Made by a program: the position numbers and the translations under genes. Below are positions 1 to 64,000 of a stretch of DNA of 64,000 nt, in pieces. The first letter of the stretch is position 1. Each line of letters begins with the position of its first letter. Source of the DNA: Hyaloraphidium curvatum SAG 235-1 (Eukaryota > Fungi > Monoblepharomycota); contig JAIVFI010000029.1 of assembly GCA_025558095.1 (NCBI GenBank), forward strand, positions 530,753 to 594,752. The letters are read 5' to 3'. The notes under the pieces were generated by a model. That model had not been told where the DNA came from and searched no databases. It was given only the letters and a program-made list of their open reading frames with translations.

Positions 1-132
1 TTCCATCTCCCATCTGATGTTGTCCGCGGCGTGCGGCATTGCGGCGGTGATGAGGGGAGCGGAGAACGGGTGGAGCGGCGGAGGATCAGACCGGGAACGG
101 GGGGCGAGGCGGCCAGCCGGACAGGGACAGAC

Positions 133-249
133 CTGGTACTCCTCGATTCTGATGAGGTTGTAGCCCCACCCGTTGTTGTCGCCCTGGGCGAGCACGGCCG
201 GGACGCCGGCAAGGGCGGCTGCGGCCGCAGCGAGGGCGGCGAGCTTCAT
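133..249 (-). CDS. First exon of a secreted protein (gene runs off the left edge)
   Basis: ATG at 249 gives MKLAALAAAAAALAGVPAVLAQGDNNGWGYNLIRIEEYQ, a classic signal peptide, followed by a GTCTGT donor at 132. Confidence 0.7.
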
Positions 250-855
250 GGTGGCGGAAACGCTGCGGCGGCCGGCGCGAGCGCGCCAGATGGCTCCGGA
301 GAGCGCTCCGGCCACACGTCGCGAAGCTGACTCGTACATTTGAGGTCGATGGCGGTCGTGCGGGAGACGAAAGTGTGTCCTCGAAGAGGTCGTGCGTCCC
401 TCAAAGGGAAGCGGTCCCTGAGCGCGATAGCCGATGGCTGGAAGCCGTCGAAGAAACCCCAAATTGGGTTTAAGCCGCGAATGGGGCCTCGACGCACATC
501 GAACCAGCGGAGAACTGGGTTTTGTAGGAACAGCGCCGACCTCGTGGCTGTCGGATGCACATCGAAGCGTGCTTCAGCACGTCCGCCGAAGGCCCCCAAG
601 CTACCACCGACATCAAATGATAGCTCCAAAAAAGAGTCCGAGCACGTGAATCCATATCACATACGAAGCTCCACGTCATCGAGCTGCTCCATTCTGATGT
701 GCTGTGACGGACATCTCGCCATTCCGGACGCTAGACATGCCTCGACAAAGCTTTCATTCGCCTCGCCCAAACCCACGAGCGACACTGAATCTGAGGTGTA
801 CAATCTGCATGCTGGAGGCTCGTCGTTCTCTGCTGTGCTCCCGCGAAGCCCGGCC

Positions 856-2629
856 TTACGACTTGTGGAGGCTGCTCGACGAAACCGTCCGGTACACCGT
901 GTCCAGGTGCTTCGATTCCTCGTCCACGAGCGCGAATTCTGGCGGGAATGATCGAATGAGCAGACGAAGAACAAGTCCGGGCGGAAAGAAACCCACCGAT
1001 CACGGCAAACACCTTGACCGTGTCCCACCACTTCTTGGCCTTGCCGTCGTTGCGCTTGGGCGGCAGGTCCTTCTTGTCCGAGCTCCCGCCGCCCGACGTC
1101 GTCCGCGAGTGCCCAAGCGACTTGCGCCGGCCGATCGAGGCCATGAACTGCATCGTGTTGCCGCGCGCGAGGTTGGGAGGATGCCGGTGGCCGAGCAGGT
1201 ACAGCGTGAGGGGTTGGCCGTTGATGTACTTGGACATGTCGACCTGAGAAGACGGAGGAGGTAGATGCCGGGGTCGGGGAGAGGCGGGGGATCGGTCAGG
1301 GCCCGCGTTGACGACAGAACGGACCCAAAACCCACCGAGATCCCCAAGTTGAGATTGTGCGTGTTCAGGTCAACGAAGCTAAAGGCATGACAGGTAATGT
1401 GAGCGACAGGGACCCCGCCGGGGGGCACCGGCGGACCCACGGAGCGTAGATCTCCATGTCGACCACACGGTCCTTCTTGAAGATCACCGAATGCCGGTTC
1501 TCCGAGTCCTTCATCCACTTGCGCCGCGCCTTGCTGTCCGACGTCGAGCATGGCGGCTCCTCGTAGCTGCTGTCGGCAAACAGCAGCCGCGTGTCCTCGA
1601 CCAGGTCGATGTCCGAGTCCTTCGGGGGGACAATCCACTTGCCCAGCGTCGGGTGGGGTTCGTAGGTTTCGGCGGGGGTCATGATGCGGGAAGAGGCGGT
1701 GGGGTATGTGGGGAGGGTGCGCTGAAGCGGAGGGCCGGGATGGGGCGGTCGAGCGGCGGCGGCCTCCTTGGCGGCCGAGTCGTCGTGGTCCGGCTCGCCG
1801 TCCGCCGACGATGCTCCGGGAGGGGCAGCAGGAGGAGGGGTGACGATGATGGCGTTCATCGAAGTTCCCAAGTTGCTGCAGAAGAATGAAGCGTATCAGA
1901 CTCGAGGTGGAGCACGCCTCCAGAGTCGAAACTTGCCTGAGAACCCAGGGCACGTTGACCTCTAGATCCGATTGCAGCGAAGGGTCGATGTAATTGGCGG
2001 CTCTGAGGCCGAAACGATGAGGAAAAGCGAAAGCATGGCCCGGGAACGGACGTACTTCAGCATCAGACTGGTGCCGAACGGCGGGCTGATTTTGCGGTCA
2101 AACACGCCGCCAAAGAAGATCTCTCCCGCGTCCCAGTCCGCCTAAGACAGCGGAAAGATGTGTAAGTTCCGGTTGCAAGAGAGACAGCGGTCGGCCGGCA
2201 TGTTGGCGAACTGTCCGTCGAAACCAGGCCAACAGAGTTCCACGAGAAGGCAGCTCGGTCCAGGTCCAGACCCCAAGCAACTCCCCAACCCTTAGATACG
2301 ACATTCACCTTAAACCTGCCCTGAATGGTGATCGAGAAGCGCCGGTTCCTCCCAGGCTTCTCGAAGTACGGCGTCGTCTTCTGGCAGCCGGCCTCGTCCT
2401 TGCCGATCTCCACGCCAATCTCGGTCGGGCACACGCCAACAAAGTCCTTGACTCGAACCATGATCCGGCCCTCGAATTGGTCCGAGTTGACGTAGGTGGG
2501 CCGGGCGGGGTTGTTCACGAAGGAGGGCAGCAGGTGGTCGGGGTCGGGGCCGATGGAGACGCGGAGCCGCCGTTCGACGGGCGGCGCCTCATCCTTCGCC
2601 TTCTTGCCGCCGAAGCCCAGCCACGACAT
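856..2629 (-). CDS. DUF1769-family protein, multi-exon
   Basis: RLRVSIGPD..VNNPARPTYVNSDQFEGRIMVRVKDF..PYF..RRFSITIQGRFK and KYINGQPL match fungal DUF1769 proteins as I recall them. The last exon EFALVDEE..HKS* ends at 856. Confidence 0.75.
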
Positions 2630-3082
2630 GGCGGCAATAGTTCAGGGGAGAGGGAGGTTCGGGGCGGGGACCGCGGTGACGGTGCGAGGCGACGGGGCCC
2701 GAGCACCGCAGCGGCCGGCCGCTGTTGTCTGCTCGAGCAAGTTCCGCTCGATATCAAGCCCCGAGGCCGCCTCAGGAAGAACGGCGGCCGCGGGAAGGTC
2801 CGGCGCGAGGTGGCGGTGACTCCGGCCGACGCGTTCAAGGCGCGGCGGGGAGCCCGATTCCCTCCTCGACAACGCCTTCAGCGTCCTCCTTCTTCCTCGA
2901 GCAAGCGTCCGTCTGCAACCCTTGCCCCGAAGACGACGGGATGGGGCTCGTTCCGTCAGGGCTGGTCAGGGCACAAGCGGCAGGCGGCAGGCGGCCAAGG
3001 GGCCAAGCATTCGGGTTCCCCAGGCTTTCTATTTCAACACCTCGGTTCTGATCGAGTCGCCATGCTCGCCCCATTTTCTAGA

Positions 3083-5664
3083 TCAAGTAAGCTGGTACTT
3101 GGGTCCCTCGCCTCCCTGCGGAGTCTGCATCCCAACGTTAGTCAGCGCCTGGAGCCAGCCCGACACGCGAGAGACCACGAACCGTCCACTGGATGTCCTG
3201 GTTGGGATCCTTGATATCGCACGTCTTGCAGTGCACGCAGTTGGAGAAGTTGACCTGCCACCTCTTGCCGCTAGGGTGCGTCGACTCGGGGTCGTCGACG
3301 AACTCGTAAACGCCGGCTGTAGTCACAGGGCGGGCCCATCAACAAGGCAGCCATCAAGGACCATGGGTGGGCACCTACCAGGGCAGAATCGGCCCTCAGG
3401 CCCGCCCCACTTCTCGTAGTTGTCCAGGTGCACCTTGGCATTGGTCTTCAGGTGCATCACCTGGTCGTCCTCGTGCCCCGTCCCGCTCCGAGACACCGAT
3501 TCGAGGATGTCGAAGGTCACGACGCCGTCGGGCTTGGGGTAGTCGATCGGCTTGGCGTCCTTGGCCGGGATGAGCGTCGCGTGGTCCGGCTTGGGGTGCT
3601 GGAACGTGAAGGGCACGCGGCCCTTGAGGAAGTACATATCGAGCGCCGACCACACGAAGAAACCGTAGAGGCCGAGGGGGTTGTGGAACGAAGGTTTGAC
3701 GTTGCGCACCGAGTGGAGCTCCTTGTAGAGCCACGAGTCGCGGAACTTTTCGTCGTAGTTGGAGAGCACCACGGGAAGGGGGACGTCGGTGGGGGTCGAC
3801 TCCGTCGAGCCGGCGGGGAAGAGGGTCTCGTACGTGGCCTCGGCAGCCAGCATGCCTGTGAATCGACCGGAAACAATGGTCAGCGGCGCACGCCGCGAAC
3901 CGTCCGCCTGAGACCCACCGCTCTTCATGGCGTTATGGGTGCCCTTGATCTTGGGCATGTTGAGGAATCCAGCCGTGTCGCCGATCAGCGCGCCGCCCGG
4001 GAAGTAGAGCTTCGGCAGGCTCTGGAGCCCGCCCTCGACGAGGGCCCTCGCGCCGTACGAGACCACCTTGCCGCCTTCCAGCATGCTGCGGATCTTGGGG
4101 TGCGACTTGAACCTCTGGAACTCCTTGTACGGGCTCATGTAGGGGTTGGTGTAGTCCAGGCCGACGACGAGGCCGATGGAGCACATGTTGTTCTCAAAGT
4201 GGTAGCACCAGGAGCCGCCGTAGGTGTGCGAGTCCAGCGGGTAGCCGGTGGTGTGCAGGACAAAGCCGAGATCGTGTTTCGCGGGGTCGAGCTCCCAAAC
4301 CTGCAAATCGCGGACCAGATCAGAGACGACCGAAGACAACTCTACACTGGCGGCAACTCGCCTCCTTGATCCCGATTCCGTAGGTCTGGAACTTGCCCTC
4401 CTCACGCAACCCAAACTTGCGGATCAGCTGCTTGGTCAGGCTGCCGTGGCAGCCCTCGGCAAAGAGCGTGACCTTGGCGCGGAATTCCATGCCGCGCGCA
4501 AAGCTGTCCTTGGGCTTGCCGTCCCGGCCGATGCCAACGTCGTTGGTGGCCACGCCGATAACCGAACCGTCTTCGCCGTACAGAATCTGGAGCAAAGACA
4601 TGTGAGCCAACCTGGCCACTCGGTGTGTGCTATAGAGCTCACCTCGCTGCCGGCGAACCCGGGGAAGACCTCGACGCCCACTTCCTCCGCCTTCTCTCCC
4701 AGCCACCGTACCACGTTCCCGAGCGACACAATGTAGTTCTTCCCCGCGTTGTTGAGGATCGGAGGGTGGGGTAGCGGGATGGCGTGCTTCTGGGTGAGGA
4801 ACCAGAACTTGTCCTTCTTGACGAGCGTCTTGACGGGCGAGTCCATCTCGCGCCAGTCGGGAAGGAGCTCGTTCAGGGCGGTAGGCTCGATGACGGCCCC
4901 CGAGAGGATGTGGGCGCCTGGGAAATGGTCGGTTTCAGCGAGGCGACGCGAGAGGGCGCGCGAGCTTGACGCACCGAGCTCCGAGCCCTTCTCCAAGAGG
5001 ACCACACGGATCTCCTTGCCGTTCTCAAAAGCGAGCTGCTTGAGCTTGATGGCAGCGGAAAGGCCAGACTAAACACGGCAATGCGGAATCAGCGTCAGGC
5101 TCGTCCATGACCACGCGGCGACCAATCGCCCCGCAGACGGTGGCAGCGGACATCCATGAAGAAAGTCTAGCAAAAGCCGGCAGATCCAAGCTCCGTTTGT
5201 GCCGGTGCAGCCCCCAGCGGCAGGACGCCGGGATCAGATGGTTCGCCGCGTCCCCGCCCGCGACCCCCCATTTCGAGCCGCCCCACAAGTATCCTGCTGC
5301 CTGCCATCTCCAAAGTTCTACTTACCGGGCCGCCTCCGATGATCAGCACGTCGACCTCGTCCACGAAGCGCTCCTCGTTCAGTGAGTTACTGGAGTCATC
5401 CTCCTCCTCGCCCTCCACGGCCCGCACGGTGGCCGAGGACGAGAAAGACGCCGTCTGCGAGAGCGACGGCAGACGCGCCAGCGGCGACACGGCGGGTGCG
5501 AGGGCCGTCGGTGCCGGTGCCGGCGCCGCGGAGCAAACGCCGCGCGGCCGCATCGCCGACGCGAGGAGTGCCACGGCGGAGCGGCGTGCCGGGACCGGGC
5601 CGGCAGGCACGACGAGCAATGCACGTCGGCATGCAGCAGCGGAGAGGCGCATTGGCGCGGCCAT
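3083..5664 (-). CDS. ETFDH: Mitochondrial ETF-ubiquinone oxidoreductase, multi-exon
   Basis: Arg/Ala-rich presequence; [13 protein letters not shown] motif; [12 protein letters not shown]; [22 protein letters not shown]; [16 protein letters not shown] 4Fe-4S motif; ends [12 protein letters not shown]. Confidence 0.95.
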
Positions 5665-5827
5665 GGTGTGGCAGCTGGGAATCCGCAGAACGTCGGCAAC
5701 TCGGCAAAGAGATCGGTCAAATTCCGCCCCGGCGCCTGACGCACTGCGCGCCTCAACTCGATTGAGGGTCTCGGACTTCAAGAGCGAATCTTCAATCTAA
5801 TGCCAGGTGCGTCGTAGCAAACAGGCT

Positions 5828-7786
5828 CTAGAGGACTTCGATGTCGACGTGCTTCACCTGTGTAGCGAGCGACAAGCGAGGCGTCAGGGGACTTCACAGT
5901 GGGAGCCCGACAAGTACCCACCTCTGGCGCGATATCAAAGACAATCTTCTCGAGTCTGTCGATCTCCAGTCCGACCTGCTCGAGGATGCCCCGTCCGTGC
6001 GCCTCCAGCCACTTGCTCGCGTCCGCCTCTGACTGGAGCCCCTGACCCTTCATCAGGAAGTCGAAGCTCATCCCCGCGAGCGCCTCGGGCGGCAGATCGG
6101 ACGCCGCCAGGCGCTCGCGGTAGCGGCGCACCACCTGGGCGCCGTCAAAGTTGATCTCGGCCTTGAACCGCGCCCAGTTGGACCCCCGCGTGATGGACTT
6201 GACGTCGTGCACGCTCAGCACGACGGGGTCCTTCTTGAGCGCCGACACGATGGCGTTGAGCTTCTGCGGGTTCATGCTGGTCCCGACTAGGCCGTTGACG
6301 TTCTGCCGGATCAGCCTGACGGCGACCCAGGCGAGGATGGCGCCGATGGCGATCGAACCCGCCGAGTCGTAGAACGGGTTGCCCGTGACGTGCGACAGCC
6401 CGATGCAGCTCAGCGCAATGACCACGCCGCCCAGCGCGGCCAGGTCCTCGTAGAAGACCGCGGTGGTCGTCGGGTCCACGCCCTTGGTGACGTACTCGAG
6501 GGGTTTCATGCCCTGTTCCACTGCCTTTTCCTTCACCTCGTTCCAGGCGGTGTGCAAAGAGTACGAGTCGACGGCAAAGTTGGCCGCCAGCACGCCGATG
6601 GCCGTCCCGACGGCTCCGATCGCTTCAGGGTGCATGAGGCCGTGGATCCCGTGCTGGATCGAGACGCCGCCTGAAGAAAGCGCCGGCGCGTTAGCCAAGC
6701 ATGTGGGGTCATGTTCGAAAGAGACCGACCGCCAAGGAAAAAGATGCCCACGCCCGACACCAGCGCCCACGCGAACCTCTCGCTCTGGAACCCGTACGGG
6801 TGCAGCGGGTCCGGCGCCTGCATGCTCCGGTAGATCCCGTACGCGAGCAGGCACTGGTTCAGCGAATCCGCGAGCGAGTGGAGGGCCTCCGAGACCATGG
6901 AGCTCGAGCCCGAGGTGTAGGCGGTGTAGGCCTTGACGATGAACATAACGAGGTTGCTGTGGGTACATTCGAGGGCAACCGTCAGCGGAGAGCCGACTGC
7001 CGTGATTGAATTGCCCACCCTGCCATCGCGATGGCCACGACCTTGAGCGTCGACTCCATCCCGCTCTTCTGCCCCTGTGCACTCGCCAGACGCGCCTCCT
7101 TCTTCCGCATAGACTTCCACTCTCCCAACCAGATCTGGTAGGCCTCCGGGTCCGTCGGGAGGGGCACGAACTCGGGCTCCACGTTGAGCTTGTCCTTCAG
7201 TGTAGGCTGGATGGGCCGCGAAGAGGCCGGCACGGGGGGAGGTAGGGTGCTGATGGGGAGCGGGGAGTCGGGTGCCGTAGGCGGGGCGCTTGCGCCCGAT
7301 TGAAGGGGAGAAACGCGGAAGAAGCGAGTCTGGGAGACGCCGGTGGCAGCTGGGCATGTCGGCCGTCAGAAGGAGACGGAGGGTACTCAGAAGCAGTCAC
7401 GCACCTCCAGCGACATCTTTCCGACGAGCCGAGCCGCGAAACGAGGTGACGGTGACGGACTCCGGAGAAAACGCGCCTCTCGTGGGCTGAAGCAAGGCCG
7501 TTCCCCGCTGCTCCGAGACTGATTCCCGAATCCCGCCAGCCAAGTGCGCAAAACCTCGCGCGTCCGGTGAAGATGGAGCAAGAACACCATCGGCGCGTCC
7601 TCTCGCGGGCTCCGGTCCTCTGGGGCGCGCTGCCGCCGTCAAGGCGGGCAACGTCAAGCTACGCGCTCCGGGGACGGTGGCCGCCCCATTCCGCGGCAGT
7701 GGCGGGCGCGATGGTCCGGCGCTTTCCGAAAGAACGCGATAGGCAGTCCGGAGAGGCCGGAACAGCCGGATCGACGGCGCCGACAT
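5828..7786 (-). CDS. Cation diffusion facilitator, ZnT9/SLC30A9-like (probably mitochondrial), multi-exon
   Basis: SGSSSMVSEALHSLADSLNQ, PDPLHPYGF..ERFAWALVSGVGIFFLG, DPTTTAVFYEDLAA, VHDVKS..RFKAEINFDG, EIDRLEK..KHVDIEVL*. Confidence 0.9.
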
Positions 7787-7923
7787 GGCCGGACCCTGAT
7801 GTTTGGCTCTCGCGGAGGGCGGCCGTTGCCCGCTCCGACGTCTCCTCGACTCTGGATCACTGGATTCGCCGAACATCATCTTTTGGCCAACTACCCACGA
7901 CTTGATCCGGGCAACAAATCTGC

Positions 7924-9548
7924 TCAGACGAAAGCCTCGAACTCCTTGGTCGTCCACGGGTCCCTCTCCCTCGGCCCCACCAGCTCGATCCGAGCCGCTT
8001 CCGAGAAGATCCCCTCCAGGTCTTCGGCACAGACCGGCGTGCCACTCGAGTAGTAGCTGTAACGGTCCGTGTTCCTGTAGATCCTAACCGTCTGCAGGTC
8101 GGGCGCTTCGAACTCGTGGAAGAACTTGCGCATCCTGGAACCGCCGCCGGGAGGGGAGGGACCGAGGCCACCATGGACCTCCAGCTCGAGCGTCCGAAGG
8201 GCGGGAAACGAGCCGGTGGCGGGTTCGAAGACGCTGAGCGAACCGAGGACGAGGCGCTCGAGGGTGGGGCCCGCCGCGTCGGCGATCCAGGGGCACGGGT
8301 TGACGACGCCCCTCCAGCTATAGCTTGACTGGTCGATGGCCAGCGCTTTGAGGCGAGGCCATTGCGGGGTCGGGAGCGAGCGCTTCTTGGCGATGACCGC
8401 GGCTTGAGCCGGTGATGGGCGGGCGCACTTGACATCCTTCGGTCCGTTCGGGCCGGCGACTTGCTGCGTGGCCACGATGCAGTGATCAGGAAGTTCGCGG
8501 TCTTCGGTGCTCAATTCGAGCGACCGAACGGAGACATCCTCTAGGTTGAAGAACGATTGGAGGATCCTGTCGAACACCCGGAGCGGTGTTTTTGCCCACA
8601 TGTCCAGCTTCTTCAGAGAAAGGTGGATAGGATGAGGCGCAGTCCCATCCTGAAGAAACTCGTTGGGTCCCAAGGGAGCTTCGAGGGCGAGAAAGTCGAG
8701 CCTGTGCCGCAGGAGGAAGGCGCTCGCCGACGAGCCCAGCCCGTCCAAACGCGGATACGATTCCACGGACACGAGTCGCAGGCGCCTTAACTGAGGTAGC
8801 TCGACGCCGGAGTAGTTGAACGTGGTGGAAAAGCTCGTTCCCACCTGCGGCCTACAGTAAGCGGCGATCGTTTTCGAGCGCACGGGCCAAAAGCTCACGA
8901 GATTCAGTTCGACGAGGTCCTGAAGCTTGTTGAGCGACTTGCTGAGCACCGTCTTGGTGATGAGCGAGTGCTGAATCGCGAAGGATCTGGGAAGCCGGGT
9001 CATGTGTGACACGTTAGCTGCGTGAGACGTCCGAGGAGCCTACTTGATGGCCCCCGGCGGCACCATTTCCAGGAACTCCTTGACCGTCGAGGATCCGATC
9101 CACGCAAATCGGTCTCCCTCCCCACGCTTGAGTTTCGCCTTCATGATTTTGACCTCCGCCCAGATCCCGCCCTGTGCGCCGAGGCTGCGAAGGTGACGGC
9201 ACGTCCGTAGGCTCAGCAGCGGTCCCGAAGCGGGAGCATCGAAACGATCTTGACGAGGAGCTCGGCCGGAAGGCTCTGCAGGTTGCTCGCGTGGAGCTTC
9301 GACGTCGCGCGTTCCACCTCGGCACGCTCCAGGGCACGCCCCTCCCGGATGGAGCTCAGCACCAGTGACTCAAGCACCTCCTTCGGAAGAGATCTCGCAG
9401 TCCGCTCGAACATGTCCGACGGCGATAGCAGCGGGACCACCTGCGACTCGGAGCTCGTGAGACGCGGGTCCCACGTCTCGGGCACGGGCAGGCCCACCTC
9501 CGCCGCGGGCGCGGCCGCCTTCTTCTTCGCCTTCGACTTCGGAGGCAT
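7924..9548 (-). CDS. F-box/LRR-like protein, copy 1 (apparent 1-nt frameshift inside the F-box)
   Basis: LQSLPAELLVKIVSMLPLRDR F-box continues as LSLRTCRHLRSL..IW only after a frame change near 9218. Degenerate LxxLxL repeats follow; two short introns. Confidence 0.65.
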
Positions 9549-9738
9549 GGCGGCAGCCGCGATGAGGGCCCGAGGAGCAACCGCGACTTCACGGTGTTCG
9601 AGGTGTGGGATGGGCTCGCTCCCGTCAAACCGTCCGCCTCGGCATCACGAGCTCGGGAGCTAGCATAGAACGATTCGCTGAAGAAGATCTCTTGCATAAA
9701 TTACAATCATAGCCCATCGGGAAAAGAAGCTAGATTTG

Positions 9739-11132
9739 TTAGGCAACAGCCTCGAACTCCTTGCTCGTCCATGGATCCTTCTCCCTCGCCGCGCCCACGA
9801 TCTCGATCTCGGCCTGTTCCGGGAAAATACCCTCGACGTGCTCGCGGAGGATCTCGTTGATCCTCGCGTAGGTGCTCCTAAAGATCCTCACAGTCTCTAG
9901 GTTCGGCGCCTCGAACGCGTGGAAGACGTTTCGTATCCGCGAGGGGGCCGGGGGCCGGAAGCCCAAGCGGCGTTCGACCTCGAGCTCGAACGTCTCGAGG
10001 GCGGGGAACGATCCTGTGATGGGCCCGGCGAAGATCGAGTCCAGGGCGAGGTGCCGCAGGGTGGCTCCCAAGGCGTCGGCGATCCAGGCGCACGACGAGT
10101 TCACGTCCCAGCCGAAGCTGTCGACCGAGAGCTTCCGTAGATGGGGCCACCGGGGGTTCGGCATCGCGCGCATCTCATTGATGGCGGCCAAACGGGCCTT
10201 GGTGGACCGGTAGCACCTGACCTCCCGGCTTTCGAGGTCCGTATCGAATGCGATGGTGGTGACGTCGCAGGCTGCGGGGATCGCGTCGGGACCCGCCATG
10301 CCGATGCTCCGGATGGAAAGCTCCTCCAAGTTGACGAAAGTGGCGAGAATCTTTTCCAGCAGGCGGAGGGTTGTCTCGCCAAGGCAGTCCTCTTCAGAGC
10401 GGTATGGAACGGCAGACGCGCGTTTGAGCCCTCTTCGACGAGCTCGGTCGGTCCCAAGGGAGCATCGAGGGCGAGGAGGTCGAGCTTGTGTCGTAGGACA
10501 AAGGCGCTCGCGGAAGCGCTTAACCCGTCCATGCGCGGATTGATCTCCGAATGTAGGATCCGGAGGCACTTCAAATTGGGCAGGTCGACGCCGGAGAAGT
10601 TGAAGGAGGTGGCAAAGGTGCTGCCAACCTGCGGTCGCCGATGAGCGAAGCACGGACGTGGGTGGGTGAACAAAGTGCTCACGAGATTGAGCTCGACGAG
10701 CTCCTGAAGAACAGGGACCGCCTTGGCGAGCACCTTCTTGCTGATGAACGAGTGTTGAATCGTGACAGATCTGCCAGCCGCGTCAAAGGATGTTTGCACA
10801 CTTCGCGCATCCTCGACCCACTTCACCGCTCCCGGTGGTACAATTTCCAGGAGCTCCTTGGCCACCGACGGTCCAATCCAGGCGAATCGGTCTTCTTCTC
10901 CACGGCGCGTTGCAGAGCACGCTGCTCCCGAATGGACCTCAGCACCAGCGCCTCGAGCACATCCTTGGGCAAGGATCTGGCCGTCCGCGCGAACAAGTCC
11001 GATGGCGGGAGACTCGGGGGGACCTGCGAACCCGAAATCGCATAAGACAAGGTCCGAGAAACGGGCAGCCCAACAAACCTCAGACGCGGCTGCTGCGGCC
11101 TGCTTGTTCGCCTCATCGTTCTCCGGCTGCAT
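9739..11132 (-). pseudogene. Tandem paralogue of the F-box gene, F-box deleted, with frameshifts
   Basis: Colinear with copy 1 (TARSLPK, DRFAWIG, QVG..F.TSFN, DPWT.KEFEA). The F-box segment is missing and frame changes occur near 11075 and 10395. Confidence 0.7.
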
Positions 11133-11254
11133 GATTGGGAAGACGATGAGACTCCCAGGGGGATCCTGCACTTGCGATTTGCCTGTTTGTGAGGGACTCC
11201 GCGACGCCATCACCGACACCAGTGCCCTCGCGCGCCAAACAGCGCTGGGACGCG

Positions 11255-12331
11255 ATGGCGACGCGGCGGCTGTTCGATACGCTGCCGGTTGACCGCGATG
11301 TCGTCGCCCGCGCCGTGTCGGAGAAGTGGAACGTCGCCCTGGGGGACCTCCTCAAGGCGTCCCAAAACAGCACCTTCCTGGGAACGGACGCGTCGGGCGC
11401 AAAGGTCATCGTGCGGGTTACGCCCGACAGCGAAGGCACGGAGCACCAGAGGATCGCGGACGAGCTGCACTTTATCAACTACCTGGACCGGCGCGGTCTG
11501 CGACGCGTCTGCCCGCCCGTCCCCATGCTCGGCGCGTCGGACGCGGAAACGGGCGACGAGTCCCAGCGGTTCATCGCCAAGGTGGACAAGCTCAACATTG
11601 TCGTGTTCCAGCACGCGGCGGGGGAACTCGTGGACTTCATCTCGTGGAAATGGATCTCCGACGAGGTTCTGGCCCGCATTTGGGGGAGGTGGACCGGCGA
11701 ACTGCATGCCCTGTCGCGCGCCTACGCGTCCGAGTTCCCGGCCATCATCGCCCGCGCGAGGTCCTGGGACGAGCTGCACGATTCGATCATGCGGGGGGCC
11801 CCGCTGGCCCCCGAGGACGTAGCCCTCGCCGCGGACCAGCGCCACTTCGGCCTCCTGCACGGAGACATCAACATCTCCAACTTCTTCTACATCGCACCGT
11901 CGGCGGACGATCCCCGCGGCACGCTGCACGTCTTTGACTGGGATCAAATCCAGCGCGGGTGGTTCCTCTACGACCTGGTGATGTGCGTCTACTTCCCGTA
12001 CATGCTGAGCCGCGCGGGCAAGTTCCTCGACGGGAGCGTCGCCCCGAGCCGCGAGGCAGCCGAGCGCTTCATGGACTGGGTCGTCGCCGGGTACGAGCAG
12101 GGCCTGGACGAGTCGTTGCCTGACGAGGCCCCGCACCGCGTTGACCGGGCGGCGCTGGACCGGATGATCGAGCTCCGGAAGCTGTTCTACGAGCGTTTCT
12201 GCCGCAGGGCGATCGTGGAGCTGGATGAGGACGAGGCCAAGGGCGCGGATCCCAAGCCGGCGATGAGGGTTTTCATGACCTGGGTGGTGGACTGGCTTGA
12301 CCGCGAGGCCAGGGGGGAGATTCCGAAATGA
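11255..12331 (+). CDS. APH/homoserine-kinase-II-family small-molecule phosphotransferase, intronless
   Basis: SQN..F, IVRVT..ELHFINYL, GRWTGELH, GLLHGDINISNFF (Brenner motif), VFDWD..GWFLYDL. Confidence 0.85.
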   Translation: MATRRLFDTLPVDRDVVARAVSEKWNVALGDLLKASQNSTFLGTDASGAKVIVRVTPDSEGTEHQRIADELHFINYLDRRGLRRVCPPVPMLGASDAETGDESQRFIAKVDKLNIVVFQHAAGELVDFISWKWISDEVLARIWGRWTGELHALSRAYASEFPAIIARARSWDELHDSIMRGAPLAPEDVALAADQRHFGLLHGDINISNFFYIAPSADDPRGTLHVFDWDQIQRGWFLYDLVMCVYFPYMLSRAGKFLDGSVAPSREAAERFMDWVVAGYEQGLDESLPDEAPHRVDRAALDRMIELRKLFYERFCRRAIVELDEDEAKGADPKPAMRVFMTWVVDWLDREARGEIPK

Positions 12332-12511
12332 TTAGCTGGGAGGCAGGATCGTCGCCTTCTAGGCAGAAATGTGATTCGATGGATAATTTGGACAGCAGCG
12401 CTGGACATCGTAGGGCCCTGCGCGATGCTGTGTTTGTGGCTTCCGCTGAACCGCGCACAGTCACCCATCGGCGAGCAACGCAACCACACCTCCTCGCGGT
12501 CGACCACCGAA

Positions 12512-15417
12512 ATGAGCTCCGAAAACGCCGAAGAAGCGGACCGCCGCACGGCCCACCAGGTCCTCGCCGTAGCCCAGGCGCTGGCCGAGGGCAAGCTTCC
12601 CACGACCGGGCAGGCGACCGCTGCGATCCAGAAGCTCGAGGACCGCGGTACCCTCCTCGAAGCTTCGCGGGGCATGTCGATAGAAGGCCACACGCTCGTG
12701 CGCGACGCGGAGAAGCTTCTGGACACCTCCAAGCGGCTCCTGCAGGAGAAGAGCCCGGACGACCAGATGCAGAAGCTCATCTTCTACGCCAGCCGGGCCG
12801 GGCAGACCACCGCCGCCACCGCGGAGCGGAACGACATCCCGGTGGACGTGAGGGAGGAGATCAAGGGCGTGCTCGAGCAGCTGCGCAAGGGGGTCGACCA
12901 GGGTGCCCGGCTGGCGAGGCTGCTCGTGACCTCGGGCGAGTTCCGGCAGCTGCTCAGCGAGTCGTGGGAGCTGATCAAGGACACGTGAGTGCTCGATGGC
13001 GTCGATCACGTACTTCAGAGCCCCTGAGTGAGTGTTGTGGCTCCGCAGGCTCAAAACGCAGGGCGGCGAAGCCACGCGGTCGACCATCGAGGCCATCGAG
13101 CAGGGTAAGCCGCAGGAAGCCGTCTCCGCCGTCATGCAGAAGGCGGGCGAGACCAAGGACGTCCTCATGTCGTCGCATCTGAGCCACGGCGAGAAGCTGG
13201 ACCACGCGATCGCCAAGGCCAAGGAAGCCGCTGGCGAGGCCGCCGCACGCGTTCCGCAGCCCGTGAAGGACTCGGGCGCCGAGACCGCTGGCAAGATCGC
13301 CCCTCAGGTGGCTGGCCGCAGCGAGCGGCGCGGATCGGGCGACTCTGCCGAGACCTTCGCGGGCGGGCATCCGGTGCCGCGCCACGAGAAGCCCGGGCAG
13401 GACGCGGACTTTGCGACGACGTTTGCCGCCGGACACCCGCTGCCCGAGCCCGAAGAGGGTCAGGAGCCGGTGAAAGGTGCGGCGTCAGCGGCGACAGAGT
13501 CGGCCAAGCGCGCGGCGGAGGAGACGGGCAAGACGGCGCAGGGAGACCAATCGGGCGGACAGGCGGTCGACAAAGCCGAGGCTGCAGCCCGTGATGCTGC
13601 AGGCGCAGCCGCCGGGACGGTTCCGCAGGGCATCAAGGACGCTGCATCCAAGATCGGCACCGAGGAAGGCCGCTCGGAGCTCGCCGGCCGCGCATCCGAA
13701 GCCGCCGGGTCCGCCGCCGCCACCGTCGCGGACTTCCGCATCCCCCAGGACAGGATCGATGCCCTCGCCGACCGATTCAGGGCGCTCATGGTCGACGGCT
13801 TCGGATCGCGGGACGACTTCAGGCGCGGCCTCGAGGACCTCATGGCCGTCGTGGCGGACGCCTACGGGCGGACGAGGAACCTGCAGGAGCAGATGTCGAG
13901 CGTGGCGAGGGAGTGGACGATCGAGGCCAACGCCGACGCTTCCATCGCATTGCGAGGTGAGGATTGCCGTCAATCCGAGGTGAAAGTCCATGATTGGTTG
14001 CATCCTTACAGCCGCCAAGGAGCTGGTCGAGAACTTTGCCGACGGCAAGTCCACGGATGAGCTTCTCACGGCAACGAACCAAACGCTGAAGGAGCTCGGT
14101 AATGCTTTTTTGCGATCACCTCCGGGGTCAGATCTGATCGCTCCGCGACAGCCAACGACCTCAAGGTCTTCGACCTCCTCGCCGACGCCGAGTCCCTCGT
14201 CCGCGAGTCTCTCTCGGCCGACCTGCCCCAGGAAGAGTTCCGCACCCGCGCCTCGTCCCTCATCTCGCGCACGCGCGACGACCTCCTCCCTGCGTACTCC
14301 TCCAAGCTCGACGACCTGGCCTCCATGTACTCCTCCTTCCTCTCCGCGCTCTTCCTGCAGCGCGACGACACCGCCGCCGAGCTCGCGCAGGACTTCCAGG
14401 CGCTTTTCAGGGACGCGGCGCTGGACGCCTCGGGGAGGCCGACGTTCAAGCCCAGCCTGGTCAGGGACCTGGCGGGGCTGCTGCCGAGGCTGGCGGGGGC
14501 GCTGGCGTACGTGCCCGTGCCGAAAGTGCGGTACGAGGACGAGGACTACCTCGTGGTGCTGGACAACATCGTCGTCAAGGTCGGTTTGGCGTGCTCCTTC
14601 GGCCGATCGCTGCTGACCGACACGCGGCCGCGAAGTGCACCGACATCGTGCCCACCTACATGCGCGTCCGCACGGACACCCTCGTCGACACCAAGAGGCC
14701 CGCGGACGACCAGATTGTCAACGTCGTCGAGATCACGATGTGCGTTTGGCTCCTCTGCTGAACCGGATCGCTCGCTCATCGGTGTCGGCTATCCAGGTCC
14801 CGCATCAAGGCCAGCGCCAAGGACATCGCTTTCATGTACAACAAGCGGACGGGCCTCGTGCAAATTGGCGACGTAGGCATGGCTCCCCCGTTCCCGGTGC
14901 AGCTTCCCGCTCACGCATGCCCCCACACAGGTCGGCCTGCTCGACTTTTCCGTGACTGGCGAGGACGGCCTGACCATCCGCATCGTGCTCGAGCCCGCCC
15001 CCGCGGACGCCGCGGAGCCGGTCAGGATCGTCAGCTGCGAGGCGTCGGTGGACGACATGGACTTTGTCCTGCACGACACCAAGCATGAGTGGGCTTTTTG
15101 CCTGTCTTCACCTTTTCGTTTCGTCGCTGAACCGCGGATCCTGCAGCACCCTCTACGCGGTCCTCAAACCCTTCATCCACCCCTTCATCAAGTCGCAGTT
15201 GCAGGCCGGCATCGCCGACGCCGCGTCCAAGTTCATCGGGTCCTCGGCCAAGAAGCTGGCGGCGGCGGCGGCGGGGGAGACCAAGACCGTGGAGGTCGGG
15301 AAGATCGCGGGGCCGGTGCCGGAGTACGGTGCGTTCTGCGGCCGGAGGGGTGGGGAAGGGGAGCTGACGTCCACGACAGCGAGCAAGGCATACCACGTGA
15401 CGGCCCAAGGAGCTTGA
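12512..15417 (+). CDS. HAM1-like (DUF4449 / BPI-like fold) fungal protein, multi-exon
   Basis: ALAEGKLPT..Q..LLQEKSPDDQMQKLIF, LLVTSGEFRQLLS, PTFKP..LAYVPVPKVRYED...VLDNIV, DIAFMYNKRTG..GLLDF, and HDTKH..LYAVLKP resemble this family. Exon ends are approximate. Confidence 0.7.
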
Positions 15418-15500
15418 AAGAGGGTTCAATCTCCATTCAGAAGAAGCTTGTACAACATCAGTAGGCAATCTTGCTAAGACACAGATGAGCAGAAGAAAGT

Positions 15501-16072
15501 TCACGAGCTCCCCGAGCTGGAGGAGGAGGAACCCGTGGACGAGCTGCCGCGGCGCTTCCCATCGCGGCTGGCCTGCTTGGCCGCCTTCTTCTGCGCCTTC
15601 TCGGCGCTCTTTTGGGCCTTCCGCGCGTCCTTCTCGGCGTGCTTGTTTGCTTTTCGGAGCGCCTTGGCGTCCGCCTTGGGCATCGACATGGTGCGGGGAT
15701 CCACGAACCCGGCTTTGTTGCAGACCTTGCAGGGACTCCCACCGACGCGTCCCGAGCCTGATTTCGGCGAATGGCGGTGAGAAACGCGTAAACCAGCCGA
15801 GGGGGAGCACGGGAAGCCCGACCTCCGCATGCCGGACAGGGCACGAGGCCGCCCGGAGGACCCCACGCCATGGACGGCGGCGGCGGCAACACCTGCGCGC
15901 CGTACGGTGGCGGCATCGCGGGTTCCCCGAACGCAGGCGGCGACGGGCCGGGGGGAGGCGGAGGGGGGAACGCGGGCGGCGGCGCGTGTGACGGCCCGGG
16001 GACGGCGTCCTGGTAGGGGGGGGGCATCTCCGAGGGGGGAATGTAGTTGGGGAAGGGCGGTTTCTTCGACAT
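15501..16072 (-). CDS. Small Pro-rich protein with CxxCxGxG/CxxCxxxG zinc-finger pair and Lys-rich tail, 2 exons
   Basis: MSKKPPFP..PPPY..PCPACGG | intron | SGRVGGSPCKVCNKAG..KKAAKQASRDGKRRGSSS*. Confidence 0.65.
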
Positions 16073-16507
16073 TTTGTCTGAGTACGCGGCGGAAACTCGG
16101 GTTGCGTAGCGATGTCTGATGTCCGCGCTGGATCGCGGACGGAACAACTTGGAGCGTCTCCCGCAATGGCCCCGCCCCACGAGGATGGCCCGCGTTGAAA
16201 TAGAGAGGACGACTGATCGACTGTCGCCGCGGACGTAAATCACCCGAATCTTCCTTGGTTCTCTTCTGGCACGGCGTTCCCAAGTGAGCATCCCAGACAG
16301 TGGCGCCCGGGTTGATCCGGCAGAGATGCAAGCCGGCACACTTGTTCCTACCCCGGCATCCGGCAGATTTCGCTGATTGAGCCACTGCACACATCGGCAA
16401 GTGGTGGCCGACCGTCGGAGGTTGATCGGAACACCAGCCCATTCCGGCGGTGCGAGTAAAGGCCGCCCGCGGTCGTTCCGCCATTGGCCACGGCACCTGA
16501 TCCCGCG

Positions 16508-17139
16508 ATGTCCCGCCGGTCGCACACTGCCGGGGCCTTTGCCCTGACCGCACTGCTCTCCGCCGCCGTGCTCGCGGCGTGCTTGGGCCCGAGGTGACCC
16601 GCCCGCCGCGCAACGCCGTCCGCGAGCTGACCGGCAGCCCCCGCAGCCCCGCGGCCGCTGCGCCCACCACGCCCGCTGACGCCGGTGCGGTGCGTGTCCT
16701 TTTTGCCCGCTCCTGCGGCGATTGCGGTGATTCGAGCTACTGGTGGGCCGCTCCCCCGTCCCCCGCCGCCTTCCCTAGGCCGCTGACGGCCATGCCCCGC
16801 AGCGAGTTCGCCTACCCCGGCGCCCCCGAAGGTCACATCGCGTGCGTCGATGCGGACCCCGACGACCGGCACGTCCTCTTCCGTCGGTACACGCGCAGCT
16901 ACACCGATTGCCGCGGAACAATCCTCCCGGCCACCATCTGCTGCGACGGCGGGAACGCGGAGTTCCCGACCGTCTTCAACGTCGGAGGCTGCCGGGACGA
17001 GTGCGACAAACGAACGGGGTGCACCCACTTCCTGTTCGAACCGAGCGACCTGTTCCCTTTGTGCGTCACCTACACGAGCTGCAGCCAGGGGGTGAGTGCG
17101 GAAGGTTATCAGCTCTACGCCCTGGGAGGGTTCGGGTAG
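16508..17139 (+). CDS. Secreted Cys-rich protein: signal peptide + Cys4 pro-module + PAN/apple-like domain
   Basis: MSRRSHTAGAFALTALLSAAVLA signal. Removing intron 16743-16802 gives SCGDCGDSSYCEFAYPGAPEGHIACV..LFRRY, then CRDECDKRTGCTHFLF..C..Y..C (PAN-like spacing). Confidence 0.65.
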
Positions 17140-17321
17140 TGTCCGACAATCCAGGGGAGCTGCAGCTCGCCATTGAGATAGCTGAGGACGACGTGCGCTG
17201 CGGTCAGTGCGGGCGGCTGCGCGTGACACCGGGAACGGACGGGAAAGGGGAGCGAGCGACGGAGCATGGACGCGGAGGCGTCCCGCGGATGCAGGCATGA
17301 TTCTTGATTGACGATGCCCTT

Positions 17322-17500
17322 GGTGCGTCGACCGGCGGTACACCCGCAGCTACTCCAAGTGCCCCACGGCGGCCAGCTACTGTTGCACCGCCCCTTTACT
17401 TCCAGTTCGACTTCGGATCGATACCAATTTGTGTCACCTACAACGCGACCTGCAGGACGGGCTGCTTCGACGTTAATCTGCACCTTCACGCTCTGCAAGG
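17322..17500 (+). pseudogene. Degenerate, internally deleted duplicate of the PAN-like cargo exon
   Basis: GGCGGTACACCCGCAGCTAC versus CGTCGGTACACGCGCAGCTAC, and YFQFD..PICVTYNATC versus HFLFE..PLCVTYTSC. Confidence 0.55.
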
Positions 17501-17708
17501 GGTCGCGTGCCCAACGCTCCCGGCTAGCTGCTCGTCTCCGTATGAGTAGCTGAGGACCAATTCGTGCCTGTGAGCTTGGGCGAGGGCCTCTCCCTGCCGA
17601 AACGCGCGGGACAGGCACAATCGGGCGGCGGGAAGGTAACAGATTGTTAATGTTTGGTTCAGATCTACATGTTCCTTTTCTCTCCTTCTTGCTCTCCTTT
17701 GGTGCATT

Positions 17709-19668
17709 TCACACCATGTCCACGTCCGTCGTGCTGCTCGCCGCGCTGCCGTCGTGCCCGTCGTGCCCCGCGCCCTCGATCTCGATCGCCGCGTGCTGCG
17801 CGGCCGGGTGCGCCGCCTCGGCGGCCGCGGGCTCGTCGGGCACCTCGGCGCCCTTGGTCCCCGCCACGACCATGTTGACCATCTTGCCGCCCTCGCTCTG
17901 GGCGGGCATGCTGACCACCGGCCCGGCGGCCTCGACGTCCGCGGCCTGCACCGCCGACGACATGGCCGCCGTCCTCTTCCGCAGGTGGAACGTCTCGACG
18001 TCGTTGTTGTCCAGGTGCGTCCTGGTCCTCGCCAGGTCCTCCTTGGCCAGCCCGTTGTCCCGCGCCAGCTGCTCCTCGATCTCCTCCACCGTCGCGGGCT
18101 GCACCACCGCCGACCACACGCGGGCGGGGGCCACGGGGTGCTCCACGAAGAAGTCGATCTCGCGGCGGACGGTGGTGACGAGCTGGGTGAGGGGGAGGTC
18201 GTTGTCGTCGAAGCCGAAAGGGTTCTCGAGCTCCAGGCCTGCACGGGCGGGGGGAGATCAGCATCCGCGGCGGCGGGGGCGGGGGCGCGAGGGCGACGCA
18301 CCCATGCTCTCGAAACCCCAGATGATGAAGGAGCTGATGAACATCAGCAGGATGTTCCACCATCCCCAGTTGAGGAACTGGAACGGCAGGATGAGGAAGT
18401 ACACCAGCAGGGACTGCTTCAGGTGGATCGAGTAGATCGGGGGCATGGGGGTCGACAGGATGCGCTCGAGCGAGACCTGCGTGTTGGCGAGGTCCACGAG
18501 CATGCCGGGGGCCGATTTTCCCGCGCCGATGTATTCGCAGTCTTTCGAAAAGGTCAGCAAGGCAATCGGATCGCGGCACCGGAAGACCCACAGGAGTAGA
18601 GCAGCGTGATCATCTGGCTCGGCACGGACCACGAGTGCGGGTTCCTCCACGTGCCCGGCAGCTTGAAGTTGGTCATCCTGTTGGCGCCCTTGCCCTCCCA
18701 GCTCACGCCGGACGCGGCGCGCTGCTCCGAGGTCTCGAAAAAGTACCGTGGGACGGAGTGGTCCGACCATTCGGTGGCCAGGGAGCCGTTGGCCTCGCGC
18801 GGGATCAGGTCGACGCAGTCCGGGTGCTCCATGGGGTCTGCGGATGCGTCAGCCCGGCGACACACCCCGAGGCAGGGGCAGGGAAACCCACTCTCGTCGC
18901 GGAGGTGGTACATGAGCGCGTACAGGTACCCCACCGCGCACCGCATGGCCGAGTACTGCTTCTCCCTCTCCTCCTCGTTTTTGGGCGGGTAGAACACCGT
19001 CACCCACCGCGTGAACTCGCGCACGCGGGCCGTCGCCGTTTCGAAGAGCTTGCGGCCCTCGTACCACCGCTCGTAGGCCGAGTTGGTGCGGAAACCGAGG
19101 AGCAGCGAGACGGCGAAGCCGAAGATCGACAGGGCGGCGGCGGAGGGGGGGGACATGGCCTGGCGGTATCCGCCCAGCTCGGCGATCAGCTCGATGGCGA
19201 CGGTGTAGAGGGTCCCTGCAGGGATGCGGGATCAGTGCGTGATCGTGGGGCAGGAGCAAGGTTGCGCCCACAGAAGACGACGGTGGCCCACACCCGCGGC
19301 CACACGCTGCCGCTCCACCGTATCCAGCGGAAGGTCCAGCCGTTGGCGGCGGAGAGGTTGCCGCCCGGGAAGGGCGAGAGGAGCTTGTCCATGAAGGCCG
19401 AGTCATCTGCACCACGGGTGTCAGCGGTGCGGGTGCACGGGGCCGGCGCGGAGGGGGCTTACAGTTCGCCTTCTTTGAGGCCTATTGGGCGAGGGACGGG
19501 GCGAGAAGAGCGAAGGCGAGGGGGGCCGGGAGGGGAGGGCGGGCGGGATGAGGACACCGTTCCCCCGCCGCGCCGGCGCCGCGGGCCACCCACCCGCGCC
19601 TCGTTGGCGTAGACGTCCGCATTGGGCGCGCCGTGCGCGGCGGAAATGACCCCCTTGGCGGCGCTCAT
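17709..19668 (-). CDS. Bestrophin (RFP-TM/UPF0187) anion channel, multi-exon
   Basis: WSGSVWPRV, SLLLGFRTNSAYERWYEGRKLF, LERILSTPMPPIYSIHL, LELENPFGFDDNDLPL. The start codon is uncertain. Confidence 0.88.
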
Positions 19669-20562
19669 TCCGGTGTCGTGTGGGTGCCGCGTGCGACGAA
19701 GAAAGCGGGTGTCGCGTCCCTTGGTCTGGACCGCGGGCGGGCTGGTGCCGACGGCGATGCGATCGAGGACGCGGCGCGGGCCGAGTGGGGGATGCAGTCG
19801 GCTTGGAGAGATGGAGTGATGGCGCCGGATTGAGTCGGGATGGCGTCGGCGGGCGACGGAGGGTGGCAGGGGTTGCCTCGCGAGTTCGGACGAGAGCTTT
19901 GAGGGTTCCATCGCTCCAGGGTCCGGCAACAGACTTCAAACACCACGGAGCAGTGCACGGTCCGGCGGCCCAGAACAGTCGCAGAGGCAGAGGTGACGAC
20001 ATGATACCGGTCCGTCGCTCTGCGGCGCGTCCTGGTCCCGCGGCCGTCACTCCGGCTCCCCGTCCGCCTCGCCGCCGCGACGCCGCCCGCCCGCCCGAAC
20101 CCGTCCTCGGACGGTACGGTCCGAATGGGCGGTGCCCGGAGGAACAAGGGGCACCTGAGCCACGGGAGCAGCATGGAAACCACCGGCCGAATGGGAATCC
20201 CGGCAGGGCCGCACGGCACGGCGCCGGACCGTATCTCCCTGGACCGCCCCGAGAGATCGTGGCCATCCGCGCCCGAGGCGCCCCTTTTTCGCGATTACCG
20301 GGTTACATCCGCGTCCAAAGGCAATAGATTACGCGCCCGCGGCGCCCGCAAAAGTCCGTCGTCCGCCGTTCGCCGTCCGAGCGAACCGAGTCAGCTCCAA
20401 GTCGAGAGTGGGAAGGAAGAAAGAAGTAGGAAGGAGTCCAGAGGAGAAAGGAGAAGAAGGAGGAGGGGAGGAGGAAGGAACGGGTCCGAGGAGGTGTCCG
20501 AGGAAGCGTCCGGGCAGCTCGTTCCGGCCCCGCCCCCGAGGCGCGACCCCCGGTCCGCCCCG

Positions 20563-21239
20563 TCACGGCTCCGGCATCAGCAGCGCCACCTGCGCCAGCA
20601 AATCCAGCGCCACCTTCTCCCCCGCCCGCCTCCTCGCGCTCGCCCTGCTCGGCTCCCTGCTGCCTTGCTGCTCCTCCCTCGGCGGCAGCGGCCCGGCCTC
20701 CTGCCTCCGCACCGCCTGGCCCGCCCGCCGCGAGCGCAGGGTGGGGAAGGTGTTGCGGTACGCCTGCACGATCTTGCCGCGGGTTTCCTTGGAGGCGTGC
20801 TCGAGCGGGGGGTTGAGGAGGACGAACTTGCACACCTGGAGGTTGAACTCGAGCTGCCCCCGGCACGCCGTCAGCGCCCGTCCCGGGCCGCGGCAGGGAG
20901 CAGGGGTACCTCGTGCTCCGTCCGCCGTCCGCCCCGCCTCCTGCGCGCCGCCCCCAGCGCGCCCGGGTAGTGCGCCCACCGCCGCACGTCGCCCTCGTGC
21001 GCCTCGACCTCCTCCAGCGCCGCATCGAGGTCGAACAGCGTGCCGCCCACCACCACGCGGAACCGCTCCCTGCCCGCCGAGACGTATCTCCGCGGCTCGC
21101 CGGTCCACTCGGCCGGCAGCCCGTCGGGCTCCGTCGGGGGAACCGACGCCGGCGAGCCCGGGGCGTCGGCGGGGGGAGGGCTCTCCTCGGAGCGCAGCAC
21201 CGGCGGCGCGGAGGGGGGCGCTTCGACGGGGGAGGCCAT
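20563..21239 (-). CDS. Hypothetical protein, 2 exons
   Basis: MASPVEAPP..FRVVVGGTLFDLDAALEE.. | GT..CAG intron | LEFNLQVCKFVLLNPP..LDLLAQVAL*; coding-like codon pattern. Confidence 0.5.
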
Positions 21240-22770
21240 TGCGGGGGCCCGAGAGGTGGAGTGCGGGGCGGGCCGGGAGGCAGGGAAACAAAACGCGCCG
21301 GGGGCCATGCAGGCTGCAATCCGCCGCGCAGTCGCCAACGGGCAATATATTCCGGCTCCAACAAGTGCGACGCACGCGTCCGGCGCCACGCAGCGCGGGA
21401 TTCCCTCCCCCCGCTCTCTCCCCCGGCCCGAGTTGCCCCGCCACCGCCCAACCTCGCCACCCCCCGCCCGGGAGCACACCCCTTCCCCCGGTGGGCGCTC
21501 CACCGATCCCCGTAGCGTGCACGACGGAAAGACGGCGGGTCGCCGGGGGTGTTCCGGGGGTGGGGAGCGGGCGGGGGCCGGGGCCGGGAAAACCTTCGGT
21601 GGGGGTCCTTCGGGTTCCGGGGGGCGGATGGGCGCTCGTACGGGCGGATGCTGCTTCAGAATAGTGATTTATCTCGATTCCGATGCGCAGTGTGGGGGTT
21701 CCGGAGGGCGAACGTGAGCGAGCCGGGCGGGAGGTACCCGCGCGCCGCCAGCACGCACCAATCCCCGTCCGGGCCCCCGTCCCGCCCAGGTATTGCTTCC
21801 CCTCGTTCCAGGGGACCGAGAGGAAAGGAATGCCGTCCTTCGCCGGGCGCCGCGCGCGCTGCCGGACAACTGGCGCTTCCCTCCGGCCGTGCGACGGGAC
21901 GTGCGCGTGGGTCGAAGGGGGACGGTGGATCCTCGGAGTCATGCGGGAAGCCGGCCATTCCTGCAACCGCCTTCCCGTCGCCGATCCGGAGACGGGACGG
22001 GCCCGCGGCCGTCCGCAGGTGGCCCGGGGAGCACGCGGCAGCCGGTTCGTGACGGACAGGCAGGTATCGTTGGAGCCGGCGGGGATCGGGACCGGGAACG
22101 CTACGGGTACGGCGGGCAACGAAGCCCGCGCCGGGGGCGCGACTTATCTCCGGGTCCTGTATGCGGCGGGGCTTCCCGTCCCTCGACGGCATCCGCGGGC
22201 AAACGGCTTCCCCTGCCCGGGCAGAGCGCCGTTACCTGCCCGTCGCTCACGCCAGAGCGGCAGGATCGGCGCGGAGGAAGAGATGTGTTCCTGACTGCCA
22301 GTAGGGTCCGGGTTGGCCGGCGGGGGAGGTCCCCTGATTTCGGGCGGTTCGAACGGTCGTTGATGGACGGGAGATGGACGTCGTTCCGAGGAGATCGTCG
22401 AGGCCCGCAGCATCACTGTGTCCGCACGGGATGGAAGCGTCGGATGGCGGGCGGCCCCGGTGCGGCCGCGGCTCCGGGATCCAGGCCAAGGACACGCCGG
22501 CATCGTCGGCCAGGCGAGATAACCCCCGCTGGCGCCCGCGAAGCCCGGGGAAGGCACCACCGAGGTGGCCGCTGCTGTGCCGGGGGTGGCCGGCGGGGAT
22601 TGCGGCGGGGGACGGGGAGGCCGGCGGGTATCGGTCGTGGCCGGTTGCCTGAGCACAGCCCCGGTTCCCGCCGTCATCCGACGGTTCAAAAGTCCCTACC
22701 GGCCTCCAAACATAAGCAACTCCGTGCGGCCGCCGCAACCGCACCTTCCCTGCCCCCCGCCGCAGAAAGC

Positions 22771-23553
22771 ATGGCGGCCTCCGTCGCAATGCAGCAGCCC
22801 GCGGCGTGGCCCGCGCCGCAGCAGGCGTGGCTCGCGTACGCCCCGCACGACTTTTCGCCCTTCGCCGGCGCCTCGCTGCCCGCACAGGCGTACCACGCCA
22901 CGCCGCCCGCCGTGCCGTGGCTCCCCGCCGCGCCGCCGCCCGCGCTGCCCGCCGCCGCCCCGGTGCCGCCGCCCGCGTCGCCCGCGCCCTTGTGCACGCA
23001 CTCGGCCGGCGGCGATTCCGACGAGGGGTTCTGCTACTCGTGCATGCTCGAACGCTCCTCCACCCCGCCCTCGCCGCCCTCCCCCGCCTCCCTCCCCCCC
23101 GCCGCCTTCGCCCTGCCCCGCGGCCCGTCGGAGTCCCTCCCCGTCGCCCGCTCCTCCTCCCTCCTCCCCTCCCTCTCCCCGGACCTGCTCCCCTCGGCCT
23201 CCCTCCCGCTCGTCCGTGGGCCCTCCGCCGCACTGGCGCAGTCGGGATCCCCGGGACTGCACCCCCTCGCCCGCGCGCGCACAGCCGACTTTTCCCTGCA
23301 CGCCTCGCGCACCCTCCCCGCTTCCTTCCCCGCCGCGGACCCGGTGCACGGGTTCCCCCCCGGCATGCCCTACGCGCAGGGCGGATCGCCCGGGCTGCAT
23401 CCCTTCCCGGCCCACCAGTACCCGGCCGGCAACCAGGCCGTGTCGCTGAAGCTGAAGCAGTACCGCAGGGAGCAGGCGCGCAAGATCGAGGAGGTCAGGC
23501 GGAGGGGGGAAGCCGAGAGGGGCAACGGGCTCAAGAAGGCGTTCTCGGTCTAG
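22771..23553 (+). CDS. Hypothetical Pro/Ala/Ser-rich protein with a CxH..CxxC motif
   Basis: ATG 22771 to TAG 23553; contains CTHSAGGDSDEGFCYSC and a basic C-terminal helix (LKLKQYRREQARKIEE). Confidence 0.55.
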   Translation: MAASVAMQQPAAWPAPQQAWLAYAPHDFSPFAGASLPAQAYHATPPAVPWLPAAPPPALPAAAPVPPPASPAPLCTHSAGGDSDEGFCYSCMLERSSTPPSPPSPASLPPAAFALPRGPSESLPVARSSSLLPSLSPDLLPSASLPLVRGPSAALAQSGSPGLHPLARARTADFSLHASRTLPASFPAADPVHGFPPGMPYAQGGSPGLHPFPAHQYPAGNQAVSLKLKQYRREQARKIEEVRRRGEAERGNGLKKAFSV

Positions 23554-23819
23554 AGGGTTCCGACCGGGGATCAGGGGTCGATGGAGTTGGATTGGACAGC
23601 GTGGTGTGGGGCCGGCCTGCAGTGTGCAGCCGGGGAATACACGGGGCGCCGAGTGCGATTCGCGGGAGCCCATGGCGGGCGACGCGGTCCGGACGGGCCG
23701 TCCGCCCGAAACCGGGGGATGCTCACGCGGCGAGGATCGCATTCTGTCCGAAATCATCGACGGAGGATCGTGGGGAACAGGCTTGGGTGGGCCGCCGCCT
23801 CCCGTCGATCGAGCGCGGA

Positions 23820-26762
23820 ATGGACGTCAGCGCCGAGCCGTACGACGACGACGAACCGTACCGCGATGACCTCTTCCCGGACCGCGGGCGGGAAATGGCG
23901 CGCCGCGCGCTCTCTGCGGCCGGCCCGACGCGGCTGGCGTACGCGCGGCGCCCCGGCGGCGAGCGCACGCGGACCTTCGGGGACGACCGCCTCGGCCCCG
24001 ACGGCGCCGCGCAGCTGGCCGCGGGGCTGGGGCCGCAGCACGCCGCCATCGCGGAGCTGGATCTGTCGCACAACGGCGTCGGGCCCGCCGGGATTGCGGC
24101 CCTCGCGCCGGCGCTCGCGCGGCTGCCGCTGCGGACCCTGGACATCCGCGGAAACGCGCTCGGCGGCGGCGGCGTGCGCGTGCTGGCGTCGGCGCTGGCG
24201 GGGAAGGCGTCCCTGGAGGTGCTCAGGCTCGGCGAGAACGCCGTCCGCGACGGGCGCGCCCTCGCGGCCGTGGCCGAGCTCGCCTGCTCGCTGCCGTCGC
24301 TGCGGACATTGGACCTGGATCGGCTCGCTCAGGACGGCGGCGAGGCGGACTCCGAAACATTCGCGGGGAAAGATCAGGACGAGGCGGTGTCTGCGCTTTC
24401 GGCGATGCTCGCCGTGCACCCGACGCTCGAAGAGCTCGGGCTGCTGGGCTTCCCAGCTGCGCACACGGCAACAAACGTGGAGCTCCAATTGAACGGGAAC
24501 TTTCCGGCCGACGCGACGCCGCGCGATCTGCTGGGCCTCCGCCTCGAGGCACCATCGATGGAGCCTTTCGCGGACGCCATTGTGCGGGCGACGAGCTTGC
24601 GGACTCTGCGCCTCGGCGGACAGGGCGCGCTGCCGGGCGGCCAGCTGGCGGCCGCCTTGGCGCGCGCAGGGCGGCTCAAGGTGCTCGTCCTGGAGGGCCG
24701 CGCGACCCTCGCCGAGTTCGAGGCTGTGTGCAGCGCCCTGGCATCGAGCGACACCCTGGAAGACGTGTCCCTGCAGCCCACGTTCCCCCGCGGAAGGAGC
24801 GATCCCAACATCAACGTGCGCGAGGCCGCGCTGCTGATCGTCGGCCGGACTTTGCTCACCTGCGCGTCGCTGCGGCGCCTCACGGTGGAGGACGAGCCGT
24901 ACAGCAGCATCGAGTTCGATCTGAAGCATTCTGACGAGGCCAACCGGGGCGTTGCGGCCCTCGCGGAAGCCCTCGCCAATGAGTCCCCACTGGAGGAGCT
25001 GACGCTGCTCAACTTCTGCGTCAACGATGCCGGCCTCCGCCTCCTTGCATCGGCACTGCAGAGCAACGAAACCCTGAAGGTGCTCACCCTGGATCCGAGC
25101 GCGGGCGGCGACGACTCTAACGACGGCGGGGCAGCGGCCATGGCCGCCGCGCTGGCCGGCGCGAACCGCAGCCCCCGGTTCCGACCCCCGCTTCCCCTGG
25201 AAGTCCTGCGGCTCGGCCACCACCGGATCGGCCCCAAGGGTGCGGACGCGCTGGCCGACGCGCTGCCGCGGACCACATCCCTGAGGGAGCTCGACCTGTC
25301 CAACAACAGGATCCGCTCCCGGGGCGCCGTCCGCCTGGCGCAGGGCCTGAAGCGCAACGGCAGCCTGAGGAGGCTCCGCCTGGGGGACAACCAGATCGGA
25401 TCCCTCGGCGCCGCGGCGCTGGGTTCCTGCCTCGCGGCGAACCACACCCTGGAGGAGCTCGGCCTCGCGGGCAACCCGATCGGTGCGGACGGGGCGGAGG
25501 AGCTCGCGGCGGGGTTGGCTAAGAACAGGGGCCTGGTGACGCTGGATCTGTCCGGGTGCCAGCTTGGGGAGGAGGGGAGGCGCGCCCTGGGCGAAGCGGT
25601 CGCGGTGAACGACACCCTCCGGAACCTCGTGGCGGAGTTTTCCTTTTTCGGGGACGACTTTTCGGATGCCCTGTCAAAACCCGAAAGGGCAGCCAACGCC
25701 CAGCAGATGAGGCGGACCCTCGAAGCCCGCGACCAGCCTCCGCAGGGCCTCGCCTGCCGCTCCGGAAATGGCTCCGGGTTGCCGACCTGGACGTGGACAG
25801 GACGGCCACCCTGGGCTCCGGCGGCTTCGGCAAGGTGTTCCGGGGGCGCTACCTGGACCTCGACGTGGCGGTGAAGGAGCCGCTCCTGCGGGGCGACGAG
25901 GAGGCCGAGGCGGTCCTGGAGGCGGAGATCGCGGCGTCGATGGACGTGCCCCTGCACCCCAACGTCGCCGAAATCCTGGGATACCACATCCGGCCGACCT
26001 TCCTCGTCACCCGCCTCTACAACGGGGACCTGGCCGGCTTCCTCAGGGACCGCGGCTGGAACCGTGCCCTGGCGCTGCGCCTCCTCGGCGATGCCGCCCA
26101 GGGCGTCCGCGCGCTGCACGCCGCCGGCATCGTGCACGCGGATCTCAAGCCGGGGAACGTGCTGGTCGACCTGGCGCCGGGGGATCCCGACGGCCGCGCG
26201 GTGGCCAAGATCGCGGACTTCGGGCTCGCCAGGTCGCGGACCCGGGTCCGAGGGGCCCAGGGCACCGCGTACGAGTACGTCGGGTTCGGGGGGTTCTCGC
26301 TGCGGTACGCATCGCCGGAGCAGCTGCTGGGGGATGGCATCGGACGCGCGTCCGACGTCTGGTCGTTCGGAATGCTCTGCTACGCCATCCTCTCCGAGGG
26401 CACGGAGCCGTACGCGGGCCTGAGCCGCGGCGCCGTACGTCTACGCCCGCGGTGTTACCGCCGGACGCCGCTCACAGCCGCCCCAGGTCATGTTCCACGC
26501 CGAGCAGGGCACCCTCCCCAATCCATTGCTCCGCTCCGACGACTGGGAGCTGGTCCGGTGGATCTGCAGGAAGGAAAAGCCGGAGCGGCCTTCCGCCGCC
26601 GACGTCGCCGCGCGGCTGCGGACCATGTCGGCTGCTGCGGCGGAGGACGTGCGCGCCGCGGACGCGGCGCCGTCCGGGGAAGCTTTGGCAACGGTCGAAC
26701 TGGAGCCGACCTTTTCTGCTTCGGTAAATGCGCCGTTGTATGTTACGAGATCTGTAGGATGA
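23820..26762 (+). CDS. RI-like LRR + TKL-type protein kinase, copy A (1-nt frameshift near 25752; one 3' intron)
   Basis: Repeats of the LxxLxLxxNxIGxxGAxxLA type; kinase motifs GSGGFGKV, VAVK, HADLKPGN, DFG, YASPE, SDVWSFG. The linker reads GCCTGCCG versus GCCTTGCCG in copy B. Confidence 0.85.
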
Positions 26763-26769
26763 ACAACAG

Positions 26770-27010
26770 CTGACCCACCGGCAACACCTGGCCTGTGAGA
26801 AGACGATCGGATCCATTTAGCTTAGCGCCGAAGCTTCCGCGGACGACGACGCGGATATGCGCCGAAGGCCCCTCCGCCGCGGCAGCCGCCATGCTCCGCA
26901 GCCGCGCGGCGATCTCCTCGACGGAAGGCCGCTCGAGCTTGTCCTTCACCCAGATCCACCGGATCTGCTCCCGGTCCTCCCAGCGCAGCAGTGGGTTTGG
27001 GAGGGGTGCT
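26770..27010 (-). pseudogene. Orphan copy of the LRR-kinase terminal exon
   Basis: PLPNPLLRWEDREQIRWIWVKDKLERPSVEEIAARLRSMAAAAAE; a direct repeat of about 28950-29190. Confidence 0.8.
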
Positions 27011-27292
27011 CCGGATTCCTGGTCTCGGCGCCCTAGGGTGCCGGCCGCGGGCGGCGCGCGGCGCATTCCCCCCCGCGACCGATTCGGTGCTGTCGGAAGC
27101 ATCCTGCTCGACCTGCCTTGCATGGCTTGCGGCAACCCATGCGCATCGTTCGGGGATGATGTCACGCGCGAGTGAGTCGACGGTCGGACTTTGTTCCCAA
27201 CCCCAGGGACCAGGCCGTCCCCATCCCGGCCTTCGTTGGCGGGTCATCAGACACAACACCGCACTCTGCAAATCCGCGACACCCGCGACCGA

Positions 27293-28549
27293 ATGAAAAA
27301 GCTCCTGATCGCGCTGCTCGCCTGCGCCCTCGCGGCCGCCGTGGCAAGGTGGGCGAACGCGCGGAGGAGGCGGACCCTGCGCGGCCTTCCTGACCGCCCC
27401 CCGGCCGACAGCGCCCCGGCCGCCGCCGCTCCCACCGCATCGAACGAGCGGGCCCTCTTCCGCCGCAGCTGCGCCGATTGCGACCCCTCGGCCTACTGGT
27501 CCGTCCGTCCCCGGCCCCCGCGACCGCGCTGACCCCGCCCCCGCAGCGAGTTCGCCCACCCCGGCGCACCCCCCGACCACGTCGCCTGCGTCTCGCAAGG
27601 CACTGACGACGGGCACGCACTGTACCGCCGCTACGTCTCCCCCCGGACCTTCTTCTGGTCCATCGGCGGCTCCCCCGACGACTACGCGGCTCTGACCGCC
27701 GTCCGCTACATCGAGCCCGCCGCAGCCAGTCCCGTCTGGACCGACGCCCCCGCACTCTCCGTCGGCAGAGGCAGTAACGGCGCAGGGATGTACTCTGGCA
27801 TGGCCAACGCGCTGGGCTCCAAGATCTACGTCTATGGGGGCACCGACTCCGTGGTCTGGTTCTCCGCCGTCATGGTGAGCCTGGACGCAAGCAACCTCGC
27901 CGCCGGGTGGACCAGTGTCGCCCTGCCATCCGTTACGCGAAATCTGCGGTACAACGGCGTCACCGCGGAGCTCGGCGGGGTGTTCTACTACATCGCGGGC
28001 TTCAACGCCAACTCGGGCAACGCTTTCGTGACGACGACCGAGTCCTACGAGCCGGGCACAAACACCTGGACCTCCAGCGTGGCCGGCGCGACGCTCCCGA
28101 GCGGGGTCGGCGACACCACCAAGAGCAACCGCGGCTGCGCCGTCTCGGCCGCGGGGTCCCTGTGGTATATGCGCAACGGCCATCTCCTCCGCTGGACCCC
28201 CGGCGACGCCGCATGGACCTCCATCCCCACCCCCCCCCCCCCTGGAAATCCTCCGGCAACCCGTCGTGCGCCGCGCTGGACGGCAGGATCGTGCAGATGG
28301 CCGGCACCGCCGCCGCGGCCTACGACCCCGCCTCCGGACCCTTCTCCTCCCTCGCCGCGTCCGCGGGCGCGCACAACTACCCCGTCGCGGCAGGTTGCGT
28401 GGGTTTGCTTGTCGCCCCGGCCGTTTCGGCCAACCCGGTGCTGGTCGATGCGTGCCCCGGGGGGGGCGTGGGGGGCGCTGCCGAGCTTGGCGGTCAACAC
28501 CAAGGCGCAGTTCATGACGACGGTCTGCTCCGGGACCGTGCCGGCTTGA
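27293..28549 (+). CDS. Secreted Kelch-repeat protein with the same Cys4 pro-module (frame slips at poly-C ~28230 and poly-G ~28460)
   Basis: MKKLLIALLACALAAAVA signal. Removing intron 27499-27546 gives SCADCDPSAYCEFAHPGAPPDHVACV..LYRRY. Kelch blades WSIGG..VW, KIYVYGG..GW, FYYIAG..YEPGTNTW follow. Confidence 0.75.
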
Positions 28550-28934
28550 CGCTTGCGAGCCGACCAGTGGGTGTATATATTGGGGGAACGAGGTGTTGGA
28601 AAGGAACCTGTTTCGCGCGCGCCCGTGTAGTCCCGACGGGAAATGCAAGTCGGCCCAACTGCATCCGATTTCACGGCTTCAGCGACGGCAAGCCGACCCC
28701 GTCGCCGTCCCTCGTCTGGGGAGATCGACACGATGTGCGTGCCTCATTGGGCGCTGCCTCACAGCTGGCTACCCCAGTGCATGCCGCACGGCAGTAACGG
28801 GCGATCGAGGGTTGCATGGCGTCGAGAGGCCCCATGCGGTTTCCCGAGAACCGACCGCGGTGCCCGGAACGGACGAAGCAGGAGGACGCCGAGTTGTTCG
28901 TCGCTTGGTCGTCGCCGGTGACGCGAGCGTCTAT

Positions 28935-31788
28935 TCATCCTACGGATCTCGTGACGTCCGGCACGCTTGCCGCGACGGAAACGGTCCGGTCCATTTCGTT
29001 CAACGCCGGAGCTTCCGTGGACGACGCCGCGGATCCGGCGGGGGATTCCTCCGCCGCTGCAGCCGCCATGCTCCGCAGCCGCGCGGCGATCTCCTCGACG
29101 GAAGGCCGCTCGAGCTTGTCCTTCGCGCAGATCCACCGGATCAGCTCCCAGTCGTCCCATCGGAGCAATGGGTTGGGGAGGGTGCCCTGCTCGATGTGGA
29201 ACATGATCTGGGGCGGAGGTGAGCGGCACTCAGGATGCAGGCCAGGGACTCACGGAAACGTGGCTCAGGCCCGCGTACGGCTCGGTGTCTTCGGAGAGGA
29301 TGGTGTAGCAGAGCATCCCGAACGACCAGATGTCGGAGGCGCGGCCGAAGCCCTCCCCGCGCAGCTGCTCCGGCGGGGCGTACCGCAGCGAAAACCCTCC
29401 GAATCCAACGTATTCATACGCGGTGCCCTGCGCCCCGCGGACCCGGTTCCGCGACCTGGCGAGGCCAAAGTCGGCGATTTTGGCCACCGCGCGGTCGTCA
29501 GGATCCCCCGGCGCCAGGTCCACCAGCACGTTCCCGGGCTTGAGATCCGCGTGCACGATGCCGGCGGCGTGCAGCGCGCGGACGCCCTGGGCGGCGTCGG
29601 CGAGAAGCCGCAGCGCAAGGGTGCGGTTCCAGCCGCGCTGCCTGAGGAACCCGGCCAGGTCCCCAGTGTAAAGCCGGGTGACGAGGAAGGTCGGCTGGAT
29701 GTGGTATCCCAGGATGTCGGCGACGTTCGGGTGCTGCGGTAGGTCCACCGACGCCGCAATCTCCGCCTCCAGCACCGCCTCGGCCTCCTCGTCGCCCCGC
29801 AGGAGCGGTTCCTTCACCGCCACGTCGAGGTCCAGGTAGCGTCCCCGGAACACCTTCCCGAAGCCGCCCGAGCCCAGGGTGCAGGTCCGATCGACGTCCA
29901 GGTCCGCCATCCGGAGCCACTTCCGGAGCGGCAAGGCGAGGCCCTGCGGAGGCTGGTCGCGGGCTTCGAGGGTCCGCCTCATCCGCTGGGCGTTGGCGGC
30001 CCGCTCAGAGCTTGACAGAGCTTTGGACAGTTCCGGGTACCCGCCGCCCGTGGCCAGGTTCCGAAGGGTGTCGTTCATCAAGACTGCTTGACACAAGGCG
30101 CGAATGCCTTCACCTCCCAATTGACACTTGGACAAGTCCAACATCAGGAGTCCACTGTTCTTGACGAGCCCCGCGGCAAGTTCCTCCGCCCCGTCAGCTC
30201 CGATGGGATTAACGGCCAGGTTGAGCTCCTCCAGGGTATGGTTCACCGTGAGTGCTGATCCAAAGGCCGTCGCTCCGAGGGATCCTATCTTGTTGTCCTC
30301 CAGGCAGAGCTTCCTCAAGCTCTTGTTGCGCTTCAGGCCCTGGGCAAGCCGGGCGGCGCCCCGGGACCGGATGTTGCTGCCCGTCAGGTCGAGCTCCCTC
30401 AGAAACGTGGTCCGTGGCAGCGCGTCGGCGAGCGCGTCCGCACCCCCGTGGCCGACCCTGTGGCTACCGAGTCGCAGGACTTCCAGAGGGAGCGGGGCCC
30501 GGAATCGAGGGTAGCGGTTCGCGCCGGCCAACGCGGCGGCCAAGGCCGCCGCGCCGCCGTCGTTGGTTTCGTCACCGGCTGCGCACGGATCCAGGACGAG
30601 AACTTTCAGAGCTTCGTTGCCTTGCAGTGCCGAGCCAAGGAGGCTGAGACCGGCATCGTTGACTGAGAACTTCAGTAGCGTTAGCTCTTCCAGTTTCGAT
30701 CCGTTGGCGAGGGAGTCTGCGATGGCAATGACGCCCGAGTTGGCCTCACGTTTCATATCGTGGAGGCTGCTGTATGGTGCGTCGTCAACCAAGAGTCGTC
30801 GCAATGAAACGCACTTCAGCAAAGTCCGGCCGATGGTCATCAGCGCGGCTTCGCGCAGGTCGATGTCGGTTTGGCGTGGGAAGGTGGGTTGCAGCGACAC
30901 GTCTTCCAGAGTCGTACTCGATGCCAGCGAGGTGCATAGCTTCCGGAACTCCTCGAGAGTCGCAGGGCCCTGCATAGCCAGCATCTTCAGCTGATTTGCA
31001 CCCCCCAAAGCGTCCGCAAGGTGGCCGCTCGACATCGTGCCCGGTCCGTCAAGGCGCAGGGTCCGCAAGGTTTTCGCCTGCAAAATGGCGTAGGCAAAAG
31101 ATTCCATCGGCTGCGCCTCGGAGAGGAATCCAAGTAGTCCGAGCTCTTCGAGGGCCGGGTGCACGGCGATCATTGCCGAAAGCGCAGAAAACGCTTCTCC
31201 CTGATTTTCCACGGCGACCTCATCGGAGTCTCCCTTGGCGCGTTCTTGCCTGACGACGTGATCCAGGTCCAAGGTCCGCAACGACGGCAACGCGCCGGCA
31301 AGCTCGGCCACGGCCACGAGCGTGCGCCCATTACGAACAGCATTGTCGCCCAGCCTGAGGACCTCCAAGGTCTTTTTCCCCGCCAGCGCGGACCTCAGCA
31401 AGTGTACACCTTCGTCGCCGATCCAGTTTCCGCGCAGGTCCAGGCTCCGGAGCGGCAGGCGCTCGAGCACGGGCGCGAGGGCCGCGATCCCCTTCTCCGC
31501 GATGCTATTGTAGGACAAATCGACCTCCTCGATGACTGCATATTCCGGGTCAAGCTTCTCGGCCAGCTCTGCCGCACCCTCGGGACAGAGGCCGGGGTCC
31601 CAGAACACGGCGCGCTCCGGTCTAGGCTGATTTCCGAGGAGCAGGCGCGTCGGCTGCGGCACCGCGAGGGCGCGGCGGACCGCCCCCGTTGTCCAGGAAC
31701 CGAAGGGGTACGGGGGTTCCTCGTCATCGAGCCCTTCCGGGTCGCCGGCGCCGGGCATTAGCGCGTGTGACGGGGTCCTTGCCGCCAT
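28935..31788 (-). CDS. RI-like LRR + TKL-type protein kinase, copy B (intact; one 3' intron)
   Basis: Continuous ORF with LRRs, then GSGGFGKV, VAVK, HADLKPGN, DFG, YAPPE, SDIWSFG; last exon MFHIEQGTLPNP..TRSVG*. Confidence 0.9.
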
Positions 31789-32108
31789 GTGGCGCGGGGG
31801 TGCGTCGTGTCCTCCTCGCCGCAACCCTGCGTCACAGAACCCTCCTGGCCCTGCCAAGCGCGGGTATTGCGCTTCTGAACTCGTTGTGTAATTGGCCCGT
31901 TGACTGCTGACGCATTATGCCTTCGACGAAGAGCTCAAGGTCGCGTGAATCGCCAGCGAGGTATCTATTTCAGGGCCAAGTCTCTTCCACAACTGAACAG
32001 AACACTCAGCAGCGCGAAATGCAGCAAGATGCCGAACGGAGCGGTTATTCTTGCGAGCCTTCGTTCCTTCTCGGTGTATAATGCCTTCGAAACGCCACCC
32101 CATCCGCA

Positions 32109-33332
32109 TCACGGCAGCGACGCGTACTTCTGCAGCCCCTCTGGCAGCTCCCCCCACAGCCCCTTGCCCTCCAACCAGCTCCGCGAGAACAGCCTCGACT
32201 GGTAACGTCCCCCCCCATCGCACACCACCGTGGCCACGCTGCTCCCCTCGGGCAGCATCGTCGCCACCTCCCTGGCCGCGGCCACGTTGAGCGCGGAGCT
32301 CGCGCCGACAAAGATCCCGTCCCGGTCCAGCAGCGAGTACACCTCCCTGATCGTCGCGGCATCGGGGATCATCACGCTGCCGTCCATCAGCGCGATCGCC
32401 GTGCGCATGTTGGCCGTGATTCGGCCCTGCCCGATGCCCTCCGTGATCGAACCCCCCGGCGTCCTCCTGATCTCGATCTCCGCCTCGGGGGTGCCGGCGA
32501 GCATGTCCTGCACGTAGTTGTGCAGCACGCTCCCCGGCGGGTCCGCCAGGAAACATTTCACGCCGCCCGCAGAGGCCTCCTTGAGGTACCGCACGGTGCC
32601 GGCCAGCGTGCCGCCCGTGCCTGTCGCGCAGACGAAGGCGTCCAGCTTGCCCCCGAGCTGGGACCATATCTCGGGGCCGGTGGTGGCGAAGTGGGCGCCC
32701 GCGTTGTCGGCGTTGTCGAACTGGTTCGCGAAGAAGGCGGTGCCCGGGTGGCGGGCGTTGAGCTCGTCGGCGTGCTCCTTGGCCTGTGCGGGGGACGACA
32801 TGAGACTCGAATGGACCCGGCCCAGGCCCGAACCCACCTGGAAGTTGTAGTGCTTCGGGTCCGTGATGGCCACGGCCGGCACTTCCCGAACGTCTGCCCC
32901 AAGGACCTTCAAAGCCATAACCTTCTCCCTGCTCTGGGTGTCGGGCATGTAGACAACAAGCCGATACCCCCGCGCCCTGCAGACGTGCGCGAGGCCGATC
33001 CCCGTGTTGCCCGCCGTCCCCTCCACCACGGTGCCCCCCGGCTTCAAGTCGCCCCGCTGCTCGGCGCCGAGGACGAGCGCCAGCGCCGCGCGGTCCTTCA
33101 CGCTGCCGCCGGGGTTCATGAACTCGGCCTTTCCATAGATCAGCCGGCCCGTTTCGCGGGAAGCGGTCTTCAGCAGGAGCAAGGGGGTGCGGCCGACGGC
33201 GCCGTCGAGGCCGTCGCACACGGGGGGAGGGCGCCACGGCGGGGCGGTGGCGAAGGCGCGCGAACAAGGCGGGAGGAACGTCCGACGCGGCACATGGCGG
33301 CCCAGCGGGGCGGGGAGGCGCGGGGGAGGCAT
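32109..33332 (-). CDS. Cysteine synthase (O-acetylserine thiol-lyase), probably mitochondrial; one in-frame intron ~32785-32838
   Basis: KAEFMNPGGSVKDR (PLP Lys), EGTAGNTGIGLA, NQFDN, GTGGT, TEGIGQG, VGASSALN, CDGGGRY. Confidence 0.93.
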   Translation of the reverse strand: MPPPRLPAPLGRHVPRRTFLPPCSRAFATAPPWRPPPVCDGLDGAVGRTPLLLLKTASRETGRLIYGKAEFMNPGGSVKDRAALALVLGAEQRGDLKPGGTVVEGTAGNTGIGLAHVCRARGYRLVVYMPDTQSREKVMALKVLGADVREVPAVAITDPKHYNFQVGSGLGRVHSSLMSSPAQAKEHADELNARHPGTAFFANQFDNADNAGAHFATTGPEIWSQLGGKLDAFVCATGTGGTLAGTVRYLKEASAGGVKCFLADPPGSVLHNYVQDMLAGTPEAEIEIRRTPGGSITEGIGQGRITANMRTAIALMDGSVMIPDAATIREVYSLLDRDGIFVGASSALNVAAAREVATMLPEGSSVATVVCDGGGRYQSRLFSRSWLEGKGLWGELPEGLQKYASLP

Positions 33333-33635
33333 GGGGGACGGCGGAGGGCGGTGCGGGCGGGCGGTTCCGGGAATCCCGCGTTCCCGTGCCCGAATCGCGC
33401 AGAGGAGCCTTTGAGCGCTTCCTTAGGCGAATAAGGGGGCGACAGGCGCGATTCCGCGGCGCGATGAAATGGGGAGGCGGCGGGGAGACCCTTCCCGTCG
33501 GCCTGCGGCGGCGGCTCCTCCCGCTCACGAAATCGTCACACGCGTCGGGGCCGCCCGCGCCCCCATCGCCCGCTATACGTTGCAAACAAGGACGCCCGCG
33601 CCGCTTGAGGGCGCCCCTTTGGGGCGGTCGGTACA

Positions 33636-35835
33636 ATGGGCGGTCCGTTTGCCCCGGCGCCCGGCGCCGATCCGGCCGAGGACGACCTCCGATGGTCGCT
33701 CTTCGGCTCGCCGGCGTGGCCGATGGAGCGGCGGCTGCTGTGCAACGTGTCGCTGACCGTGACGGGGTCGCACATCGCGCTGGCGCTGTTCAGATGGGCC
33801 ATCCTCGAGCACTTCCGCGCCTCGCTGGTGACGCTGGTCTGCCTCGGCCTGTGCCCGCCGATGCTGCTGTTTTTCTACGCCGCACGCGCACGGGGCGACA
33901 GCGTGTGGCGCTGGACGATGCCCGTGGCCATGGCAATCTCGGCGCCCATCGTCGCCTACATGTTCGAGCTCGACGGCGTGCGCTCGGGCACATCGCCCTA
34001 CCTGGTCGTGTGCTGCGTGTTCGCCTCCATCGTTATGGGCCGCTCCTGGCCCGCCACGGCGCTCTACTCGGCCGTGCTCTTCGTCATGGGCTACCGCGAG
34101 CTGGCCCGGCACGGCATCAGGCTGCCCACCTCGGCGGGCGCCCTGGAGGCCTGGCGGACCGAGGACGCGGCCAACCTGCACATCTACGTGCACTGCAGCC
34201 TGGTATCCGTGGCGCTGGTCGGCTACGCGCTGTCGTTTCTGCGGCAGGAGCTGGACACGGAGAAGCGCCGCGCCGAGGCCGCAGCCGAGGCCAAGGGCAG
34301 GTTCCTGCGGACCATGTCCCACGAGATGCGGTAGGGCTGGCCCTAGGAGGGGTCCTCTGAATCACCGTCTGACCCGTCTCCTCCCGTCCCCCAGAACCCC
34401 CCTCAACGCCGTCATCGGCATGTCCACCCTCCTCCTCGACTCGCCCCTCAACGCGGAGCAGCGAGAGATGGCCAACACCATGCTCGCTTCCTCCAACCTG
34501 CTCCTCGCCCTCATCAACGACGTCCTCGACTACGCCAAGATCGAGGCCGGCAAGGTGGCCCCCGAGGAGATGCCCGTGGACGTGCGGACGGCGGCCAAGG
34601 AGGTCCTGGGGATGATCGGTGTCCGCCCCGGCGCGGTGGACAAGGCGCTCTGGGTCGACCCGGCCATGGACCCCGTTCTGCTGACCGACCCGACGCGGCT
34701 GCGGCAGATCCTGGCCAACCTCGCCAGCAACGCCGCCAAGTTCACCGAATCGGGCTACGTCCACATCTCCGTGGGCGCATGCGACGACCCCTCCTCTTTG
34801 GACCTCCGCACCCCCCTCGAACGGCCCTTCCCATCCCCCAGCGAACCCTGGACCGCCGCCTTCCCGCGCACCCCGCCCCCCGCCGTGCCGCACGCCGTGT
34901 TCCTGGTGGCGGACAGCGGCATCGGCATCCCCCCCTCGCACGTGCCCAACCTCTTCCTGAACCCCTTCTCGCAGGCCGACGCCCGCACCACGCGCAGGTT
35001 CGGCGGCACCGGGCTCGGGCTGACCATCACGGCGCGGCTGGTGGAGCTGCTCGGCGGGCGGGTGGCGGTGCGAAGCGCAGAGGGACGGGGGACCGAGTTC
35101 GCGGTGTGCCTGCCGCTGCGGTGCGCGGGGGCGGGGGGCGCGGAAAGGGCGGCGGAGCTCGAGGCGGTCGAGAGGTGGGGGAGCGCGGGGTTGGAGTACT
35201 ACACGGACGCGGCGGCGAGGTTTGGCGGGAACGGGGCGTCGGCGAACGGGTCGAAAGCTGGGGCCGAGAAGAGCACGTCGGATGCGGCCGAGAACGGCGG
35301 GTTGAGGAGGAGGGCGAGGCCAAAGGGCGGGGCGGCGCGGATCCTCGTCGCCGAGGACAACGGTGGGCTGCCCCTCCGTCGCTGTTTGCCGATCGCCGGC
35401 TGACCCACCCACCCCCCTTTTCCAGAGATCAACGCCCGCGTTTTGGAGAAGCACCTCGCGCGACTGGGGTACCGCGACGTGTCGCGCGCCGCCGACGGCC
35501 GCCGCGCCGTCTCGGCGGTGCTGGCCGCCGACGCCTCCGGCATCCCCTTCGACCTGGTGCTCATGGACCTCTTCATGCCCGAGCTGGACGGCATCGAAGC
35601 CGCGCGGGAGATCCGCCGCCTGGCCCTGTCGGTGCAGCCGCGCATCCTGGCGTGCACGGCCAACGTGATGGGCGAGGACGTGGAGGCATGCCTCGGGGCG
35701 GGTATGGACGGGCACGTGCCCAAGCCGATACGGGTGGGGGAGCTGCAGAGGAAGATGGAGGAGGTGCTGGGTGAGGACGGAGTCGCGGAGGGGGGGGGGA
35801 GGGAGGAGGTGGTGGGGAGCGTGGGGGTGACGTAG
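33636..35835 (+). CDS. Membrane-bound hybrid histidine kinase (multi-TM sensor, HisKA, HATPase, receiver), 3 exons
   Basis: [10 protein letters not shown]|TPLNAVIG H-box; [17 protein letters not shown]; DSGIGI; [15 protein letters not shown]; [30 protein letters not shown]. Confidence 0.93.
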
Positions 35836-37064
35836 ACGTGGACTGGGCTCGTTCGCTCGTTCGTGGGTATCTGCTATCTGATTACTTGGCTACATTGCGC
35901 TGCTAGAATGCCGGAAGTGACATCTGAGCGCCCAGAAAGAAGCCAACTAAATTCCAAGTCACGAGTCCGCTGCGGGCACGCCAGGCGGTGGGCCATTCCG
36001 GTCCGAGTTCAAGCCCCCGACGCATACGACAACCTCGAATGGCAAAGTGCTGCCGCGAATGCCTCCGAAATGCTCAAGAAGCACATAGGCACGGGCGCAC
36101 CGCACCGCACCGGGTCCGAGATAACCAGATAGCGGCATTGTTCGTCTTCCGGCCTTCCGCCGGCGCCTACGACGAGCATCAGAGTGGCAGCAGCATCGCC
36201 GGCGGCCCGGCATGCTGCGGATGCCTGCGCTGCGCGGGCCTGCCCGGCGCGGGCGACCACGACGGGCGGCGGAGCGGGACGCCCAGCGCGCGGTGCGGCA
36301 GCGGGGCGGCGGGCGGGGCGGGCGCCGGGCGGGGCGGGTGGGAGTGTGCGGCGTCCATGGCGGGTGGCGGTCGGTGTCGGGAAGAGCGGAAAGCGAGCGA
36401 GTTGGTTCGAGTCCTTGAGTCAAGGGTGGAGTCAGGATCCAGAGAGTCACGAATTACGTCGGTCTGGCTGTGTTGCCGTTCGCACACCTCGCGCGGAGGT
36501 GGAACGCAAAGACGAACACGGTTGCTTTAGGACGCTCCGGAAAGCGGAGAGATCGCGACTCTGGTCGTTCGGACCCCCGTCGATTCGCCCACTCACCTTG
36601 CTGGTTCTCCCGTCCCGGGGTCTCGCCGCCGATCTCGCTCACTCGTGCCGAACTGCACGTCCGACACAACTAGGAGACGCCAAGAGGAAGGGCCAGGTTC
36701 CAACCGGCGTGTTTCATCGCGGCTTTAACGGACGGGCGGCGAAAATGCGGAAGAGGTCCCTCCGCGAGCAGCTGGTCTGGTCGTCGTGCTAGGGATCCAG
36801 ATTGCAGATTCATTGCCAAGAAAGGTACAGAAGAGCCAGGCAGTTCACAAGATGTCAAGTTCCGGATCCGAGCACGGCGCCAGAATCGGTCCGTGGTCCG
36901 AGTCCGGGGCCAGGATCGGCCCGTGCAGTACCTCCTCCTCCCTCGCGGCGCGGCCCGGGCTTGCCGCCTTCTCCGACAGCTTGGACCGGCTCGGAGAGCC
37001 CCGCGGGCTGCTCCGCTTCGCGGTCGGGAAGAACCCATCGATCGTGCCCTGCCGCGGCAATCGC

Positions 37065-37757
37065 TCAGCAACGGCCCCACCGCACGCCTCGCCGCGGACA
37101 ACCCACCTTCGCCCTGTCGACCATCACCCTGAACGGTCCCTCCCCCACCCTCCTCCCCTCCTCCACGCACGCAAACACCCACTCCCCGCCGACGACCTCC
37201 ACCCCCGACCTGCTCCTCCCGAGCCGCTCCCACTTGCCCGCCGCCAGCCTTTCGCACAGCACGTGCGTGACCCGGCCGTCCAGCGCCATGCTCATCCTCC
37301 CCCCCTCGCGTTCGACGAGGTGGCGGAAGGACATGTCGGTGTGGTTCCGTCCCGCGAGGCACGACAGCCGTCCCGCGACGTGGAACACGAGGCCCGCGAA
37401 CAGCCCGGCGCCGGACAGCGCGCGCTCGGCCGCGGCCCGGGCGCGCTTCCCGTGCAGCGCGTCAAAGTACCCTTTGCCGTCTTCCCCGGCCGTCTTTTTC
37501 GCCCCCTTGGTGCCCCCTTTGCCCCTGTCGATCCTCCTCCCAACGTCCAGCTGGCGCCCGTTGGCGGGGTTGCAGTACAGATCCGAGCCGAACCCCGACG
37601 CAAAGTGCGGCTCGGGCTGCTTCCATTTCGCCTTGAAGGGCGGCGGAGGCGGCCGGGCCTTGGGGAAGCCGACGTCGCCGAGCGTCCGCTGGAGGGACGC
37701 GGGTCCCGGGCCGGCGGGGGCGGCGGGGGGCGGCGCCGCCCGCGGGGGCGTTGCCAT
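37065..37757 (-). CDS. Stand-alone BRCT-domain protein (Rev1-BRCT-like)
   Basis: LFAGLVFHVAG..LVEREGG..VTHVLCERL..VVGGEWVFACVEEGRRV matches the BRCT pattern. Confidence 0.75.
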   Translation of the reverse strand: MATPPRAAPPPAAPAGPGPASLQRTLGDVGFPKARPPPPPFKAKWKQPEPHFASGFGSDLYCNPANGRQLDVGRRIDRGKGGTKGAKKTAGEDGKGYFDALHGKRARAAAERALSGAGLFAGLVFHVAGRLSCLAGRNHTDMSFRHLVEREGGRMSMALDGRVTHVLCERLAAGKWERLGRSRSGVEVVGGEWVFACVEEGRRVGEGPFRVMVDRAKVGCPRRGVRWGRC

Positions 37758-37902
37758 GCGCTGGAAGATAGGCAAGGAGAGGCCGGAGGTAGCCCGATGG
37801 AGGGGAAGAGCCGGGGAAGGCGCCGCGTGACTGTTGTTTGGCCGACTCGGCCCGACCGGCGACTCCTCAAAGCGACCCCGGAATTCCGGCACCGCCGCCG
37901 CG

Positions 37903-39273
37903 ATGCCGCCCAAACCCAAGAAGAAATCCAAGGAGGAGCTCGAAGCCGAGCGGCTCGCCGCCGAAAAGGCCGCCAAGAAGGCCGCCGCCGAGGCCGCACG
38001 CAAGAAGGCGGAGGCGAAGGAGCGCAGGAGGCGGGAAAAGGCCGAGGCGGAGGAGCGGAGGAGGAGGGAGGAGGAGGAGAGGAGGGCGAGGGAGGAGGAG
38101 GTGCGTCGCCGGGGGTGGCAGGGGTTTGGGACGGGGATGACCGGGCCCGGCAGGAACGGAGACGGGAGGAGGAGCGGCTTTCGGCCCTCAACGGACCGCT
38201 CGTCGACCCCGAGTGGGCCGAGATCCGACGACAAGGTACGGCTTCTCGCCATTTCTGTCCTTTCCGCTGCTCACGCCGCGCGCAGACCGCGTCGCCGCCC
38301 TCCGCGCAAACATCTCCTCGCTGCTCCGCGGAACCCGCCTCGCCCTGGAGCACAAGGACCGCCTCCTCGACTCGCTGGCCTCGCAGTACGACGCCGCGGA
38401 CGCGCAGCACGCCGAGCTGCACGCACAACACCTGGTCCGCCTCGAACGGCTCCGCGGGGAGCACCTGGCCCGGATGGCCTCCCAGCAAAAGCACTTTGTC
38501 GGCGTCGAGGGGGAGATGGCGCGGCAGCGGTTCGCCGAAGCCGCAGCCCGCGTGAGGGAGCAGGGGCGGCGCCTGGTGGGGCGGCGCGGGGGGGAGCACG
38601 CGGCGTGGAGGGCTGCGCAGGCGGCCGCCGAGGAGAGGAGGGAGGAGGAGCGGCTCGCGAGGATCACGGAGCGCCGCGAGAACGTGGGTTCCTCGGCCTC
38701 CCTGCCTTGCGCGGGATTGCGGGGTCAACCGGCCCGGAACAGCTCCTGCAGGCGTACCACACCGCGCGGCTTTCCCTCCTCTCGCAGCTGCAATCCGTCC
38801 GCGCCCACGCGCTGCAGCTGGCCAGCGACCACGATGCGTCCACCGGCGCGCAGCGCGCCGAGTGCGAGTCCATGCGGGCGAGGCTGGAAAAGCTCGAGGG
38901 GGAGCTTGCAGAAGCCGGGGAGAGGGAGGCGAGGGTCAGGAGGGCGTGCGACGCTGCGGGGAGGAGGTTGGAGGGGATCACGGGGGAGAGGATGGGGAGG
39001 CCGGGGACCGCGGGGACCGCGGCGAGGGTGGGGTCGGCGGGGAGCGACAAGACGGGGCGGGCGGGATCGGCGGGCAGTTCGGGTGCAGGGGAAGGGGATC
39101 TGGAGGAGCAGCACCGGGAGGGCGAGCTGCAGCCGCTGCCTGCCTCACCGCGGCACAACAAGTCGAGGTTCGACGAGGCCGAGTTTGCGGATTTGAAGCG
39201 TCAGGTCGCCGAAGTCGCTGCGCGCAACATCGAGCTCCGCCGGGCCCTCGAATGCCGGAGACCTTCCAGATAG
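37903..39273 (+). CDS. Coiled-coil protein of unknown function, multi-exon
   Basis: MPPKPKKKSKEELEAERLAAEK..; E/R/K-rich heptads; GT..AG introns near 38100, 38235 and 38685. Confidence 0.55.
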   Translation: MPPKPKKKSKEELEAERLAAEKAAKKAAAEAARKKAEAKERRRREKAEAEERRRREEEERRAREEEVRRRGWQGFGTGMTGPGRNGDGRRSGFRPSTDRSSTPSGPRSDDKVRLLAISVLSAAHAARRPRRRPPRKHLLAAPRNPPRPGAQGPPPRLAGLAVRRRGRAARRAARTTPGPPRTAPRGAPGPDGLPAKALCRRRGGDGAAAVRRSRSPREGAGAAPGGAARGGARGVEGCAGGRRGEEGGGAAREDHGAPRERGFLGLPALRGIAGSTGPEQLLQAYHTARLSLLSQLQSVRAHALQLASDHDASTGAQRAECESMRARLEKLEGELAEAGEREARVRRACDAAGRRLEGITGERMGRPGTAGTAARVGSAGSDKTGRAGSAGSSGAGEGDLEEQHREGELQPLPASPRHNKSRFDEAEFADLKRQVAEVAARNIELRRALECRRPSR

Positions 39274-39354
39274 ATAGACAACTAGAATGACATCGACGAT
39301 AAGTCAGCCCTATGCACGTTCCGCCCCGCCCGCGCATCCCTTCTCCACCTGTCT

Positions 39355-41350
39355 CTAGTCCAACACCTCCTCCCCCGGCTCCAGCACCCCCGTCCCGATC
39401 CCCTCCCCCGCCCTTCTCAGCCTCTCCTCCGTCACATCCGCCAGCTCCGCGGTCCCGCTCCCCCTCCTCCCAACGTGCACCGGCGAGTCCAGCGCCTGCC
39501 GCCGGAGCCGCTCCTCCGTCAGTTCGGCGAGATCCGAGACGTTGCTCCCGCGGCGGCCGATGGTCAGCCTGTGCGCGGCGGGGTTGGCCAGGCGCGCGGA
39601 CTGCGGGGATGTGGGCTCGCGGTCGCCCGGGGGCGGGGTGGGCAAGGAGCCCGCGGTGTCGACCGCCGGCCTGCCGGGTGCGGGCTCGGGCTCCGGGCCG
39701 AGGATGTCGTCCGCGTGGCTGACGAGCACCTCGGTCTCGGTCTCGCCGGGGGTCGGGGGACGGTCCCGGCCTTCCCAGACGCGGCGGAGGTACTGTGCGA
39801 GGTGGCGGTCGGTGCCGGTGGAGTGGTTCGTGAACCTGTGCGGGTGCGCATCCAGTCAGCACGGGCGACACGCGGCGCCCGCCGGCAGGGGCGACCCACC
39901 AATCGACGAGGAAGATCTGGATCTGGAACACGTTGAAGGACGGCTCGTGCTCCCCGCTCTCGATCTGCGCCTTCATCAGCAGGAAGTACTCAATGAAGCT
40001 CCTGTGCTCCCGCACGTGCTCGAAGGTGAACGGGTAGCGGTACCGGAGCATGTACCCGTACTCGGTGCCAAAGTGCTCCTTGGCGTACTGCGCCAGAAAC
40101 CCGAGGATGCGCGAGACCGAGGCCGTGTCGCCGTCCTCGACGTGCGGGGCGAGCTCGTTGATGTGGTCCAGCAGGGTGTGGTGCTGCTCGTCCATCTTTT
40201 CCACGCCCAGGACAAACTCCGTGGTCCAGGGGGTGGTCCCCGCCACGAGCTCGCCGGTGGTTTCCCAGGCGCCGCCGGCGAGGGTGCGCTCGCACCGCGC
40301 GACGTAGGCCAGCGCCGCCGGGTCGTCGGGGGCGCGGGAGAGGCATTCCCGGAACAGCGAGAGCGCGTGGTCGACCTCCTTCATGTGGTACAGGCCGACG
40401 CCCTTTTCAAAGGTGCCGCGGGTGGCGATCTTGGCCGAGCGGAGCGGTTCCGGGTCCGTCTCGAAGACCTCGTAGATGCTCTGCGGGTGGGCCTTGCCCT
40501 TGACCCGGAGGCGGTCCATGTACCGCGTAGTGACGCCGGGAGCTTTCCCAAGAGAGTACATCGTGGCCTCCGATACCAGCAGGGGCACGCCGTACACCTT
40601 GGTCGCCGATTCGAGCCGCGAGGCGAAATTGACCGCGTCCGAGACCACCGTGACGTCCTTGCGCGCGCCGCCGCCGATGGTGCCGACGGCAGCCGCGCCG
40701 GTGTTGATTCCGATGCCGATCCGCACGGGTTCGAGGCCCAGCTCCGACCGGCCGACGTTGTAGCGCTGCAGCGCGCGCAGCATGGCGCACCCGGCGGCGA
40801 TGGCGTCGTCCCCGCCCCCGGGGTGCTTCTCCGAGCCGGGGAAGAGCGCCATGATGGCGTCGCCGACGTACTTGTCGACGAACCCGCCGGCGTTCTCGAT
40901 GCAGGGCTCGAGGATCCCCAGCAGCGAGTTGACGAAATCAAAGGTGTCCGCGGGGGTCAGGGACTCGCACGTGGCGGTGAAGTTGCGCACGTCGCAGAAC
41001 ATGACGGTGAGCTTCCGTTCCGCCGAGTCGCCCAGCCTGAGGCCGGTGATGTCGGTTTTGCCCAGCATCTCGACGAACTGCTGCGGGACGAACTCGCGGA
41101 CGGCCCGCTCGAGCCGCCGCGCCCGCTCGGCCGCCAGCCGCTCGCCCGCGCGCGCGGCCTCGATCTCCTCGGCGAGCTTGGCCGCGGCCTCCGCCGACAG
41201 CGGCGCGCCGACCTCCGCGCCGGCCGCCCGCAGCGCCGCGAGCGGGTCGGCGCCGCCGCGCTCCTCCGGCTGCGGCGTGCCCGGCTGCGGCGTGCCCGCG
41301 CGGGACGGCGACCGCCCGAGCGAATTAAACAGCCCGCCGAGGAACGACAT
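39355..41350 (-). CDS. Class III adenylyl cyclase + TPR-like hairpin + hemerythrin domain; intron 39836-39899
   Basis: VMFCDVRNFT, VDKYVGDAIMALF, RIGIGINTG, DVTVVSDAVNFASRLES, VKGK. Then GVEKMDEQH, HFGTE, HVREH and W|FTNHSTGTD hemerythrin ligands. Confidence 0.9.
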
Positions 41351-41904
41351 GGCGCGGAGCGGGGCTGCCGGGTGGCCCTTGTGACTCGTCCCAGGATTCG
41401 CGCCACCTGCGTCATTCGTCACTAGGGACCTCCATCCTCCGCGCCCCACGCCGACGTGACCTCATCCGAAGAAAGTCGGTTTCCCGGTGCCATTGCATCG
41501 GACCGAGACGGGCATTATCGATAGGCGCTCGGACAGGGACCTCGGACGACGGCACGTCGGTCCCCGTGCTCGAGCCGTCCTTTCGCGCCTCGCCGCACCG
41601 CTGCCCGCCGTCCGCCCTTGTGGTCCCCCAAACCAAATCATGTGGACATCTAGTGCCGCTTTGTGCCCTTCCCAGACGGGATCCGCCGATCGACATGCAC
41701 CGTCACCTCGCCTCCCTGCTGAAGCCGCGTATGGGTCAACCTTCCAACGACGACCTCCTCCGAGCACACACGATAAGTCCAAATGAAAACGACATGAGAT
41801 GAACTATTGACCCCAAATGGCTGTACATTGCGAGCCGACGACTTCATGGGCCCGCTTTTGCGTTCCAAGCCTGCTTTCCAAACCCAAGGCCTGCACCCCC
41901 CACC

Positions 41905-42965
41905 TCAAAGCTTGCTGGCCTTTCCCGACGACGACGTGGCACTGGCGGCGATCGGCACCCCCGCCCTCGCCCCCTCCGCCGCGGCCCTCTGCCTCTCGAT
42001 CTCCTTGGGCGTGCGCGACTCGAGCGACGACCAGGCCACCTCGTCGGGCGCCATGAGAATCTGCTGCGGGAAGCCCTGCAGCATGTGCGGCGCGTCGGGC
42101 CTGTCGGCGGGCTGCGGCACGGGCGCGGGGGGCTGCACGTAGGGGGCCGGGTTCTTGAAGCGCGCGAGCTCCTCGTCGCTGATGCCGGCGAGCGTGCGGA
42201 CCTCCTCGTCGATCCACTCCTCGGCGTTGATGTTGCTGCCCGTGGCGACCTCGAGGGCGAGGTTCTCGGGGCCCGCGAAGTAGATCTGGCGTGCCGGGTC
42301 CGGTGAGGACCAAGCGCCCGACGGCAGCGGGCGGGGAAACCCACCGACTGGCACATCCCGTGGTTGATGGGTCCCAGCACCTGGATCCCCCTCGACCTGA
42401 TCCTGTTGCGCATGGCCACCAGCTCCTCCAGCGAATCGACGTTGAGCGCCAGGTGGGCCATGCTCCCCGCCGTCACGTTGCCCGCGGGCGAGACCGCGTG
42501 GGTGACGCCGGGGATGGGCTTGTCCGGGTTGTTCTCGTGCTGCTGGAAGGCGATGCAGCACGAGGGGGAGAGCTCGAGGAAGGCGTGGAAGGTGTTTTCG
42601 ACGCCGTGCATCCTGAGAATGGGGCGGCGGTCAGCAAGATACTCCTGCGCAACGATGTACAAGCGGCTAGAGACGAGAGAACGGGTTCGGGCTTGCCGTT
42701 CGACCCGGGGGCCGACGGTCAGGCGCCTGCCGGACCGGGAGACGCCGCACGGAGTCCGTCTCCCAGTCCCCCCCTCGCCGCCAGACGCCCTGGGACCCCC
42801 GCCCAAAGATGCCAGACGTCTCCCAAGGCCACCGGAACCCCACCAGTAGAGCGCCTTGAGCTTGGCACCGAGGACGTCGGTGAAGAAGGCAATCTGCTCC
42901 TTCACGTTCCGGGTGCCGATTGCGAGGTGGTGCACCCCGTTGGGACGGAGGTTGGGGTTGACCAT
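41905..42965 (-). CDS. VOC/glyoxalase-family metalloprotein ending in PTS1 (SKL), 3 exons
   Basis: GVHHLAI..FFTDVLG, HLALNV, HGMCQS|IYFAGPENLALEV; C-terminus GKASKL*. Confidence 0.85.
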
Positions 42966-43980
42966 GTTTTCCGGCGGCTTCGCAGAGGCGGGGGAGGGTC
43001 TGCCGGGCGCGGGGCGAGGGAGTTCAGGAGCGGAGGGAGCGGGTGAACTTGCTCTCGCCTCCAGCCCCTTGCCCCCGCGCACAGCCGCGGCTTTGCGTGC
43101 GGCCAGGACCTTCCGGACATGCACGCTCTTTCTAGTTTCCGACGAATCCGCTCGCTGGGCAACATATGCCGTTTGGGACGGTAGGGCAGCGCAGCGGTCC
43201 CCCCTGTCCGCGCTGTCTCTCATTCTGGCTGATGCGGTCGGCGGAGCCGCGGTTGCCGCCCCACGACCCGGACGCGCGAGGAGCTGGCGATCGGGATCGG
43301 CTTCAACGTGTCCAGGAGCCCTGAAAGTAGACGGCGCGAGCAACTGAAGGCCGCCGGCGTCCTGAAGCGCCGGCGCCGTCCGTGCTTCCCGCACCGTCCG
43401 TCCTTCCCGCGCACGCCAAACTGCGCCCTGCCCCGCCGCCAAAACCCCTGGCCGTGTACAGCGAGGAAACCGTTCCTTTGGCCGCGAATGATGTATGCTT
43501 GGTGTGCTCGGATTCAGGCCAGCTCCTTGGTGTCGCGATCACTCATGCAGGCACTTGACGGCGCCAGACGGGCTCTGGCGCCGGCGCTTCACCGATGCGA
43601 TCGCGGCGCCAAGGTCGATCGCGTGCCAGCGACGGCGACCTGCGAAACATCCTGTGGGCCCACCGGAGAAGTGGGTCGACTGGCGACAGGGGCCGTCGTC
43701 CGTACGCCTTTCCTTGAAACGCGCGAAAGCAACCAGATCTCTTTCCCAGGCCGCTGCTATGCGGGCCATCCATCCCCCTTGCAGCGCCACTTCAACGCTG
43801 GTGCCAGCATCGGCCCGGCGAGGGATTCAGGAAGAACGCGTTCTGCGGCATCGGCCTCCACCGACGCCGGTCCGTTCCCGTCTGTCCGCCGCCCACGCCT
43901 CCTCGGTCCCGGCTCCACGTCCTCTCCATCTCGCCGCCTGGGGGTCCGGCGCCGATGCCGCGCCCCTCCCATCTTCGATC

Positions 43981-45330
43981 CTGGCGTGGGATTCTATGCG
44001 GACGATGGGGGCGTCGCGCAACGCCTCCGCCCGGGGCACAACCACGCCAGCTCCGCTCGTGAGTGTCCGCTGCACGGATTCGGGTCCACGAATGGCGGGC
44101 GAGCAGGATGGTGTCACGATCGTGCTCAGACGATCGTCCCCGGTGCTGGTTGGCGCCGGCGGGTCCCAGCTGCGGTCGCGGCTCCAGACTCGGTTCCCCG
44201 CGGCGACTGGCGCTGCCGTCCTTGAGTTACGGGTCGCACCGAGCCCAATCCTGGCGGCAGCCGACGAAGAGCATTGTGTGGCATCGGCGTTGCGACGCCA
44301 GCCCGCTCAAGTCCGTTGGCCGCCGCCTGGCCTTCGCGAAAGATTCCGTGTCGACGTCCGTCCCATGCGTGGTTCTGATCTCGGGTCTGGCTCACCGACG
44401 GCGACAATAGGCACTGGGAACGGCCTGCCCCGCAAAGCAGGCCGGAGATCGAGCCGCCGGGTGCCGCCGTCCGAGTGGATTCGCGGATCGCGGGAAGATG
44501 TCCGATGCTTGCAGCCCGGTCCAGTGACTGGCTTCCGATCGAGACATCACCCGATCGCGAAGCAACCGCGGCGGTGGTTTTCAAACGGAGCAGGCCTGGT
44601 CGCCAGAGTTGACTGGCGACCGTCCGCTCCCGTACAGGAACCACCGCCCCCGGTCCTGGCCCCGATCCAGAGTCCAAATTGTCGGGACATGCACTCGGCT
44701 GCAGCGATCGCGCCGAGGAGGTGCTGGTGGGGTGTCATGCAAAGGCTCCTGATCGGGGGCATCTCCCGACGCCCCCGCCGGTCGCCTTAGCCCCGCCAGC
44801 TCCTCGCGTCCCGGACGCGATGGTTCCGGTCGATGATAGCCGAAATAGTTGATCGTGACGGCGGATGCGGCCGTAGTTCTGGCGGCGGACCGTCAAGTGG
44901 CAGGGATCGGCGTCTGCGTCGTCGAGGCCGGTCCGCTCCCCCGCTGAAGGCCGCCGCCTGACCTCCTCGGTCCGATCCCGCCGGGTCCGACGCCATTGCC
45001 CACCCGTCCCATGCGCGTCCTCGCATCGCAGCGCCCATAAGTGATCCTGGCCGTCCGGGCCGGTGCTGGCGGGGGCATCGAAACTCAGTTCATCGGGGGG
45101 CTTCTCGCGACGTCCCCTGCTAATCGATCACCACCGCCAGCACCGCCGATGTACCTAACTGGTGTGCCCAGTTCGTCACCCAGTTATTCGTCGACCCTGT
45201 TCTACGGACGCCGAGAAGAGTCCCGCGGATGCCGCGAGCGGACTGGGTTCACCGGTACATACGCCGGCACCGTCCGGCGCCGGCGTGCTGCATCTCCGTC
45301 CGCCCGCGGCCCTCGGCTGTGGCACCTCTG
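43981..45330. repeat. Diverged direct repeat, copy 1 (probable decayed minus-strand gene)
   Basis: Colinear with 47987-49490; for example AGCTGCGGTCGCGGCTCCAGACTCGGTTCCCCG and CCAGAGTTGACTGGCGACCGTCCGCTCC are shared. Confidence 0.85.
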
Positions 45331-45933
45331 GCACAGGTAGCAAGCGCCATTATGACCTTCCTCGGCATGTCGGCATCCGCCGGCGCCCGCACGTCGCGCC
45401 GCGGCTCCCAGCTTCCTGGCTCTCGGCAGGCAGCGCCATCTTGTGTACTGAGGGCGCCGGTGGGGGAGCGAACATGGTGAACTCCCGGCACGCACCGGGA
45501 GCTCGCCCGACGTCCCTCGCCGGCTCCCTCCCGAAACCGCCCTGCGAGGAGCGTTCGCCTGGGAGCAATATGGTTGGCCTGTCCGATTCATGCCGGTGGT
45601 GCCGGCAGCTGTCCTGCTGGGGAACTCCCATCTGCGACGGCAGCTCCGTAGCGGCGATGCTGCCGGCCCCGTCCTCGTCCCGTCCCTTTCGCCGTCCGCT
45701 CAGCGTCGTCCGGAATGCGATGGCGCCGGCACGCGCTTCCTTCTTGCTGTTGCGCTCGTCCCGTTTGGGTCGAGCGCATGGGCGGAAGCGGGCCGGCGCC
45801 GTCGTCCGTTCCGCCGGGATCGATGACCTGTCGCGGGCTTCCATAACGCCCGCCACCCCGTGCACCTCCCTGAGCTCTGCGCCGGGCGCCTATGTCTAAC
45901 CCCCTTCTGGTGAAGCGTTTAACGATGCCGCCA

Positions 45934-47288
45934 TTAAATCATGATGATGCGATAATGTACAGAGCTCCATAACCCCAATCCGCCCCACGCCCCTCCAGCG
46001 CTCGATCCTCCTCTGGCCGAACCCTCAAAGCACCGCCCTGCACACCGCGCACGCATCCCTGCTCTCCAGCATCCTCCCCGCGCAGGCGTCGTGGTACAGA
46101 TGCCCGCACGGGAACCTTGCCGCGGGCCCGCGGATCCCGGCGAGGCAGATCGGGCAGGTGTCACCGTCGGAGGCGGGGGAGGGGAGGATGAGGGAGAGCT
46201 GCGCGGGGGTGGCGCCGGCGGTGTTGTCCGTGCCGAGAACGATGAGGAGGTCTGCGGGGGAACCAAGGTGAGCGGCGGAAGGGATGGGGCGGCGGGGGGC
46301 GCGACGGACTGAGGAAGTGGGTGGAGGGCAGGGCGAGGGAGAGCAGCACCGCGGCGGGGGCGAGCTCGATCATCAGGGCGATCTTGGCGGTGATCTCGAG
46401 GGCTCTGCCCGATTCCTGGAAGGGAGCGGGGAGGTGAGGCGCCGATAGGCTGGATCGGCGAGCGGATGGACGCACGCAGGGCGTGGTGCCGAAGAAGATG
46501 ATCCCGACCCCTACGGCGCTGCCAATGCCATTCACGAGCGAGAGGATGGCGACGAGGCTGATGACGTTGAGCATGGTGTGCAGCCTGCGGGCGACAACGA
46601 TCAGCGCCCCTTTCCGTGCAGATCTCCCGCACATTCCGGCGCACCTGTCCCGCATCGCCCATGCCATCGTTCCCATCCCCCTCGCCGGCATCAGCATCCC
46701 CAGCAACCCCCAAAGCAGTCCCAGCAGCCCCGCACCCGCGGCCTTGAACGCCGCGTATGGCCCGAGCATGCCGCCGCATCCCTCTCCAGCATCGGCAGCA
46801 AGCGCGTAGGCGAAGGCCGCGCAGGTGGAGAGGTAGGCGAGGGAGAGGAGGAAGGCGATGATCTTGAGCGCCGTCCAGGCGGTGGAGCGGGGAGGGAGCT
46901 GCTCGTGCGAGCCGAACGGGCCGATCGTCGTGGCAGACGTGGCGCGCGTGAGGGCGGGCGGCGCTTCGGGGACTTGGTCTTCCGCCGACATGTCGAGACC
47001 GGCTCCAGGGCCGTGGGTTCCCTCCGCGGCGGGCACTTCGGGGGAGTTCGCACCGTCGCCGCTCGCGGCCTCGGCGTCGCCCGTCCCGCTCCCGTCCGCG
47101 CCGACGTCGCCCTGTCCGCCCTCCGGAAACACGCTGCTGGAGAAGCTGCGCGAGGCGCCGCCGAGGGCGCGCGCCAGTCCGCGCACCGCGAACACAGAGG
47201 AGCCCGGCCGCGGAGGGGCGCGCGCGGGCGTCACGGCGGAGGGCGCGAGAGCGCGCAGTGGGACGGCGGGCTGCGAGGGCGCGGGCAT
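45934..47288 (-). CDS. Hypothetical multi-pass membrane protein, multi-exon
   Basis: Disordered N-terminus followed by about 4 hydrophobic helices (LKIIAFLLSLAYLS.., GLLGLLWGLLGML, VISLVAILSLV..IIFFG, IALMIELAPAAVLLSLAL). The 3' end is uncertain. Confidence 0.55.
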
Positions 47289-47986
47289 GGTTGAAAGGGA
47301 TGTGGCGCGCGTCGGGGGGTGTGCGAGTCGGTGGGAGGGGGGGCGCTGCGCACGGTCGGCGTGTGTCCGCTGGTGACGGCGCCCCGACTCGATAGCCGGC
47401 TGACCGATGAGGTCACCGCTCCCAATGGACAGGCATCTCCGCGGATCCGGGCATCCAAGAGCAGACATCAGCCGAACGCATAGCTTTTTTTCTGCAATCG
47501 ACCTCCGAAATCCATTTACTGCGGTTCTGCCCCCGGGATCACGGCGGCCCGGAGCCCCCTTCCGCGCGCCCGACCGAAAGGCGTCGAGCTTGTCAAACCT
47601 TCGTAGCCGCTCCTTCCAGTCCCGGTTCACCCACGTCCGTTTGTGACACCGTTTCCGCGGTCGGCCCAGATGGAGCTGGTGGGTCGTTGCACCGCCTGAA
47701 TGGAGGGCGTCTGGTAGCACTCTTTACCAGGCCGAGTCCCGCCAGCTCCCTCCGTGACTCAGAACATCCGCGTCGTAGACGCAGTCCATGACACGGGATA
47801 TAGTCCCCTGTCCCACGCCCTGGTGCCGTGATCTCTGAGATTGCAGCCGTTCGCCGGCACCATCAAGCGCCGGTGGTCCGCCGTGTCCAGGTCCGATCGC
47901 GGCATCTTAAATCAACCGCCGCTCCCGACCTTCGCCCTTTATGGCGTCCGACGTCAGGCAACGTGCGAGGGCGTGAACGCGAGGTG

Positions 47987-49490
47987 CTGGCGTGGGTTTC
48001 ATGCGGACGACGGGGGCGTCGCGCGATGCCTCCGCCCGGGGCACAACCCCGCCAGCTCCGCCCGTGACCGTCCGCTGCACGGAATGGGGTCCAGGGACTT
48101 TTGGGTGGGCAGGATGGTGCCGCGATCGTGCTGTGGAGATCATCGCCGGTGCCGGTTGGCGCCGGCGCGTCCGAGCTGCGGTCGCGGCTCCAGACTCGGT
48201 TCCCCGTGGCGACTGGTGCTGCCGTCCTTGAGTTACGGGTGCCAATCCTGGCGGCAGCGATCGGAAGGCGTCGTCTGGCACCAGCGTTGCAATGCCTTCC
48301 CGCCCAAGTCCGTTGGCCGCCGCCTGGCCAGATTCCAAGTCCAACGTCCCCATACCCGGTCCCGATGGCTGGTCTCGTCCACCGACGGCGACACTAAGAA
48401 CTGCATGGCCGCTGCGGCCTGCCCCGCAAAGCAGGCCGGAGATCGAGCTCTGTGCCACCGTCGGAGTGGTTTTGCCGATCGCGGGAACGCCATGTCCGAT
48501 GCTCGCAGACCGGTCCAGTGACTGACTTCCGGCTCTTTCGAATCGTCTCCCGATCGCGAAGTGACCGCGGCGGTGGTTTCCAAACGGATGAGCAGCCCTG
48601 GTCGCCAGAGTTGACTGGCGACCGTCCGCTCCGTGCAAGGACCACCGCCGCCTGTCCGCGCCCAGACGGAGTCCGAACAGTCGGGACCTCCCACGCAGCG
48701 ATCGCGCCGAGGAGGTGCTGGTGGGGCGTCAAGGCTCCAGATCGGCTGGGGGCTTCTCGCGACGCCCCCGCCGGTCGCCTTAGCCCCGCCAGCTCCTCCC
48801 GTCCCCGATGCGATGGTTCCGGTCCATGATTGCCGAAATAGTTGATGGTGACGGCGATGGCCCGGTTTCTCCAACAGGCGCTTCGTAGACGCCAGCACCC
48901 GTTCAAGGAATGTGCCAGATGCGGCCGTAGTTCTGGCGGCGGACCTTGAAGTAGCAGGGCTCGGCGTCTGCGTCGTCGACGCCGGTCCGCTCTCCGCCTG
49001 CAGCCCGCCGCCTAGCCCCCTCGGTCCGATCCCGCCGCCGTGGTTCTGGCGGCGGACCCTGAAGTAGCAGGGCTCGGCGTCTGCGTCGTCGACGCCGGTC
49101 CGCTCTCCGCATGAAGTCCGCCGCCTGGCCTCCTCGGTCCGACCCCGCCGAGTCCGACGACACTGTCCACCCACCCAATCCGCGTCCTCGCATCGCAGCG
49201 CCCATAAGCGGTCCTGGCCGTCCGGGCCGGTGCTGGCGGGGGGCATCAGAACTCATTCGGGGGTTCTTGCGACGTCCCCCGCAAGCCGATCAACACCGCC
49301 AGCTCCGCCGATGTGCCTCGCGTCAGGTGTGTCCAGTTTGTCACCCAGTTCGTCGATCCTGTTCTTTGCCGAGAAGAGTCCCGCGGATGCCGCGAGCGGA
49401 ACTGGGTGTCGTCGTTCGCCGGCACCGGTACCGTCCGGCACCGGCGTGCTGCATCTCCGTCCGCCCGCGGCCCCCTGCTCGAGCATCCGG
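47987..49490. repeat. Diverged direct repeat, copy 2
   Basis: Same blocks as copy 1 in the same order, with indels and an internal duplication. Confidence 0.85.
48930..49150. repeat. Two-unit tandem duplication (~110 bp) inside repeat copy 2
   Basis: TTCTGGCGGCGGACC(T/C)TGAAGTAGCAGGGCTCGGCGTCTGCGTCGTCGACGCCGGTCCGCTCTCCGC occurs at ~48931 and ~49044. Confidence 0.9.
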
Positions 49491-50406
49491 CACCGACGGT
49501 GGTCCAATATGACCTTCGCTGAAGAGGAGGCCGCCGATCGAAGCCCGGGGCCGCCGTCCATGGGGCGCGGGAACCGCGGGCTCCGTGAGGTCCGTCGGTG
49601 CCCCTCCGGCTCCTCAGCGGGCTTCGAAACCTTCAGCTGAATTCCGAAGCTGGCGGCGGGCACCAGGACACTCCCGTGGCGTCGACACTACGCCGACGCC
49701 CGTGCCCGAAGTCCTGCCCGCCGCCCGCGCCCCCTCGCTCCAGCTGCGTACGTCCAAGTTCCGTATGGTTTTCGATATCCGTGTGGACGACGCCGGCGGC
49801 CAAGCGAGGCGTGGCACCTCGCCGGCACCCCAGGGCGCCGGCGCGCAGGCCGCAGCGACCGCCGGCTCCCGCACCGGCAAAGTCAGTGGTAGAAAGCGCC
49901 GCCCTCGACGTCCGGCGGCCGCCTTCCTTTCGCAGATAGGCTCTTCGTCCACGGGTTTCTGACGACCAGCGTCCCTGGCGTCGGTGGGACTGGAGCTGGA
50001 AGCGCGGGGGTGATGACGCGGCGGTCCGTGAAGCCTTCCGGCCGCGCAAGGCTGCCGCATTCCCCTCTCGCATCATGTCCGCAGAAAACGCCAGACATGA
50101 GCTCAACACCTCCCGAAAACAATCTAGCTAGCTATCTACATCGGCTGGCTCGATCCGCCTGGGTAAGTATAAGTAGGCCTCTTCGTCCTCCTGGCCGCCG
50201 CCTACTCTCTCCCTCGAATCTTCCCTGCTACACTCTTGCCCGCCGGCATCGCGCTCGTCTCCCCGCCGCACCCACCTCCGCCTTCCACCACTGATGCACA
50301 AGCAGCACCCTCCGTGCCACGCAGTCCCTTAGGGACGCACCGACAAGGAGCAGGCCTCTGGCGACAAGAGCACGCCCCATTCTATTGAATCCACTCGAAA
50401 CGCGTC

Positions 50407-51261
50407 ATGGAGGACGATAGAAGGCAGTCTGCTCCGCTGGGCACCGCGGTGGTCACGTCGACCGGCTTCCTCGCTACGCACCTCGCCGCCCGCCTCCGTC
50501 GCCTGGGATTCCGCACGGTGCACACGACGCGGGACGACGTGCCGGCCATCCGGGATTTCCTAGTGCGCGAAGACCCCTCGCTGATCGTGCACTGCGCCGC
50601 GGCGCTCTCGGGGGAACCGCGGGGCATGTTCGACGCCAACGTGTCGCTCACGATGGAGGTGCTCGAACACTGCCGCCTCGCCTCGCCGCGGTGCCGCCTG
50701 ATCCACTTGGGCTCTTCGTCGGAATACGGCGCGCTTCCGGGGCCCAACAGGGGCACGGACCCGCTCGAACCGCGGACCGTCTACGAAGGCACGAAAGCAG
50801 CAGCCACGATGCTCGTCCGCGCGTGGTCCTCCACCTTCGGCTTCCCCGCGTGCGTCGTGCGCCCCTACTCCGTCTACGGTCCGGGGGACCGGCCCGAGCG
50901 GTTCACGCAGCTCCTCCTGCGCAGGCCCGCGAGGGTGCGGATCACGCCGGACGCGACGCACGACTGGATACACGTCGACGACTTCTGCGAGGCCGTCGCG
51001 CGCGTGGTGCTCGCCGCCAAACCGGGGTTCGACGTGGTGGACGTGGGAACGGGCGTCGCGACGACCAACGCCGGCCTCGTCGAAGCGTTTCAGCGGGTGC
51101 TCGGGTTTAAGTGCGAGGTCGACGGGTCGAGGCCGAGGAAGGAGGGGGACAGGGACAACTGGCTCGCGGACACGCGGCATTTGCAGGAAGAGTACGGATT
51201 CAGGGCGGGGATAGGGCTGGAGGAGGGGATCAGGAGGATGGCGCAGGCCGTCGAGACTTGA
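50407..51261 (+). CDS. NAD-dependent nucleotide-sugar epimerase/reductase (extended SDR), intronless
   Basis: Degenerate Gly-rich motif VTSTGFLA, IVHCAA, IHLGSSSEYG, YEGTK (YxxxK), RPYSVYGPG, DWIHVDD, LEEGI. Confidence 0.9.
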   Translation: MEDDRRQSAPLGTAVVTSTGFLATHLAARLRRLGFRTVHTTRDDVPAIRDFLVREDPSLIVHCAAALSGEPRGMFDANVSLTMEVLEHCRLASPRCRLIHLGSSSEYGALPGPNRGTDPLEPRTVYEGTKAAATMLVRAWSSTFGFPACVVRPYSVYGPGDRPERFTQLLLRRPARVRITPDATHDWIHVDDFCEAVARVVLAAKPGFDVVDVGTGVATTNAGLVEAFQRVLGFKCEVDGSRPRKEGDRDNWLADTRHLQEEYGFRAGIGLEEGIRRMAQAVET

Positions 51262-51667
51262 ATGGGGAAGATGGCCAGCCGAACAATAGATAGACCAGAA
51301 ACAAAAGATACAGCAGTCACATTGAACCCACCTCGCACCACGCCTGCCCCTCATATGTACCCTTACCGAGTCCATGTTGGAGATGGGACGCCCTCGCCCA
51401 CGCGGCGTCATCGGATGCGGAGTTGGATAGTGGCTTCATGGGCTTGGACCATGGGCACGGGCCACGAGCGCGGGCCAGGTTGGACCGTGGCCGCGCTCGG
51501 GCCGCAACGGATACATATTCGCGGTGTATTGGAGCGGAGTTCGATGACCGAAGACCTTTCCTGGAACCCCCGATGCGCGGCCCGCTAGCCCACACTCGTA
51601 CCTTGAGCGGCGTCGCCGCCCGTGGGACTCAGCCCCGCGGCGCGCTAATCTTCTACAGTACAAACCC

Positions 51668-53608
51668 TTACGCAGTCCACTTGAACCTTTTCCCCACCGC
51701 GGAGCAATCCCCATGGCACTTGTACCCCGCGTCGATGAACTTCACCGCCACGCGGAGCACCGCCACAATGGCCCTCTGCGCCCGGCGGACGAAAACCTTG
51801 GGGACCACGCCGATCCCGGCGGCGGGAACCGGCCGTCCCCGATAGAGGAGGTACTGGCGCATGAGCTCCTTCTGTAGGGGGTTCAGCTGGCGCCCGAGCT
51901 GCTATCAAGGCCGAAACGCACCAGATGCACGTTCATCTCCTTGCCCTTGGTCCGCGCGAGCTCGGCGAGGTCCTTGTCCGCGTGTTCCTCTTTCGAACGG
52001 CACCTCGGCGCAAATTCGGATCCCTGGAGATGGAGCAGGTCAGCGGTTGCGGGTCCGGTTTCCAGCGTCGGGACTCACCGGTTGAGTGAAGACCAGCTCA
52101 ATGAAGGCCGTGAGACCGGGGTAGCTCCCCTCGTCCCCCGGGACCGACACCGTTTCCTCCTCCGACTCTGCCTCGGGCTCCTCCGCCTCCGACTCCTCAT
52201 CACACGGCTCCTCGTCGTCGTCGTCGTTAGCCGGCGTCCGCGACGATCCCGGCGGCGACTGGGACTCGAGGCGGTAGCGGATGCCGTTATCGTCGCCATT
52301 CTCCGGCGACATCGTCCCGTTCGGGCCCACAACCTTGTAGACGACCTCCCCTGCCACGACGGAACATGAACCGCGACTCACATGTGCGGGCTCAAAAGGC
52401 ACCCACCGGTGGGGAGCTTGACTGGGGCCATCCTCTCCAGCGCCCAGAACTTTGTAGGCGCCGTCCGGTTCCGCTTGCTCTTCCTCTCTTGACCGTCTTC
52501 ATCCTCCGCAGGCTGAGTTCTCGGGCAATGAACCTCGTTGGTGTCCTTCCGTCGTTTTCTGAGCGGAACTGGCTCGTCCTCCTCCGATCCATCCTCCGAC
52601 ATGTCTTCCCCGCGGGACTCGAATGAGGTTGAGCTGCTGGCCCGGGAGCCGGTGCGTTTCGGCGGCCTCCCCCGACGCCGCTTCGTGGGCCGCGGAGGCT
52701 CCTCCGGCCACCCCCAATCGTCGCCGCCGGCATGTCCCGGGCTGTCGCCGCGGAATGAGCTGTCGCCGTTTCGCTGCCACCCGCGGCGTCCGGCGGGCGG
52801 CGTTGGCTCGTCCTCCTCCGATCCCTCCTCCAACCCTTCCTTCTCGCCGCCGTGAGCCGATGTCGGACTGGTGTCCCGGAATCCGTTGCCGAATAGCTGC
52901 GCCCTGCGCCCATCACGAAGCCGCACCGGCTGCCCCGCTTCCGAACCCCCGGCCAGGCCTTCTTCGTCGCCGCCCCCAACCCGTCCCCCCTCCTCCTCCT
53001 GCTCGCCACCCCGGGCCTGCGCGGCCCTGAAGCGGGCCTCGGGAGCAGGCTCCGGGCTCCAGCGAGGTGGAGCACCCATCCGATCCGCCGGCGAGTGGGC
53101 TTGGAGCGCCACGAGGCCCGAGATCTTCTCAATGAGCTCGGCATGACGCACCTCCAGGCCCTCGAGGCGAGCCACGCGCCCCTCGAGCGGTAGATCGGTG
53201 CCGGAGGGCGCACGTAGCAGCCCTTCACGTAGCAGCCCTTCGAGGCCGGCAACGCGGGCGGCGAGGCGCTCGAGGTCCTCCCGGGACGCAGTGGCTGCCT
53301 CGCGGCGTTTGGCTGCCTGGGCGGGCGCAGCCTGCGGCGCGTCGGCCGGCCTGAGGAGCGACGCGTGGAGCGGAAGCTCGACGTCGCCAACCCCCGCGAT
53401 CTCGACCAACGCCAGCTGCGCGATGGTCATGCGCCGCAGGTCAGGCCACGAGCTTTCCGCCGCCGGGCGAATGCGGCCGTGCATCCACGGCCCGGAGAGC
53501 GAATCCCGCGCCCGGACGCCGGCGCCAGGGGAAAGGCCGTGTGACGCGAGGGCGGAGCGGTACGCGTCCTCCGCCCGCGCCCTATCAGAAGCTCCAGGGT
53601 CATTCATT
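51668..53608 (-). CDS. Hypothetical nuclear-type protein with coiled coil, AT-hook-like motif and acidic tracts, multi-exon
   Basis: Long first exon containing KRRRGRPPKR and a repeated GSEEDEP; GT..CAG introns link it to the acidic ORF 52040-52402 and to 51668-51862. The 3' end is uncertain. Confidence 0.5.
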
Positions 53609-53745
53609 GCCGGCAGCCGCACGCCGAGATGCGATGGTGCGGGCGTGCCGTCCCCCGAAGGGACTGACGTGACTTCGATACAGGCAGGACGGGTCCTAGC
53701 CCCGTGTCGCCGGCGGAAGCAACTCTTCGTCTACCCCACCGCGCC

Positions 53746-55569
53746 TCACACCCTCCGCCAACCCCCCTTCCCCTCCAGCCTCGGCGCCGGCGGCACCGGC
53801 AGCCCCAACCCGCCAACATCCACCGCCGGGCTCATGTTGTCCAGCCCGTTCCCGAACTCCACCTTGGGCGCGATCGCCTGCTCCGGGTGCACGACCACCT
53901 CGAGCAGCCCCGGTCCCTCTTGCGCGAAGAAGCCTTCGACCTCAGAGGGCGGGGTGGTGGGGAGCACGCGCAGGGAAGGGAGGCCGTATGCCGCGGCGAT
54001 GGCGGCGAAGTCGGGAGCGCCGCAGTCCCCGTAGAGGTCCCCCGCCCCCGTCCCGGCGCGGCGGCCGCCCAGGTAGCTGTCCTGGAACCCGGCGATGATC
54101 CCGTACCCCGCGTTGTTCACCACCACCACCTTCAGGTCCGGCGAGAGCCTCCGGAGCGTGGCCAGCTCGCCGACGGTCTGCTGCATCCCGCCGTCGCCCA
54201 GCACCGCGACCACGTGCCTTCCCGGGCAGGCGACCGCCGACCCGAGAGCGGCGGCGAGCGCGTAGCCCATGGACGAGTTGGCCAGGGAGGAGTAGACGCG
54301 CTGCCCGGCGCGGGGAAGGAGGGACTGCATGCACCAGATGAGGGTGGCGCCGGTGTCGATCGCGACCGTGGCGTCGTTCGGCAGGGGGAGCGAGGAGAGG
54401 AACGCGTACGGCGAGACGCCGCCTTCCCGTGCAGCGCGGGGTTCGGCTGGGAGCTGCGCACGCCACGAGGCGACGGAGACGAGCCAGGGTGCGTGCTTGC
54501 CGGGGGGAAAGCGCGGGTCGCCTTCGGCGGGCATGGCGAGGGCGAGAAAACGCGAGGCGTCGCAGGCGACCGCGTGATCGAGGGCAACTCCGCGCTCCTG
54601 CAGCCGTGCGGGCTCTTCGGGGTCGATGTCCACCGCGATCTTCCTGCTGGCCTTGGAAAACAGCGAGAGGTTGCCGCCCGTCTGCCTTGTGTCCAGCCTC
54701 GCGCCGATGGCCAGCAGGAGGTCCGCGTTCTGCACCGCCAGGTTGGCCACGCGGTCGCCGTACACCCCGATCGCGCCAAGGTTGAGCGGGTCGTCGGCGG
54801 GGAGCACGTCGAAGGCGCCCCATGTGAGCACGGCGGGGCATCCCGTGCGTTTCAGGAAGGCGCGGGCGGCGGCGGCGGCGTCGCGGGCGCCGTTGCCCAG
54901 GATCACCACGGGGCGTTCTGCGCGTTGGAGGTGGATCGTGATTTCCGCGATGGGGAGGGGGTTCTCGGGCGCGGGCGGGAGCTCGAGGTCGTCGAGGTAT
55001 CCGGGGAAGCCGTCGAGCGGCGTCATCTGCACGTTGACGGGAAAGTCCAGCACGCTGGGCCCGCGGCGGCCGGTCATTGCGGAGACCATCGCCTTGTGGA
55101 GCTGCGTCACCACTTCGTCCGGCGACGCGAGGTGCGCGGCGTGCTTGGCGAACTGGCCGAACGCCTCGACGACGGGCATCTCCTGGAAGCCGACCTGCCG
55201 CGGGCGCGCAGTCACCGCCCGCAGCGACTCCTTGACGTTGACCTGGCCGGTCAGCAGCAGCGCGGGGACCGAGTCGTAGAACAGCCCGCACAGGCCGTTC
55301 AGCGCGTTCTGCACGCCGGGGCCCGACGTGACGGCGACGCAGGCGGGTTTGCCGCACGCCCGGAAGTACCCGTCGGCGGCGTCGGCGGCCGCGTGCTCGT
55401 GCTGGAAACAAACGAGGTGCGCCCGCGGGTTGCGCGCCACGGCGTCGACGAACGGCGCGATGGCGCCGCCTTGGAGGACAAAGAAGGTGTCGACGCCCCA
55501 CCGCACGAGCTGCTCCACCACGAACTCGCAGGCCAGCGGCGGCGCATCGCCGGGCTCGCTGAGAGGCAT
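53746..55569 (-). CDS. TPP-dependent acetolactate-synthase-like enzyme, YerE-like, intronless
   Basis: FVLQGGA, HEHAAADAADGY, VTSGPG, DSVP..LTGQV, RQVGFQE, GPSVLDFPVNVQ, IGARLD, SMGYAL, GDGG..NN TPP motif; no mitochondrial presequence. Confidence 0.88.
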   Translation of the reverse strand: MPLSEPGDAPPLACEFVVEQLVRWGVDTFFVLQGGAIAPFVDAVARNPRAHLVCFQHEHAAADAADGYFRACGKPACVAVTSGPGVQNALNGLCGLFYDSVPALLLTGQVNVKESLRAVTARPRQVGFQEMPVVEAFGQFAKHAAHLASPDEVVTQLHKAMVSAMTGRRGPSVLDFPVNVQMTPLDGFPGYLDDLELPPAPENPLPIAEITIHLQRAERPVVILGNGARDAAAAARAFLKRTGCPAVLTWGAFDVLPADDPLNLGAIGVYGDRVANLAVQNADLLLAIGARLDTRQTGGNLSLFSKASRKIAVDIDPEEPARLQERGVALDHAVACDASRFLALAMPAEGDPRFPPGKHAPWLVSVASWRAQLPAEPRAAREGGVSPYAFLSSLPLPNDATVAIDTGATLIWCMQSLLPRAGQRVYSSLANSSMGYALAAALGSAVACPGRHVVAVLGDGGMQQTVGELATLRRLSPDLKVVVVNNAGYGIIAGFQDSYLGGRRAGTGAGDLYGDCGAPDFAAIAAAYGLPSLRVLPTTPPSEVEGFFAQEGPGLLEVVVHPEQAIAPKVEFGNGLDNMSPAVDVGGLGLPVPPAPRLEGKGGWRRV

Positions 55570-55758
55570 CGCAGCGGCGTGCGGGGAGGAGAGAAGCTGA
55601 CTGCGGCGGCCCCTGTCCTCAATGGGGGACGCCCCAGCCACCCCGCTCGCGGCACCGGGGACACAGACCAAGGCCTCGCTCCCGCAGCCGGCGTCTGTCC
55701 CGCAGCTAGCCTGCGGGTTCCTTGCTTTAGGCGCGCAGTCGGCTGCCCCGTTCCCGCG
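55570..55758. promoter_or_regulatory. Probable bidirectional promoter shared by the TPP enzyme and the dehydratase
   Basis: Only 189 bp separate the divergent ATGs at 55569 and 55759. Confidence 0.5.
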
Positions 55759-57051
55759 ATGGCGCCGCACGACGGCCCCCCGTCCCCGGCTGACTCGACC
55801 GCGGCGGCAACCGCCGAGCACTTCCTGCCGCCGGCGCCCGCCGCCGCCGCCCCGAAACCGCCCTTCCGCCGCGTGTGGTACGCCCCCAACGGCTTCCAGG
55901 CCTACGGCGACGCCGAAATCGACGCCGTCGTGGCGTCCCTCAAGGCAGGCTGGATCGCGGGGACGGGCCCCGCCTCGCAGGAGTTCGAGCACCGCACCGC
56001 CGCGCTATTCGGCCACGACCATGGCTTGCTGGTTAATTCGGGGTCGTCGGCGAACCTGCTCGCGCTCGCGGCGCTGGACCTCCCGAAAGGCGCTGGCGTC
56101 GTGACCCCGGCATGCACGTTTGCGACAACGGTGGCGCCCATCGTTCAGCTGGGGCTCACTCCCCAATTCTGCGACGTGGATCCCGCCACCATCGTACCCA
56201 CCCTCGACATGATCCTCTCGCGGGTCACCGCAGACACCCGCGCGATCATGCTCCCCAACCTGAACGGCTTCCTCCCCCCCTTCCCCGCCCTCCGCGCCGC
56301 CCTCCTCTCCGTCAACCGATCGGACATCTTCCTGATCGAAGACTCGGCCGACACCCTCGGCCACCCCCCGCAGGGCGCCGACGCCAGCACCACCTCGTTC
56401 TACGCCTCGCACGTGTGCACGGCGATGGGGTCAGGGGGGATGGCGACCTTTGCGAGGGCGGAGCACCGCGCGCGGGCGGCGATGCTGCGGGACTGGGGCC
56501 GCGCGGGGGACGACAGGGAGGACTTTGACTCCCGCTTCGGCGGGGAGGGGATCGACGGCATTCCCTACGACCAGAAGTTCCTCTACCTGGAGCCGGGATA
56601 CAACATGCGCTCGAGCGAGGCCAACGCCGCCTTCGGCCTCGTGCAGCTCGCCCGGCTCCCCGCCAACCTCGGACGCCGCCGCGCCAACTTCTCCCGCTAC
56701 ATGCAGCGGCTCGCCCCCCTCGCCGCACGCGGCCTGATCGCCCTCCCCCCCGCGGACCCCGGCGCGAACCTCCTCGCCATGTACCTCCGCGTCCCCGGCC
56801 CCGGCGTCCGCGTGCGCCTCCTCGCGCACCTCGAATCCCGCGGCGTGCAGACCCGCGTGTGCTTCAGCGGCAACGTCACGCGGCACCCGGCCTTCAGGCG
56901 GTACCTGGAGCCGTTCGAGGGGGCGGATGCGGTGATGCGGGAGGGGTTCCTCGTGGGGTGCCACCACGGGATGGGGGAGGAGGAGGTGGATTGGGTCTGC
57001 GGCGCGATCGAGGGCTTTTTCAAGGAGGAAGATGGGGCCAAGGAGGGGTGA
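55759..57051 (+). CDS. DegT/DnrJ-fold PLP enzyme, NDP-4-keto-6-deoxyhexose 3-dehydratase type (DdhC/RfbH/ColD-like), intronless
   Basis: VNSGSSANLLA, TPACTFATT..P, IEDSAD, SFYASH (His at the catalytic Lys position), RDWGR, YDQKF..GYN, QTR..FSGNVTRHPA. Confidence 0.88.
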   Translation: MAPHDGPPSPADSTAAATAEHFLPPAPAAAAPKPPFRRVWYAPNGFQAYGDAEIDAVVASLKAGWIAGTGPASQEFEHRTAALFGHDHGLLVNSGSSANLLALAALDLPKGAGVVTPACTFATTVAPIVQLGLTPQFCDVDPATIVPTLDMILSRVTADTRAIMLPNLNGFLPPFPALRAALLSVNRSDIFLIEDSADTLGHPPQGADASTTSFYASHVCTAMGSGGMATFARAEHRARAAMLRDWGRAGDDREDFDSRFGGEGIDGIPYDQKFLYLEPGYNMRSSEANAAFGLVQLARLPANLGRRRANFSRYMQRLAPLAARGLIALPPADPGANLLAMYLRVPGPGVRVRLLAHLESRGVQTRVCFSGNVTRHPAFRRYLEPFEGADAVMREGFLVGCHHGMGEEEVDWVCGAIEGFFKEEDGAKEG

Positions 57052-57154
57052 TCGCGGCCGCGTAACGACGTGCTTCGGGGAGTAGACGGATGGAAATGCA
57101 CAGGGACTTTGGGCACACGGTCGCTTTCGTCGTCTTCGGATCTATGGGCTCGGG

Positions 57155-59440
57155 TCACCAAAATGCCTTTAGGTCCGGCAGCGCATCCTTCCGCTGCCCC
57201 AGCAGCACGCTCAGCGGCGCTTCCTTCGCCCCGTGCGCCGCACCTTCCTCGTCCGGGTCCGGCGCCCGGAGGCTCCGCGCTTGATACTCGTCCCTGCCCC
57301 AGGTCTCGTGCACCAGCACCCGCGCGTCGAACCGCACCCGCTTGCTCGTCCCCGGTTGCGGGATCGCGACCAGCGGGTCGCTCTCGTGCGCGTCGCCCTC
57401 CTCGGTCCCGCCCGACGACACCTCCGACGCCGTCCCCTTGCTCGAGACCAGCGACTCCCCGCCGCGGATCCGCTCCGTCGCGCACAGGTAGCACGCGCCC
57501 TCGACGTGCAGCGCCCCAGAGTGGGGGCAGGTCCCCGCGCCGCGGCGGGCGCTGCGCAGCAACTGCACCTCCGCCGGCCCGAGCCGGGCATCGGGGGATG
57601 CGAGCAGCCGGGTGAGGAGGGCGTGCGCGGGGCGGTACTGCGGAAGCCCGGAGGATTCCAGCACGGCGAGGCAGGCCCGGGCGTCCGAGGTGATGGCCGC
57701 GTGCAGTTCCAAAGCGCGCGCCTGCTCGGCGGTGGGGGCGGCGGCAATGAGAACCTTGAAGCGGCGGAGGACGAGCACGTGCACCCAGGCGGCGTGGATC
57801 GCGGCGAGGGAGGAGAAGAAGGCGGCGAGGTACGAGGGGGGCGAGGGCGGGCGGGGAAGCGCGGCCAGCGAGCGCGACAGGGAGGAGATGCCGATCGCGG
57901 CGCGGTTCGCCGCCGCGAAGGAGGGCGTGAGGAACCAAGCGTCTGCGTTGGCCGGCAGGGTCGACGAGTCGGAGGTGGCGGTGCCGCTGGAGTTGGATGC
58001 GGAGAGGTCCGAGTGCGACCCCGGAGCAGCAGGGCCGGGGGCCGCCAGTAAGCCCGACGCCTGTTCGAGCGGGTTCTCGAAGAGGTCGGGGCACACGGGG
58101 AGCATGACAACCAGCTGGAGGACCACCAGGATGCCAAAGAGCTGCTCCCGCGCCATATCCGGCAGGCCAGCGAGGGCAGCCATCACGCCGCCAGCATCGC
58201 CGCGCGTCCACGGGTCCGCGACGGCCGGCGGCAGTGCGGATTGGAGCAGGTCCGCGCCCTCCTCGAGGAACTGTCTCCGCCGCATGGCCTCCGCCAGCAT
58301 CTCGTTGGCCAGGAGCGACTCGACGTAGGCGTCGTCGACGTCCAGGGCGCGCGCCGCGGCGGAGGGGGCGGCCCCCTCGCCCGTCTGCCTGAGGACTTCC
58401 TCGGCCACCAGAACGTCGAGCAACGCGAGGCCGGCGTCGGAGCGCAGCCACGTCGAGTACTCGGCGATCTTCTGCAGGGCGAAAAAGACGAGAAATCCGG
58501 CGTACAGCGAGCCCGTGCGGTCCATGGTTCCGATGCTGTGCTGCAGGACTGCTTCGCGGCGGTCTGGGGAGACGCGCGTGCGCTCCAGGGGGTCGAGCCA
58601 GCCGAAAAAGTGCCCGCACCGGAAAGGGGGGGCGCGGTCCAGCAGCTCGTTCGGGATTGGCCCGTTGGGAGGGCGGCGGCCGGGCGGGGCCAAGGAGAGG
58701 TAGGCGTCGCCGGGGAACAGGAACGGCGCGGATGGGAACTCGGCGGCGGGGTCAAACACGGCGGCTGTTCGGGTGGTCGACGCCATCGTCATCTCGAACA
58801 CGGTGGCAATCCAGAAGGCCGACAGGCGGTGCTGCCAGAGCAGCCAGTCGTCCAGGCCGCGGGGATTCACGGGGCAGCGGTCCTCGCCGGGCACGCCGGC
58901 GCGGCGCCACAGGGCCACCAGCTGGCGCACGAACGCGCGAGCGCCCTCGATGCGAGACATTTGCATGTGAAGGAATCCGATCGCCGTCATGAGAGTCCAC
59001 TCGAGGGCGACGAGGTCGACGGAGAGGGGGTCGGAGCGGGCGCGGCGCTGGGCGTCCGGATTTCCCCAGAACGACGAGAGGGCCCGGCGGAGCGCCCCGT
59101 TGAAGCGCGCCTCGAGACGGGAAACGAGGTCCGCGGTGTCGTGGGCGGGCCCGAGCGCGTCGGCCGCCCCGCGGTCGGCGAGCACGCGGGCGCCGATCCA
59201 TTGCCAGACCGACGCGAACAGCGGGTGGCCGAAGAACGCCGCCCACCGCGGGTCGGCGGCGTGGGCGGGCTCTGCAGAGGGCGGCTCGGCGGCGCCGACG
59301 GCCTCGAGGAACGCCTGCCCGGAAAACGGAGAAGCACCGGGCGGAACGGTCGCCGCGAACGCCACGGCCGCCGCCCGCTCGGCAGGGGGGCTCAGGAGGT
59401 CGTCGCCGCCGCTGCTCCACGAGACATCGGATTCGGCCAT
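57155..59440 (-). CDS. Fungal transcription-factor middle-homology-region-like protein with a C-terminal RVxF motif, intronless
   Basis: W..RLSAFWIATVFEMTMAS..AVFDP..P resembles the fungal_TF_MHR core; no N-terminal Zn2Cys6 is visible. Confidence 0.55.
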   Translation of the reverse strand: MAESDVSWSSGGDDLLSPPAERAAAVAFAATVPPGASPFSGQAFLEAVGAAEPPSAEPAHAADPRWAAFFGHPLFASVWQWIGARVLADRGAADALGPAHDTADLVSRLEARFNGALRRALSSFWGNPDAQRRARSDPLSVDLVALEWTLMTAIGFLHMQMSRIEGARAFVRQLVALWRRAGVPGEDRCPVNPRGLDDWLLWQHRLSAFWIATVFEMTMASTTRTAAVFDPAAEFPSAPFLFPGDAYLSLAPPGRRPPNGPIPNELLDRAPPFRCGHFFGWLDPLERTRVSPDRREAVLQHSIGTMDRTGSLYAGFLVFFALQKIAEYSTWLRSDAGLALLDVLVAEEVLRQTGEGAAPSAAARALDVDDAYVESLLANEMLAEAMRRRQFLEEGADLLQSALPPAVADPWTRGDAGGVMAALAGLPDMAREQLFGILVVLQLVVMLPVCPDLFENPLEQASGLLAAPGPAAPGSHSDLSASNSSGTATSDSSTLPANADAWFLTPSFAAANRAAIGISSLSRSLAALPRPPSPPSYLAAFFSSLAAIHAAWVHVLVLRRFKVLIAAAPTAEQARALELHAAITSDARACLAVLESSGLPQYRPAHALLTRLLASPDARLGPAEVQLLRSARRGAGTCPHSGALHVEGACYLCATERIRGGESLVSSKGTASEVSSGGTEEGDAHESDPLVAIPQPGTSKRVRFDARVLVHETWGRDEYQARSLRAPDPDEEGAAHGAKEAPLSVLLGQRKDALPDLKAFW

Positions 59441-59943
59441 CGCTAGGACAGGCGCACGTCGGGACGCTGTCCTAGGCGGGATGCGGTCCGTCCGCCGCGC
59501 GGTCCGCAGCGGGAACGGCCCGGACCGCTGACCAAGACAGGATCTCGGTATTTCCACCGCCTTGGGAAGACCCCCAGAGCTGCACCGGAGGAGTGCGGAA
59601 ACTGGTAAACAACGTCGGCCATGGTCCGTCGTCGGTCCCGACGCACGACGGACGGTTGCGCTCGCTTCGGGCCTCGCCGGCGGGAACCGGCCAGTGTGCG
59701 TGGCAAAGCAAATTTCCGACCTCACTCTCCCCAGCAATCCGGGATCCGATCCTCCGGACGATCAGGCTCTTTCTAGTGCTCGTCGAATAGTCTTGCTACA
59801 ATGTTCCCGCGTTTCCGCTTCCGCCAACAAAAGGGGCCCCGCGCACCCGACCACCACGCGCGCACGGAGCGTTTCGGATCGACCTTGAGAGTCAAAATGC
59901 CCCCCCCCCCCCCCCCCCGCCCACCCGCGAACGTCACCACGAT

Positions 59944-60699
59944 TCACCACCGCTCGACCCAGGGCCGAAGCGCCACCTCGAACGCCCAGGCCGAGCGATG
60001 CTGCCGGTGAAGCTGGAGGTACGTCTCGGCGATGGCGTCCGGATCGAGCTGGTTGTCGTCCACCGCCGTTCCCGCCATCCAGTGCGCCCTCGTCCCGTCC
60101 TCCCGCGTCCACCCGACCGCGCCGTCGATGGGCACATTGGCCACATGGATGCCCTGCGGCATCAACTCGCGCGCCATGCTCTGCGCGAGCCCGGTCTTGG
60201 CCTGGCACGCCATCGCGAAAGCGCCGCTGCCGGGGAAGCCCTTGATGGCCGCCGTGGCGTTGGTGAAGATGACCGTGCCCCGCTTGCCGCCGGCGTCGGG
60301 GGGGTTGGCCAGCATCGCGCGGGCGGCTTGCTGGCCGACGAGGAACGCGCTGAACGAAGAGTTGCGGATCGTCGCGAAGGCAAGCTCGGGGTCGGCCTCG
60401 GCGATTCCCTTCCGGAAAATGCCGGGAACGCGTCCGTCGATGTTGTGAACCACGAGGCGGACCGGGCCGAGGTCGCGGGAGACTGCGACGAACAGGGCCT
60501 CGACCGCCGCCGGGTTCGCCGCGTCGCAGGCATAGAGCCGAACGCCGTGGGACGCCTCGAGCGCGAGGAGCACCGGTTTGGCGGGGTCGCGGGCGGCCAC
60601 GGCGACGCGCAGCCCGTGGGAAGCCAAGAGGCGGGCGCAGCTGGCCGAGATGCCGGGGCCGCCGCCGACGATGAGGGCGACTTCAGGCGCGTTCGCCAT
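59944..60699 (-). CDS. Short-chain dehydrogenase/reductase, bacterial-like, intronless
   Basis: ALIVGGGPGIS, CDA, GTVIFTNATA..KG, GLAQSMARELMPQGIHVA, LHRQHRSAWAFEV.LRPW. Confidence 0.9.
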   Translation of the reverse strand: MANAPEVALIVGGGPGISASCARLLASHGLRVAVAARDPAKPVLLALEASHGVRLYACDAANPAAVEALFVAVSRDLGPVRLVVHNIDGRVPGIFRKGIAEADPELAFATIRNSSFSAFLVGQQAARAMLANPPDAGGKRGTVIFTNATAAIKGFPGSGAFAMACQAKTGLAQSMARELMPQGIHVANVPIDGAVGWTREDGTRAHWMAGTAVDDNQLDPDAIAETYLQLHRQHRSAWAFEVALRPWVERW

Positions 60700-60879
60700 C
60701 GTGAAGAGGGCAGCGGTCGCAGCGACACGTACGCTCCGCAGACCGAATGGACGCACGACGAAACGCGGGTTTCGAAATGCGGAGCGGCAGAACGTTGTCC
60801 GTAACGGTGGTTCAAGGGACTGCGCGGCAACCTCCGCACGCGCAGCACCGCCCAATCCCAAACCCCTGATTCGGCAACC

Positions 60880-61740
60880 GGTTGCCCTCCGAACCCACAG
60901 TGCGTTCGGCGTACCCGTGCCTCCCACCGCCCGCGCACGCTTTCGACCCGCCGCACTGTCCCGTTCTCCTCAGCGAATCGGCAGTCTCGCGCAGCTCGTC
61001 GCCGTGGAGGCAGCTCAGCTCCATCCCCCGCACGGGGCTCCCGCAGCCCGCGGCCGAGGCGGGCGGCAGTCCAGGCAGTTCAACATTATTGCAGGCATCT
61101 CTTCGTATTCCAGCCGTTCCGAGGAGAATAGCTTCTGGATGGCGGTGTCGCGGTGCCAGAGTGGCGCGGGGTTCGACTGATTGTTCGACAAACTCCGCAG
61201 AAGGGGGCGCCAGTAAGATTGATGAACACCGGGGGGCGCTCAGCGCCTGTGATAGAGATCTGATGAACACCGGCGTGCCTCCACCCGAGATCGTCGAACG
61301 AAGCGAGTCCGTGGTCCTGATCTTGGCCAGCCCGAAATCGGAGATCTTTGCCACGCCGTTCTCGTCCACGAGCACATTCTCGCCCTTGAGATGGAGGCGC
61401 AGGATGGGCGTCGGCAGCGAGTGCTGGTGGTTCATCCCGAGCGCGACCTGGAAGAGCAGGTGGTGAACCGCGCGGGTCTCCCATGGCGTTGGCTTGAGCT
61501 TCGTGAGGTAGTCCTTGGCGGTGGCCCCCCATGAGGAGCGTGACGAGGCACATGGGTTTGCGGCACCATCCCATGAGCGGCAGAACTGCGTGATCGTGCC
61601 TTGGTCAGTGGTGGAAACCCGAAACGCGTTGGCCGGAAGGGCTCACCGTTGACGTGCGGAGGCAACCTCCCCCAGACATCCATCTCCTTGTCGACCTCCG
61701 CAATCACACTGCGTCCTACGCCCATGTGCTTGCCCCCTTC
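60880..61740 (-). pseudogene. Degraded TKL protein kinase
   Basis: EMDVWGRLPPH.N, GWCRKPMCLVT, LLFQVALGM, ILRLHLKGENVLVD (catalytic Asp lost), KISDFGL; frameshifts; no N-lobe start. Confidence 0.75.
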
Positions 61741-62120
61741 GAGGGCGGAACGGCCGTGGAGTTTGGACTCGCACCCGGACCGCGACGGAGGACGCCCCGT
61801 CCGCGCCGGGCGGTTCGGCTCGTGCGGAGCCGCAAGTGCCAGCGTCGGAACCCCCCCTGGCGGAGGAGGTGGAGCTGGGCCGCCTGTCGGCGTTCGTGGA
61901 CGCGGCCGAGCCGGCGCAGGGGAACATGGACGAGGCGGCGGTGGTGGCCGAGCTGAGCGCGATCGCGGAGGAGCTCGGGGAGGAGGACGAGGCGTACCCG
62001 GGGTCGCAGGTGTAGGAGCTCGAATCGAGGGTCGCGACACCGCTCGCCAGTCCGTTCCATTCACAGCCGCCTCCATTACTGCGGACCACTGGCTGAGTCA
62101 AACGGCCCACTCCAAGTACC

Positions 62121-63329
62121 ATGCCCGCCCCCCCCGGCGCCCCCTTGCCGTGCCGCCCGGCGGACCCGGCGACTGGCGCCTGCGAGGGGACGGCAAGGCG
62201 GCGGAGCCCGCGGCGGCGCCACTCGCCGCCGCCGCCCGGCGCACCGCGGTTCGTCGCGCCCGACTTCCTCCGCCAGTCCGCGGCGCCGCCGCTGCCGATG
62301 TCCCCGGCGCAGGTCAACTTCGGCCACCTTTTTGTGCTCACCGCGACGCCGCTCGCCGCGCTGTACGGCGTGTGGGCCGTGCCGCTGCGGGGGGCGACGC
62401 TCGCGTGGTGCGTCGCGTACTACTTCTGGAGCACGTTCGGCATCACCGCAGGCTACCACCGTTACTGGGCGCACCGCGCTTACGACGCCGGCCCGCTGCT
62501 GCGCGCGTTCCTGATGCTGGGCGCCACCGGCGCAGTGCAGGGCAGCGCCAGATGGTGGTGCGCCGGCCACCGCAGGCACCACCGCTACACTGACACCAGA
62601 TGGGACCCGTACTCGGCGCGCAAGGGCCTGCTGTGGTCGCACATCGGCTGGCTGCTGACAAAGGAGGACCCGGCTGACCTGGCGCCCGTCGACGCGTCCG
62701 ACCTCGACAGCGATCCCATGGTCGAGTGGCAGCGGCGGTTCTACGACGTGTGCGCCTTCTTCATGGGGTTCGTGTGGCCGGCGATCGTCGCAGGGGTGTG
62801 CTGGGGCGACTGGATGGTGGGCTGTCGCCCGCCGCGCCGGCGCACTCGGACTGATCGATCTCCGTTCCCCCGCGGATATCCCCCCCGCGACGAGCAGGGC
62901 GGCTTCTTCCATGCCGGCGCCGTCCGCCTTACGCTGATCCACCATGCCACTTTCTCCGTCAACTCCCTGGCCCACTACCTCGGCGAGGCGACATACACGG
63001 ACCGGCTCTCGCCGCGCGACTCGTTCATCACGGCGCTCCTCACGGGGGGCGAGGGGTACCACAACTTCCACCACGAGTTCCCGCACGACTACCGCAACGC
63101 GGTGCGCTGGTGGGAGTACGACCCGACCAAGTGGTTCATCCGCGGGGCCGCGTACCTGGGGCTGGCCTGGAACCTGCGGACGATGCCGGACAACGAGGTC
63201 AGGAAGGGGGAGCTGCGACAGCGGGAGAAGAAGCTGGAGCTGGAGAGGGCGGCGCTCGATTGGGGCGAGGTCGACGGCGGCACCGGGGCGGGCGACGGCG
63301 GACAAGTGGGCGGAGGGGCGGGGATGTAA
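62121..63329 (+). CDS. OLE1: Delta-9 acyl-CoA desaturase, OLE1-like, lacking the C-terminal cytochrome b5; intron 62817-62897
   Basis: GITAGYHRYWAH, HRRHHRYTDT..DPY, GEGYHNFHHEFP.DYRN, YDPTKWFI. Confidence 0.9.
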   Translation: MPAPPGAPLPCRPADPATGACEGTARRRSPRRRHSPPPPGAPRFVAPDFLRQSAAPPLPMSPAQVNFGHLFVLTATPLAALYGVWAVPLRGATLAWCVAYYFWSTFGITAGYHRYWAHRAYDAGPLLRAFLMLGATGAVQGSARWWCAGHRRHHRYTDTRWDPYSARKGLLWSHIGWLLTKEDPADLAPVDASDLDSDPMVEWQRRFYDVCAFFMGFVWPAIVAGVCWGDWMVGCRPPRRRTRTDRSPFPRGYPPRDEQGGFFHAGAVRLTLIHHATFSVNSLAHYLGEATYTDRLSPRDSFITALLTGGEGYHNFHHEFPHDYRNAVRWWEYDPTKWFIRGAAYLGLAWNLRTMPDNEVRKGELRQREKKLELERAALDWGEVDGGTGAGDGGQVGGGAGM

Positions 63330-63622
63330 CGGCTCTGACATCTTGGCATTCCTCAATAACGGACTCTATCCTCGGCTATCACGGCCGGGCGGCCCATCCG
63401 GGACCGCTTCGGCCGCCCCACGGTGCCTACCCGTCCGATCTCGCGACCGCGGTGATGTACTGAGCGTTTGCGTCCGCAATGCCCTCCAGGAAGAGACAGG
63501 CACGCTACCCTGGATAAAATGCCGCGGACTGCAGCGAAGATCGCATTTTCATCCCCGTTCCCCCTTTTCCTCCGGTTCGTGGGCCCTCGATCTCCCGCCT
63601 CCAACGACCCATCCCCGACCCT

Positions 63623-63807
63623 TCAGAGCCTCGCCGCGCCCCCCTTCCCCGCCAGCACGTACACGTGCCCCTCCCCCTCCCGCACCAGCTCATCCGGCAC
63701 GTCCCACCCCGTTAGCGGGTCGTGCCCGATCGGCCGCGGCGCGAGGCGGGTGACCGAGGGCGTGGAGGAGAGGGCGATGGGCGGGCGGAGGTTGACGAGC
63801 GTTCCAC
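63623..63807 (-). pseudogene. Orphan terminal exon, probably CoA-transferase family III (CaiB/BaiF) with PTS1; upstream exons replaced by telomere
   Basis: After the CAG acceptor at 63808-63810: GTLVNLRPPIALSSTPSVTRLAPRPIGHDPLTGW..GGAARL*. Confidence 0.55.
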
Positions 63808-63855
63808 CTGGAGCGTACCAACGGCAGTCAATCCGCTGAGCACCGAAGGCGCGCT

Positions 63856-63996
63856 TTAGGTTAGGGTTAGGTTAGGTTAGGTTAGGTTAGGTTAGGTTAG
63901 GTTAGGTTAGGTTAGGTTAGGTTAGGTTAGGTTAGGTTAGGTTAGGTTAGGTTAGGTTAGGTTAGGTTAGGTTAGGTTAGGTTAGGTTAGGTTAGG
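63856..63996 (+). repeat. Telomeric array (TTAGG)n
   Basis: 27 TTAGG units plus one TTAGGG (63861-63866), G-rich strand running toward the end of the sequence. Confidence 0.95.
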
Positions 63997-64000
63997 TTTG

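Follow-up and report, generated by a model that had tools for sequence, protein, structure and literature searches.

A predicted adenylyl cyclase-bacteriohemerythrin fusion of bacterial ancestry in the fungus Hyaloraphidium curvatum, a candidate O2/redox-responsive source of cAMP

Hemerythrin sensor domains are known to be coupled to rather different outputs, namely chemotaxis, the synthesis and the breakdown of c-di-GMP, and a P-type ATPase (PMC9388753). Among the enzymes controlled in this way, Bhr-DGC has a 10-fold higher activity with a diferrous di-iron centre, and Bhr-HD-GYP shows activity only in the reduced state (PMC9388753). In eukaryotes, the trypanosomatid globin-AC (HemAC-Lm) is presented as an oxygen-sensing adenylate cyclase (PMC7719234, citing Sen Santara et al., 2013). 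The literature searched, which had most subscription journals outside its reach, contained no report of a hemerythrin sensor coupled to cAMP synthesis; no fusion of a hemerythrin with a class III cyclase was described there, nor any characterised member of the bacterial cyclase-hemerythrin family. Fungi have few known sensors that respond to O2 directly.

The gene described here lies in a stretch of 64,000 nucleotides of Hyaloraphidium curvatum SAG 235-1 (contig JAIVFI010000029.1, positions 530,753 to 594,752), referred to below as the window; all features named below are on its minus strand. The whole coding region (39355..41350) runs from an ATG at 41350 to a TAG stop codon at 39357-39355, and its homologs are 50-59% identical along the full length. 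It consists of two exons. Exon 1 (39900..41350) comprises 483 codons and two bases of a Trp codon, which is interrupted in phase 2, within DW|F, by a spliceosomal GT-AG intron of 64 nt (39836..39899; GTGGGT...CTGAC...CAG), while exon 2 (39355..39835) supplies the last third of hemerythrin helix 4, a tail and the stop codon. In the predicted protein, a class IIIb adenylyl cyclase is followed by a short helical linker, then by a bacteriohemerythrin domain and finally by a disordered tail. Since the opposite strand of the same stretch, at about 68% GC, also carries an open reading frame of 627 amino acids, the length of a reading frame is no proof of a gene here, and the evidence lies in homology. 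Judged in this way, the two-exon gene was confirmed as one whose sequence predicts a complete cAMP-making enzyme fused to a complete iron-based sensing domain.

The N-terminus starts with a disordered stretch (residues 1-33; 41252..41350; pLDDT < 50), followed in the structure model by a long helix (residues 53-85; 41096..41194), which probably acts as a handle or forms a coiled coil for dimerisation, and by the class III, subclass IIIb, catalytic domain (residues 109-295; 40466..41026), which was assigned by Pfam, by Foldseek and by sequence matches to the PDB entries of CyaB, Cya2 and CyaC. The Pfam Guanylate_cyc profile (PF00211) matched residues 113-288 (62.3 bits; cut-off 21.9). A preliminary description of this DNA had proposed a soluble class III cyclase with both metal-binding Asp residues, the ATP-specifying Lys, a class IIIb-like Thr and the transition-state Asn/Arg, and every one of these motifs was indeed recovered: D120 (FCD), K160 (VDKY), D164 (VGD), T234 (DVT), N241 and R245 (NFASR). 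Across the aligned family, D120, D164, N241 and R245 are invariant or nearly so, and they coincide with their counterparts in CyaB, Cya2 and CyaC; K160 and T234 are invariant in 44 sequences. The presence of both metal Asp residues and the transition-state pair in one chain corresponds to the homodimer type, and we take the Lys160/Thr234 pair to be the signature of subclass IIIb, in which Lys specifies ATP and Thr replaces Asp. The cyclase would make cAMP from ATP, probably as a homodimer. The AlphaFold2 model of exon 1 (pLDDT 88.7, pTM 0.83) found its best PDB match by Foldseek in the sAC-like CyaC (1wc1; TM 0.83, rmsd 2.3, 32% identity), and alignments to photoactivated cyclases extended over about 240 columns, more than the catalytic domain alone, and thus appear to take in the handle helix. 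The protein begins only about 110 residues ahead of the cyclase domain.

The class IIIb cyclases sAC, CyaC and CyaB1 are regulated by bicarbonate/CO2, which raises the question whether bicarbonate/CO2 might be the main regulator here as well, with the hemerythrin as an accessory that protects the enzyme, for example, or buffers O2 locally. The IIIb signature pair, the bicarbonate-responsive CyaC as best structural match and the cyanobacterial GAF/PAS cyclases as the nearest sequence relatives without hemerythrin would all fit such a role. However, the fusion has been kept in hundreds of bacterial proteins and in five eukaryotic genes, and the iron ligands are retained in the clade nearest to the window gene, which argues for a functional coupling of hemerythrin and cyclase, so that a main role of bicarbonate/CO2 beside an accessory hemerythrin seems unlikely to us. 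Regulation by bicarbonate and by the hemerythrin could also coexist.

The cyclase half is missing from the NCBI gene model. The corresponding database protein, P0002 (380 residues, named "hemerythrin-like protein"), uses the same splice and starts at Met264 (about position 40560), inside the cyclase domain, and the fusion is thereby hidden under its name; a domain-architecture search would miss this protein. If NCBI were right, only the 380-residue protein would be made, and the cyclase stretch would be untranslated or a decaying remnant. In favour of this, apart from the annotation itself, chance long open reading frames occur at 68% GC, and the window copy, which evolves faster than its relatives, has the longest branch among them (terminal branch 0.62-0.75). 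The copy also deviates from the family in 8 of the 93 well-conserved columns, though in no catalytic one. Against this reading, all 42 of 42 family-invariant columns are intact, the six catalytic residues included, and exon 1 with its 483 residues is 50-59% identical to homologs along the cyclase. Met264, moreover, corresponds to a Leu in the homologs and lies within the domain, so that P0002 opens with orphan strands, and the N-terminal MSFL of the longer protein resembles the MNFL of the chytrid ortholog P0001. We therefore consider it very improbable that only the hemerythrin-like protein is made, and treat the model without a cyclase as a database error. Splicing and transcription of the cyclase half are predicted on the basis of homology and of NCBI's own model.

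Between the two domains, the preliminary description had placed a TPR-like hairpin. Helices are present there, three of them in the structure model (residues 301-357; 40280..40450), and their likeness to TPR is weak: TPR_2 reached 15.1 bits where its cut-off is 27, and TPR_14 reached 14.9-17 bits where 23.5 is required. The stretch counts as a helical hairpin region and not as a TPR repeat.

The hemerythrin domain is divided between the exons. Its exon 1 part (39900..40228) holds helices 1-3 and the beginning of helix 4 with H390, H426, E430, H445 and H449, and the exon 2 part (39775..39835) the rest of helix 4 with a His (39825-39823) and an Asp (39810-39808). The exons were searched separately, and the junction was judged on P0002, which contains it. 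In exon 1, the Pfam Hemerythrin profile matched residues 382-467, and TIGR02481 scored 68.6 bits (cut-off 51.75); in the spliced P0002, TIGR02481 rose to 87.9 bits, and PF01814 gave 31.1 bits (cut-off 25.3). The bacteriohemerythrin family NF033749 (cut-off 84 bits) is reached only after splicing, with 72.7 bits for exon 1 alone (profile positions 3-107) and 91.3 bits for P0002 (positions 3-128 of 129). These values bear out the earlier proposal that removal of the intron restores the last ligand pair, as the His and the Asp are present only in the spliced form. The spliced junction reads DW|FTNHSTGTDRHL, as compared with DWFANHSTGTDRHL in bacterial homologs, and is identical to that in P0002; the predicted splice, and with it an intron-bearing gene, is thus supported by homology, by the gain in family score and by the gene model of NCBI. 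Structure prediction for P0002 gave four hemerythrin helices (121-142, 146-173, 179-202 and 207-241) with pLDDT > 90, the last of which spans the exon junction.

All seven di-iron ligands anticipated in the preliminary description (H, HxxxE, HxxxH, HxxxxD) were found, and all fall on the ligand positions of DcrH-Hr (E 4e-15). The seven ligands make a di-iron site likely and would not by themselves distinguish a sensor that gates the cyclase from a domain that reports iron supply or controls the stability of the protein, in which case cAMP would follow the amount of protein rather than the redox state. A model for the latter is mammalian FBXL5, in which folding of the hemerythrin-like domain requires both iron and O2. 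Of 44 family members, 14 have another residue in place of the first His of HxxxE, so that the di-iron site is not equally constrained across lineages, and the long disordered tail could hold degradation or phosphorylation signals. On the other hand, the closest characterised relatives by sequence, such as DcrH-Hr, are bacterial sensor hemerythrins, which act through redox or ligand state (PMC9388753), and the high pTM (0.83) of the exon 1 model suggests that hemerythrin, linker and cyclase are packed in a fixed way, as would be expected for allostery. Control by iron supply or stability therefore appears improbable to us.

The tail (39358..39774) is rich in Pro, specific to the eukaryotic protein and predicted to be disordered, with pLDDT < 50 over most of residues 259-380 of P0002. 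It contains two repeats of 28 residues, identical at 14 of 28 positions and each with one RRGS (39555-39544 and 39468-39457). The bacterial homologs stop shortly past the hemerythrin domain, and a C-terminal extension, YL+R+W-GR, is common to the eukaryotic copies and absent from the bacterial ones.

Two further paralogs were found in the H. curvatum genome (on contigs C23 and C36 of G000), each interrupted by an intron (63 and 62 nt, respectively) of the same type as that of the window gene, at a position of its own. Orthologs are present on two chytrid contigs, L001 and L002, which are syntenic only with each other and not with the window; the gene adjoining the ortholog on L001 is most like chytrid DUR3 transporters. 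Altogether, the five eukaryotic copies show four different intron positions, one copy being intronless. The gene adjoining the fusion gene in the window also appears to be interrupted by an intron.

Trees were calculated from 88 rows (quick tree) and from 28 rows (careful tree). In the careful tree, four of the eukaryotic copies group together at 100/99, whereas the clade of all five has a support of 72/62 only. They lie inside a 100/100 clade together with the bacterial P0003, P0004, P0005, P0007 and P0010, the sister of which is an Anaeromyxobacter-type clade. The bacterial proteins surrounding the eukaryotic ones are of the Deltaproteobacteria/Myxococcota type and have the same two-domain architecture, and P0004 and P0005 are encoded in compact bacterial gene neighbourhoods. 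Cyclase-hemerythrin proteins number in the hundreds in bacteria, with Atlas clusters of 51, 149 and 132 members and full-length members in about 32 species-representative genomes, and many of them belong to microaerophilic iron oxidisers (Gallionella, Sideroxydans) or to anaerobes (Syntrophaceae and relatives). The phylogeny suggested at the outset thus agrees with the bacterial derivation proposed there: the eukaryotic copies nest, at 100/100, among bacterial fusions of the same build. This supports acquisition of the gene from bacteria, most likely of the Myxococcota/Deltaproteobacteria type, with the fused architecture already present; eukaryotes did not invent that architecture but took it over ready-made. 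After the acquisition, the gene multiplied to three paralogs, each copy gaining its intron independently, and the window copy gained its disordered tail. The closest bacterial homolog is preceded, at a distance of 17 nt, by a SnoaL_4 gene; co-transfer of this neighbour was considered and rejected, because the bacterial SnoaL_4 has no match in the H. curvatum genome.

With closest relatives that are bacterial and a GC content close to that of Myxococcota, the gene might be suspected of being bacterial contamination or a misassembly. Yet it lies on a contig of 595 kb in an assembly of 55 contigs, it is complete only with a spliceosomal intron, its paralogs with same-type introns at other places are on other contigs, the flanking gene seems to be split by an intron as well, and the C-terminal extension is shared with the other eukaryotic copies and lacking in bacteria. 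Contamination can hence be given next to no weight, and residence of the gene in a eukaryotic (nuclear, chytrid) genome is supported by the contig, the intron-bearing paralogs and the neighbouring gene.

Taking these results together, we somewhat favour the view that the gene product is a soluble class IIIb adenylyl cyclase of bacterial derivation, probably a homodimer, joined by a linker to a C-terminal bacteriohemerythrin, in which the O2 or redox state would set the synthesis of cAMP. Such gating is suggested by analogy with Bhr-DGC and DcrH. The di-iron centre might switch between the diferrous and diferric states on contact with O2 or other oxidants, and the linker might relay this change to the dimeric cyclase, which would adjust the rate of cAMP synthesis. 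If the reduced state were the more active one, as in the characterised hemerythrin-coupled enzymes, low oxygen would raise cAMP, which could then act on the organism's own cNMP-binding proteins and phosphodiesterases. Genes for both were found in the H. curvatum genome, and these, along with the PKA-like RRGS sites of the tail, are what suggests a wiring into cAMP signalling; the two sites might allow feedback by a PKA-like kinase. In its widest form, the proposal would make this the first hemerythrin-gated class III adenylyl cyclase anywhere and the first non-haem-iron O2/redox sensor feeding eukaryotic cAMP, obtained from a Myxococcota-like source, duplicated, furnished with its own introns and with a PKA-site feedback tail, by which early-diverging fungi would sense O2 via cAMP; this version could equally well turn out right or wrong. 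Being soluble, single-chain and of bacterial type, the enzyme should pose little difficulty in expression and assay, so that the question can be tested directly. The locus also illustrates clearly how a eukaryote has domesticated a signalling gene from bacteria, as seen in the introns of the copies, in the shared C-terminal extension and in a lineage-specific tail that may be regulatory.

In comparison with the known systems, Vibrio cholerae Bhr-DGC and Ferrovum Bhr-HD-GYP likewise join a full-ligand bacteriohemerythrin to a dimeric second-messenger enzyme (PMC9388753). In these two, the redox state of the di-iron centre sets the activity, whereas what is established for the fungal protein is the fusion itself; their output is GGDEF or HD-GYP and their hemerythrin N-terminal, as opposed to a class III cyclase with a C-terminal hemerythrin in a eukaryotic host. 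Because of this reversed order, direction and sign of the regulation in the fungal protein are guesses. Desulfovibrio vulgaris DcrH, the best solved-structure match to the hemerythrin domain, also carries its hemerythrin at the C-terminus, but functions as a chemoreceptor in the membrane and, unlike the cyclase fusion, lacks an enzymatic output. The trypanosomatid globin-AC (HemAC-Lm) likewise combines a eukaryotic soluble class III cyclase with an O2-binding domain (PMC7719234), so that the logic proposed for the fungal protein is alike. Its sensor is, however, an N-terminal haem globin instead of a C-terminal non-haem di-iron hemerythrin, and the two are of unrelated origin; Pfam found no globin domain in the fungal protein. 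We see globin-AC as a functional analogue only. Spirulina platensis CyaC, the best fold match, and mammalian sAC share the Lys/Thr substrate pair and the full residue set of the homodimer type, but lack a hemerythrin, and their regulation depends on bicarbonate or on other domains. Fungal Cyr1, too, has a class III catalytic domain, accompanied by RA, LRR and PP2C domains, none of which occurs in the cyclase-hemerythrin protein. The contrast with the LRR-PP2C architecture of Cyr1 drawn in the preliminary description thus holds good, as Pfam gave no LRR or PP2C match in the fusion protein. A Cyr1-like arrangement was also rejected for the genome at large, where no PP2C match was found beside any cyclase-domain locus with the query used. 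The closest counterparts are the bacterial cyclase-hemerythrin proteins themselves (e.g., P0004 from a Deltaproteobacteria MAG, P0006 from Anaeromyxobacter sp., and those of Gallionellaceae, Rhodocyclales and Syntrophaceae), which show the same order of parts, 38-55% identity over the whole length and the same catalytic and ligand residues. They are without the intron, the Pro-rich RRGS tail and the YL+R+W-GR extension, all of which are features of the fungal protein. The fused architecture is thus already known from bacterial proteins, where it bears names given by automatic annotation only ("bacteriohemerythrin", "guanylate cyclase").

The cyclase-hemerythrin gene lies on the minus strand of the window and consists of exon 1 (41350..39900; ATG at 41350, a frame of 483 codons), an intron of 64 nt (39899..39836) that starts with GTGGGT, ends with CAG and contains CTGAC as its branch motif, and exon 2, which runs from 39835 to a TAG stop at 39357-39355. 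Since long open reading frames alone mean little at a GC content of about 68% (the other strand of this stretch also holds an ORF of 627 residues), the case for the gene rests on homology. The exons were searched one by one, and the junction was taken from the NCBI protein of this gene, P0002. Three lines support the predicted splice at 39899..39836. Splicing yields DW joined across the junction to FTNHSTGTDRHL, which corresponds to DWFANHSTGTDRHL in intron-less bacterial homologs. For exon 1 alone, the bacteriohemerythrin profile NF033749 gives 72.7 bits, below its cut-off of 84, and ends at profile position 107, whereas the spliced protein P0002 reaches 91.3 bits, above the cut-off, over profile positions 3-128 of 129. 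Helix 4 is unbroken across the exon junction in the structure model of P0002 (pLDDT >90). The proposal that splicing restores the last di-iron ligand pair is thus upheld, with exon 2 supplying the His (39825-39823, minus strand) and the Asp (39810-39808, minus strand). An upstream ORF of seven codons (ATG...TGA, 41412-41435, minus strand) is found in a different frame 62 nt before the start codon, and farther upstream lies a neighbouring gene of the glyoxalase/VOC family (41844-43442, minus strand) whose frame breaks midway at what looks like an intron.

NCBI lists P0002 as "hemerythrin-like protein [Hyaloraphidium curvatum]" with only 380 residues, so that by length arithmetic it starts at Met264 of the full protein. 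It is unlikely that this short model is correct. Its start is almost certainly misplaced, judging from alignment and structure modelling, because homologs have Leu at this position, the cut falls within the cyclase domain and leaves two orphan strands at the N-terminus, the 263 residues ahead of it show 50-59% identity to homologs with all catalytic residues kept, and the MSFL start of the full-length protein resembles the MNFL of the chytrid ortholog P0001. Since P0002 lacks the cyclase, the fusion is hidden in the public annotation.

By all features tested, the window gene belongs to the class III (IIIb) cyclases and the bacteriohemerythrins. The Pfam class III cyclase domain, at 62.3 bits (cut-off 21.9), covers residues 113-288, and the motifs listed in the preliminary description were all found in the translated frame and in the family alignment: D120 (FCD), K160 (VDKY), D164 (VGD), T234 (DVT), N241 and R245 (NFASR). 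These residues line up with their counterparts in the solved structures of CyaB, Cya2 and CyaC; in the alignment of 44 family sequences the first five never vary and R245 rarely does. All six are located on one chain, as in homodimeric class III cyclases, and the Lys/Thr pair points to ATP as substrate and to subclass IIIb. The structure model of exon 1 is confident as a single body (pTM 0.83) and has its best Foldseek match in the sAC-like CyaC (TM 0.83); a less likely alternative is that bicarbonate is the main regulator, and the two modes of control could also operate together. In the model the cyclase domain is preceded by a long helix (residues 53-85), and Foldseek alignments to photoactivated cyclases extend past the catalytic domain to about 240 columns, apparently covering a handle helix like that of the photoactivated enzymes. 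The linker had been described as a TPR-like hairpin; its helical nature is retained, with three helices modelled at residues 301-357, but TPR profiles score only 15-17 bits, under their cut-offs.

The Pfam hemerythrin domain spans residues 382-467, and the NCBIfam hemerythrin-domain model TIGR02481 gives 68.6 bits (cut-off 51.75). Exon 1 encodes H390, H426/E430 and H445/H449. The hemerythrin part of P0002 aligns with that of DcrH (E 4e-15) with seven of seven ligand positions matching, so that the full ligand set is borne out by motif positions and alignment alike. In 14 of the 44 family members another residue (Q, S, V, Y, A or D) takes the place of the first His in the HxxxE pair; the His is retained in the clade of the window gene. 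Part of the bacterial family may have lost two-iron binding.

Two further loci emerged when the genome was scanned with both Pfam families for a cyclase followed by a hemerythrin on the same strand; both are intact genes with all key residues and one intron each at its own site. The copy on contig C23 (G000:C23:643000-648000, gene 1505..3088, plus strand) has an intron of 63 nt (2859-2921) five bases downstream of the window intron site; BVMO-like ORFs come after it on the opposite strand. The copy on contig C36 (G000:C36:472000-477000, gene about 3611..1879, minus strand), which is the copy nearest to the bacterial sequences, has an intron of 62 nt (2523-2584) that separates FEEAVA from WYHMKE in the helical linker. 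The introns of all three copies share one type, GT[AG][AG]GT...CTGAC...YAG. Orthologs were found on two Logan contigs: L001 (run SRR23967301, 6001-7524, 56% GC) carries an intron-less gene, and L002 (run SRR26194948, 2172-3946, 53.5% GC) one that is interrupted within the hemerythrin, at a fourth position, by an intron of about 150 nt. These contigs are mutually syntenic, and no synteny with the window was found. Since the DUR3-like transporter gene adjoining the L001 cyclase has its top named matches in Cladochytrium replicatum (68%), then Nowakowskiella and Spizellomyces, both contigs are assigned to chytrid fungi; Hyaloraphidium curvatum itself is a chytrid and belongs to the Monoblepharidomycetes. 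The eukaryotic copies are extended beyond the hemerythrin by a short common stretch, YL+R+W-GR, which is absent from bacteria. Contamination as the source of the window gene is unlikely; the window is the terminal 64-kb segment of a contig 595 kb long, in an assembly of 32 Mb and 55 contigs.

About 45 proteins that have both domains, at 38-59% identity, came from a word search, the named matches being all bacterial (a Deltaproteobacteria MAG, Anaeromyxobacter, Rhodocyclaceae). Full-length members were found in about 32 species-representative genomes, with hosts among Gallionellaceae, Sideroxydans, Sterolibacterium, Sulfuritalea, Rhodocyclales, Syntrophaceae and Syntrophorhabdaceae, one Bacteroidota and one Spirochaete, and ESM Atlas clusters of such proteins (51, 149 and 132 members) are 98-100% bacterial. 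In the trees, four of the eukaryotic copies group together with 100/99 support and the grouping of all five has 72/62; it is nested with five bacterial proteins in a 100/100 clade that is sister to an Anaeromyxobacter-type clade; compact bacterial gene neighbourhoods surround both of the two bacterial proteins checked. This nesting, together with the homology that backs the intron, supports the evolutionary part of the earlier interpretation, a bacterial-derived, intron-bearing gene. A single origin of the eukaryotic copies is favoured by these trees, not proven, because the C36 copy is placed with weak support. The simplest reading is a single transfer of a pre-fused gene from a Myxococcota/Deltaproteobacteria-type donor to chytrids, followed by duplication and independent intron gain. 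The closest bacterial homolog, P0004, is preceded at a distance of 17 nt by a SnoaL_4 gene (L085, 5526-5984, plus strand); the Hyaloraphidium genome yielded no match to this gene and therefore gives no sign of co-transfer. The architecture is common in bacteria, though unstudied there, and a bacterial origin of fungal hemerythrins has already been proposed by Bailly et al. (PMC2556348); what is new is the presence, expansion and remodelling of the fusion in chytrid fungi.

By analogy with characterised proteins, a sensing mechanism is plausible in which O2 or other oxidants would shift the di-iron site between its reduced and oxidised forms, and its redox state would set cyclase activity. The diferrous form of Bhr-DGC is ten times more active, Bhr-HD-GYP is active only in the reduced state, and both autoxidise fast (PMC9388753). 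The bacterial hosts of the family include microaerophilic iron oxidisers and anaerobes and fit with an oxygen or redox signal. Alternatively, the hemerythrin might sense iron or control stability, as in FBXL5. For redox-controlled cAMP formation, targets would be available, since the genome encodes cNMP-binding proteins at at least six loci and class I phosphodiesterases at three. Only the window copy carries a disordered tail, about 135 residues long; each of the two 28-residue repeats of this tail (14/28 identical) contains one RRGS, a PKA-type site (39544-39555 and 39457-39468, minus strand), with a short predicted helix (...TEERLRR) behind it. The L001 ortholog ends in TLRRASIIPRN with a Kemptide-like PKA site, LRRASI. 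It is our guess from these motifs that the RRGS sites might serve PKA feedback phosphorylation.

Class III cyclases are absent from the hemerythrin partners in the accessible surveys and reviews, which name MCP, GGDEF, HD-GYP, histidine kinase, CheY and P-type ATPase (PMC9388753, PMC2556348). At least 13 hemerythrin matches were counted in the Hyaloraphidium genome, and three tandem hemerythrin domains occur in one open frame of 889 residues (G000:C32:96561-98129, minus strand). Two strong class III cyclase domains stand side by side at G000:C13:120805-123101 (plus strand), and three weaker ones cluster at C27:253736-256355 (plus strand). With the query used, none of the cyclase loci of this genome has a PP2C match next to it, and thus no Cyr1-like arrangement was seen; the domain search likewise confirmed that the window protein is unlike fungal Cyr1. 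The cyclase-hemerythrin fusion is real and was accurately described at the outset. The globin-coupled oxygen-sensing cyclases of trypanosomatids (PMC7719234) are a functional analogue and not a relative. By analogy, the protein probably works like Bhr-DGC, from which it would differ in its cAMP output and in its C-terminal sensor, a position shared with the hemerythrin of the chemoreceptor DcrH.

Follow-up and report, generated by a model that had tools for sequence, protein, structure and literature searches.

Genomic setting and transcription of the gene set

The DNA analysed here, referred to as the window, is the terminal 64 kb of a 594,752-bp contig of Hyaloraphidium curvatum SAG 235-1 (GCA_025558095.1 JAIVFI010000029.1:530753-594752). 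Three uninterrupted genes were found at positions 50407-57051. The first (50407-51261, plus strand) specifies a short extended SDR of 284 aa (PF01370 Epimerase, E 7e-30), the second (53746-55569, minus strand) a putative YerE-like ThDP-dependent carboligase of 607 aa, built of the three domains TPP_enzyme_N, TPP_enzyme_M and TPP_enzyme_C, and the third (55759-57051, plus strand) a 430-aa protein of DegT fold, a candidate for a His-type, PMP-dependent NDP-4-keto-6-deoxyhexose 3-dehydratase (PF01041, E 1e-64). The ThDP and DegT genes are arranged head-to-head with their start codons 189 bp apart, and this divergent intergenic region (55570-55758) is presumed to be a shared promoter. Contig and window end together in a telomere repeat, (TTAGG)x28 on the plus strand at 63856-63998, which lies 6.8 kb from the three genes; with the window forming the end of the contig, the set is subtelomeric. 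The original prediction had described a subtelomeric, intronless set among spliced neighbours with a 189-bp head-to-head pair, and all of these features were recovered.

The 2.5 kb between the SDR and ThDP genes are occupied by an unrelated spliced gene (51541-53622, minus strand), whose large exon (52406-53622) showed no Pfam match and which has no homolog among the related loci. On the other side, an 860-aa protein is encoded convergently with the DegT gene (57158-59737, minus strand). It likewise gave no Pfam match and no homolog among the related loci; its weak likeness to fungal-specific transcription factors (0.90 to Fungal_trans/Zn_clus clusters in an Atlas feature search) is a lead only. 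Within the 64-kb window, no glycosyltransferase or transporter was found.

The three intronless genes are transcribed. Contigs of a public run (X1), taken as RNA by guess only and giving neither expression level nor strand, are collinear over the SDR and ThDP genes and over the first part of the DegT gene, and one of them spans 55402-55793, across the ThDP/DegT spacer. From one X1 contig, three minus-strand GT..AG introns are missing, 50, 55 and 56 nt long (51872-51921, 52023-52077 and 52350-52405), all located in the gene between the SDR and ThDP genes.

A set of intronless genes with close relatives in viruses and bacteria might also represent bacterial contamination, an assembly chimera or a recent, silent giant-virus insertion, and its subtelomeric position would fit, subtelomeres being a typical landing site for foreign DNA. 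We consider this extremely unlikely: the genes lie inside the 594-kb contig, flanked by spliced eukaryotic genes and the telomere, their codon composition is host-like (GC3 0.89, the same as in neighbouring genes), the spliced contigs of run X1 run over them, and no viral hallmark gene was detected among the large ORFs of the window.

Family assignment of the three enzymes

When compared with PDB entries, the DegT-fold enzyme matched only 3-dehydratases at the top of the list, namely Yersinia E1 (3bcx; E 1e-46, 163 bits), a putative NDP-4-keto-6-deoxyglucose 3-dehydratase, and ColD (E ~1e-27, 99 bits). Its motif 'FYASH' aligns with 'FYPAH(220)' of E1, placing a His where the catalytic Lys would stand, and this column is His in all 47 of the 47 family members aligned. 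The replacement of Lys by His is the hallmark of PMP-dependent 3-dehydratases (PMC8987622), and together these features support the assignment as a putative 3-deoxygenating PMP enzyme. The fold and the His are shared with E1/DdhC/RfbH, the CDP-6-deoxy-L-threo-D-glycero-4-hexulose 3-dehydrase of Yersinia and Salmonella. Unlike E1, the window enzyme has no four-Cys motif and no linked E3-type reductase: the four-cysteine [2Fe-2S] motif is not conserved in the family alignment, where just two Cys columns are near-invariant, and the Cys-rich loop of E1 is replaced by 'RDWGRAGDD'. A further contrast with the E1 entry is that the bacterial and viral relatives of the window enzyme are ~50 residues shorter.

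RfbH was still the best NCBIfam match, albeit with 211 bits against a cut-off of 423. The DdhC/RfbH (E1) subtype proposed in the original prediction was therefore rejected, based on the missing [2Fe-2S] cysteines and the score below the RfbH cut-off. The absence of this motif makes a ColD-like mechanism more likely than an E1-like one, and an E3 reductase would probably not be needed. ColD, the GDP-4-keto-6-deoxy-D-mannose 3-dehydratase of the colitose pathway, is likewise a His-type PMP enzyme free of Fe-S, and its logic of hydrolytic release and glutamate-dependent recharge is predicted for the window enzyme too, although ColD is much less similar to it in sequence than E1. The substrate of ColD is already provided in eukaryotes by GMD; we know of no ThDP enzyme in ColD pathways.

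The ThDP enzyme carries PF02776, PF00205 and PF02775, the three-domain architecture of AHAS, and since its TPP N domain begins at residue 15, there is no presequence. The ThDP/Mg motif GDG...NN (G458-D459-G460...N485-N486) is invariant in alignment A1, and 'FQHEH', with the catalytic Glu, is present in the translation. Its top PDB match was 8rph with 250 bits, a margin of only 30 bits over plant AHAS (220 bits); this entry is JanthE, a characterised YerE-like sugar-branching enzyme (PMC12188165). The ThDP gene is single-copy in the genome, with the nearest paralogs 30-36% identical. Another entry, 5ahk, which we take to be PpYerE, scored no better than AHAS.

The small margin raises the question of whether the gene encodes a second, cytosolic AHAS, or a different carboligase of 2-oxo acids, serving amino-acid or acetoin metabolism, that lies close to sugar genes by coincidence. 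Acetolactate synthase models are indeed its best NCBIfam matches (290 bits), and relatives are labelled 'acetolactate synthase' by JGI. The score nevertheless falls below every curated AHAS cut-off (538 for TIGR00118), the genome holds a separate four-exon ILV2 (C2:960015-962111; exon scores summing to ~700 bits), ALS-like bacterial sequences (25-34% identity) fall as a distant outgroup in the ThDP tree, and the linkage to a sugar 3-dehydratase is kept across domains of life and viruses. We thus judge an AHAS-type role very unlikely. The housekeeping ILV2/IlvB AHAS in particular was ruled out by the sub-threshold score, the lack of a presequence and the separate ILV2. A grouping with ILV2, which the original prediction had singled out for checking, was not observed, the enzyme being separate from both the ILV2 of this genome and the ALS-like bacterial outgroups.

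These results support the identification as a YerE-like carboligase rather than ILV2. Because the ThDP tree was built without named YerE, ErwE or JanthE sequences, the label 'YerE-like' rests on the JanthE match and on gene context. The AHAS-like three domains and GDG...NN are common to the window enzyme and the YerE-like enzymes YpYerE of Yersinia pseudotuberculosis, ErwE, JanthE and MMAR_2332, and, as in yersiniose and erwiniose clusters, the gene lies together with those for a sugar 3-dehydratase and SDRs (PMC12247030, PMC9306805). In contrast to these bacterial enzymes, the window enzyme is encoded in a eukaryotic nucleus.

The SDR scored far under every NCBIfam cut-off, with RmlB as the best model (85 bits against 365). 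Its translation contains 'GSSSEYG' and 'YEGTK' (Ser and YxxxK) and hence an intact Ser-Tyr-Lys triad, while the Thr-Asp-Glu motif of dehydratases is absent, 'SSSE' standing there instead of 'TDE'. An NDP-hexose 4,6-dehydratase (RmlB/GMD) was rejected on these two grounds, which point to a reductase or epimerase type and not to the missing dehydratase. The SDR is probably the NAD(P)H-dependent reductase of the module. The original assignments as a 3-deoxygenating PMP enzyme, a YerE-like carboligase distinct from ILV2 and a sugar SDR hold.

Conserved linkage and origin of the module

The ThDP and dehydratase genes also neighbour each other in three to four further contigs of eukaryote type, including L001 and L035, where DegT orthologs of 53-55% identity adjoin the ThDP gene, and L044, which has another. 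The same adjacency holds in a bacterial operon that reads DegT, SDR, TPP, SDR, DegT, GT2 (the nearest bacterial-operon homolog of the ThDP enzyme being at most 47% identical to it) and in 65 of the 75 IMG/VR loci (predicted viral contigs), with a gap of ~3 kb or less and DegT relatives of 49-55% identity. In the giant-virus contig L045 and the GVMAG L060, the two genes lie close together within a run of sugar genes. Beside the module, L001, L002, L044 and L060 carry nucleotide-sugar transporters and fucosyltransferase-like glycosyltransferases. The recurrence of the linkage, from eukaryote-type contigs through the bacterial operon to numerous viral contigs, indicates that the genes belong together, as had been proposed for the three of them.

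Membership of the SDR is the weakest link, given the unrelated gene between it and the pair in the window and its position in the closest relative, where the SDR gene is on a contig (L053) other than that of the pair. Elsewhere, the association is closer: L044 has, 1.6 kb upstream of its ThDP gene, an SDR that shares 44% identity with that of the window along the entire length, family members (35-36%) adjoin the ThDP/DegT pair in viral loci L060, L089, L095, L097 and L118, and in giant-virus contig L054 split ThDP genes of transketolase type flank a further member.

The dehydratase and SDR could alternatively make a colitose-, abequose- or ascarylose-type 3,6-dideoxyhexose that carries no branch, leaving the ThDP enzyme to a separate role, for example in forming an acyloin metabolite. 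Sugars of the colitose type need just a ColD-like dehydratase and a short reductase (PMC8987622), the Ser-Tyr-Lys triad of the SDR is typical of 4-ketoreductases and epimerases, and in L046 an RmlC/D-like fusion accompanies the dehydratase, with ThDP genes absent up to a distance of 10 kb. Separate pathways are, however, hard to reconcile with a ThDP gene that adjoins this dehydratase subfamily in the bacterial operon, most of the viral loci and no fewer than three eukaryote-type contigs, and that shares the divergent spacer with the dehydratase gene here. We therefore regard an unbranched product as rather unlikely.

The occurrence in large viruses, mentioned in the original prediction, was borne out by giant-virus contigs L045, L054 and L060 as well as by the IMG/VR loci. 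In an arrangement comparable to the glycan clusters of Mimivirus and chloroviruses, glycosyltransferases and methyltransferases accompany the ThDP/dehydratase/SDR module in the giant-virus contigs. A 2022 review of giant-virus glycans makes no mention of thiamine, acetolactate, yersiniose or 3-dehydratase (PMC9614988), so that the viral module appears to be undescribed in the literature searched.

In the ThDP phylogeny, the window enzyme shares its clade (SH-aLRT 99) exclusively with eukaryote-context or unplaced sequences; the sister clades comprise giant viruses, other predicted viruses and bacteria. None of the 19 sampled viral sequences lies inside this clade, a further argument against a recent viral insertion, and neither does any sampled bacterial sequence. 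This composition makes a recent bacterial transfer of the ThDP gene unlikely, and combined with the host-like GC3 it suggests that any transfer would therefore be old, with a donor among bacteria, viruses or other eukaryotes. The horizontal acquisition in the H. curvatum lineage envisaged originally is accordingly not supported by the clade or by the codon composition.

Proposed pathway and implications

Taken together, we consider it reasonably probable that this nuclear gene set makes an NDP-linked, C4-acyl-branched 3,6-dideoxyhexose resembling yersiniose. This reading draws on domain and residue features, gene linkage, phylogenetic separation from AHAS and transcription, from which we infer every chemical step, and likewise the nucleotide, the acid that serves as donor and the glycan that finally accepts the sugar.

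In a first step, a 4,6-dehydratase encoded elsewhere would supply an NDP-4-keto-6-deoxyhexose. The original prediction had assumed such an outside supply, and GMD-like and RmlB/UGD-like genes are indeed present elsewhere in the genome, making the GDP-fucose and UDP-rhamnose routes the respective candidates. The DegT-fold enzyme, with PMP and its active-site His, would then strip the C3 hydroxyl; in the absence of a [2Fe-2S] site, the 3-deoxy-4-keto product would probably be freed by hydrolysis and PMP recharged from glutamate, as in ColD, so that the E3 reductase needed by Yersinia E1 could be dispensed with. Next, the YerE-like enzyme would decarboxylate a 2-oxo acid (pyruvate or longer) and add the acyl anion to the C4 ketone, yielding a tertiary alcohol with an acyl branch. 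Finally, the short SDR may reduce a carbonyl, the one in the side chain being the likeliest target.

Clues to the nucleotide conflict. GDP is indicated by the fucosyltransferase-like neighbours, but a glucose-configured substrate bound to UDP, dTDP or CDP by the RmlB-like dehydratase of L045 and by a sequence closer to E1 than to ColD.

More tentatively, and with somewhat less than even confidence, we propose that several lineages of microbial eukaryotes, H. curvatum among them, and many giant viruses make an activated C4-acyl-branched 3,6-dideoxy sugar from a host GDP-fucose or UDP-rhamnose intermediate by an Fe-S-independent route, in which an E1-like dehydratase of ColD-type mechanism would work together with a YerE-like ThDP enzyme and a short SDR dedicated to the route. 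The linked nucleotide-sugar transporters would carry the sugar into the secretory pathway, where fucosyltransferase-like enzymes might attach it to glycans.

3-Dehydratases have been presented as a bacterial toolkit (PMC8987622), and the YerE-like enzymes named in the literature examined are all bacterial. Neither a survey of fungal nucleotide-sugar pathways (PMC8092308) nor the review of giant-virus glycans (PMC9614988) mentions enzymes of these kinds. Three recombinant proteins and commercially accessible nucleotide sugars would allow a direct test of the proposal. Should the module act as we infer, it would define a large Fe-S-free subfamily of E1-like dehydratases, provide new ketone-accepting ThDP carboligases of biocatalytic interest and serve as a marker for gene flow among bacteria, viruses and protists. 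It would also extend the glycobiology of eukaryotes and giant viruses by a new class of sugar and, if true, reveal a class of eukaryotic and viral surface glycans so far undescribed.

Unspliced sugar genes at a chromosome end

The window has a G+C content of 63–73% and closes a contig of 594,752 bp, part of a 31.9-Mb assembly of 55 contigs. It terminates in 28 copies of a TTAGG telomere repeat (63856–63998), a 5-mer of the arthropod type that is neither TTAGGG nor TTTAGGG. The three intronless genes described in the original prediction were recovered as uninterrupted ORFs: an extended SDR of 284 aa (50407–51261, plus strand), a ThDP enzyme of 607 aa with all three TPP domains from residue 15 (53746–55569, minus strand) and a DegT-fold enzyme of 430 aa (55759–57051, plus strand). 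The latter two genes are divergent, with a spacer of 189 bp between them. GC3 of the three ORFs is 0.89, which is similar to that of neighbouring genes.

Contigs from X1, a public sequencing run whose RNA label is a guess and which contains 92% of the region's sampled words, were collinear with the SDR gene, the ThDP gene and the start of the DegT gene. A 3.7-kb X1 contig omits three stretches (50, 55 and 56 nt) bounded by CT..AC in plus-strand reading, hence by GT..AG on the complementary strand. They represent introns of a gene on the minus strand between the SDR and ThDP genes (the middle gene). Since the introns are absent from this contig, X1 behaves as cDNA, with splicing in neighbours but not in the three sugar genes, as had been proposed. 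The entire divergent spacer is covered by an X1 contig at 55402–55793, and another contig, at 51541–55416, runs from the 3' portion of the ThDP gene into the downstream spliced gene. Such contigs suggest transcripts that overlap or read through, unless X1 includes some DNA.

Further genes of the window are eukaryotic, encoding an ETF-QO, a PLP enzyme, LRR kinases, a protein combining adenylate/guanylate cyclase and hemerythrin domains in one open frame (38981–41461, minus strand) as well as BRCT and HAM1_N domains, and no viral hallmark gene was found among those searched. Bacterial contamination and an endogenous giant-virus element were therefore rejected as explanations of the cluster, given its spliced eukaryotic neighbours and host-like GC3, and a fresh viral insert is unlikely for the same reasons. 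Upstream of the cluster, where coding-like ORFs are sparse, a 113-bp unit occurs as two tandem copies of 92% identity (48924–49150).

An 860-aa gene with weak Fungal_trans similarity (57158–59737, minus strand) is convergent with the DegT gene, and between the cluster and the telomere lie a classical short-chain dehydrogenase (adh_short; 59947–60969, minus strand) and a fatty-acid desaturase (62097–63326, plus strand). The Fungal_trans similarity and the HAM1_N domain hint at a fungus-like host. Neither these three genes nor the middle gene, searched by its largest exon only, had homologs in any related locus, and none of the four was assigned to the sugar module; the adh_short and desaturase genes are therefore probably unrelated to it. 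No glycosyltransferase or transporter was found in this window.

Enzyme assignments and substrate supply

The best PDB matches of the DegT-fold enzyme were Yersinia E1 (E 1e-46), a putative NDP-4-keto-6-deoxyglucose 3-dehydratase and ColD. Its 'FYASH' motif aligns with 'FYPAH' of E1, which places a His at the position of the aminotransferase Lys, and this catalytic column is His in 47/47 family members. The His-for-Lys substitution is a hallmark of 3-dehydratases, whereas the four-cysteine [2Fe-2S] motif is present in E1 and SpnQ and absent from ColD (PMC8987622). In the window protein the Cys-rich loop of E1 is absent, with 'RDWGRAGDD' in its place, and only two near-invariant Cys columns exist in its family. 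The enzyme is thus E1-like in sequence but, being of the His type without the [2Fe-2S] cysteines, probably ColD-like in its cofactor logic, and its predicted identity as DdhC/RfbH did not hold. The likeliest mechanism would be hydrolytic product release, with PMP regenerated via glutamate.

For the ThDP enzyme, an identity as acetohydroxyacid synthase (AHAS) had to be weighed. Against TIGR00118 it reached 290 bits, with a cut-off of 538, and it remained below the cut-off of every other acetolactate-synthase model tested. Exon scores of a separate four-exon gene at C2:960015-962111 of the host genome total about 700 bits, marking this gene, by sequence, as the real ILV2. We thus rejected the AHAS identity, in line with the original proposal of a YerE-type enzyme. 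Its gene is single-copy in the genome, the next paralogs being 30–36% identical. Among solved structures its closest relative was 8rph at 250 bits, with plant AHAS at 220 bits. The 8rph protein is JanthE, a YerE-like enzyme that has been characterised (PMC12188165). Enzymes of this type decarboxylate a 2-oxo acid and attach the remainder to the keto group at C4 of NDP-4-keto-3,6-dideoxyhexoses (PMC12247030). Because the margin of JanthE over AHAS is modest (30 bits) and the trees contained no named YerE sequences, the YerE-like assignment leans on gene context.

The genome encodes multi-exon GMD-like and RmlB/UGD-like genes and several nucleotidyltransferases; fucose or rhamnose routes can therefore supply the substrate, as had been suggested. 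In related loci, the fucosyltransferase-like genes nearby favour GDP as the nucleotide; the RmlB-like dehydratase of the giant-virus locus L045 and the sequence resemblance to E1 favour a substrate of glucose configuration instead. Eight DegT-family matches in the genome exceeded the Pfam cut-off (E 3e-21 or better, no internal stops). Seven of them were compared (C24:606464-607501, C4:312183-313157, C37:182668-183732, C39:299371-300330, C21:392039-393121, C5:904111-905274 and C20:342878-343912); they are 27–32% identical to the window protein, and 5/7 carry the aminotransferase Lys. A second His-type dehydratase ('FSFYFSHH') shares one 872-aa open frame with an RmlB-like SDR domain (C5:903061-905274, minus strand) and looks like a dehydratase-SDR fusion. 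The amino- and deoxy-sugar repertoire is unusually rich for a fungus-like eukaryote.

Linkage in eukaryote-type, bacterial and viral loci

The closest homologs of the ThDP enzyme reside in eukaryote-type contigs. In L001 (59% identity) the ThDP gene adjoins an orthologous dehydratase (55%), and the locus also has a TPT transporter and, next to it, a second His-type DegT gene of the C5 type (611–1963); a 55% ortholog of the window SDR is found in the same sample on a different contig. L002 (53%) combines the ThDP gene with genes for an SDR and for FUT8-like and TPT-like proteins. The order in L044 (47%) is SDR, TPT, ThDP, dehydratase, with GT47-, O-FucT- and GT90-like genes nearby, and its SDR is 44% identical to that of the window over the full length. 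In L035 (43%), which belongs to the unassigned contigs of a metagenome associated with a foraminifer (PJEL00000000), the dehydratase (53%) lies directly upstream of the ThDP gene, and an aldolase gene split by introns and a DHX29-like helicase gene are found alongside. In a bacterial-type operon the genes run DegT, SDR, ThDP, SDR, DegT, GT2.

Giant-virus contigs were identified through their NCLDV genes for capsid, RNA polymerase and VLTF3. L045 carries an RmlB-like SDR, dehydratase, SDR, methyltransferase, PanB and ThDP enzyme, and the GVMAG L060 a ThDP gene, a window-type SDR and a dehydratase alongside genes for an EamA transporter, a GT2 and a GT10-like enzyme. Scanning IMG/VR yielded 75 loci with a relative of the ThDP enzyme, of which 65 encode a His-type dehydratase (49–55% identity) within about 3 kb. 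That the linkage persists in bacteria, viruses and eukaryotes alike argues most strongly for both enzymes acting in one pathway.

PanB (3-methyl-2-oxobutanoate hydroxymethyltransferase) directly adjoins the YerE-like ThDP gene in two viral contigs (L045:12764-13696, scoring over the curated cut-off, and L097:11714-12655) and may provide the branch donor in the form of a hydroxymethylated 2-oxo acid. In the giant-virus contig L054, a window-type SDR is flanked by split transketolase-like genes (Transket_pyr and Transketolase_N; 8030–8506 and 10824–11444), a ThDP system different from YerE; the SDR family may also partner other ThDP branching systems.

Origin and predicted product

ThDP trees were built from reduced subsets of a 128-row set and rooted on ALS-like bacterial sequences, namely seven distant loci (25–34% identity) that were the only returns of a contig scan with the window's ThDP protein. 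Among unplaced matches, the first tree kept beyond P0030 those with numbers divisible by 5, and the second beyond P0014 those divisible by 8 plus P0026 and P0035. The window enzyme clusters with five context-checked eukaryote-type and nine unplaced sequences (SH-aLRT 99), and neither any of the 19 viral ThDP sequences nor that of the bacterial operon falls inside this clade. The base of the dehydratase tree lacks resolution. An AU test leaving out two distant paralog outgroups did not reject the four eukaryote-context dehydratases as one clade (p 0.33), which is no proof of such a clade. The genes look foreign, as they lack introns, have a patchy distribution and count prokaryotic and viral sequences among their kin. 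As for the predicted horizontal acquisition, any transfer was probably not recent, given the eukaryote-context clade.

Overall, the observation behind the original prediction is confirmed and its interpretation is supported in part: the 3-dehydratase type, the non-AHAS ThDP enzyme and the linkage were retained, and DdhC/RfbH was not. With moderate confidence, we predict that the module makes an activated C4-acyl-branched 3,6-dideoxyhexose via an Fe-S-independent variant of yersiniose logic. The surprise lies in finding the module present and conserved in both eukaryotes and giant viruses, of which the literature searched holds no description.
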